Part shown: positions 1 through 64,000 of the stretch, piece after piece | Layout of the letters: each line of letters opens with the position of its first letter | How positions within the stretch are numbered: the stretch's first letter is position 1 | Assembly (NCBI RefSeq): GCF_035594765.1 | Contig: NW_026943820.1 | Span: forward strand, 13,214,647-13,278,646 | Source: Anolis carolinensis | Lineage: Eukaryota | DNA: 64,000 bases | Direction of reading: 5' to 3' | Program-made: the position numbers and the translations under genes | Notes under the pieces: generated by a model | The model's database searches: none | Seen by the model: only the letters and a program-made list of their open reading frames with translations | What the model was told of the DNA's origin: nothing

Positions 1-11195: not shown

Positions 11196-11654
11196 GGGAC
11201 CGAGTAGAATGGACTTTGTTTGTTTTGTTTCCTTGGAGATGAGATAGAATGTTGGGAAAGGTGGCTGGTCAGTTGAGGTGTTGAGTGGCATTGGTCGGTT
11301 GAGGTGGTGAGTGGCAGTGTTCAGTTGAGGTGTTGAGTGGCATTGGTCGGTTGAGGTGGTGAGTGGCAGTGTTCAGTTGAGGTGTTGAGTGGCAGTGGTC
11401 AGTTGAGGTGGTGAGTGGCAGTGGTCGGTTGAGTTGGTGAGTGGCAGTGGTCGGTTGAGTTGGTGAGTGGCAGTGGTCGGTTGAGGTGGTCAGTTGAGGT
11501 GGTCAGTTGAGGAGATCACTTGTGGTTGTTTGCGGTGGAGAGATTTCGAGAGCGAGAGCGGTCTTGACAAGACAGGCGCCTACGACATCGATTCCCTTCT
11601 AGGCATATTTGCCATTTGCGCTGTTCTCTTGACTTTTTTGCCTATTTCTTAGTC

Positions 11655-14600
11655 ATGGTAAGTGTTGTTAAAACGGGACCTACTACTGCTTTGAAATGGG
11701 ATGAGCTTTTAAAACTAACGTGGCCGCTTTCTCCTTACCCTTCATTTATAGGTTACTTAGTTTTTCAGTTCTCTCTGAGTGAGATTCAAGGGGATTTTGG
11801 AACAAAATAATAAAAATATCCTTGAGATGTGGAAAGGAATGAAAGGCTTTGTAATGAATATGCGAGTAAAAGGAAAATGTGGCAATTTATACATGTTAAG
11901 ATTTTTGAATAGGAGGTTGGTGGCTTGTCCATGGTTTCAGGCACTGGGGATGACTCTTCAACGGGTTTGGTGATTTAGTTTAAACTGTCCAAGGTACGGA
12001 ACCTATTTTGGAATCGGGGCTCAGCACCTTGGGTAGCTCTTTTAAAATCCAGATTAAAGCTAAATTAAATTCACGATGTGCGGTGTGGATTTCTGCTGCC
12101 TCTTTTTTTGGCCGTCCCAAAAATCCCAGCATCTTTGGATGACTGCATATTTGAATATTTGAAAAGGGGAAGGAAACACTTTCAACATCCCATGTAGACA
12201 TTGATGAACTTCTTATCCATTCTCTTCCTAATCCTTGGAAGCTTTCACCCAAAAGATATGATTTTGGAAACAGTTCAAGGAAAAACCTATCGAGAAGGTG
12301 CCCTAAAATAATTTTCCAAGGCATAGTGGATCATTTTGCCCCAATTTCACTTGGCCTTCATCGTCTTTTGGAGGTTGTTTGTTGGCCTTTCCCAGAGCCT
12401 GAGTGTGACTTCCTCCAAGTCTTCCTGTGACCTCTTTCAAGATTTTAGAGCAGTGGTTCTCAACCTGGGTCCCCAGATGTTTTTGGCCTTCAACTCCCAA
12501 AAATCTTAACAGCTGGTAAACTGGCTGGGGTTTCTGGGAGTTGTAGGCCAAAAACATCTGGGGTCCAGGTTGAGAACCACCTCAGTTTTAGAGGCTGTGT
12601 TGTAAGACTAGAGAGCTATGTGGTATAGTGGTTTGAGTGTTGGATCAGGATGCAAGGAAACCAGGGCTCAAATCCCCATTTGTTTTGGCCATAGCAAGCC
12701 ACTGGGTGACTCTGGGCAATACTGGAGGGAATTGGGTGCCTGAGACCATAAGAAATACGTGTTTTCTGATGGTCTTTGGAGACCCTTCTGAAATCTCCTA
12801 ATAATAATAACAATTATAATAATAATAGTTTTATTCGGAAGGTCATCCTACTCGGACACGAGTGATTGCCGATGACATGAATAGTTTTATTTCCCCCCCG
12901 CCTCTCCTGATGGCTTGAGGGGGGTTATAGCATGACTAAAGCGTAAACAAACACATCATCATTTTAAAACAATCTATTATATATATATATATCAAAACAT
13001 ATTTCGACAAAACAAAACTTGCATACAGTATTTGAATACATCATTTAAAATGTGATATAGCAGGCTGTCCTACCTGTGAACACAATTTTTTGCAGTTTAA
13101 TACACTTTTCCCCATTTTAATGATAGAACCAATTCATATTATTAATATTAATATTAATGCCCCTTTTTATCTCCCCGGAAGGGGACCTTTTGTTTATTTC
13201 TTCATAGAATGGGAATTCCACCAAGCAGAGTTAAGGCTCCTTCTTCCGCTATTTTCTTGCATCGGGGTGAAATTCGGTCATGTCCCCGATTTTGCTTTAG
13301 GACTCACCGGCGTGTTTTTCTTCTTTTGCAGCCGAAAGGCAGTGAGACCAAATCTGGAAGAAAAGGCAAGAGTCCTCAGGGCCCTGTCCCCGGTACATCC
13401 AGGAGCAAGCCCATCCAGAGCGGCGAAGACAAACTGCATGACTTGGACCCGGAGAGCTTCAACATAGTAGGTTTTCCTCTGACTGAATGTGGATAGTGAG
13501 GGGAAGCAGGTAGAAGGCGCCGACTTCCCAGATCTTGGGAGTTGGAGACACGGAAGAATTTAGAACTTGTGCTGCCTTCTGACTCTAACCATTTAAGGCT
13601 CCTTCTCTCAAGAGCCAGATATAGGGAATAGCAATGGAACGGGGAGGTTGAAAGTAACCCCGACTCCTTCCACCCCACTCTGGGCCACCATATGGCTAAG
13701 AGATAGGCTTGCTCTCTGCTTGCTCTCCTTTTCAGTGCAAAGAGAGGATGCGGCCGGTGAAGAAAGCGCTGAAGCAGCTGGTCAATCCGAAGAGAGGGCT
13801 GTCTGAGAAGGATCAGGTGGAGCACATCCGGAGGTGCCTCCTGGAGATCGGTGACCACATCTCCGAGTGCTTGAAGGCGTTCTCGGAGCAGGAGGAGCTC
13901 AAGCTCTGGAGAGGGTAAGCCAGGCCTCCCGTCCCTGGGCTCAAGGGACACAAGAGGGAAAGCCTGGCCAGCACGGAGGGAACACACTCCCTTTCATGTC
14001 CCCAGGAACCTCTGGATCTTTGCCTCCAAGTTCACAGACTGTGATGCGAGGAAGCTGCACAACCTGTACAAGAGGGTGCACAAGAAGCGGTCCCAGGAGG
14101 AGGAGGAGGTGAGACGGAGACATTGAAAGAGGGGAGGGTGCTACAGACCGTGGGGACTCAAAGGAGTGAGACTTCTGCATAGAGAAACAAGCAGGCGATC
14201 CCAGAAGCAAGAAACGTGTCCTCTAGGAAAACCTACAGGCATTTGTTTGCCTGGAACAGTTTTGGTCTTTTGGGACTCTTTCAATATATTCAAGGCAGGG
14301 GCAGCTGGGGATTGCAATCCAAGCTTTGGTCTCAATTACTGATCCTTTCTCCAGTGGTTTAGGTTTTTGGATAGCCCCAAGGTTAGATTAGAACTCAGAA
14401 TAGCTAGAGACAGATGAATAGCTAGATATACAGACCAGCAGTCTGTTTATTAGTTGATTCACTTATTAAGGCAGTACTAGGAGGGTGCATTCTTCAGTTC
14501 CAATGTTAAAGAACTATCCCAGGGATTTAACTCTATCCCCTTGGATGCAACGCCTTTGAAAGTTCTACTAAAGTTCCGATTAGAGTGGTTTTACTGTCTC

Positions 14601-14831
14601 AAGGGGGAAAAAAGATAGAAACACCACCAACTGTGGTTCAGGTGGTTTGGTCAAGGCCTAGAAATCTCTTTTGGCCAGATCACTGTCGTGTTTGTCACCA
14701 AGGCCTCTCTTTGCTCTCAGTGGAAACAGCAGAAGAAAGAAGAGGCCACCGGAGCCAAGAAGATGTCTCGCCCGGAGCACTGTGGGTCCAGCTTGTATTC
14801 CGTTTTGTCTCCCTTGCCCAACGCCACTTCA

Positions 14832-14873
<42 letters not shown>

Positions 14874-16121
14874 CCTCTTCCTCCTCCTCCTCCTCCTCCT
14901 CCTCCTCCTCCAAAGGTCCAGCATCCACAGCCCCATCCTTCTCAGATACATGGGCAACAGTGTGACAACTACAGCTACCCGAAGAAAAGGCCTTTCAGTA
15001 ATTCGGGTAAGGGACCAAACGGAAGCTGGCACAACATGAGACAGCAAAACCAAGCAAATCCCTTTCCTTGGCTCATGTATAAGTCTATAAATCTAATCAC
15101 GTGGCTCCCAAAGCTCTTGGCTTTACCGAAGAGTTTCCCTTTTCTTTCCTGCAGACCGAAGCGACTGGCAGCGGGAGCGCAAGCTCAGCTACGGCGGCAA
15201 CTCCAGGCAAGGACGGGGTGGAGAACGGCACCATCCGTACGAGCAGCACAGGCACAAGGAGCACCACGATGGAGACCGCCGCCCACGCGAGGAACCTCAT
15301 TGCAGCTCGGAGAGCTACCAGCCCAAGACCCCCTCTCGCAAGCGGCCCCATGAGCAGGACAACAGTGACCGGGACCACCGGGGCCACCGTGACTCCTATG
15401 ACCGGTGAGAATTAACTTCTCTTGTTCTCGGGATTCAGCATTCAACAGGCTTCGTGTCCCCTCTCTCATCCAAGAGCTTGGGGAAGTTACTTTCTAGGAC
15501 TACAGCTCTCTGAACCCAGTTGGCCATTGTGTCAAATGAGGCTGAATTGAATGGTGGGTCAAAATGGATCTTGTCATGAATTGTGTTGCTGAGGCTTGGA
15601 TAAGTCATAAGCTTGGTGATAAAAGTGCCAGCTGCCTTTTTAAGAGCAGGGGGTGTCCTCCAAATGTTGCTAAGCAGGACTCCTTCAGGTTCAGTCCAAG
15701 AACATCTAGATTTACAGGAATGTGATTCCTAAGACCTCAAAGGGGGCCATGTTGCTGAGTGGCTTCTTCTGATTCCTCTCTGCGGTTGTCTCTTGTCCTG
15801 TCCAGGCACCACCATGATCCCAAGCGGCGAAGAACCGAAGAGATCCGTCCTCACCAGCAAGAATTCAGGCGGATGTCGGACCCCATCGGCTACCACGGCC
15901 AGGGGCCTTCAGACCACCACCGCTCTTTCCGCCCGGAGAAGTCTGGTGATTCTAAGATGTCCTCTGCTCCTCCCTCCAAGTACTACGATCCTCGCTCCCC
16001 ACATGCACAGAAAGCCCCACATGAAGCCATGTCTGTCTTTGAACACCGGTCCCCCCTGCAAGGGTTATATAGGGATCAGAAGATCAGTCCTGGATATAAC
16101 TGGCGCAGCCGGAAGACATAA
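11655..16121 (+). CDS. CHD2 C-terminus-derived (CHCT/DUF4208) protein, copy 2, predicted 423 aa, fully readable
   Basis: Exons 11655-11657, 13332-13466, 13736-13914, 14006-14108, 14721-15006, 15155-15404, 15806-16121; all GT-AG with matching phases; [41 protein letters not shown] and YNWRSRKT* match the CHD2 C-terminus. The start exon is inferred. Confidence 0.75.
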
Positions 16122-18703
16122 GAACCCGGAGATTAGATTTATTTATTTTCTCTTTTTGTAGGTAGTCTGTCAGTAGTTTCCAGTCCGTTCTATGAATTGA
16201 TGTTCTATCCTGGGCCAATTTTTGTGTCAGGAAGTCCACATTCATTATGTCCAACACTTTAGAAATCCATTTTTCAATACTAGGTATTTTATCCTTTGTA
16301 ATTGCATAGATCACTAAACCTTTACTTTTTAAGGTTGCCTTCTCAATAGTCATTTTTTATATACATATTTATTTTCTCTTTTTGTAGGTAATCTGTAAGT
16401 AGTTTCCATTCCGCTCTATTAATTGATGTTCTATCCTGGGCCAATTTTTGTGTCAGGAAAGCCATATTCATTATGTCCAAGTCTTTAGAAATCCATTTTT
16501 CAATACTAGGTATTTCTTGAAATTTCCATTCCTGTGCCAGAGTAGCCGCTGTTGTAAAATAGAATATAATCCTATCTGTGTTTTTATCTACCTGTGGATT
16601 TGTGATTCCAAATAAAAATATTTATGATTTAAATTCAAATTGTTCCTGTAAATTTTTTGTCATTTTTTTTATACCACGTACCAGACCTTTTTTACCCTTT
16701 TGCACTCCCGCCACATGTGGATGAAAGTGCCGATATTCTTTCCACTTTCCCAGCACTTTCCATTTGTTTTTCCTTTATTATACAAAGCCAGTTTTTTTGG
16801 AGTTAACTGCCACATGTAGAACATTTTGTGCCAATTCTCCTCGATCTCTGCTGCATATGCCTATCCTGGCTTCTTTGTCCATATCTCCTCCCATGCAAAT
16901 GGTGTGTCCTACTTCTCTGGCCCATTTTATCATCACTTCCTTTACTTGTTCCTCCTCTGTCGCCCAGGTAAGTAATTGCCTAGAGATTATTTTTATTAAT
17001 TTACTAGCTTGGGGACCCGGCGATGCCTGGGTCATTTGAGAAAGGCATTGTTTGCATGTGTTCCAAGTGTAATCAATATCCAATGTCAGCTGGGTTCAGT
17101 GGGTGTAGGTGAACTCCAACTCCCATTTGCAAGTCTCATCGTCCAGTGTCCATCCCCCTCCAAACAGCGCCAGGATGTAGAGTAGGTCATGGGGGCTCTA
17201 TGTACCAAGTTTGGTCTTGATCAGTCATTTGTGTGGGTCGCGGTGCTCTCAAGAAGTGAGTGAAGTTATAGCAAGTCCCATCATCCGTGGTCCCTCCTCC
17301 TCCAAACTTCACCAGGATGTAAAGTGGGCCACCCTGCACCTGTGTGTCAATTTGGTCCAGTTTCATCATTCGTAGGCATGACAGTGGTCTGTGGGAGGTG
17401 AATTGGATGAAGGTACTGCAGATCCCATAATCCTTGGTCCATCCTCCGCCAAACTGCTGCAGCATGTAAAGTGTGTCATTTGGGGTATGTGTGCCTGGTT
17501 GAGTTCAGTTCTGTGATTCGTGGCAGTTGCTATATGCAACCATCTCAAAATAACACAACACACCAGACATCACAGTTGTGGAAAAGAAAAAGGTTTGGAT
17601 CATTGATGTTGCCATCCCAGATGAGAGTTGCATTGACGAAAAACAACAGGAAAAACTCAGCCGCTATCAGGACCTCAGGATTGAATTGCAAAGACTCTGG
17701 CAGAAACCAGTGCAGGTGGTCCTGGTGGTGATGGGCACACTGGGTGCCGTGCCAAAAGATCTCAGCCGGCATTTGGAAACAATAGACGTTGACAAAATTA
17801 CGATCCGTCAACTGCAAAAGGCCACCCTACTGGGATCTGCGCGCATCATCTGAAAATACATCACACAGTCCTAGACACTTGGGAAGTGTTCAACTTGTGG
17901 TTTTGTGATATGAAATCCAGCATATCTTTCTTGTTTGCTGTGTCATAATAAAATATTATTATTATTAATAATAATACCAATAATAATAATGCAGCATTTG
18001 TGTCCTATTTTTCTCCAGAGGTGACATCTGACACTCAAACCAATCAGAATATTTAATTTATGTGCCACTTCTCTCCCATAATGGAGCCAACTTGCCCAGT
18101 TTCTGATTCAAAGAAGGATTGATAGATATTTCATTGATTTATTTCATTGGCTGTTGGATTGGGACCCAGGACAGCTCAGTTGAAACCAGTAGACTTTCAA
18201 ACCACAGTTCAAACCATCGCAAGGGACGTGATTGGCCAGATGGGACCGAGTAGAATGGACTTTGTTTGTTTTGTTTCCTTGGAGATGAGATAGAATGTTG
18301 GGAAAGGTGGCTGGTCAGTTGAGGTGTTGAGTGGCATTGGTCGGTTGAGGTGGTGAGTGGCAGTGTTCAGTTGAGGTGTTGAGTGGCATTGGTTGGTTGA
18401 GGTGGTGAGTGGCAGTGTTCAGTTGAGGTGTTGAGTGGCAGTGGTCAGTTGAGGTGGTGAGTGGCAGTGGTCGGTTGAGTTGGTGAGTGGCAGTGGTCGG
18501 TTGAGTTGGTGAGTGGCAGTGGTCGGTTGAGGTGGTCAGTTGAGGTGGTCAGTTGAGGAGATCACTTGTTGTGGTTGTTTGCGGTGGAGAGATTTCGAGA
18601 GCGAGAGCGGTCTTGACAAGACAGGCGCCTACGACATCGATTCCCTTCTAGGCATATTTGCCATTTGCGCTGTTCTCTTGACTTTTTTGCCTATTTCTTA
18701 GTC

Positions 18704-21700
18704 ATGGTAAGTGTTGTTAAAACGGGACCTACTACTGCTTTGAAATGGGATGAGCTTTTAAAACTAACGTGGCTGCTTTCTCCTTACCCTTCATTTATAG
18801 GTTACTTAGTTTTTCAGTTCTCTCTGAGTGAGATTCAAGGGGATTTTGGAACAAAATAATAAAAATATCCTTGAGATGTAGAAAGGAATGAAAGGCTTTG
18901 TAATGAATATGCGAGTAAAAGGAAAATGTGGCAATTTATACATGTTAAGATTTTTGAATAGGAGGTTGGTGGCTTGTCTATGGTTTCAGGCACTGGGGAT
19001 GACTCTTCAACGGGTTTGGTGATTTAGTTTAAACTGTCCAAGGTACGGAACCTATTTTGGAATCGGGGCTCAGCACCTTGGGTAGCTCTTTTAAGATCCA
19101 GATTAAAGCTAAATTAAATTCACGATGTGCGGTGTGGATTTCTGCTGCCTCTTTTTTTGGCCGTCCCAAAAATCCCAGCATCTTTGGATGACTGCATCTT
19201 TGAATATTTGAAAAGGGGAAGGAAACACTTTCAACATCCCATGTAGACATTGATGAACTTCTTATCCATTCTCTTCCTAATCCTTGGAAGCTTTCACCCA
19301 AAAGATATGATTTTGGAAACAGTTCAAGGAAAAACCTATCGAGAAGGTGCCCTAAAATAATTTTCCAAGGCATAGTGGATCATTTTGCCCCAATTTCACT
19401 TGGCCTTCATCGTCTTTTGGAGGTTGTTTGTTGGCCTTTCCCAGAGCCTGAGTGTGACTTCCTCCAAGTCTTCCTGTGACCTCTTTCAAGATTTTAGAGC
19501 AGTGGTTCTCAACCTGGGTCCCCAGATGTTTTTGGCCTTCAACTCCCAAAAATCTTAACAGCTGGTAAACTGGCTGGGGTTTCTGGGAGTTGTAGGCCAA
19601 AAACATCTGGGGTCCAGGTTGAGAACCACCTCAGTTTTAGAGGCTGTGTTGTAAGACTAGAGAGCTATGTGGTATAGTGGTTTGAGTGTTGGATCAGGAT
19701 GCAAGGAGACCAGGGCTCAAATCCCCATTTGTTTTGGCCATAGCAACCCACTGGGTGACTCTGGGCAATACTGGAGGGAATTGGGTGCCTGAGACCATAA
19801 GAAATACGTGTTTTCTGATGGTCTTTGGAGACCCTTCTGAAATCTCCTAATAATAATAACAATTATAATAATAATAGTTTTATTCGGAAGGTCATCCTAC
19901 TCGGACACGAGTGATTGCCGATGACATGAATAGTTTTATTTCCCCCCCGCCTCTCCTGATGGCTTGAGGGGGGTTATAGCATGACTAAAGCGTAAACAAA
20001 CACATCATCATTTTAAAACAATCTATTATATATATATATATCAAAACATATTTCGACAAAACAAAACTTGCATACAGTATTTGAATACATCATTTAAAAT
20101 GTGATATAGCAGGCTGTCCTACCTGTGAACACAATTTTTTGCAGTTTAATACACTTTTCCCCATTTTAATGATAGAACCAATTCATATTATTAATATTAA
20201 TATTAATGCCCCTTTTTATCTCCCCGGAAGGGGACCTTTTGTTTATTTCTTCATAGAATGGGAATTCCACCAAGCAGAGTTAAGGCTCCTTCTTCCGCTA
20301 TTTTCTTGCATCGGGGTGAAATTCGGTCATGTCCCCGATTTTGCTTTAGGACTCACCGGCGTGTTTTTCTTCTTTTGCAGCCGAAAGGCAGTGAGACCAA
20401 ATCTGGAAGAAAAGGCAAGAGTCCTCAGGGCCCTGTCCCCGGTACATCCAGGAGCAAGCCCATCCAGAGCGGCGAAGACAAACTGCATGACTTGGACCCG
20501 GAGAGCTTCAACATAGTAGGTTTTCCTCTGACTGAATGTGGATAGTGAGGGGAAGCAGGTAGAAGGCGCCGACTTCCCAGATCTTGGGAGTTGGAGACAC
20601 GGAAGAATTTAGAACTTGTGCTGCCTTCTGACTCTAACCATTTAAGGCTCCTTCTCTCAAGAGCCAGATATAGGGAATAGCAATGGAACGGGGAGGTTGA
20701 AAGTAACCCCGACTCCTTCCACCCCACTCTGGGCCACCATATGGCTAAGAGATAGGCTTGCTCTCTGCTTGCTCTCCTTTTCAGTGCAAAGAGAGGATGC
20801 GGCCGGTGAAGAAAGCGCTGAAGCAGCTGGTCAATCCGAAGAGAGGGCTGTCTGAGAAGGATCAGGTGGAGCACATCCGGAGGTGCCTCCTGGAGATCGG
20901 TGACCACATCTCCGAGTGCTTGAAGGCGTTCTCGGAGCAGGAGGAGCTCAAGCTCTGGAGAGGGTAAGCCAGGCCTCCCGTCCCTGGGCTCAAGGGACAC
21001 AAGAGGGAAAGCCTGGCCAGCACGGAGGGAACACACTCCCTTTCATGTCCCCAGGAACCTCTGGATCTTTGCCTCCAAGTTCACAGACTGTGATGCGAGG
21101 AAGCTGCACAACCTGTACAAGAGGGTGCACAAGAAGCGGTCCCAGGAGGAGGAGGTGAGACGGAGACATCAAAAGAGGGGAGGGTGCTACAGACCGTGGG
21201 GACTCAAAGGAGTGAGACTTCTGCATAGAGAAACAAGCAGGCGATCCCAGAAGCAAGAAACGTGTCCTCTAGGAAAACCTACAGGCATTTGTTTGCCTGG
21301 AACAGTTTTGGTCTTTTGGGACTCTTTCAATATATTCAAGGCAGGGGCAGCTGGGGATTGCAATCCAAGCTTTGGTCTCAATTACTGATCCTTTCTCCAG
21401 TGGTTTAGGTTTTTGGATAGCCCCAAGGTTAGATTAGAACTCAGAATAGCTAGAGACAGATGAATAGCTAGATATACAGACCAGCAGTCTGTTTATTAGT
21501 TGATTCACTTATTAAGGCAGTACTAGGAGGGTGTATTCTTCAGTTCCAATGTTAAAGAACTATCCCAGGGATTTAACTCTATCCCCTTGGATGCAACGCC
21601 TTTGAAAGTTCTACTAAAGTTCCGATGAGAGTGGTTTTACTGTCTCAAGGGGGAAAAAAGATAGAAACACCACCAACTGTGGTTCAGGTGGTTTGGTCAA

Positions 21701-23194
21701 GGCCTAGAAATCTCTTTTGGCCAGATCACTGTCGTGTTTGTCACCAAGGCCTCTCTTTGCTCTCAGTGGAAACAGCAGAAGAAAGAAGAGGCCACCGGAG
21801 CCAAGAAGATGTTTCGCCCGGAGCACTGTGGGTCCAGCTTGGATTCCGTTTTGTCTCCCTTGCNNNNNNNNNNNNNNNNNNNNNNNNNNNNNNNNNNNNN
21901 NNNNNNNNNNNNNNNNNNNNNNNNNNNNNNNNNNNNNNNNNNNNNNNNNNNNNNNNNNNNNNNNNNNNNNNNNNNNNNNNNNNNNNNNNNNNNNNNNNNN
22001 CAGCCCCATCCTTCTCAGATACATGGGCAACAGTGTGACAACTACAGCTACCCGAAGAAAAGGCCTTTCAGTAATTCGGGTAAGGGACCAAACGGAAGCT
22101 GGCACAACATGAGACAGCAAAACCAAGCAAATCCCTTTCCTTGGCTCATGTATAAGTCTATAAATCTAATCACGTGGCTCCCAAAGCTCTTGGCTTTACC
22201 GAAGAGTTTCCCTTTTCTTTCCTGCAGACCGAAGCGACTGGCAGCGGGAGCGCAAGCTCAGCTACGGCGGCAACTCCAGGCAAGGACGGGGTGGAGAACG
22301 GCACCATCCGTACGAGCAGCACAGGCACAAGGAGCACCACGATGGAGACCGCCGCCCACGCGAGGAACCTCATTGCAGCTCGGAGAGCTACCAGCCCAAG
22401 ACCCCCTCTCGCAAGCGGCCCCATGAGCAGGACAACAGTGACCGGGACCACCGGGGCCACCGTGACTCCTATGACCAGTGAGAATTAACTTCTCTTGTTC
22501 TCGGGATTCAGCATTCAACAGGCTTCGTGTCCCTTCTCTCATCCAAGAGCTTGGGGAAGTTACTTTCTAGGACTACAGCTCTCTGAACCCAGTTGGCCAT
22601 TGTGTCAAATGAGGCTGAATTGAATGGTGGGTCAAAATGGATCTTGTCATGAATTGTGTTGCTGAGGCTTGGATAAGTCATAAGCTTGGTGATAAAAGTG
22701 CCAGCTGCCTTTTTAAGAGCAGGGGGTGTCCTCCAAATGTTGCTAAGCAGGACTCCTTCAGGTTCAGTCCAAGAACATCTAGATTTACAGGAATGTGATT
22801 CCTAAGACCTCAAAGGGGGCCATGTTGCTGAGTGGCTTCTTCTGATTCCTCTCTGCGGTTGTCTCTTGTCCTGTCCAGGCACCACCATGATCCCAAGCGG
22901 CGAAGAACCGAAGAGATCCGTCCTCACCAGCAAGAATTCAGGCGGATGTCGGACCCCATCGGCTACCACGGCCAGGGGCCTTCAGACCACCACCGCTCTT
23001 TCCGCCCGGAGAAGTCTGGTGATTCTAAGATGTCCTCTGCTCCTCCCTCCAAGTACTACGATCCTCGCTCCCCACATGCACAGAAAGCCCCACATGAAGC
23101 CATGTCTGTCTTTGAACACCGGTCCCCCCTGCAAGGGTTATATAGGGATCAGAAGATCAGTCCTGGATATAACTGGCACAGCCGGAAGACATAA
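18704..23194 (+). CDS. CHD2 C-terminus-derived protein, copy 3 (~431 aa)
   Basis: Exons 18704-18706, 20381-20515, 20785-20963, 21055-21154, 21767-22079 (N-run 21864-22000, frame kept), 22228-22477, 22879-23194. Confidence 0.68.
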
Positions 23195-25776
23195 GAACCC
23201 GGAGATTAGATTTATTTATTTTCTCTTTTTGTAGGTAGTCTGTCAGTAGTTTCCAGTCCGTTCTATGAATTGATGTTCTATCCTGGGCCAATTTTTGTGT
23301 CAGGAAGTCCACATTCATTATGTCCAACACTTTAGAAATCCATTTTTCAATACTAGGTATTTTATCCTTTGTAATTGCATAGATCACTAAACCTTTACTT
23401 TTTAAGGTTGCCTTCTCAATAGTCATTTTTTATATACATATTTATTTTCTCTTTTTGTAGGTAATCTGTAAGTAGTTTCCATTCCGCTCTATTAATTGAT
23501 GTTCTATCCTGGGCCAATTTTTGTGTCAGGAAAGCCATATTCATTATGTCCAAGTCTTTAGAAATCCATTTTTCAATACTAGGTATTTCTTGAAATTTCC
23601 ATTCCTGTGCCAGAGTAGCCGCTGTTGTAAAATAGAATATAATCCTATCTGTGTTTTTATCTACCTGTGGATTTGTGATTCCCAATAAAAATATTTATGA
23701 TTTAAATTCAAATTGTTCCTGTAAATTTTTTGTCATTTTTTTTATACCACGTACCAGACCTTTTTTACCCTTTTGCACTCCCGCCACATGTGGATGAAAG
23801 TGCCGATATTCTTTCCACTTTCCCAGCACTTTCCATTTGTTTTTCCTTTATTATACAAAGCCAGTTTTTTTGGAGTTAACTGCCACATGTAGAACATTTT
23901 GTGCCAATTCTCCTCGATCTCTGCTGCATATGCCTATCCTGGCTTCTTTGTCCATATCTCCTCCCATGCAAATGGTGTGTCCTACTTCTCTGGCCCATTT
24001 TATCATCACTTCCTTTACTTGTTCCTCCTCTGTCGCCCAGGTAAGTAATTGCCTAGAGATTATTTTTATTAATTTACTAGCTTGGGGACCCGGCGATGCC
24101 TGGGTCATTTGAGAAAGGCATTGTTTGCATGTGTTCCAAGTGTAATCAATATCCAATGTCAGCTGGGTTCAGTGGGTGTAGGTGAACTCCAACTCCCATT
24201 TGCAAGTCTCATCGTCCAGTGTCCATCCCCCTCCAAACAGCGCCAGGATGTAGAGTAGGTCATGGGGGCTCTATGTACCAAGTTTGGTCTTGATCAGTCA
24301 TTTGTGTGGGTCGCGGTGCTCTCAAGAAGTGAGTGAAGTTATAGCAAGTCCCATCATCCGTGGTCCCTCCTCCTCCAAACTTCACCAGGATGTAAAGTGG
24401 GCCACCCTGCACCTGTGTGTCAATTTGGTCCAGTTTCATCATTCGTAGGCATGACAGTGGTCTGTGGGAGGTGAATTGGATGAAGGTACTGCAGATCCCA
24501 TAATCCTTGGTCCATCCTCCGCCAAACTGCTGCAGCATGTAAAGTGTGTCATTTGGGGTATGTGTGCCTGGTTGAGTTCAGTTCTGTGATTTGTGGCAGT
24601 TGCTATATGCAACCATCTCAAAATAACACAACACACCAGACATCACAGTTGTGGAAAAGAAAAAGGTTTGGATCATTGATGTTGCCATCCCAGATGAGAG
24701 TTGCATTGACGAAAAACAACAGGAAAAACTCAGCCGCTATCAGGACCTCAGGATTGAATTGCAAAGACTCTGGCAGAAACCAGTGCAGGTGGTCCTGGTG
24801 GTGATGGGCACACTGGGTGCCGTGCCAAAAGATCTCAGCCGGCATTTGGAAACAATAGACGTTGACAAAATTACGATCCGTCAACTGCAAAAGGCCACCC
24901 TACTGGGATCTGCGCGCATCATCTGAAAATACATCACACAGTCCTAGACACTTGGGAAGTGTTCGACTTGTGGTTTTGTGATATGAAATCCAGCATATCT
25001 TTCTTGTTTGCTGTGTCATAATAAAATATTATTATTATTAATAATAATACCAATAATAATAATGCAGCATTTGTGTCCTATTTTTCTCCAGAGGTGACAT
25101 CTGACACTCAAACCAATCAGAATATTTAATTTATGTGCCACTTCTCTCCCATAATGGAGCCAACTTGCCCAGTTTCTGATTCAAAGAAGGATTGATAGAT
25201 ATTTCATTGATTTATTTCATTGGCTGTTGGATTGGGACCCAGGACAGCTCAGTTGAAACCAGTAGACTTTCAAACCACAGTTCAAACCATCGCAAGGGAC
25301 GTGATTGGCCAGATGGGACCGAGTAGAATGGACTTTGTTTGTTTTGTTTCCTTGGAGATGAGATAGAATGTTGGGAAAGGTGGCTGGTCAGTTGAGGTGT
25401 TGAGTGGCATTGGTCGGTTGAGGTGGTGAGTGGCAGTGTTCAGTTGAGGTGTTGAGTGGCATTGGTTGGTTGAGGTGGTGAGTGGCAGTGTTCAGTTGAG
25501 GTGTTGAGTGGCAGTGGTCAGTTGAGGTGGTGAGTGGCAGTGGTCGGTTGAGTTGGTGAGTGGCAGTGGTCGGTTGAGTTGGTGAGTGGCAGTGGTCGGT
25601 TGAGGTGGTCAGTTGAGGTGGTCAGTTGAGGAGATCACTTGTTGTGGTTGTTTGCGGTGGAGAGATTTCGAGAGCGAGAGCGGTCTTGACAAGACAGGCG
25701 CCTACGACATCGATTCCCTTCTAGGCATATTTGCCATTTGCGCTGTTCTCTTGACTTTTTTGCCTATTTCTTAGTC

Positions 25777-28700
25777 ATGGTAAGTGTTGTTAAAACGGGA
25801 CCTACTACTGCTTTGAAATGGGATGAGCTTTTAAAACTAACGTGGCTGCTTTCTCCTTACCCTTCATTTATAGGTTACTTAGTTTTTCAGTTCTCTCTGA
25901 GTGAGATTCAAGGGGATTTTGGAACAAAATAATAAAAATATCCTTGAGATGTAGAAAGGAATGAAAGGCTTTGTAATGAATATGCGAGTAAAAGGAAAAT
26001 GTGGCAATTTATACATGTTAAGATTTTTGAATAGGAGGTTGGTGGCTTGTCTATGGTTTCAGGCACTGGGGATGACTCTTCAACGGGTTTGGTGATTTAG
26101 TTTAAACTGTCCAAGGTACGGAACCTATTTTGGAATCGGGGCTCAGCACCTTGGGTAGCTCTTTTAAGATCCAGATTAAAGCTAAATTAAATTCACGATG
26201 TGCGGTGTGGATTTCTGCTGCCTCTTTTTTTGGCCGTCCCAAAAATCCCAGCATCTTTGGATGACTGCATATTTGAATATTTGAAAAGGGGAAGGAAACA
26301 CTTTCAACATCCCATGTAGACATTGATGAACTTCTTATCCATTCTCTTCCTAATCCTTGGAAGCTTTCACCCAAAAGATATGATTTTGGAAACAGTTCAA
26401 GGAAAAACCTATCGAGAAGGTGCCCTAAAATAATTTTCCAAGGCATAGTGGATCATTTTGCCCCAATTTCACTTGGCCTTCATCGTCTTTTGGAGGTTGT
26501 TTGTTGGCCTTTCCCAGAGCCTGAGTGTGACTTCCTCCAAGTCTTCCTGTGACCTCTTTCAAGATTTTAGAGCAGTGGTTCTCAACCTGGGTCCCCAGAT
26601 GTTTTTGGCCTTCAACTCCCAAAAATCTTAACAGCTGGTAAACTGGCTGGGGTTTCTGGGAGTTGTAGGCCAAAAACATCTGGGGTCCAGGTTGAGAACC
26701 ACCTCAGTTTTAGAGGCTGTGTTGTAAGACTAGAGAGCTATGTGGTATAGTGGTTTGAGTGTTGGATCAGGATGCAAGGAGACCAGGGCTCAAATCCCCA
26801 TTTGTTTTGGCCATAGCAACCCACTGGGTGACTCTGGGCAATACTGGAGGGAATTGGGTGCCTGAGACCATAAGAAATACGTGTTTTCTGATGGTCTTTG
26901 GAGACCCTTCTGAAATCTCCTAATAATAATAACAATTATAATAATAATAGTTTTATTCGGAAGGTCATCCTACTCGGACACGAGTGATTGCCGATGACAT
27001 GAATAGTTTTATTTCCCCCCCGCCTCTCCTGATGGCTTGAGGGGGGTTATAGCATGACTAAAGCGTAAACAAACACATCATCATTTTAAAACAATCTATT
27101 ATATATATATATATCAAAACATATTTCGACAAAACAAAACTTGCATACAGTATTTGAATACATCATTTAAAATGTGATATAGCAGGCTGTCCTACCTGTG
27201 AACACAATTTTTTGCAGTTTAATACACTTTTCCCCATTTTAATGATAGAACCAATTCATATTATTAATATTAATATTAATGCCCCTTTTTATCTCCCCGG
27301 AAGGGGACCTTTTGTTTATTTCTTCATAGAATGGGAATTCCACCAAGCAGAGTTAAGGCTCCTTCTTCCGCTATTTTCTTGCATCGGGGTGAAATTCGGT
27401 CATGTCCCCGATTTTGCTTTAGGACTCACCGGCGTGTTTTTCTTCTTTTGCAGCCGAAAGGCAGTGAGACCAAATCTGGAAGAAAAGGCAAGAGTCCTCA
27501 GGGCCCTGTCCCCGGTACATCCAGGAGCAAGCCCATCCAGAGCGGCGAAGACAAACTGCATGACTTGGACCCGGAGAGCTTCAACATAGTAGGTTTTCCT
27601 CTGACTGAATGTGGATAGTGAGGGGAAGCAGGTAGAAGGCGCCGACTTCCCAGATCTTGGGAGTTGGAGACACGGAAGAATTTAGAACTTGTGCTGCCTT
27701 CTGACTCTAACCATTTAAGGCTCCTTCTCTCAAGAGCCAGATATAGGGAATAGCAATGGAACGGGGAGGTTGAAAGTAACCCCGACTCCTTCCACCCCAC
27801 TCTGGGCCACCATATGGCTAAGAGATAGGCTTGCTCTCTGCTTGCTCTCCTTTTCAGTGCAAAGAGAGGATGCGGCCGGTGAAGAAAGCGCTGAAGCAGC
27901 TGGTCAATCCGAAGAGAGGGCTGTCTGAGAAGGATCAGGTGGAGCACATCCGGAGGTGCCTCCTGGAGATCGGTGACCACATCTCCGAGTGCTTGAAGGC
28001 GTTCTCGGAGCAGGAGGAGCTCAAGCTCTGGAGAGGGTAAGCCAGGCCTCCCGTCCCTGGGCTCAAGGGACACAAGAGGGAAAGCCTGGCCAGCACGGAG
28101 GGAACACACTCCCTTTCATGTCCCCAGGAACCTCTGGATCTTTGCCTCCAAGTTCACAGACTGTGATGCGAGGAAGCTGCACAACCTGTACAAGAGGGTG
28201 CACAAGAAGCGGTCCCAGGAGGAGGAGGTGAGACGGAGACATCGAAAGAGGGGAGGGTGCTACAGACCGTGGGGACTCAAAGGAGTGAGACTTCTGCATA
28301 GAGAAACAAGCAGGCGATCCCAGAAGCAAGAAACGTGTCCTCTAGGAAAACCTACAGGCATTTGTTTGCCTGGAACAGTTTTGGTCTTTTGGGACTCTTT
28401 CAATATATTCAAGGCAGGGGCAGCTGGGGATTGCAATCCAAGCTTTGGTCTCAATTACTGATCCTTTCTCCAGTGGTTTAGGTTTTTGGATAGCCCCAAG
28501 GTTAGATTAGAACTCAGAATAGCTAGAGACAGATGAATAGCTAGATATACAGACCAGCAGTCTGTTTATTAGTTGATTCACTTATTAAGGCAGTACTAGG
28601 AGGGTGTATTCTTCAGTTCCAATGTTAAAGAACTATCCCAGGGATTTAACTCTATCCCCTTGGATGCAACGCCTTTGAAAGTTCTACTAAAGTTCCGATG

Positions 28701-30282
28701 AGAGTGGTTTTACTGTCTCAAGGGGGAAAAAAGATAGAAACACCACCAACTGTGGTTCAGGTGGTTTGGTCAAGGCCTAGAAATCTCTTTTGGCCAGATC
28801 ACTGTCGTGTTTGTCACCAAGGCCTCTCTTTGCTCTCAGTGGAAACAGCAGAAGAAAGAAGAGGCCACCGGAGCCAAGAAGATGTTTCGCCCGGAGCACT
28901 GTGGGTCCAGCTTGGATTCCGTTTTGTCTCCCTTGCCCAACGCCACTTCAGCTCCTGCTNNNNNNNNNNNNNNNNNNNNNNNNNNNNNNNNNNNNNNNNN
29001 NNNNNNNNNNNNNNNNNNNNNNNNNNNNNNNNNNNNNNNNNNNNNNNNNNNNNNNNNNNNNNNNNNNNNNNNNNNNNNNNNNNNNNNNCAGCCCCATCCT
29101 TCTCAGATACATGGGCAACAGTGTGACAACTACAGCTACCCGAAGAAAAGGCCTTTCAGTAATTCGGGTAAGGGACCAAACGGAAGCTGGCACAACATGA
29201 GACAGCAAAACCAAGCAAATCCCTTTCCTTGGCTCATGTATAAGTCTATAAATCTAATCACGTGGCTCCCAAAGCTCTTGGCTTTACCGAAGAGTTTCCC
29301 TTTTCTTTCCTGCAGACCGAAGCGACTGGCAGCGGGAGCGCAAGCTCAGCTACGGCGGCAACTCCAGGCAAGGACGGGGTGGAGAACGGCACCATCCGTA
29401 CGAGCAGCACAGGCACAAGGAGCACCACGATGGAGACCGCCGCCCACGCGAGGAACCTCATTGCAGCTCGGAGAGCTACCAGCCCAAGACCCCCTCTCGC
29501 AAGCGGCCCCATGAGCAGGACAACAGTGACCGGGACCACCGGGGCCACCGTGACTCCTATGACCGGTGAGAATTAACTTCTCTTGTTCTCGGGATTCAGC
29601 ATTCAACAGGCTTCGTGTCCCTTCTCTCATCCAAGAGCTTGGGGAAGTTACTTTCTAGGACTACAGCTCTCTGAACCCAGTTGGCCATTGTGTCAAATGA
29701 GGCTGAATTGAATGGTGGGTCAAAATGGATCTTGTCATGAATTGTGTTGCTGAGGCTTGGATAAGTCATAAGCTTGGTGATAAAAGTGCCAGCTGCCTTT
29801 TTAAGAGCAGGGGGTGTCCTCCAAATGTTGCTAAGCAGGACTCCTTCAGGTTCAGTCCAAGAACATCTAGATTTACAGGAATGTGATTCCTAAGACCTCA
29901 AAGGGGGCCATGTTGCTGAGTGGCTTCTTCTGATTCCTCTCTGCGGTTGTCTCTTGTCCTGTCCAGGCACCACCATGATCCCAAGCGGCGAAGAACCGAA
30001 GAGATCCGTCCTCACCAGCAAGAATTCAGGCGGATGTCGGACCCCATCGGCTACCACGGCCAGGGGCCTTCAGACCACCACCGCTCTTTCCGCCCGGAGA
30101 AGTCTGGTGATTCTAAGATGTCCTCTGCTCCTCCCTCCAAGTACTACGATCCTCGCTCCCCACATGCACAGAAAGCCCCACATGAAGCCATGTCTGTCTT
30201 TGAACACCGGTCCCCCCTGCAAGGGTTATATAGGGATCAGAAGATCAGTCCTGGATATAACTGGCACAGCCGGAAGACATAA
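25777..30282 (+). CDS. CHD2 C-terminus-derived protein, copy 4 (~436 aa)
   Basis: Exons 25777-25779, 27454-27588, 27858-28036, 28128-28227, 28840-29167 (N-run 28960-29088), 29316-29565, 29967-30282. Confidence 0.68.
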
Positions 30283-32812
30283 GAACCCGGAGATTAGATT
30301 TATTTATTTTCTCTTTTTGTAGGTAGTCTGTCAGTAGTTTCCAGTCCGTTCTATGAATTGATGTTCTATCCTGGGCCAATTTTTGTGTCAGGAAGTCCAC
30401 ATTCATTATGTCCAACACTTTAGAAATCCATTTTTCAATACTAGGTATTTTATCCTTTGTAATTGCATAGATCACTAAACCTTTACTTTTTAAGGTTGCC
30501 TTCTCAATAGTCATTTTTTATATACATATTTATTTTCTCTTTTTGTAGGTAATCTGTAAGTAGTTTCCATTCCGCTCTATTAATTGATGTTCTATCCTGG
30601 GCCAATTTTTGTGTCAGGAAAGCCATATTCATTATGTCCAAGTCTTTAGAAATCCATTTTTCAATACTAGGTATTTCTTGAAATTTCCATTCCTGTGCCA
30701 GAGTAGCCGCTGTTGTAAAATAGAATATAATCCTATCTGTGTTTTTATCTACCTGTGGATTTGTGATTCCCAATAAAAATATTTATGATTTAAATTCAAA
30801 TTGTTCCTGTAAATTTTTTGTCATTTTTTTTATACCACGTACCAGACCTTTTTTACCCTTTTGCACTCCCGCCACATGTGGATGAAAGTGCCGATATTCT
30901 TTCCACTTTCCCAGCACTTTCCATTTGTTTTTCCTTTATTATACAAAGCCAGTTTTTTTGGAGTTAACTGCCACATGTAGAACATTTTGTGCCAATTCTC
31001 CTCGATCTCTGCTGCATATGCCTATCCTGGCTTCTTTGTCCATATCTCCTCCCATGCAAATGGTGTGTCCTACTTCTCTGGCCCATTTTATCATCACTTC
31101 CTTTACTTGTTCCTCCTCTGTCGCCCAGGTAAGTAATTGCCTAGAGATTATTTTTATTAATTTACTAGCTTGGGGACCCGGCGATGCCTGGGTCATTTGA
31201 GAAAGGCATTGTTTGCATGTGTTCCAAGTGTAATCAATATCCAATGTCAGCTGGGTTCAGTGGGTGTAGGTGAACTCCAACTCCCATTTGCAAGTCTCAT
31301 CGTCCAGTGTCCATCCCCCTCCAAACAGCGCCAGGATGTAGAGTAGGTCATGGGGGCTCTATGTACCAAGTTTGGTCTTGATCAGTCATTTGTGTGGGTC
31401 GCGGTGCTCTCAAGAAGTGAGTGAAGTTATAGCAAGTCCCATCATCCGTGGTCCCTCCTCCTCCAAACTTCACCAGGATGTAAAGTGGGCCACCCTGCAC
31501 CTGTGTGTCAATTTGGTCCAGTTTCATCATTCGTAGGCATGACAGTGGTCTGTGGGAGGTGAATTGGATGAAGGTACTGCAGATCCCATAATCCTTGGTC
31601 CATCCTCCGCCAAACTGCTGCAGCATGTAAAGTGTGTCATTTGGGGTATGTGTGCCTGGTTGAGTTCAGTTCTGTGATTTGTGGCAGTTGCTATATGCAA
31701 CCATCTCAAAATAACACAACACACCAGACATCACAGTTGTGGAAAAGAAAAAGGTTTGGATCATTGATGTTGCCATCCCAGATGAGAGTTGCATTGACGA
31801 AAAACAACAGGAAAAACTCAGCCGCTATCAGGACCTCAGGATTGAATTGCAAAGACTCTGGCAGAAACCAGTGCAGGTGGTCCTGGTGGTGATGGGCACA
31901 CTGGGTGCCGTGCCAAAAGATCTCAGCCGGCATTTGGAAACAATAGACATTGACAAAATTACGATCCGTCAACTGCAAAAGGCCACCCTACTGGGATCTG
32001 CGCGCATCATCTGAAAATACATCACACAGTCCTAGACACTTGGGAAGTGTTCGACTTGTGGTTTTGTGATATGAAATCCAGCATATCTTTCTTGTTTGCT
32101 GTGTCATAATAAAATAATATTATTATTAATAATAATACCAATAATAATAATGCAGCATTTGTGTCCTATTTTTCTCCAGAGGTGACATCTGACACTCAAA
32201 CCAATCAGAATATTTAATTTATGTGCCACTTCTCTCCCATAATGGAGCCAACTTGCCCAGTTTCTGATTCAAAGAAGGATTGATAGATATTTCATTGATT
32301 TATTTCATTGGCTGTTGGATTGGGACCCAGGACAGCTCAGTTGAAACCAGTAGACTTTCAAACCACAGTTCAAACCATCGCAAGGGACGTGATTGGCCAG
32401 ATGGGACCGAGTAGAATGGACTTTGTTTGTTTTGTTTCCTTGGAGATGAGATAGAATGTTGGGAAAGGTGGCTGGTCAGTTGAGGTGTTGAGTGGCATTG
32501 GTCGGTTGAGGTGGTGAGTGGCAGTGTTCAGTTGAGGTGTTGAGTGGCAGTGGTCAGTTGAGGTGGTGAGTGGCAGTGGTCGGTTGAGTTGGTGAGTGGC
32601 AGTGGTCGGTTGAGTTGGTGAGTGGCAGTGGTTGGTTGAGGTGGTCAGTTGAGGTGGTCAGTTGAGGAGATCACTTGTTGTGGTTGTTTGCGGTGGAGAG
32701 ATTTCGAGAGCGAGAGCGGTCTTGACAAGACAGGCGCCTACGACATCGATTCCCTTCTAGGCATATTTGCCATTTGCGCTGTTCTCTTGACTTTTTTGCC
32801 TATTTCTTAGTC

Positions 32813-35800
32813 ATGGTAAGTGTTGTTAAAACGGGACCTACTACTGCTTTGAAATGGGATGAGCTTTTAAAACTAACGTGGCTGCTTTCTCCTTACCCTT
32901 CATTTATAGGTTACTTAGTTTTTCAGTTCTCTCTGAGTGAGATTCAAGGGGATTTTGGAACAAAATAATAAAAATATCCTTGAGATGTGGAAAGGAATGA
33001 AAGGCTTTGTAATGAATATGCGAGTAAAAGGAAAATGTGGCAATTTATACATGTTAAGATTTTTGAATAGGAGGTTGGTGGCTTGTCCATGGTTTCAGGC
33101 ACTGGGGATGACTCTTCAACGGGTTTGGTGATTTAGTTTAAACTGTCCAAGGTACGGAACCTATTTTGGAATCGGGGCTCAGCACCTTGGGTAGCTCTTT
33201 TAAAATCCAGATTAAAGCTAAATTAAATTCACGATGTGCGGTGTGGATTTCTGCTGCCTCTTTTTTTGGCCGTCCCAAAAATCCCAGCATCTTTGGATGA
33301 CTGCATATTTGAATATTTGAAAAGGGGAAGGAAACACTTTCAACATCCCATGTAGACATTGATGAACTTCTTATCCATTCTCTTCCTAATCCTTGGAAGC
33401 TTTCACCCAAAAGATATGATTTTGGAAACAGTTCAAGGAAAAACCTATCGAGAAGGTGCCCTAAAATAATTTTCCAAGGCATAGTGGATCATTTTGCCCC
33501 AATTTCACTTGGCCTTCATCGTCTTTTGGAGGTTGTTTGTTGGCCTTTCCCAGAGCCTGAGTGTGACTTCCTCCAAGTCTTCCTGTGACCTCTTTCAAGA
33601 TTTTAGAGCAGTGGTTCTCAACCTGGGTCCCCAGATGTTTTTGGCCTTCAACTCCCAAAAATCTTAACAGCTGGCTGGGGTTTCTGGGAGTTGTAGGCCA
33701 AAAACATCTGGGGTCCAGGTTGAGAACCACCTCAGTTTTAGAGGCTGTGTTGTAAGACTAGAGAGCTATGTGGTATAGTGGTTTGAGTGTTGGATCAGGA
33801 TGCAAGGAGACCAGGGCTCAAATCCCCATTTGTTTTGGCCATAGCAACCCACTGGGTGACTCTGGGCAATACTGGAGGGAATTGGGTGCCTGAGACCATA
33901 AGAAATACGTGTTTTCTGATGGTCTTTGGAGACCCTTCTGAAATCTCCTAATTATAATAACAATTATAATAATAATAGTTTTATTCGGAAGGTCATCCTA
34001 CTCGGACACGAGTGATTGCCGATGACATGAATAGTTTTATTTCCCCCCCGCCTCTCCTGATGGCTTGAGGGGGGTTATAGCATGACTAAAGCGTAAACAA
34101 ACACATCATCATTTTAAAACAATCTATTATATATATATATATCAAAACATATTTCGACAAAACAAAACTTGCATACAGTATTTGAATACATCATTTAAAA
34201 TGTGATATAGCAGGCTGTCCTACCTGTGAACACAATTTTTTGCAGTTTAATACACTTTTCCCCATTTTAATGATAGAACCAATTCATATTATTAATATTA
34301 ATATTAATGCCCCTTTTTATCTCCCCGGAAGGGGACCTTTTGTTTATTTCTTCATAGAATGGGAATTCCACCAAGCAGAGTTAAGGCTCCTTCTTCCGCT
34401 ATTTTCTTGCATCGGGGTGAAATTCGGTCATGTCCCCGATTTTGCTTTAGGACTCACCGGCGTGTTTTTCTTCTTTTGCAGCCGAAAGGCAGTGAGACCA
34501 AATCTGGAAGAAAAGGCAAGAGTCCTCAGGGCCCTGTCCCCGGTACATCCAGGAGCAAGCCCATCCAGAGCGGCGAAGACAAACTGCATGACTTGGACCC
34601 GGAGAGCTTCAACATAGTAGGTTTTCCTCTGACTGAATGTGGATAGTGAGGGGAAGCAGGTAGAAGGCGCCGACTTCCCAGATCTTGGGAGTTGGAGACA
34701 CGGAAGAATTTAGAACTTGTGCTGCCTTCTGACTCTAACCATTTAAGGCTCCTTCTCTCAAGAGCCAGATATAGGGAATAGCAATGGAACGGGGAGGTTG
34801 AAAGTAACCCCGACTCCTTCCACCCCACTCTGGGCCACCATATGGCTAAGAGATAGGCTTGCTCTCTGCTTGCTCTCCTTTTCAGTGCAAAGAGAGGATG
34901 CGGCCGGTGAAGAAAGCGCTGAAGCAGCTGGTCAATCCGAAGAGAGGGCTGTCTGAGAAGGATCAGGTGGAGCACATCCGGAGGTGCCTCCTGGAGATCG
35001 GTGACCACATCTCCGAGTGCTTGAAGGCGTTCTCGGAGCAGGAGGAGCTCAAGCTCTGGAGAGGGTAAGCCAGGCCTCCCGTCCCTGGGCTCAAGGGACA
35101 CAAGAGGGAAAGCCTGGCCAGCACGGAGGGAACACACTCCCTTTCATGTCCCCAGGAACCTCTGGATCTTTGCCTCCAAGTTCACAGACTGTGATGCGAG
35201 GAAGCTGCACAACCTGTACAAGAGGGTGCACAAGAAGCGGTCCCAGGAGGAGGAGGTGAGACGGAGACATCGAAAGAGGGGAGGGTGCTACAGACCGTGG
35301 GGACTCAAAGGAGTGAGACTTCTGCATAGAGAAACAAGCAGGCGATCCCAGAAGCAAGAAACGTGTCCTCTAGGAAAACCTACAGGCATTTGTTTGCCTG
35401 GAACAGTTTTGGTCTTTTGGGACTCTTTCAATATATTCAAGGCAGGGGCAGCTGGGGATTGCAATCCAAGCTTTGGTCTCAATTACTGATCCTTTCTCCA
35501 GTGGTTTAGGTTTTTGGATAGCCCCAAGGTTAGATTAGAACTCAGAATAGCTAGAGACAGATGAATAGCTAGATATACAGACCAGCAGTCTGTTTATTAG
35601 TTGATTCACTTATTAAGGCAGTACTAGGAGGGTGTATTCTTCAGTTCCAATGTTAAAGAACTATCCCAGGGATTTAACTCTATCCCCTTGGATGCAACGC
35701 CTTTGAAAGTTCTACTAAAGTTCCGATGAGAGTGGTTTTACTGTCTCAAGGGGGAAAAAAGATAGAAACACCACCAACTGTGGTTCAGGTGGTTTGGTCA

Positions 35801-37316
35801 AGGCCTAGAAATCTCTTTTGGCCAGATCACTGTCGTGTTTGTCACCAAGGCCTCTCTTTGCTCTCAGTGGAAACAGCAGAAGAAAGAAGAGGCCACCGGA
35901 GCCAAGAAGATGTTTCGCCCGGAGCACTGTGGGTCCAGCTTGGATTCCGTTTTGTCTCCCTTGCNNNNNNNNNNNNNNNNNNNNNNNNNNNNNNNNNNNN
36001 NNNNNNNNNNNNNNNNNNNNNNNNNNNNNNNNNNNNNNNNNNNNNNNNNNNNNNNNNNNNNNNNNNNNNNNNNNNNNNNNNNNNNNNNNNNNNNNNNNNN
36101 NNNNNNNNNNNNNNNNNNNNNNCAGCCCCATCCTTCTCAGATACATGGGCAACAGTGTGACAACTACAGCTACCCGAAGAAAAGGCCTTTCAGTAATTCG
36201 GGTAAGGGACCAAACGGAAGCTGGCACAACATGAGACAGCAAAACCAAGCAAATCCCTTTCCTTGGCTCATGTATAAGTCTATAAATCTAATCACGTGGC
36301 TCCCAAAGCTCTTGGCTTTACCGAAGAGTTTCCCTTTTCTTTCCTGCAGACCGAAGCGACTGGCAGCGGGAGCGCAAGCTCAGCTACGGCGGCAACTCCA
36401 GGCAAGGACGGGGTGGAGAACGGCACCATCCGTACGAGCAGCACAGGCACAAGGAGCACCACGATGGAGACCGCCGCCCACGCGAGGAACCTCATTGCAG
36501 CTCGGAGAGCTACCAGCCCAAGACCCCCTCTCGCAAGCGGCCCCATGAGCAGGACAACAGTGACCGGGACCACCGGGGCCACCGTGACTCCTATGACCAG
36601 TGAGAATTAACTTCTCTTGTTCTCGGGATTCAGCATTCAACAGGCTTCGTGTCCCTTCTCTCATCCAAGAGCTTGGGGAAGTTACTTTCTAGGACTACAG
36701 CTCTCTGAACCCAGTTGGCCATTGTGTCAAATGAGGCTGAATTGAATGGTGGGTCAAAATGGATCTTGTCATGAATTGTGTTGCTGAGGCTTGGATAAGT
36801 CATAAGCTTGGTGATAAAAGTGCCAGCTGCCTTTTTAAGAGCAGGGGGTGTCCTCCAAATGTTGCTAAGCAGGACTCCTTCAGGTTCAGTCCAAGAACAT
36901 CTAGATTTACAGGAATGTGATTCCTAAGACCTCAAAGGGGGCCATGTTGCTGAGTGGCTTCTTCTGATTCCTCTCTGCGGTTGTCTCTTGTCCTGTCCAG
37001 GCACCACCATGATCCCAAGCGGCGAAGAACCGAAGAGATCCGTCCTCACCAGCAAGAATTCAGGCGGATGTCGGACCCCATCGGCTACCACGGCCAGGGG
37101 CCTTCAGACCACCACCGCTCTTTCCGCCCGGAGAAGTCTGGTGATTCTAAGATGTCCTCTGCTCCTCCCTCCAAGTACTACGATCCTCGCTCCCCACATG
37201 CACAGAAAGCCCCACATGAAGCCATGTCTGTCTTTGAACACCGGTCCCCCCTGCAAGGGTTATATAGGGATCAGAAGATCAGTCCTGGATATAACTGGCA
37301 CAGCCGGAAGACATAA
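32813..37316 (+). CDS. CHD2 C-terminus-derived protein, copy 5 (~438 aa)
   Basis: Exons 32813-32815, 34482-34616, 34886-35064, 35156-35255, 35868-36201 (N-run 35965-36122), 36350-36599, 37001-37316. Confidence 0.68.
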
Positions 37317-39846
37317 GAACCCGGAGATTAGATTTATTTATTTTCTCTTTTTGTAGGTAGTCTGTCAGTAGTTTCCAGTCCGTTCTATGAATTGATGTTC
37401 TATCCTGGGCCAATTTTTGTGTCAGGAAGTCCACATTCATTATGTCCAACACTTTAGAAATCCATTTTTCAATACTAGGTATTTTATCCTTTGTAATTGC
37501 ATAGATCACTAAACCTTTACTTTTTAAGGTTGCCTTCTCAATAGTCATTTTTTATATACATATTTATTTTCTCTTTTTGTAGGTAATCTGTAAGTAGTTT
37601 CCATTCCGCTCTATTAATTGATGTTCTATCCTGGGCCAATTTTTGTGTCAGGAAAGCCATATTCATTATGTCCAAGTCTTTAGAAATCCATTTTTCAATA
37701 CTAGGTATTTCTTGAAATTTCCATTCCTGTGCCAGAGTAGCCGCTGTTGTAAAATAGAATATAATCCTATCTGTGTTTTTATCTACCTGTGGATTTGTGA
37801 TTCCCAATAAAAATATTTATGATTTAAATTCAAATTGTTCCTGTAAATTTTTTGTCATTTTTTTTATACCACGTACCAGACCTTTTTTACCCTTTTGCAC
37901 TCCCGCCACATGTGGATGAAAGTGCTGATATTCTTTCCACTTTCCCAGCACTTTCCATTTGTTTTTCCTTTATTATACAAAGCCAGTTTTTTTGGAGTTA
38001 ACTGCCACATGTAGAACATTTTGTGCCAATTCTCCTCGATCTCTGCTGCATATGCCTATCCTGGCTTCTTTGTCCATATCTCCTCCCATGCAAATGGTGT
38101 GTCCTACTTCTCTGGCCCATTTTATCATCACTTCCTTTACTTGTTCCTCCTCTGTCGCCCAGGTAAGTAATTGCCTAGAGATTATTTTTATTAATTTACT
38201 AGCTTGGGGACCCGGCGATGCCTGGGTCATTTGAGAAAGGCATTGTTTGCATGTGTTCCAAGTGTAATCAATATCCAATGTCAGCTGGGTTCAGTGGGTG
38301 TAGGTGAACTCCAACTCCCATTTGCAAGTCTCATCGTCCAGTGTCCATCCCCCTCCAAACAGCGCCAGGATGTAGAGTAGGTCATGGGGGCTCTATGTAC
38401 CAAGTTTGGTCTTGATCAGTCATTTGTGTGGGTCGCGGTGCTCTCAAGAAGTGAGTGAAGTTATAGCAAGTCCCATCATCCGTGGTCCCTCCTCCTCCAA
38501 ACTTCACCAGGATGTAAAGTGGGCCACCCTGCACCTGTGTGTCAATTTGGTCCAGTTTCATCATTCGTAGGCATGACAGTGGTCTGTGGGAGGTGAATTG
38601 GATGAAGGTACTGCAGATCCCATAATCCTTGGTCCATCCTCCGCCAAACTGCTGCAGCATGTAAAGTGTGTCATTTGGGGTATGTGTGCCTGGTTGAGTT
38701 CAGTTCTGTGATTTGTGGCAGTTGCTATATGCAACCATCTCAAAATAACACAACACACCAGACATCACAGTTGTGGAAAAGAAAAAGGTTTGGATCATTG
38801 ATGTTGCCATCCCAGATGAGAGTTGCATTGACGAAAAACAACAGGAAAAACTCAGCCGCTATCAGGACCTCAGGATTGAATTGCAAAGACTCTGGCAGAA
38901 ACCAGTGCAGGTGGTCCTGGTGGTGATGGGCACACTGGGTGCCGTGCCAAAAGATCTCAGCCGGCATTTGGAAACAATAGACATTGACAAAATTACGATC
39001 CGTCAACTGCAAAAGGCCACCCTACTGGGATCTGCGCGCATCATCTGAAAATACATCACACAGTCCTAGACACTTGGGAAGTGTTCGACTTGTGGTTTTG
39101 TGATATGAAATCCAGCATATCTTTCTTGTTTGCTGTGTCATAATAAAATAATATTATTATTAATAATAATACCAATAATAATAATGCAGCATTTGTGTCC
39201 TATTTTTCTCCAGAGGTGACATCTGACACTCAAACCAATCAGAATATTTAATTTATGTGCCACTTCTCTCCCATAATGGAGCCAACTTGCCCAGTTTCTG
39301 ATTCAAAGAAGGATTGATAGATATTTCATTGATTTATTTCATTGGCTGTTGGATTGGGACCCAGGACAGCTCAGTTGAAACCAGTAGACTTTCAAACCAC
39401 AGTTCAAACCATCGCAAGGGACGTGATTGGCCAGATGGGACCGAGTAGAATGGACTTTGTTTGTTTTGTTTCCTTGGAGATGAGATAGAATGTTGGGAAA
39501 GGTGGCTGGTCAGTTGAGGTGTTGAGTGGCATTGGTCGGTTGAGGTGGTGAGTGGCAGTGTTCAGTTGAGGTGTTGAGTGGCAGTGGTCAGTTGAGGTGG
39601 TGAGTGGCAGTGGTCGGTTGAGTTGGTGAGTGGCAGTGGTCGGTTGAGTTGGTGAGTGGCAGTGGTTGGTTGAGGTGGTCAGTTGAGGTGGTCAGTTGAG
39701 GAGATCACTTGTTGTGGTTGTTTGCGGTGGAGAGATTTCGAGAGCGAGAGCGGTCTTGACAAGACAGGCGCCTACGACATCGATTCCCTTCTAGGCATAT
39801 TTGCCATTTGCGCTGTTCTCTTGACTTTTTTGCCTATTTCTTAGTC

Positions 39847-42800
39847 ATGGTAAGTGTTGTTAAAACGGGACCTACTACTGCTTTGAAATGGGATGAGCTT
39901 TTAAAACTAACGTGGCTGCTTTCTCCTTACCCTTCATTTATAGGTTACTTAGTTTTTCAGTTCTCTCTGAGTGAGATTCAAGGGGATTTTGGAACAAAAT
40001 AATAAAAATATCCTTGAGATGTGGAAAGGAATGAAAGGCTTTGTAATGAATATGCGAGTAAAAGGAAAATGTGGCAATTTATACATGTTAAGATTTTTGA
40101 ATAGGAGGTTGGTGGCTTGTCCATGGTTTCAGGCACTGGGGATGACTCTTCAACGGGTTTGGTGATTTAGTTTAAACTGTCCAAGGTACGGAACCTATTT
40201 TGGAATCGGGGCTCAGCACCTTGGGTAGCTCTTTTAAAATCCAGATTAAAGCTAAATTAAATTCACGATGTGCGGTGTGGATTTCTGCTGCCTCTTTTTT
40301 TGGCCGTCCCAAAAATCCCAGCATCTTTGGATGACTGCATATTTGAATATTTGAAAAGGGGAAGGAAACACTTTCAACATCCCATGTAGACATTGATGAA
40401 CTTCTTATCCATTCTCTTCCTAATCCTTGGAAGCTTTCACCCAAAAGATATGATTTTGGAAACAGTTCAAGGAAAAACCTATCGAGAAGGTGCCCTAAAA
40501 TAATTTTCCAAGGCATAGTGGATCATTTTGCCCCAATTTCACTTGGCCTTCATCGTCTTTTGGAGGTTGTTTGTTGGCCTTTCCCAGAGCCTGAGTGTGA
40601 CTTCCTCCAAGTCTTCCTGTGACCTCTTTCAAGATTTTAGAGCAGTGGTTCTCAACCTGGGTCCCCAGATGTTTTTGGCCTTCAACTCCCAAAAATCTTA
40701 ACAGCTGGCTGGGGTTTCTGGGAGTTGTAGGCCAAAAACATCTGGGGTCCAGGTTGAGAACCACCTCAGTTTTAGAGGCTGTGTTGTAAGACTAGAGAGC
40801 TATGTGGTATAGTGGTTTGAGTGTTGGATCAGGATGCAAGGAGACCAGGGCTCAAATCCCCATTTGTTTTGGCCATAGCAACCCACTGGGTGACTCTGGG
40901 CAATACTGGAGGGAATTGGGTGCCTGAGACCATAAGAAATACGTGTTTTCTGATGGTCTTTGGAGACCCTTCTGAAATCTCCTAATTATAATAACAATTA
41001 TAATAATAATAGTTTTATTCGGAAGGTCATCCTACTCGGACACGAGTGATTGCCGATGACATGAATAGTTTTATTTCCCCCCCGCCTCTCCTGATGGCTT
41101 GAGGGGGGTTATAGCATGACTAAAGCGTAAACAAACACATCATCATTTTAAAACAATCTATTATATATATATATATCTGTCATGGAACCCAGTTACAGGG
41201 CTTTGGTAATTCAGCCCTGTAACTGGGAGTCATAACATAAACAATCCCAGGAGCACCTGGCAGAAGAAGATAGAATATGCCTGGGAACTTGGGGCCGAAA
41301 GTATAAACAATTATAATTGGTCTAGTGTGTGAAAATGGTAGTAATGTGATATTGGGGGTGGGACTTGATGATGATATTTACGTGTGGTGTTACGTAGCAT
41401 TAAAAGTTATAAAAATAGTTGTATGTAAACATTGAGTCATTCCTGACTTTTCCAAAGTCATGTGTTCTTCAATAAAGATTGGATTTGAGAGCAGCCATCT
41501 CTGATCTGCGTTCAGACTGATCCTTTGAAGTGAGCAGGACAATTAAGTCAGGAATCCAGTTCTCACCCTCCTGCAAATTTGCAGTGAAGTGATAATGAGC
41601 AGGGAAGGAGATCAAAGCCATGACGGAGCAAAGGGGCCTCCGCTGGGAGCTCTGCCGTTGGCAGAAGAGACATTGCAAGCCATAGCTTCCTCTACGGGGT
41701 ACCCCAAGCCGGACGGCGTGACCCAGAGGATTCCCAGAGGGGGAAGAGGTGTTCCGGCGGCGGCAGAAACCAGTTGGGGATCTGGAGGAAGCATGCCGGA
41801 GACCGTGGCCCTGCGGTTATCCATCCTGGAAACTCATTTATCCAGGCTGTCGGATACCGTGGGGAGAATAGTGCCAATATTGGAAGAGAATCTCCAAAAA
41901 GAGCACATCCGATATGGCGCCGAGAGAGAGCCAAGCAAAGGAGGCGATTGGAGCCAGAGGGGACAGCGAGCTTCAACGCAGAGTCCCGCGGCGGCAAGGG
42001 ACGAGGGAGACGAGGAATATTGGCAGGAGCTGGAGTTCAGAGACAGAATGGCACGCGAAGTGGAGCGCCAGCGAGCTCTGGGAACTCTGAGGCCGCCATC
42101 TCCAACAGAGCTCCCAACCCCCCAGATGGGCGTCGGGGTGGAAAGACCACTGGGGCCAGGGATCGGGTCCAGTGGATTAGCAGACGAAGGCGGAGAGGAG
42201 CAGGAGATCCAGGAAGAGGAGGAGGATGTGCCGTACGACGGGGAAAGGCGAGATGCGGGGGCTACAGCGAGGCCAGTATGCGGATGGGGGGAAGGGCCGA
42301 CAGCGGCGGCAGGATTTCGGGAGCCGCGCAGAATGACCACCGGAGTGGGGCGCGGCGTGATCCAAGGAAACCCGATGCAACCCTTCCCCATGCCTCCCAG
42401 ACAGCATCAACGGGCCGCTGAATGGATGCCAAGAAGGGAAGATCTCAAGCTAGAATACGGAGGGGAATCAGCCGAACTGAACTTTTTTCTAATTAGCATC
42501 AGGGGATACATGGAAGACAATGCACACACATTCCCCTCCGAAGCAAGCAGGGTTCGGGCCATCGGCAACACACTAAAGAGAGGAGCGGCCAGCTGGTATG
42601 TGCAACTACATGCCAGACAGGACCCATGCCTGAGGTCAGTGCCCCGCTTCCTCGCCGCACTGGAAAACCGGTTCAGAGACCGGCTAGAGCAATTGAGGGC
42701 TCGAGACCAGCTGAAAGGAATAAAGCAGAGGGACAAAACGGTACCCGAGTACGCAGAGGAATTCCTCCACCTCGCGGAAAGGGTACCAGAGTGGTCTGAA

Positions 42801-45800
42801 GTGACCAAAGTGGAATTATTTAAAGAGGGACTACGCCCCGAGATTTTCAGCTGGGCAGCGCACAGAGATGACCCCGAAACGCTCCAGGGATGGATTCAAC
42901 TAGCGGGGCGCGTTGAATCCACCCTGGCCCAAGTAAAGCGCTTCAGGAGCAGCGGCGGCCAGCAAAGACCGGTGGCGAGAGGTCGAGGAGAAACGAGGAA
43001 GCAGGAAAGACCCGGAGGGAGGCCGGGGATTCCCTCCAGAGGAGACGACAACAAACCTAAACCGGGATGCTTTGTATGTGGGAAGACGGGCCATCGAGCA
43101 GCAGAATGCTGGGCACGGAAGGGGGAGCCGCCAAAACCCTCAAAGCCCAAGCCAGCAACCGGGAGGCGTGCGGAGGAGGAGGTGCAAGCCCCAGAATCTT
43201 CAGAAAAATTGGTGAGTCGGGACAAACGCATGATAGTAGTGCCAATCTGCCTCTCGGGGCTAGAGAATCGGGCCACCTGCAAGGCATTTGTGGATTGTGG
43301 TTGTTCCAGGAATATTATAACTCCAGAGTTAGCAGGAGCGTTGAAATGCCAGCAGATGGCGCTTGACTCCCCAATTGCGTTTTCGCAGCTAGACGGATCA
43401 GTTGCTACTGGGGAAGTATCTACAAAGGAAATACGGGAGGTCCCATGTAAAATAGGCAAATGGGAAGGAAGAATATCCTTTGTGATAGCCCCTATTGCCA
43501 CATACCACGTAATATTAGGGATACCATGGCTCGAACAGGCAAATCCCGAAGTAGATTGGAGAGGAAAGAGCCTAGCATTTAAAGAACAGCAGACGCAATG
43601 GGAGATAAGCAAGATTGCAGAAGAGGAGGACGAGGGAGATGAAGAAGGTGAAATAGACCCACTGCTATTGCCACCTGAATACAGAGACTTTGTGGATGTG
43701 TTCAATCAGAAAGAGGCAAGTAAATTACCTCCCAAAAGGAATATAGAAGTAGAAATTGAAATAACCCCCGGAGCAAACTTACCAAAACCAAAAGTGTATC
43801 CCATGTCTGTGCAGGAGAAGGAGGAATTGAGGAAATACATTGATAAAAACCTGGCGCGGGGCTTCATTAAGCCATCCAATTCTCCTCTCGGGGCCCCAGT
43901 GTTATTCAGGAGAAAGAAAGACAACTCCCTAAGATTGTGCATTGATTATCGAAATTTAAATGCAATTACTAAGGACAATAAATACCCTATGCCCTTAGTA
44001 AAGGATTTAATTACCGTATTGAAAAAAGGGAGCATATTTACTAAACTTGATTTAATTGAAGCATATCATAAATTAAGGATCAAACCGGAGGATACTTGGA
44101 AAACTGCATTTTCCTGCGCATTCGGCCATTTTGAATATAAAATTTTACCTTTCGGATTAAAAAATGGAGGCGGGTGCTTTATGCAGCTTATAAATGAAAT
44201 ACTGCACCCATTGTTGTACAGAGGGGTATTCATATTTCTTGATGATATCTTGATTGTGACTGAAGATAAGGAAAAGCACGTGAAATTGGTCCGGGAAGTT
44301 TTGCAGAGACTAAGAGAAGCAAAGCTGTACGCAAAACTGTCCAAATGTGAATTTAATAAAACTCAAATTGACTTTCTGGGGTATCGGATATCTCCAGAAG
44401 GGTTAGCTATGGATCCAGCTAAAGTATCAGATGTAAAAGAATGGGGAGTGCCTCAAACAAGGAGGCAATTGCAATCGTTTCTGGGGTTTGCAAATTTTTA
44501 TAGATCCTTCATAAAAGGCTTCGCGCAAATAACCGCACCCCTTACTGAACTTTTAAAAACAAAAGGGAAAGGAGAGACAGCAAAAGTAAAAGCTCCTGGC
44601 GCCAAACTAAGTTGGACGCCAGAATGCCAAAAGGCATTTGAAACCCTAAAAGAATGCTTCACAGAAGGACCCATTCTAAAACACCCCGATATCAGGAGCC
44701 CTTTCATAATCCATTGCGATGCCTCAGACTGTGCGTATGGGGCAGTACTATTGCAAAAGGATCAAAATGGGAACTTAAAACCCTGTGGATATTTGTCCCG
44801 GAAGTTCAGCGAAACTGAAAAATGTTGGCCGATATGGGAAAAGGAGGCACTAGCCATATTAAAAGCCTTAGAATGCTGGCGACACTTTCTCGAAGGAAGC
44901 GGAATCCCATTTGAAATTTGGTCTGACCATAAGAACCTCCAATATTTAAAGTCCCCTCGAAAATTGTCCCCCAAACAGATTAGATGGGCACAATACTTCA
45001 GCAGGTTCGATTTCCAATTAAAGTTTTTTCAAGGGAAGCAGAATGTCTTGGCAGATGCTCTTTCACGCATGCCTCAACACGAAGGAATACCCACAGCAAA
45101 AGAGGGAACAATATTCTCTGACAAACAATGGGGCTTAGCTGTCAGAACAAGAGCACAAACCCAAAAGGAGAACACTGCTATGGTTGAACTCGACGGAAAA
45201 GATAATTGGGGAAACGAGCTGAAACAGTCTTATGAAGGAGACCAGTGGATCGCATCCAATGCAGAACAGGGGGAGCAGAAGGGGGGATTTTGGTTTGTGA
45301 ACAAGAAACTGTATATCCCAGCAACATTAAGGATCAAGATTTTGCATCGTTTTCACAACAACCAGAGCGCTGGTCATACAGGAATTACAAAAACAACAAA
45401 AGCCATAGCAAAACATTGCTGGTGGCCAGGGATGAGGAAGGACATAAAAAATTATGTTGTTCAATGTGATGATTGTGCCAGAAATAAATCGAGAGGAGGG
45501 AAGCCAATGGGATTATTACAAACAGTAGCAGAACCTACCAGACCTTGGGAATGTGTAGCTATGGACTTTGTGGGGGAACTACCGGTTAGCAAAGGACATC
45601 GTTATATTTGGACAGTATTGGACCTGTTTTCTAAACAGGCCCACTTTATAGCACTGACGAAACTACCATCAGCCGAGAAACTAGCTGAATTGTACATAAA
45701 CCACATTTACAAACTGCATGGATGTCCCAGTAGAGTGGTCAGTGACAGAGGAGTACAATTCACAGCAAAATTTTGGGAAAAATTCCTGGAAATGCTAGGA

Positions 45801-48800
45801 GCAGAAAGGAGTTTAAGTTCTGCTTTTCACCCCATGACAAATGGGGCGGTAGAACGTACTCAGCAGACACTTGGGCAGTTCCTTCGAATGTACTCTAACA
45901 TGAGACAAAATGACTGGTCTCGGTGGTTGGCTTTTGCAGAACTAGCTTTTAATTCGACTATACATTCAGCAACAAATAAAACCCCCTTTGAAGTAGTTTA
46001 CGGGTATGAAATACAGCCTCTGCCCCAGCTGCCAAGATGGACAGAGAATGAGGGAACAGAGGCAGGGAAATGGAAAGCGCAAATGATGGAATGCTGGAGT
46101 CAAGTGACTGCATCCTTAAAAGAAGCACATAAAAAGTATAAAGTATTCGCAGACAGAAAGAGGGTGGAAGGTGATAAATTGGAGAAAGGAGATTTAGTGT
46201 GGCTAAGTACCCAAAACATCAAACTGGGGCTACCTTCGAAAAAATTGGGCCCTAAATATATTGGACCATTTAGAATACAGGGTGTTATCAACGAGGTGAC
46301 TTTCCAGTTGGCATTGCCAAAAAGTTTAGGGAAAATACACCCTGTATTCCATCGTAGCTTACTGAAAAAATATATGGATGCTTTGGACAAAATGGACACA
46401 TAGAATTATTGTTTTGTTTCAGGCTTGTGATGAAAGAAGAACCGAAGAGGAGGACGAAGAAAAGGAGGGCACCATGTCATGGAACCCAGTTACAGGGCTT
46501 TGGTAATTCAGCCCTGTAACTGGGAGTCATAACATAAACAATCCCAGGAGCACCTGGCAGAAGAAGATAGAATATGCCTGGGAACTTGGGGCCGAAAGTA
46601 TAAACAATTATAATTGGTCTAGTGTGTGAAAATGGTAGTAATGTGATATTGGGGGTGGGACTTGATGATGATATTTACGTGTGGTGTTACGTAGCATTAA
46701 AAGTTATAAAAATAGTTGTATGTAAACATTGAGTCATTCCTGACTTTTCCAAAGTCATGTGTTCTTCAATAAAGATTGGATTTGAGAGCAGCCATCTCTG
46801 ATCTGCGTTCAGACTGATCCTTTGAAGTGAGCAGGACATATATCAAAACATATTTCGACAAAACAAAACTTGCATACAGTATTTGAATACATCATTTAAA
46901 ATGTGATATAGCAGGCTGTCCTACCTGTGAACACAATTTTTTGCAGTTTAATACACTTTTCCCCATTTTAATGATAGAACCAATTCATATTATTAATATT
47001 AATATTAATGCCCCTTTTTATCTCCCCGGAAGGGGACCTTTTGTTTATTTCTTCATAGAATGGGAATTCCACCAAGCAGAGTTAAGGCTCCTTCTTCCGC
47101 TATTTTCTTGCATCGGGGTGAAATTCGGTCATGTCCCCGATTTTGCTTTAGGACTCACCGGCGTGTTTTTCTTCTTTTGCAGCCGAAAGGCAGTGAGACC
47201 AAATCTGGAAGAAAAGGCAAGAGTCCTCAGGGCCCTGTCCCCGGTACATCCAGGAGCAAGCCCATCCAGAGCGGCGAAGACAAACTGCATGACTTGGACC
47301 CGGAGAGCTTCAACATAGTAGGTTTTCCTCTGACTGAATGTGGATAGTGAGGGGAAGCAGGTAGAAGGCGCCGACTTCCCAGATCTTGGGAGTTGGAGAC
47401 ACGGAAGAATTTAGAACTTGTGCTGCCTTCTGACTCTAACCATTTAAGGCTCCTTCTCTCAAGAGCCAGATATAGGGAATAGCAATGGAACGGGGAGGTT
47501 GAAAGTAACCCCGACTCCTTCCACCCCACTCTGGGCCACCATATGGCTAAGAGATAGGCTTGCTCTCTGCTTGCTCTCCTTTTCAGTGCAAAGAGAGGAT
47601 GCGGCCGGTGAAGAAAGCGCTAAAGCAGCTGGTCAATCCGAAGAGAGGGCTGTCTGAGAAGGATCAGGTGGAGCACATCCGGAGGTGCCTCCTGGAGATC
47701 GGTGACCACATCTCCGAGTGCTTGAAGGCGTTCTCGGAGCAGGAGGAGCTCAAGCTCTGGAGAGGGTAAGCCAGGCCTCCCGTCCCTGGGCTCAAGGGAC
47801 ACAAGAGGGAAAGCCTGGCCAGCACGGAGGGAACACACTCCCTTTCATGTCCCCAGGAACCTCTGGATCTTTGCCTCCAAGTTCACAGACTGTGATGCGA
47901 GGAAGCTGCACAACCTGTACAAGAGGGTGCACAAGAAGCGGTCCCAGGAGGAGGAGGAGGTGAGACGGAGACATTGAAAGAGGGGAGGGTGCTACAGACC
48001 GTGGGGACTCAAAGGAGTGAGACTTCTGCATAGAGAAACAAGCAGGCGATCCCAGAAGCAAGAAACGTGTCCTCTAGGAAAACCTACAGGCATTTGTTTG
48101 CCTGGAACAGTTTTGGTCTTTTGGGACTCTTTCAATATATTCAAGGCAGGGGCAGCTGGGGATTGCAATCCAAGCTTTGGTCTCAATTACTGATCCTTTC
48201 TCCAGTGGTTTAGGTTTTTGGATAGCCCCAAGGTTAGATTAGAACTCAGAATAGCTAGAGACAGATGAATAGCTAGATATACAGACCAGCAGTCTGTTTA
48301 TTAGTTGATTCACTTATTAAGGCAGTACTAGGAGGGTGTATTCTTCAGTTCCAATGTTAAAGAACTATCCCAGGGATTTAACTCTATCCCCTTGGATGCA
48401 ACGCCTTTGAAAGTTCTACTAAAGTTCCGATGAGAGTGGTTTTACTGTCTCAAGGGGGAAAAAAGATAGAAACACCACCAACTGTGGTTCAGGTGGTTTG
48501 GTCAAGGCCTAGAAATCTCTTTTGGCCAGATCACTGTCGTGTTTGTCACCAAGGCCTCTCTTTGCTCTCAGTGGAAACAGCAGAAGAAAGAAGAGGCCAC
48601 CGGAGCCAAGAAGATGTTTCGCCCGGAGCACTGTGGGTCCAGCTTGGATTCCGTTTTGTCTCCCTTGCNNNNNNNNNNNNNNNNNNNNNNNNNNNNNNNN
48701 NNNNNNNNNNNNNNNNNNNNNNNNNNNNNNNNNNNNNNNNNNNNNNNNNNNNNNNNNNNNNNNNNNNNNNNNNNNNNNNNNNNNNNNNNNNNNNNNNNNN

Positions 48801-49996
48801 NNNNGCCCCATCCTTCTCAGATACATGGGCAACAGTGTGACAACTACAGCTACCCGAAGAAAAGGCCTTTCAGTAATTCGGGTAAGGGACCAAACGGAAG
48901 CTGGCACAACATGAGACAGCAAAACCAAGCAAATCCCTTTCCTTGGCTCATGTATAAGTCTATAAATCTAATCACGTGGCTCCCAAAGCTCTTGGCTTTA
49001 CCGAAGAGTTTCCCTTTTCTTTCCTGCAGACCGAAGCGACTGGCAGCGGGAGCGCAAGCTCAGCTACGGCGGCAACTCCAGGCAAGGACGGGGTGGAGAA
49101 CGGCACCATCCGTACGACCAGCACAGGCACAAGGAGCACCACGATGGAGACCGCCGCCCACGCGAGGAACCTCATTGCAGCTCGGAGAGCTACCAGCCCA
49201 AGACCCCCTCTCGCAAGCGGCCCCATGAGCAGGACAACAGTGACCGGGACCACCGGGGCCACCGTGACTCCTATGACCGGTGAGAATTAACTTCTCTTGT
49301 TCTCGGGATTCAGCATTCAACAGGCTTCGTGTCCCCTCTCTCATCCAAGAGCTTGGGGAAGTTACTTTCTAGGACTACAGCTCTCTGAACCCAGTTGGCC
49401 ATTGTGTCAAATGAGGCTGAATTGAATGGTGGGTCAAAATGGATCTTGTCACGAATTGTGTTGCTGAGGCTTGGATAAGTCATAAGCTTGGTGATAAAAG
49501 TGCCAGCTGCCTTTTTAAGAGCAGGGGGTGTCCTCCAAATGTTGCTAAGCAGGACTCCTTCAGGTTCAGTCCAAGAACATCTAGATTTACAGGAATGTGA
49601 TTCCTAAGACCTCAAAGGGGGCCATGTTGCTGAGTGGCTTCTTCTGATTCCTCTCTGCGGTTGTCTCTCGTCCTGTCCAGGCACCACCATGATCCCAAGC
49701 GGCGAAGAACCGAAGAGATCCGTCCTCACCAGCAAGAATTCAGGCGGATGTCGGACCCCATCGGCTACCACGGCCAGGGGCCTTCAGACCACCACCGCTC
49801 TTTCCGCCCGGAGAAGTCTGGTGATTCTAAGATGTCCTCTGCTCCTCCCTCCAAGTACTACGATCCTCGCTCCCCACATGCACAGAAAGCCCCACATGAA
49901 GCCATGTCTGTCTTTGAACACCGGTCCCCCCTGCAAGGGTTATATAGGGATCAGAAGATCAGTCCTGGATATAACTGGCACAGCCGGAAGACATAA
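39847..49996 (+). CDS. CHD2 C-terminus-derived protein, copy 6 (~431 aa), with a Gypsy element in intron 1
   Basis: Exons 39847-39849, 47183-47317, 47587-47765, 47857-47959, 48572-48881 (N-run 48669-48804), 49030-49279, 49681-49996; sense-oriented LTR poly(A) signals may truncate the transcript. Confidence 0.55.
41178..41541 (+). repeat. 5' LTR of element A
   Basis: TGTCATGG...CAGGACA; TATAAAA at 41408, AATAAA at 41471. Confidence 0.95.
41545..41555 (+). promoter_or_regulatory. Self-priming primer-binding site
   Basis: AAGTCAGGAAT is the exact reverse complement of ATTCCTGACTT at 41439-41449, about 30 nt downstream of the LTR TATA box. Confidence 0.75.
41595..46403 (+). CDS. Gag-Pol polyprotein (Gag, CCHC, protease, RT, RNase H, integrase)
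   Basis: First ATG at 41595; [14 protein letters not shown]; FVDCGCS protease; LRLCIDYR and FLDDILI (RT); HCDAS (RNase H); H..GH..CDDC, SDRG, NGAVER and GPF (integrase); no C-terminal chromodomain. Confidence 0.95.
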   Translation: MSREGDQSHDGAKGPPLGALPLAEETLQAIASSTGYPKPDGVTQRIPRGGRGVPAAAETSWGSGGSMPETVALRLSILETHLSRLSDTVGRIVPILEENLQKEHIRYGAEREPSKGGDWSQRGQRASTQSPAAARDEGDEEYWQELEFRDRMAREVERQRALGTLRPPSPTELPTPQMGVGVERPLGPGIGSSGLADEGGEEQEIQEEEEDVPYDGERRDAGATARPVCGWGEGPTAAAGFREPRRMTTGVGRGVIQGNPMQPFPMPPRQHQRAAEWMPRREDLKLEYGGESAELNFFLISIRGYMEDNAHTFPSEASRVRAIGNTLKRGAASWYVQLHARQDPCLRSVPRFLAALENRFRDRLEQLRARDQLKGIKQRDKTVPEYAEEFLHLAERVPEWSEVTKVELFKEGLRPEIFSWAAHRDDPETLQGWIQLAGRVESTLAQVKRFRSSGGQQRPVARGRGETRKQERPGGRPGIPSRGDDNKPKPGCFVCGKTGHRAAECWARKGEPPKPSKPKPATGRRAEEEVQAPESSEKLVSRDKRMIVVPICLSGLENRATCKAFVDCGCSRNIITPELAGALKCQQMALDSPIAFSQLDGSVATGEVSTKEIREVPCKIGKWEGRISFVIAPIATYHVILGIPWLEQANPEVDWRGKSLAFKEQQTQWEISKIAEEEDEGDEEGEIDPLLLPPEYRDFVDVFNQKEASKLPPKRNIEVEIEITPGANLPKPKVYPMSVQEKEELRKYIDKNLARGFIKPSNSPLGAPVLFRRKKDNSLRLCIDYRNLNAITKDNKYPMPLVKDLITVLKKGSIFTKLDLIEAYHKLRIKPEDTWKTAFSCAFGHFEYKILPFGLKNGGGCFMQLINEILHPLLYRGVFIFLDDILIVTEDKEKHVKLVREVLQRLREAKLYAKLSKCEFNKTQIDFLGYRISPEGLAMDPAKVSDVKEWGVPQTRRQLQSFLGFANFYRSFIKGFAQITAPLTELLKTKGKGETAKVKAPGAKLSWTPECQKAFETLKECFTEGPILKHPDIRSPFIIHCDASDCAYGAVLLQKDQNGNLKPCGYLSRKFSETEKCWPIWEKEALAILKALECWRHFLEGSGIPFEIWSDHKNLQYLKSPRKLSPKQIRWAQYFSRFDFQLKFFQGKQNVLADALSRMPQHEGIPTAKEGTIFSDKQWGLAVRTRAQTQKENTAMVELDGKDNWGNELKQSYEGDQWIASNAEQGEQKGGFWFVNKKLYIPATLRIKILHRFHNNQSAGHTGITKTTKAIAKHCWWPGMRKDIKNYVVQCDDCARNKSRGGKPMGLLQTVAEPTRPWECVAMDFVGELPVSKGHRYIWTVLDLFSKQAHFIALTKLPSAEKLAELYINHIYKLHGCPSRVVSDRGVQFTAKFWEKFLEMLGAERSLSSAFHPMTNGAVERTQQTLGQFLRMYSNMRQNDWSRWLAFAELAFNSTIHSATNKTPFEVVYGYEIQPLPQLPRWTENEGTEAGKWKAQMMECWSQVTASLKEAHKKYKVFADRKRVEGDKLEKGDLVWLSTQNIKLGLPSKKLGPKYIGPFRIQGVINEVTFQLALPKSLGKIHPVFHRSLLKKYMDALDKMDT
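46475..46838 (+). repeat. 3' LTR of element A
   Basis: No difference from the 5' LTR seen on manual comparison. Confidence 0.95.
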
Positions 49997-52533
49997 GAAC
50001 CCGGAGATTAGATTTATTTATTTTCTCTTTTTGTAGGTAGTCTGTCAGTAGTTTCCAGTCCGTTCTATGAATTGATGTTCTATCCTGGCCAATTTTTGTG
50101 TCAGGAAGTCCACATTCATTATGTCCAACACTTTAGAAATCCATTTTTCAATACTAGGTATTTTATCCTTTGTAATTGCATAGATCACTAAACCTTTACT
50201 TTTTAAGGTTGCCTTCTCAATAGTCATTTTTTATATACATATTTATTTTCTCTTTTTGTAGGTAATCTGTAAGTAGTTTCCATTCCGCTCAATTAATTGA
50301 TGTTCTATCCTGGGCCAATTTTTGTGTCAGGAAAGCCATATTCATTATGTCCAAGTCTTTAGAAATCCATTTTTCAATACTAGGTATTTCTTGAAATTTC
50401 CATTCCTGTGCCAGAGTAGCCGCTGTTGTAAAATAGAATATAATCCTATCTGTGTTTTTATCTACCTGTGGATTTGTGATTCCCAATAAAAATATTTATG
50501 ATTTAAATTCAAATTGTTCCTGTAAATTTTTTGTCATTTTTTTTATACCACGTCCCAGACCTTTTTTACCCTTTTGCACTCCCGCCACATGTGGATGAAA
50601 GTGCCGATATTCTTTCCACTTTCCTAGCACTTTCCATTTGTTTTTCCTTTATTATACAAAGCCAGTTTTTTCGGAGTTAACTGCCACATGTAGAACATTT
50701 TGTGCCAATTCTCCCCGATCTCCGCTGCATATGCCTATCCTGGCTTCTTTGTCCATATCTCCTCCCACAGACTCATGCAAATGGTGTGTCCTACTTCTCT
50801 GGCCCATTTTATCATCACTTCCTTTACTTGTTCCTCCTCTGTCGCCCAGGTAAGTAATTGCCTAGAGATTATTTTTATTAATTTACTAGCTTGGGGACCC
50901 GGCGATGCCTGGGTCATTTGAGAAAGGCATTGTTTGCATGTGTTCCAAGTGTAGTCAATATCCAATGTCAGCTGGGTTCAGTGGGTGTAGGTGAACTCCA
51001 ACTCCCATTTGCAAGTCCCATCATCCAGTGTCCATCCCCCTCCAAACAGCGCCAGGATGTAGAGTAGGTCATGGGGGCTCTATGTACCAAGTTTGGTCTT
51101 GATCAGTCATTTGTGTGGGTCGCGGTGCTCTCAAGAAGTGAGTGAAGTTATAGCAAGTCCCATCATCCATAGTCCCTCCTCCTCCAAACTTCACCAGGAT
51201 GTAAAGTGGGCCACCCTGCACCTGTGTGTCAATTTGGTCCAGTTTCATCATTCGTAGGCATGACAGTGGTCTGTGGGAGGTGAATTGGATGAAGGTACTG
51301 CAGATCCCATAATCCTTGGTCCATCCTCCGCCAAACTGCTGCAGCATGTAAAGTGTGTCATTTGGGGTATGTGTGCCTGGTTGAGTTCAGTTCTGTGATT
51401 CGTGGCAGTTGCTATATGCAACCATCTCAAAATAACACAACACACCAGACATCACAGTTGTGGAAAAGAAAAAGGTTTGGATCATTGATGTTGCCATCCC
51501 AGATGAGAGTTGCATTGATGAAAAACAACAGGAAAAACTCAGCCGCTATCAGGACCTCAGGATTGAATTGCAAAGACTCTGGCAGAAACCAGTGCAGGTG
51601 GTCCTGGTGGTGATGGGCACACTGGGTGCCGTGCCAAAAGATCTCAGCCGGCATTTGGAAACAATAGACGTTGACAAAATTACGATCTGTCAACTGCAAA
51701 AGGCCACCCTACTGGGATCTGCGTGCATCATCTGAAAATACATCACACAGTCCTAGACACTTGGGAAGTGTTCGACTTGTGGTTTTGTGATATGAAATCC
51801 AGCATATCTTTCTTGTTTGCTGTGTCATAATAAAATAATAATATTATTAATAATAATACCAATAATAATAATGCAGCATTTGTGTCCTATTTTTCTCCAG
51901 AGGTGACATCTGACACTCAAACCAATCAGAATATTTAATTTATGTGCCACTTCTCTCCCATAATGGAGCCAACTTGCCCAGTTTCTGATTCAAAGAAGGA
52001 TTGATAGATATTTCATTGATTTATTTCATTGGCTGTTGGATTGGGACCCAGGACAGCTCAGTTGAAACCAGTAGACTTTCAAACCACAGTTCAAACCATC
52101 GCAAGGGACGTGATTGGCCAGATGGGACCGAGTAGAATGGACTTTGTTTGTTTTGTTTCCTTGGAGATGAGATAGAATGTTGGGAAAGGTGGCTGGTCAG
52201 TTGAGGTGTTGAGTGGCATGGGTCGGTTGAGGTGGTGAGTGGCAGTGTTCAGTTGAGGTGTTGAGTGGCAGTGGTCAGTTGAGGTGGTGAGTGGCAGTGG
52301 TCGGTTGAGTTGGTGAGTGGCAGTGGTCGGTTGAGTTGGTGAGTGGCAGTGGTCGGTTGAGGTGGTCAGTTGAGGTGGTCAGTTGAGGAGATCACTTGTT
52401 GTGGTTGTTTGCGGTGGAGAGATTTCGAGAGCGAGAGCGGTCTTGACAAGACAGGCGCCTACGACATCGATTCCCTTCTAGGCATATTTGCCATTTGCGC
52501 TGTTCTCTTGACTTTTTTGCCTATTTCTTAGTC

Positions 52534-55500
52534 ATGGTAAGTGTTGTTAAAACGGGACCTACTACTGCTTTGAAATGGGATGAGCTTTTAAAACTAACGT
52601 GGCTGCTTTCTCCTTACTCTTCATTTATAGGTTACTTAGTTTTTCAGTTCTCTCTGAGTGAGATTCAAGGGGATTTTGGAACAAAATAATAAAAATATCC
52701 TTGAGATGTGGAAAGGAATGAAAGGCTTTGTAATGAATATGCGAGTAAAAGGAAAATGTGGCAATTTATACATGTTAAGATTTTTGAATAGGAGGTTGGT
52801 GGCTTTTCCATGGTTTCAGGCACTGGGGATGACTCTTCAACGGGTTTGGTTATTTAGTTTAAACTGTCCAAGGTACGGAACCTATTTTGGAATCGGGGCT
52901 CAGCACCTTGGGTAGCTCTTTTAAGATCCAGATTAAAGCTAAATTAAATTCACGATGTGCGGTGTGGATTTCTGCTGCCTCTTTTTTTGGCCGTCCCAAA
53001 AATCCCAGCATCTTTGGATGATTGCATATTTGAATATTTGAAAAGGGGAAGGAAACACTTTCAACATCCCATGTAGACATTGATGAACTTCTTATCCATT
53101 CTCTTCCTAATCCTTGGAAGCTTTCACCCAAAAGATATGATTTTGGAAACAGTTCAAGGAAAAACCTATCGAGAAGGTGCCCTAAAATAATTTTCCAAGG
53201 CATAGTGGATCATTTTGCCCCAATTTCACTTGGCCTTCATCGTCTTTTGGAGGTTGTTTGTTGGCCTTTCCCAGAGCCTGAGTGTGACTTCCTCCAAGTC
53301 TTCCTGTGACCTCTTTCAAGATTTTAGAGCAGTGGTTCTCAACCTGGGTCCCCAGATGTTTTTGGCCTTCAACTCCCAAAAATCTTAACAGCTGGTAAAC
53401 TGGCTGGGGTTTCTGGGAGTTGTAGGCCAAAAACATCTGGGGTCCAGGTTGAGAACCACCTCAGTTTTAGAGGCTGTGTTGTAAGACTAGAGAGCTATGT
53501 GGTATAGTGGTTTGAGTGTTGGATCAGGATGCAAGGAAACCAGGGCTCAAATCCCCATTTGTTTTGGCCATAGCAAGCCACTGGGTGACTCTGGGCAATA
53601 CTGGAGGGAATTGGGTGCCTGAGACCATAAGAAATACGTGTTTTCTGATGGTCTTTGGAGACCCTTCTGAAATCTCCTAATAATAATAACAATTATAATA
53701 ATAATAGTTTTATTCGGAAGGTCATCCTACTCGGACACGAGTGATTGCCGATGACATGAATAGTTTTATTTCCCCCCCGCCTCTCCTGATGGCTTGAGGG
53801 GGTTATAGCATGACTAAAGCGTAAACAAACACATCATCATTTTAAAACAATCTATTATATATATATATATCAAAACATATTTCGACAAAACAAAACTTGC
53901 ATACAGTATTTGAATACATCATTTAAAATGTGATATAGCAGGCTGTCCTACCTGTGAACACAATTTTTTGCAGTTTAATACACTTTTCCCCATTTTAATG
54001 ATAGAACCAATTCATATTATTAATATTAATATTAATGCCCCTTTTTATCTCCCCGGAAGGGGACCTTTTGTTTATTTCTTCATAGAATGGGAATTCCACC
54101 AAGCAGAGTTAAGGCTCCTTCTTCCGCTATTTTCTTGCATCGGGGTGAAATTCGGTCATGTCCCCGATTTTGCTTTAGGACTCACCGGCGTGTTTTTCTT
54201 CTTTTGCAGCCGAAAGGCAGTGAGACCAAATCTGGAAGAAAAGGCAAGAGTCCTCAGGGCCCTGTCCCCGGTACATCCAGGAGCAAGCCCATCCAGAGCG
54301 GCGAAGACAAACTGCATGACTTGGACCCGGAGAGCTTCAACATAGTAGGTTTTCCTCTGACTGAATGTGGATAGTGAGGGGAAGCAGGTAGAAGGCGCCG
54401 ACTTCCCAGATCTTGGGAGTTGGAGACACGGAAGAATTTAGAACTTGTGCTGCCTTCTGACTCTAACCATTTAAGGCTCCTTCTCTCAAGAGCCAGATAT
54501 AGGGAATAGCAATGGAACGGGGAGGTTGAAAGTAACCCCGACTCCTTCCACCCCACTCTGGGCCACCATATGGCTAAGAGATAGGCTTGCTCTCTGCTTG
54601 CTCTCCTTTTCAGTGCAAAGAGAGGATGCGGCCGGTGAAGAAAGCGCTGAAGCAGCTGGTCAATCCGAAGAGAGGGCTGTCTGAGAAGGATCAGGTGGAG
54701 CACATCCGGAGGTGCCTCCTGGAGATCGGTGACCACATCTCCGAGTGCTTGAAGGCGTTCTCGGAGCAGGAGGAGCTCAAGCTCTGGAGAGGGTAAGCCA
54801 GGCCTCCCGTCCCTGGGCTCAAGGGACACAAGAGGGAAAGCCTGGCCAGCACGGAGGGAACACACTCCCTTTCATGTCCCCAGGAACCTCTGGATCTTTG
54901 CCTCCAAGTTCACAGACTGTGATGCGAGGAAGCTGCACAACCTGTACAAGAGGGTGCACAAGAAGCGGTCCCAGGAGGAGGAGGTGAGACGGAGACATCG
55001 AAAGAGGGGAGGGTGCTACAGACCGTGGGGACTCAAAGGAGTGAGACTTCTGCATAGAGAAACAAGCAGGCGATCCCAGAAGCAAGAAACGTGTCCTCTA
55101 GGAAAACCTACAGGCATTTGTTTGCCTGGAACAGTTTTGGTCTTTGGGACACTTTCAATATATATATGTGTTTGTGTTTGGAACTGCCGTCCTGTTTAAT
55201 GGAGGGAGAATAGGCTAGTGTTCAAGGCAGGGGCAGCTGGGGATTGCAATCCAAGGTTTGGTCTCAATTACTGATCCTTTCTCCAGTGGTTTAGGTTTTT
55301 GGATAGCCCCAAGGTTAGATTAGAACTCAGAATAGCTAGAGACAGATGAATAGCTAGATATACAGACCAGCAGTCTGTTTATTAGTTGATTCACTTATTA
55401 AGGCAGTACTAGGAGGGTGCATTCTTCAGTTCCAATGTTAAAGAACTATCCCAGGGATTTAACTCTATCCCCTTGGATGCAACGCCTTTGAAAGTTCTAC

Positions 55501-57152
55501 TAAAGTTCCGATTAGAGTGGTTTTACTGTCTCAAGGGGGAAAAAAGATAGAAACACCACCAACTGTGGTTCAGGTGGTTTGGTCAAGGCCTAGAAATCTC
55601 TTTTGGCCAGATCACTGTCGTGTTTGTCACCAAGGCCTCTCTTTGCTCTCAGTGGAAACAGCAGAAGAAAGAAGAGGCCACCGGAGCCAAGAAGATGTCT
55701 CGCCCGGAGCACTGTGGGTCCAGCTTGGATTCCGTTGTGTCTCCCTTGCNNNNNNNNNNNNNNNNNNNNNNNNNNNNNNNNNNNNNNNNNNNNNNNNNNN
55801 NNNNNNNNNNNNNNNNNNNNNNNNNNNNNNNNNNNNNNNNNNNNNNNNNNNNNNNNNNNNNNNNNNNNNNNNNNNNNNNNNNNNNNNNNNNNNNNNNNNN
55901 NNNNNNNNNNNNNNNNNNNNNNNNNNNNNNNNNNNNNNNNNNNNNNNNNNNNNNNNNNNNNCAGCCCCATCCTTCTCAGATACATGGGCAACAGCGTGAC
56001 AACTACAGCTACCCGAAGAAAAGGCCTTTCAGTAATTCGGGTAAGGGACCAAATGGAAGCTGGCACAACATGAGACAGCAAAACCAAGCAACTCCCTTTC
56101 CTTGGCTCATGTATAAGTCTATAAATCTAATCATGTGGCTCCCAAAGCTCTTGGCTTTACCTAAGAGTTTCCCTTTTCTTTCCTGTAGACCGAAGCGACT
56201 GGCAGCGGGAGCGCATGCTCAGCTACGGCGGCAACGCCAGGCAAGGACGGGGTGGAGAACGGCACCATCCGTACGAGCAGCACAGGCACAAGGAGCACCA
56301 CGATGGAGACCGCCGCCCACGCGAGGAACCTCATTGCAGCTCGGAGAGCTACCAGCCCAAGACCCCCTCTCGCAAGCAGCCCCATGAGCAGGACAACAGT
56401 GACCGGGACCACCGGGGCCACCGTGACTCCTATGACCGGTGAGAATTAACTTCTCTTGTTCTCGGGATTCAGCATTCAACAGGCTTCGTGTCCCCTCTCT
56501 CATCCAAGAGCTTGGGGAAGTTACTTTCTAGGACTACAGCTCTCTGAACCCAGTTGGCCATTGTGTCAAATGAGGCTGAATTGAATGGTGGGTCAAAATG
56601 GATCTTGTCATGAATTGTGTTGCTGAGGCTTGGATAAGTCATAAGCTTGGTGATAAAAGTGCCAGCTGCCTTTTTAAGAGCAGGGGGTGTCCTCCAAATG
56701 TTGCTAAGCAGGACTCCTTCAGGGTCAGTCCAAGAACATCTAGATTTACAGGAATGCGATTCCTAAAACCTCAAAGGGGGCCATGTTGCTGAGTGGCTTC
56801 TTCTGATTCCTCTCTGCGGTTGTCTCTTGTCCTGTCCAGGCACCACCATGATCCCAAGCGAAGAACCGAAGAGATCCGTCCTCACCAGCAAGAATTCAGG
56901 CGGATGTCGGATCCCATCGGCTACCACGGCCAGGGGCCTTCAGACCACCACCGCTCTTTCCGCCCGGAGAAGTCTGGTGATTCTAAGATGTCCTCTGCTC
57001 CTCCCTCCAAGTACTACGATCCTCGCTCCCCACATGCACAGAAAGCCCCACATGAAGCCATGTCTGTCTTTGAACACCGGTCCCCCCTGCAAGGGTTATA
57101 TAGGGATCAGAAGATCAGTCCTGGATATAACTGGCGCAGCCAGAAGACATAA
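52534..57152 (+). CDS. CHD2 C-terminus-derived protein, copy 7 (~455 aa)
   Basis: Exons 52534-52536, 54210-54344, 54614-54792, 54884-54983, 55653-56040 (N-run 55750-55961), 56189-56438, 56840-57152 (one-codon deletion). Confidence 0.65.
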
Positions 57153-57774
57153 GAACCCGGAGATTAGATTTATTTATTTTCTCTTTTTGTAGGTAGTCTG
57201 TCAGTAGTTTCCAGTCCGTTCTATGAATTGATGTTCTATCCTGGGCCAATTTTTGTGTCAGGAAGTCCACATTCATTATGTCCAACACTTTAGAAATCCA
57301 TTTTTCAATACTAGGTATTTTATCCTTTGTAACTGCATAGATCACTAAACCTTTACTTTTTAAGGTTGCCTTCTCAATAGTCATTTTTTATATACATATT
57401 TATTTTCTCTTTTTGTAGGTAATCTGTAAGTAGTTTCCATTCCGCTCTATTAATTGATGTTCTATCCTGGGCCAATTTTTGTGTCAGGAAAGCCATATTC
57501 ATTATGTCCAAGTCTTTAGAAATCCATTTTTCAATACTAGGTATTTCTTGAAATTTCCATTCCTGTGCCAGAGTAATTCTAGCCGCTGTTGTAAAATAGA
57601 ATATAATCCTATCTGTGTTTTTATCTACCTGTGGATTTGTGATTCCCAATAAAAATATTTATGATTTAAATTCAAATTGTTCCTGTAAATTTTTTGTCAT
57701 TTTTTTATACCACGTACCAGACCTTTTTTACCCTTTTGCACTCCCGCCACATGTGGATGAAAGTGCCGATATTC

Positions 57775-58721
57775 ATAGAATCATAGAATCATAGAATAGT
57801 AGAGTTGGAAGAGACCACATGGGCCATCCAGTCCAACCCCCTGCTAAGAAGCAGGAAATTGCATTCAAAGCACCCCCGACAGATGGCCATCCAGCCTCTG
57901 CTTAAAAGCCTCCAAAGAAGGAGCCTCTACCACGGCCCCGGGGAGAGAGTTCCACTGTCGAACAGCTCTCACAGTGAGGAAGTTCTTCCTGATGTTCAGG
58001 TGGAATCTCCTTTCCTGTAGTTTGAAGCCATTGTTCCGTGTCCTAGTCTGCAGGGCAGCAGAAAACAAGCTTGCTCCCTCCTCCCTATGACTTCCCTTCA
58101 CGTATTTGTACATGGCTATCATGTCTCCTCTCAGCCTTCTCTTATGCAGGCTAAACATGCCCAGCTCTTTAAGCCGCTCCTCATAGGGCTTGTTCTCCAG
58201 ACCCTTAATCATTTTAGTCGCCCTCCTCTGGACGCTTTCCAGCTTGTCAACATCTCCCTTCAACTGTGGTGCCCAGAATTGGACGCAGTATTCCAAGTGT
58301 GGTCTGACCAAGGCAGAATAGAGGGGAAGCATGACTTCCCTGGATCTGGACGCTATTCCCCTATTGATGCAGGCCAGAATCCCATTGGCTTTTTTAGCAG
58401 CCGCATCACATTGTTGGCTCATGTTTAACTTGTTGTCCACAAGGACTCCAAGGTCTTTTTCGCACACACTGCTGTCAAGCCAGGCGTCCCCCATTCTGTA
58501 TCTTTGATTTCCATTTTTTCTGCCGAAGTGAAGTATCTTGCATTTGTCCCTGTTGAACTTCATTTTGTTAGTTTTGGCCCATCTCTCTAGTCTGTCAAGA
58601 TCGTTTTGAATTCTGCTCCTGTCTTCTGGAGTGTTAGCTATCCCTCCCAGTTTTGTGTCGACTGGAAACTTGATGATCGTGCCTTCTAACCCTTCGTCTA
58701 AGTCGTTAATAAAGATGTTGA
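57775..58721 (-). mobile_element. 5'-truncated CR1 LINE inserted in the L1 remnant of copy 7
   Basis: FINDLDEG...DTKLGG, KFNRDKCK, EKDLGVLVD, LVRPHLEYCVQFWAP; (ATTCTATG)n tail; empty site GATATTCTTTCCAC in the other copies. Confidence 0.95.
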
Positions 58722-60696
58722 TCTTTCCACTTTCCCAGCACTTTCCATTTGTTTTTCCTTTATTATACAAAGCCAGTTTTTTCGGAGTTAACTGCCACAT
58801 GTAGAACATTTTGTGCCAATTCTCCTCGATCTCCGCTGCATATGCCTATCCTGGCTTCTTTGTCCATATCTCCTCCCACGGACTCATGCAAATGGTGTGT
58901 CCTACTTCTCTGGCCCATTTTGTCATCACTTCCTTTACTTGTTCCTCCTCTGTCGCCCAGGTAAGTAATTGCCTAGAGATTATTTTTATTAATTTACTAG
59001 CTTGGGGACCCGGCGATGCCTGGGTCATTTGAGAAAGGCATTGTTTGCATGTGTTCCAAGTGTAGTCAATATCCAATGTCAGCTGGGTTCAGTGGGTGTA
59101 GGTGAACTCCAACTCCCATTTGCAAGTCCCATCGTCCAGTGTCCATCCCCCTCCAAACAGCGCCAGGATGTAGAGTAGGTCATGGGGGCTCTATGTACCA
59201 AGTTTGGTCTTGATCAGTCATTTGTGTGGGTCACGGTGCTCTCAAGAAGTGAGTGAAGATACTGCAAGTCCCATCATCCATGGTCCCTCCTCCTCCAAAC
59301 TGCACCAGGATGTAAAGTGGGCCACCCTGCACCTGTGTGTCAATTTGGTGCAGTTTCATCATTCGTAGGCATGACAGTGGTCTGTGGGAGGTGAATTGGA
59401 TGAAGGTACTGCAGATCCCATAATCCTTGGTCCATCCTCTGCCAAACTGCTGCAGCATGTAAAGTGTGTCATTTGGGGTATGTGTGCCTGGTTGAGTTCA
59501 GTTCTGTGATTCGTGGCAGTTGCTATATGCAACCATCTCAAAATAACACAACACACCAGACATCACAGTTGTGGAAAAGAAAAAGGTTTGGATCATTGAT
59601 GTTGCCATCCCAGATGAGAGTTGCATTGACGAAAAACAACAGGAAAAACTCAGCCGCTATCAGGACCTCAGGATTGAATTGCAAAGACTCCGGCAGAAAC
59701 CAGTGCAGGTGGTCCTGGTGGTGATGGGCACACTGGGTGCCGTGCCAAAAGATCTCAGCCGGCATTTGGAAACAATAGACGTTGACAAAATTACAATCCG
59801 TCAACTGCAAAAGGCCACCCTACTGGGATCTGCGCGCATCATCTGAAAATACATCACACAGTCCTAGACACTTGGGAAGTGTTCGACTTGTGGTTTTGTG
59901 ATATGAAATCCAGCATATCTTTCTTGTTTGCTGTGTCATAATAAAATATTATTATTATTAATAATAATACCAATAATAATAATGCAGCATTTGTGTCCTA
60001 TTTTTCTCCAGAGGTGACATCTGACACTCAAACCAATCAGAATATTTAATTTATGTGCCACTTCTCTCCCATAATGGAGCCAACTTGCCCAGTTTCTGAT
60101 TCAAAGAAGGATTGATAGATATTTCATTGATTTATTTCATTGGCTGTTGGATTGGGACCCAGGACAGCTCAGTTGAAACCAGTAGACTTTCAAACCACAG
60201 TTCAAACCATCGCAAGGGACGTGATTGGCCAGATGGGACCGAGTAGAATGGACTTTGTTTGTTTTGTTTCCTTGGAGATGAGATAGAATGTTGGGAAAGG
60301 TGGCTGGTCAGTTGAGGTGTTGAGTGGCATTGGTCGGTTGAGGTGGTGAGTGGCAGTGTTCAGTTGAGGTGTTGAGTGGCATTGGTCGGTTGAGGTGGTG
60401 AGTGGCAGTGTTCAGTTGAGGTGTTGAGTGGCAGTGGTCAGTTGAGGTGGTGAGTGGCAGTGGTCGGTTGAGTTGGTGAGTGGCAGTGGTCGGTTGAGTT
60501 GGTGAGTGGCAGTGGTCGGTTGAGGTGGTCAGTTGAGGTGGTCAGTTGAGGAGATCACTTGTTGTGGTTGTTTGCGGTGGAGAGATTTCGAGAGCGAGAG
60601 CGGTCTTGACAAGACAGGCGCCTACGACATCGATTCCCTTCTAGGCATATTTGCCATTTGCGTTGTTCTCTTGACTTTTTTGCCTATTTCTTAGTC

Positions 60697-61066
60697 ATGG
60701 TAAGTGTTGTTAAAACGGGACCTACTACTGCTTTGAAATGGGATGAGCTTTTAAAACTAACGTGGCTGCTTTCTCCTTACTCTTCATTTATAGGTTACTT
60801 AGTTTTTCAGTTCTCTCTGAGTGAGATTCAAGGGGATTTTGGAACAAAATAATAAAAATATCCTTGAGATGTGGAAAGGAATGAAAGGCTTTGTAATGAA
60901 TATGCGAGTAAAAGGAAAATGTGGCAATTTATACATGTTAAGATTTTTGAATAGGAGGTTGGTGGCTTGTCCATGGTTTCAGGCACTGGGGATGACTCTT
61001 CAACGGGTTTGGTTATTTAGTTTAAACTGTCCAAGGTACGGAACCTATTTTGGAATCGGGGCTCAG
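60697..61066 (+). other. Start of array copy 8 (ATG exon and beginning of intron 1), interrupted by an LTR element
   Basis: Matches the unit up to GGGGCTCAG at 61066, then switches to LTR sequence. Confidence 0.85.
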
Positions 61067-61665
61067 TGTCAGGCTCACTTCAAAGGACCAGTCTGAACGC
61101 AGATCAGAGATAGCTGCTCTGAAATCCAATCTTTATTGAAGAATACATGACTTTGGAAAAGTCGAGAATGACCTAATGTTTACATACACTCATTTTTATC
61201 ACCTCTGATGCAACGTAACACCACACGCAAATATCATCATCAAACCCCACCCTTTGTATCACATTTCTACTATCCCCACACACTATACCAATTATAATTG
61301 TTTATACTTTCAACCCTGAGTTCCCAGGCTCATTCTATCTTCTTCTGCTCATTCTATCTTCTTCTGCCAGGTGCTTCCAGGGTTATTTATGTTATGACTC
61401 CAAGTCCAGGGCTTGGAACTTCAGCCCTGGGACTTGGTTCCATGACATGGCGCCCTCTTTTTCTTCGTCCTCCTCTTCGGTTCTTCTTTCATCACAATCC
61501 TGAAATAAATCAAACAATAACTCTATGTGTCCATTTTGTCCAAAGTCCCCATATACTTTTTCAGTAAGCTGCGATGGAATACTGGGTGTATTTTCCCTAA
61601 ACTTTTTGGCAATGCCAAGTGGAAAGTTACTTCATTGATAACACCCTGTATTCTGAATGGTCCAA
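61067..61665 (-). mobile_element. Gypsy element B (relative of element A): 3' LTR 61067-61447, PPT and integrase C-terminus
   Basis: Reverse complement resembles the element A LTR and encodes [37 protein letters not shown]. Confidence 0.9.
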
Positions 61666-64000
61666 TGTCCGCTCACCACAGCCGCTCCTGAATGAACACA
61701 CGAGACTCTCTGTGTTATCACCAGAAACTTTTACTGTAGGAAACATGAACATCAAAAAAGCCAAGAATGGGAGGCTCCGGCCAACCATCCTTTATATACC
61801 CTCCCCCTCATTTGAAAAGTCTCTTCCCGCTCAGCAAAACCCCGCGCAAATTCCCCGCCAAGTCCAGCAGCCGTTTCTTCTCCGAGTCCTGAGTCGCAGG
61901 TGTCTTATCAATGTCAGTGACCCTGAAACTCAGAGCCACATCCAGGCTCTAGTAGCAGGGTTCTGACATGGCGTCCTCCTCCCCTTCGTCCTGGAAGGAA
62001 AAGATTAAACACAACTATTGTTCTCCGCTGTCCAGAGTTCCTTTATACTTTTTTAACAGGCTGCAATGGAATACCGGGTGTACCTTTCCTAGGTCCTTGG
62101 GTAGCCTCAGCTCATAGGTCACTTCGTTTATTCTTTTTGCTACCCTGAACGGCCCTATATAGCGTGGAGCCAATTTTTTAGATGGGAACCCCAATTTCAG
62201 GTTTTTTGTGCTCAGCCAAACCAGATCCCCTTCGCCCAATTTGTCCCCCTCTCGGCGCCTACGATCGGCAAAGAGCTTGTACTTCTTTTGTGTTTCCCGC
62301 AATGCCTCCACCACGGTCTGCCACCCTTGCTTAATTTTGGCCGGCCATTCCTTGTCGGTCTGGCCCTCTCCTTCCTTCCACTCGGGTAGCCTGGGGAAAG
62401 GTGCCACCTCCTGTCCGTATACTATTTCGAATGGGGCACGACCTGTGGCCGAATGTACGGCCCCGTTAAAAGCCATCTCAGCAAACGGAAGAAGGTCCGC
62501 CCAATCGTCCTGTCTATAATTGGTGTACATCCTCAAGAATTGGCACAGTGTTTGTTGGGTGCGTTCGACTCCCCCGTTGGTTGCGGGATGAAAAGCCGAG
62601 CTCAGGTTCCTTTCTGCTCCTAACAGCTGTAAGAATTTTCCCCAAAATTTTGCAGTAAATTGGACTCCCCGGTCGCTAATTATTTTGTCGGGACACCCAT
62701 GTAGGCGATATACATGCTTCACATACAAATCAGCAAGTTTTTCAGCTGAGGGGAGTTTCGGCAGGGCCACAAAGTGTGCCTGTTTTGAGAATAGGTCCAA
62801 TATTGTCCAAATGTATCTGTGGCCTCTGCTGGGGGGTAGTTCGCCTACAAAATCCATGGCCACGCATTCCCATGGCCTCATGGGCTCCACCACCTTCTGC
62901 AATAGCCCCTGGGGCTTCCCCGGTGGTGTTTTTCCCTCTGCACATAATTCACACTGCGTGACGTACCCCCTGGCGTCTTTCCTCATTCCGGGCCACCAGC
63001 ATTGTTTGGCCAACAGTTTAATAGTCCTGGTGGGGCCTAGATGACCCGCACCCTTGTTATCGTGGCACTTCCTTAACATTTCTCGTCTTAAACATTCAGG
63101 AATATACAATTTCTTATTTACAAACACCAAATCCCCACACAATTCTCCCTTTTCCTTGTTAGTTTGTAACCATTTGTCCATTCCATACGCTCGCTTCAAC
63201 TCTTCCTCCCATATTTCTCCTCCCCCCGTGGAAATGGCAGTACGTTTGTTTTCTTTGGCCGCTTGTGCTCGAGTTAGTACTGCCAGGCCCCACTGCTTAT
63301 CTAGGAACAGGCTCCCTTCAGATTCCTGAATTCCTCCCCCGTGCTGAGGCATCCGAGAGAGAGCGTCAGCGAGTATGTTATGTTTCCCCTGGAAGAATCT
63401 GAGTCTGAAATCAAAACGGCTGAAATATTGGGCCCATCTAATTTGCTTCGCTGATAGTTTACGAGGGGATCTTAGATACTGTAAATTTCTATGATCAGTC
63501 CACACCTCAAACGGTGTTCCACTTCCTTCCAGAAAGTGTCTCCAGCACTCTAGTGCTTTTAGAATCGCTAAGGCTTCTCTCTCCCAAATCGGCCAGTTTT
63601 TTTCTGTATCGCTAAACTTTTTTGACAGATAGCCACATGGCTTCAGGTTCCCCCCCTCGTCTTTCTGCAGCAGAACTGCCCCATATGCCCGGTCTGACGC
63701 ATCGCAATGTAGTACAAAGGCCTTAGACATATCAGGGTGCTGTAGGACAGGTTCCTCAGTAAAACGCTTTTTAAGGGCTTCGAAAGCTTCCTGGCATTCT
63801 ATTGTCCATGTCAGTTTGGCCCCTGGGGCCTTCACTTTGGCTGTTTCTCCCCTGCCTTTAGTTTTTAACAAATCCGTTAATGGCAAAGTGAGGCGCGCAA
63901 AGTCCTTGATAAATGTTCTATAGAAGTTTGCGAACCCTAGGAAGGATTGCAGCTGCTTCCGTGTTTTGGGGGCTTCCCACCCCCTCACGTCTTCCACCTT
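61666..64000 (-). mobile_element. Gypsy element C nested in element B: 3' LTR 61666-61968, PPT and pol; runs off the window
   Basis: Distinct 303-bp TGT...ACA LTR interrupts the integrase GPF region of B. Confidence 0.9.
62015..64000 (-). CDS. Pol of element C (RT connection, RNase H, integrase), 5'-partial
   Basis: Open frame of at least 660 aa, collinear with element A Pol: [34 protein letters not shown]. Confidence 0.93.
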   Translation of the reverse strand, partial: KVEDVRGWEAPKTRKQLQSFLGFANFYRTFIKDFARLTLPLTDLLKTKGRGETAKVKAPGAKLTWTIECQEAFEALKKRFTEEPVLQHPDMSKAFVLHCDASDRAYGAVLLQKDEGGNLKPCGYLSKKFSDTEKNWPIWEREALAILKALECWRHFLEGSGTPFEVWTDHRNLQYLRSPRKLSAKQIRWAQYFSRFDFRLRFFQGKHNILADALSRMPQHGGGIQESEGSLFLDKQWGLAVLTRAQAAKENKRTAISTGGGEIWEEELKRAYGMDKWLQTNKEKGELCGDLVFVNKKLYIPECLRREMLRKCHDNKGAGHLGPTRTIKLLAKQCWWPGMRKDARGYVTQCELCAEGKTPPGKPQGLLQKVVEPMRPWECVAMDFVGELPPSRGHRYIWTILDLFSKQAHFVALPKLPSAEKLADLYVKHVYRLHGCPDKIISDRGVQFTAKFWGKFLQLLGAERNLSSAFHPATNGGVERTQQTLCQFLRMYTNYRQDDWADLLPFAEMAFNGAVHSATGRAPFEIVYGQEVAPFPRLPEWKEGEGQTDKEWPAKIKQGWQTVVEALRETQKKYKLFADRRRREGDKLGEGDLVWLSTKNLKLGFPSKKLAPRYIGPFRVAKRINEVTYELRLPKDLGKVHPVFHCSLLKKYKGTLDSGEQ

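Follow-up and report, generated by a model that had tools for sequence, protein, structure and literature searches.

We favor the reading that a tandem array in a 64-kb window of the Anolis carolinensis genome (the whole stretch of DNA analyzed) consists of 5′-truncated duplicates of CHD2 in which an upstream exon gives the first in-frame ATG, and that each unit likely encodes a 423-aa motor-less product that would compete for CHD1/CHD2 docking sites, possibly in the germ line. Central to this reading is a 584-nt contig from a public sequencing run (X14), which joins positions 11479-11657 to 13332 and continues through two further exons, all with GT..AG borders. The splice evidence comes from one run of one study among the four public runs compared (X14, X13, X9 and X8), with the library type guessed as RNA.

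The array and its spliced first coding exon

The array comprises seven units reaching the last exon and the 5′ part of an eighth, which is broken off in intron 1 at 61067 (Table 1). In units 1 to 8 the 3′ end of the start ATG lies at 4188, 11657, 18706, 25779, 32815, 39849, 52536 and 60699. The copies are at least 97% identical, with fewer than 1% substitutions relative to unit 3 in exons and non-coding sequence alike (6/6 units). Because Ns occupy part of one exon in five of the seven units, the whole frame is readable only in units 1 and 2. Segments 10945-11265 and 11513-12440 match only array units within the window, and the first of them is missing from unit 1 and 100% identical across the other seven.

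Table 1. Positions of the array and of the features of unit 2 within the window.
Feature	Position	Strand	Basis or remark
Tandem array	3822..61066	+	Self-BLASTN and motif positions; period about 7 kb
Candidate promoter segment	10945..11265	+	CCAAT/ATTGG boxes at 10994, 11100, 11112, 11185
26-bp minisatellite	11266..11512	+	9.5 copies in unit 2; 7.5-9.5 across units
Exon 1, covered part (5′ UTR and ATG)	11479..11657	+	Spliced contig, run X14; 5′ end beyond contig
In-frame TGA	11565..11567	+	30 codons 5′ of ATG, 8/8 units
ATG, sole codon of exon 1	11655..11657	+	
Intron 1, GTAAGT...TTTTGCAG, phase 0	11658..13331	+	1674 nt, GT..AG joint
High-copy inverted-repeat element	about 12451-12580		Inside intron 1
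In-frame intronic ATG	13209..13211	+	41 codons before exon 2; spliced out in contig
Exon 2, first CHD2-derived exon	13332..13466	+	CHD2 residues about 1456-1500; tblastn, contig
Exon 3, first part of CHCT domain	13736..13914	+	PF13907, E 8.6e-15; contig; in-frame Met at 13748
Exon 4, CHCT domain end	14006..14108	+	Contig
Exon 5, expanded Ala-Pro/poly-Pro tract	14721..15006	+	
Exon 6, CHD2 tail	15155..15404	+	Junctions predicted, GT-AG and homology
Exon 7, coding part to TAA, CHD2-like end	15806..16121	+	Junction predicted
AATAAA, predicted poly(A) signal	16611..16616	+	Sole A(A/T)TAAA within 680 nt past stop

A preliminary description, made from the sequence alone, had claimed the string GTCATG/GTAAGT for every unit, and it is present in all eight; the phase-0 acceptor TTTTGCAG/CCG claimed for the first CHD2 exon is kept in seven of the eight, unit 8 being cut in intron 1. 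Unit 2 has its donor GT at 11658, and its CHD2-derived exon begins at 13332. The ATG has G at −3 and, once spliced, C at +4. That no further ATG lies between the minisatellite and this one is true in all units, and units 1 and 7 have one ATG inside the minisatellite itself. Among 2000 dinucleotide-shuffled versions of the 3.7 kb 5′ of the acceptor, 51 contained the motif ATGGTAAGT and 179 the looser R..ATGGTRAG, the eight near-identical copies being counted as one event. Since shuffles yield it, the motif alone is modest evidence, and the contig junction carries the case.

The junction that the preliminary description had proposed to seek, between the ATG exon and the CHD2 exon, is present in the X14 contig as a GT..AG joint skipping 1674 nt. 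It is the only joint listed into exon 2, so the contrary outcome named there, with exon 2 using other upstream exons and the 11658 donor unused, did not occur. A spliced transcript joining a non-parental exon to the duplicated exons was thus found in one of four runs, of guessed library type. The same contig bears out the proposed first coding exon, and it starts at 11479, short of the transcription start. The contig contains a TTG absent from unit 2 and has zero differences from units 3, 4, 5 and 7; it therefore demonstrates donor use for the family rather than for the copy at 11658. Between exons 4 and 5 the joint is a 615-nt skip, which fits copies one Glu codon shorter.

Parts of the stretch occur in 18 of 24 runs, none of those listed being recorded as RNA; runs with almost no matching words were set aside as evidence on tissue, and contigs were compared over 11430-14800. 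All 30 bins are covered in run X8, with none of these joints. The X13 contig 11504-12479 and the X9 contig 11483-12024 traverse the donor unspliced, with no splice joint listed; if these are RNA, unspliced product exists. Contig depth over exon 1 and early intron 1 was 222 (X13) and 586 (X9) versus 2.5-24 in the listed gene-body pieces and bins, which resembles promoter enrichment, but depth cannot rank gene parts and is left out of the evidence. X14 also has separate intron 1 contigs at 11736-12063, 12798-12954 and 13110-13312, the first two being what unspliced precursor or DNA would give, and a processed DNA copy in the sample may be the source of the junction. We are nonetheless highly confident that the splice is real.

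The 3′ end of the minisatellite is included in the spliced contig. In unit 2 the repeat holds six strict MYB-consensus sites (YAACKG, minus strand), with five to six per minisatellite across units; a site arose in 1978 of 100000 shuffled 26-mers, and the motif, chosen after looking and also an E-box, is a lead only. CpG observed/expected is 1.01 over 11513-11657 versus 0.40 in intron 1. An Rfam search over 10900-13400 gave six matches, all to miRNA-precursor models below the gathering score and on the intronic inverted repeat, and these were rejected.

Descent of the array and divergence of its predicted product

The 1859-aa CHD2 matches the unit only from residue 1455 (tblastn). The duplicate thus lacks the 5′ exons of its parent, and it is located elsewhere, the array models being on a 30.2-Mb contig and CHD2 on a 25.8-Mb contig. 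In a domain tree of 29 rows the array groups with Anolis CHD2 at 100/99 and six CHCT1 rows stand apart at 100/100, and orthology of the array to CHCT1 was rejected by this tree. CHCT1/C17orf64 of tetrapods, with records from newt, crocodilians, birds and mammals, is like the array a stand-alone CHCT protein without a motor; unlike it, it forms a separate ancient clade, has no CHD2 tail, and shows 36-40% domain identity (nine records). It is called testis-specific and little characterized in a paper citing others (PMC10137952). On sequence grounds the array is of young origin from CHD2, independent of CHCT1.

Short motor-less models are annotated in advanced snakes as well. Those of Vipera latastei (KAM3827943.1, 314 aa) and Thamnophis elegans (CHD2-like isoform X2, 348 aa) resemble the array in carrying CHCT plus tail and in evolving fast; they group with boa CHD2 at 97/94. 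A single origin with the array was rejected (joint clade, AU p = 0.0007), and the trees suggest repeated origin of short CHD2-like genes. The 5′ ends of the snake models are annotation only, and neither shows an ATG-only exon. Among the best 120 of 433, 10 of 10, 29 of 29 and 150 of 347 matches in word-index and HMMER searches of incomplete collections, there was neither a protein with the spliced N-terminus nor a close relative of the array in another species.

The exon had been described as recruited, and no CHD2 exon 5′ of residue 1455 was found within the unit. Its source may still be CHD2, in that it could have derived from the CHD2 intron before the exon encoding PKG, perhaps from an internal promoter of a short isoform, and been duplicated with the tail. 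This would concern origin only and is compatible with the proposed product. Another CHD2 fragment of A. carolinensis, located on a 207-Mb contig, groups as sister of the array in the domain tree (99/97); because it retains residues of the preceding CHD2 exon, the first duplicate extended further 5′ than the unit, as this origin would have it. The viper model begins eight residues before PKG, just ahead of the same exon, and an internal promoter would account for the repeated cuts. A gecko partial CHD2 model opens at the identical PKG, which fits an inherited exon boundary. On the other side, tblastn with CHD2 detected no remnant of the preceding exon in the unit, the viper N-terminus is annotation and unlike an ATG-only start, and the garter-snake model begins later, at a Met inside the domain. 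We consider an intronic CHD2 source possible, though doubtful.

The predicted product of the array consists of the CHCT domain and the CHD2 tail, 423 aa in all. The CHCT/DUF4208 domain (PF13907) is recognized in exon 3 alone (55.4 bits versus a Pfam cut-off of 28.3) and stands without a motor: in tblastn searches the unit showed neither the tandem chromodomains and SNF2 ATPase/helicase nor the SANT and SLIDE DNA-binding domain, the last being part of the subfamily I CHD architecture as outlined in PMC9113485. The product matches 2N39 in sequence (E 1.2e-41), and the predicted model has five helices (72 of 185 residues with pLDDT of at least 90), with 2N39 as its best PDB match (rmsd 1.1, E 1.4e-9). 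The five-helix CHCT fold is thus predicted to be intact; residues of helix 5, the predicted RTF1 contact, are altered in the array.

Compared with the C-terminal segment of its parent (CHCT and the PAR-binding tail), the array agrees in its six exons, the C-terminal end and the predicted fold, and is identical at 289 of 399 aligned residues (72%). It differs from CHD2 in its own start exon, the expanded proline tract and at least eight tandem copies. Its domain is also more divergent, at 67 of 90 residues (74%) versus 82-88 of 88-90 (92-98%) among CHD2 orthologues in seven comparisons.

Alternatively, the unit could be transcribed and spliced with an irrelevant protein, as a decaying duplicate with an accidental promoter that was amplified by local instability. 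In favor of this, the array branch is long (0.47 versus 0.03 for the parent), and exon substitutions between units 1 and 3 are no rarer than elsewhere (8/962 exonic, 24/3659 other). Unit 1 has an inverted-repeat element at its exon-2 donor, units 6 and 8 carry Ty3/gypsy elements in intron 1, and unit 8 is broken off. Set against this, neutral simulations at 27.6% divergence left a frame of such length free of stops in only 4 of 2000 cases; they applied mutations to the frame of the array itself and took no account of indels or gene conversion. All four length differences from unit 3 in exons (exons 2, 3, 4, 6 and 7) are multiples of three, the 3-nt gaps lying partly within triplet repeats, and non-coding gaps between units include 1, 8 and 58 nt. 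With the fold predicted intact as well, an irrelevant protein seems improbable to us, and the protein is probably under selection.

Translation start and exon borders

Spliced unit 2 contains an open frame of 423 aa with its stop at 16121. Because of the in-frame TGA 30 codons upstream, the ATG of exon 1 is the first start. The claim that this exon renders the fragment translatable held up: if it is omitted, the mRNA would first offer two out-of-frame ATGs, which overlap the next Met in frame (13748), and a start at that Met would remove the first helix of the CHCT domain. The exon 1 ATG is, in our judgment, very probably the main start.

Both RefSeq models begin instead at the intronic ATG at 13209, which the preliminary description had missed. 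Were they right, 41 residues would extend the N-terminus of the product, and the ATG exon would be minor. With A at −3 and G at +4, this intronic ATG stands in a strong context; it is open and in frame in 7/7 units, and the X14 contig 13110-13312 spans it. Yet the X14 contig with exon 2 connects that exon to the upstream one, the other intron 1 contigs of that run resemble unspliced precursor or DNA, and the extension has no Pfam match and low model confidence. One of the two models also skips exon 5 and shifts frame, which suggests weak annotation. The RefSeq start is therefore quite unlikely to be the main one; minor isoforms from 11603, 11653 or 13209 may exist, as contigs drop rare forms and 150 loose-end rows lie outside the listing.

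A 5-nt micro-exon containing the ATG, or a 55-nt internal exon starting at CCCTTCTAG/G, in either case fed by other upstream exons, was also proposed. The minisatellite does contain GTGAGT donors, and the pyrimidine fraction is 0.88 before the TTAG ending at 11652, on par with real acceptors, and 0.69 before the AG ending at 11602. Both proposals are very improbable: the contig runs unbroken from 11479 through both AGs, which makes the exon at least 179 nt in that contig and no micro-exon, and no joint from donors 11437 or 11463 to either AG or exon 2 is listed in X14, X13, X9 or X8.

Proposed history and possible role

Under the favored reading, a copy of the last six CHD2 exons would have arrived on a different chromosome in the lineage of A. 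carolinensis, and sequence about 1.7 kb 5′ of the first kept exon would have become promoter and 5′ UTR. The ATG abutting the donor would then have supplied the start, with no N-terminal peptide needed because the inherited acceptor is phase 0. Selection would have kept the frame during fast protein divergence, and the 7-kb unit would have been amplified and then homogenized.

The route itself, partial duplication plus a new first exon, is already known. HYDIN2, an incomplete duplicate without its parent's promoter, is described as transcribed from an acquired upstream exon (PMC5345166), where SRGAP2C is also named as an antagonist of its parent, and the array resembles HYDIN2 as a 5′-truncated partial duplicate rescued via a new first exon. 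They differ in that the HYDIN2 frames are said to appear relaxed and its new exons to be largely untranslated (PMC5345166), whereas in the array, itself a tandem amplification of the unit, one new codon opens a long frame with whole domains. Ampliconic testis families (TSPY-like arrays) are likewise multi-copy, >97% identical and fast-evolving (as defined in PMC13616518); such families have testis expression and sex linkage, and the array is likened to them by sequence alone.

The product would retain the regions responsible in mammalian CHD2 for binding RTF1, DNA/nucleosomes, PARP1 and poly(ADP-ribose), and with the motor absent it could occupy these sites without moving nucleosomes. The CHCT domain of mouse CHD2 alone is reported to bind RTF1 in a two-hybrid assay, and CHCT deletion in CHD1 or CHD2 to alter chromatin little in mouse ES cells (PMC12390759). 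For human CHD2, residues 1611-1828 are described as binding PAR and sufficing for break recruitment, and residues 1392-1610 as binding PARP1 (PMC4769320). Binding to the RTF1 N-terminus, nucleosomes and PAR is known only for mammalian and yeast proteins, and a competitor or adaptor role is put forward tentatively. A germ-line bias is somewhat favored. A broader and frankly speculative idea is that vertebrates have repeatedly split off the motor-less CHD1/2 targeting end, anciently as CHCT1, and again in advanced snakes and in the green anole. The one-codon exon of the anole, lying behind MYB sites in a minisatellite, might have brought meiotic (A-MYB) control, and tandem amplification might have raised the dose. 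The outcome would be fast-evolving decoys in the germ line, drawing CHD1/2 away from RTF1 and from PAR at breaks.

Among the matches listed in our literature searches, from which most subscription journals were absent, there was no earlier account of recurrence of the same CHD2 cut. None of the listed Anolis/CHD2 matches concerned the array by title or abstract start, and the wording "CHD2-like" or "Anolis carolinensis" did not occur among the matches listed in related searches.

As rescues of headless gene fragments go, one codon and one donor come close to the minimum, and the rescued frame includes the CHCT domain in full, unlike a frame begun at the next internal Met. The finding corrects the RefSeq start for the array loci. 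It also presents the array as a young, multi-copy, independently born counterpart of CHCT1/C17orf64 with its parent in the same species, and because the two coexist, the function of a free CHCT domain can be put to the test through comparison of the parent with the array and snake copies. If the decoy reading is true, the array would be a young natural test case for CHCT1 function.

Splicing of the ATG exon

The motif GTCATG|GTAAGT, which the preliminary description had placed in every unit, is found in all eight, and the exon 2 acceptor TTTTGCAG|CCG is present in seven of the eight; the positions described for both agree with ours. Four of the 24 listed sequencing runs (X14, X13, X9 and X8, no RNA status being recorded for any) were compared with the window over 11430-14800. 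A single 584-nt contig from X14 consists of 11479-11657, 13332-13466, 13736-13914 and 14006-14093, with GT..AG bounding every skipped segment, and thus contains the proposed junction from the ATG exon (11657) to the first CHD2 exon (13332). The ATG exon is genuine: it is spliced, and as a first coding exon it contributes the ATG as its only codon. The contig begins within the last minisatellite repeats and contains a TTG that is absent from unit 2, and is identical to units 3, 4, 5 and 7. It also reads through both acceptors that would define a 5-nt micro-exon or a 55-nt internal exon, and the main form is therefore neither of these, although rare isoforms may exist, since run contigs drop them and a further 150 loose-end rows lie outside the listing.

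A further X14 joint connects exon 4 to exon 5, skipping 615 nt, in agreement with copies that lack one Glu codon. The same run contains a variant of the exon 4-5 sequence in which residues are changed to those of the parent (Met for Arg; Leu-Glu for Trp-Lys), as we would expect of a transcript library containing CHD2 itself. Compared with this parent-like form, the start of exon 5 (14721-14725) has apparently lost one base and gained one within 5 nt, with the frame kept.

Both RefSeq models begin at an in-frame ATG with strong context within intron 1 (13209), which was overlooked in the preliminary description; one stops after exon 4 and the other skips exon 5 into a different frame. The spliced X14 contig removes this intronic ATG. 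In X13 and X9 the donor is crossed unspliced and neither run has a splice joint; if RNA, they argue for an unspliced product, with a 51-codon frame in 7/8 units. Where these two runs cover exon 1 and the beginning of intron 1 (11430-12479) without splicing, contig depth reaches 222 and 586; depth sums to thousands over the minisatellite end and is low over the gene body. The profile resembles promoter capture or ChIP, but depth cannot rank gene parts. X8 is flat, with all 30 bins covered, contigs running through introns and zero such joints.

Open frame, protein product and constraint

The seven-exon model of unit 2 (3, 135, 179, 103, 286, 250 and 316 nt) has an uninterrupted frame of 423 residues. 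The frame of unit 1 is likewise open, provided its exon 2 has the same end point; an inverted-repeat element lies exactly on that donor, and use of the nearest GT (6042) would lengthen the exon by 2 nt and put the rest out of frame, which may have disabled this unit. The five other full units have N over part of one exon in the frame check. In all eight units an in-frame TGA lies 30 codons 5' of the ATG, and the frame could therefore not be extended through this stretch by any upstream exon. In an mRNA lacking the exon 1 ATG, the two earliest start codons (13438 and 13466) would both be in the wrong frame, and the frames they open overlap the next in-frame Met (13748), which is residue 91 of the RefSeq array protein XP_062817724.1, directly after the first predicted helix of the domain (81-90). 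Of 2000 shuffles of the 3.7 kb upstream, 51 contained ATGGTAAGT and 179 a less stringent pattern, so the ATG-plus-donor motif is by these counts suggestive, short of decisive. A second frame (+1) of the spliced model is open for 318 codons over exons 4-7 (14044-16161), probably a base-composition effect, and is used in part by one RefSeq model.

Of the 1859 residues of full-length CHD2, only those from 1455 onward match the unit. The product comprises the CHCT domain (PF13907) and a tail; the chromodomains, ATPase and SANT/SLIDE are all absent. Exon 3 is 100% identical to XP_062817724.1, an A. carolinensis protein, which identifies the species; the product shares 289/399 residues with A. carolinensis CHD2. 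Within the CHCT domain the array keeps 67 of 90 residues vs 82-88 of 88-90 in CHD2 orthologues of species ranging from A. sagrei to frog. Random mutation simulated to equal divergence (substitutions only) left the frame stop-free in 4 of 2000 runs, with a mean of 6.1 stops, and the structure model of XP_062817724.1 has five helices, with an rmsd of 1.1 to the CHD1 CHCT structure 2N39. On these grounds the frame appears to have been kept intact during fast sequence evolution. Counting against preservation, substitutions between units are no rarer in exons than in non-coding parts (small numbers). Array copies differ from unit 3 by <1% substitutions, and the units thus count as a single observation.

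Origin, array layout and recurrence

The array gene is a young, amplified, motor-less CHD2 derivative. A 23-row tree groups it with the CHD2 rows of both Anolis species (100/99); support for a closer pairing with A. carolinensis CHD2 alone is weak (90/8). At the 26 columns differing between the two Anolis CHD2 the array has the carolinensis residue in 15, the sagrei residue in 5 and neither in 6, and it shares 3/10 carolinensis-derived and 0/10 sagrei-derived states, which fits, on residue sharing, a duplication on the carolinensis branch. The parent CHD2 lies on a 25.8 Mb contig and the array on a 30.2 Mb contig. A second, dispersed, deletion-bearing A. carolinensis CHD2 fragment (XP_062836974.1), on another chromosome-sized contig (207-Mb), is sister of the array in the domain tree (99/97), from which the garter-snake row is absent as the anchor motif missed it. 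The fragment, excluded from the full tree because its tail was unalignable, still contains some of the preceding CHD2 exon; the initial duplicate thus exceeded the present unit in length.

Features of the array and its surroundings
Feature	Position	Strand	Remarks
Histamine H3 receptor-like gene, first coding exon	595-852	minus	upstream of the array, head to head, ~3 kb off
Tandem array	about 3822-61066		seven ~7-kb units extending to the last exon, plus the beginning of an eighth
Inverted-repeat element	6040-6364		TA duplication; on exon 2 donor of unit 1
CCAAT-rich 321 bp	10945-11265		5' of minisatellite; identical in 7/7 units having them
Ty3/gypsy element	41178-46838	same as unit	intron 1 of unit 6
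~950-bp insertion	57774-58722		between units 7 and 8; begins with (TCATAGAA)n
LTR-type element	61067-64000	minus	breaks unit 8 within intron 1

The Ty3/gypsy element is a very recent insertion: its two 364-bp LTRs are identical, and a single frame of 1604 codons encodes gag, protease, RT, RNase H and integrase domains. The LTR-type element in unit 8 is 85% alike to it over ~600 nt, and both insertions fall in the 1.7-kb intron 1 of their respective units. The array may continue past the window end. Unit 1 has other sequence in place of the CCAAT-rich segment, its homology beginning at the minisatellite. The ~950-bp insertion is presumably CR1-like.

A stand-alone CHCT protein is already known in CHCT1/C17orf64, which from newt to mammals forms a clade apart from the array (100/100). 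The array gene is of independent origin, and RefSeq annotates a different start for it; no account of it was found in literature searched at title/abstract level. The same route to a gene is already known for HYDIN2 (PMC5345166). Two short snake CHD2-like models (Vipera latastei KAM3827943.1 and Thamnophis elegans isoform X2), whose 5' ends are known from annotation alone, form a pair (100/99) that groups with boa CHD2 (97/94). A single origin with the array was rejected, the forced grouping being 32.35 log-likelihood units worse (p-AU 0.0007, tested after the free tree was inspected); all three are long branches, and long-branch pull would favour joining. The protein P0241, whose residues resemble those of the snake models by eye (outside any tree), includes CHD2 sequence from further upstream; the snake duplicate may therefore extend beyond the annotated short models. 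Three more diverged C-terminal fragments of CHD2-like type (P0192, P0223 and P0279) form a group with its own common substitutions, which might be another independent spin-off.

Possible expression and role of the array protein

Germ-line expression of the array gene is our guess from three indirect signs: the description of CHCT1 as testis-specific (PMC10137952), the CpG-rich exon 1 (CpG o/e 1.01 vs 0.40 in intron 1), and 5-6 minisatellite sites matching the MYB consensus YAAC(G/T)G (PMC2797782). Tandem MYB sites are a mark of a mouse LTR bound by A-MYB (PMC4666613); the minisatellite sites fail the stricter consensus given there.

In two-hybrid assays the isolated CHCT of mouse CHD2 interacts with the N-terminus of RTF1, helix 5 being the predicted contact; the corresponding domain of human CHD1 is a binder of DNA and nucleosomes, and mouse ES cells with the domain deleted show little chromatin change (PMC12390759). 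In human CHD2, residues 1392-1610 bind PARP1 and residues 1611-1828 bind poly(ADP-ribose), the latter segment being enough for recruitment to breaks (PMC4769320). Most of the CHD2 segment described as RTF1-, PARP1- and poly(ADP-ribose)-binding is retained in the unit. We infer that the array protein would dock at CHD2 sites without the ability to remodel, as a putative competitor or adaptor whose dose would be raised by amplification.
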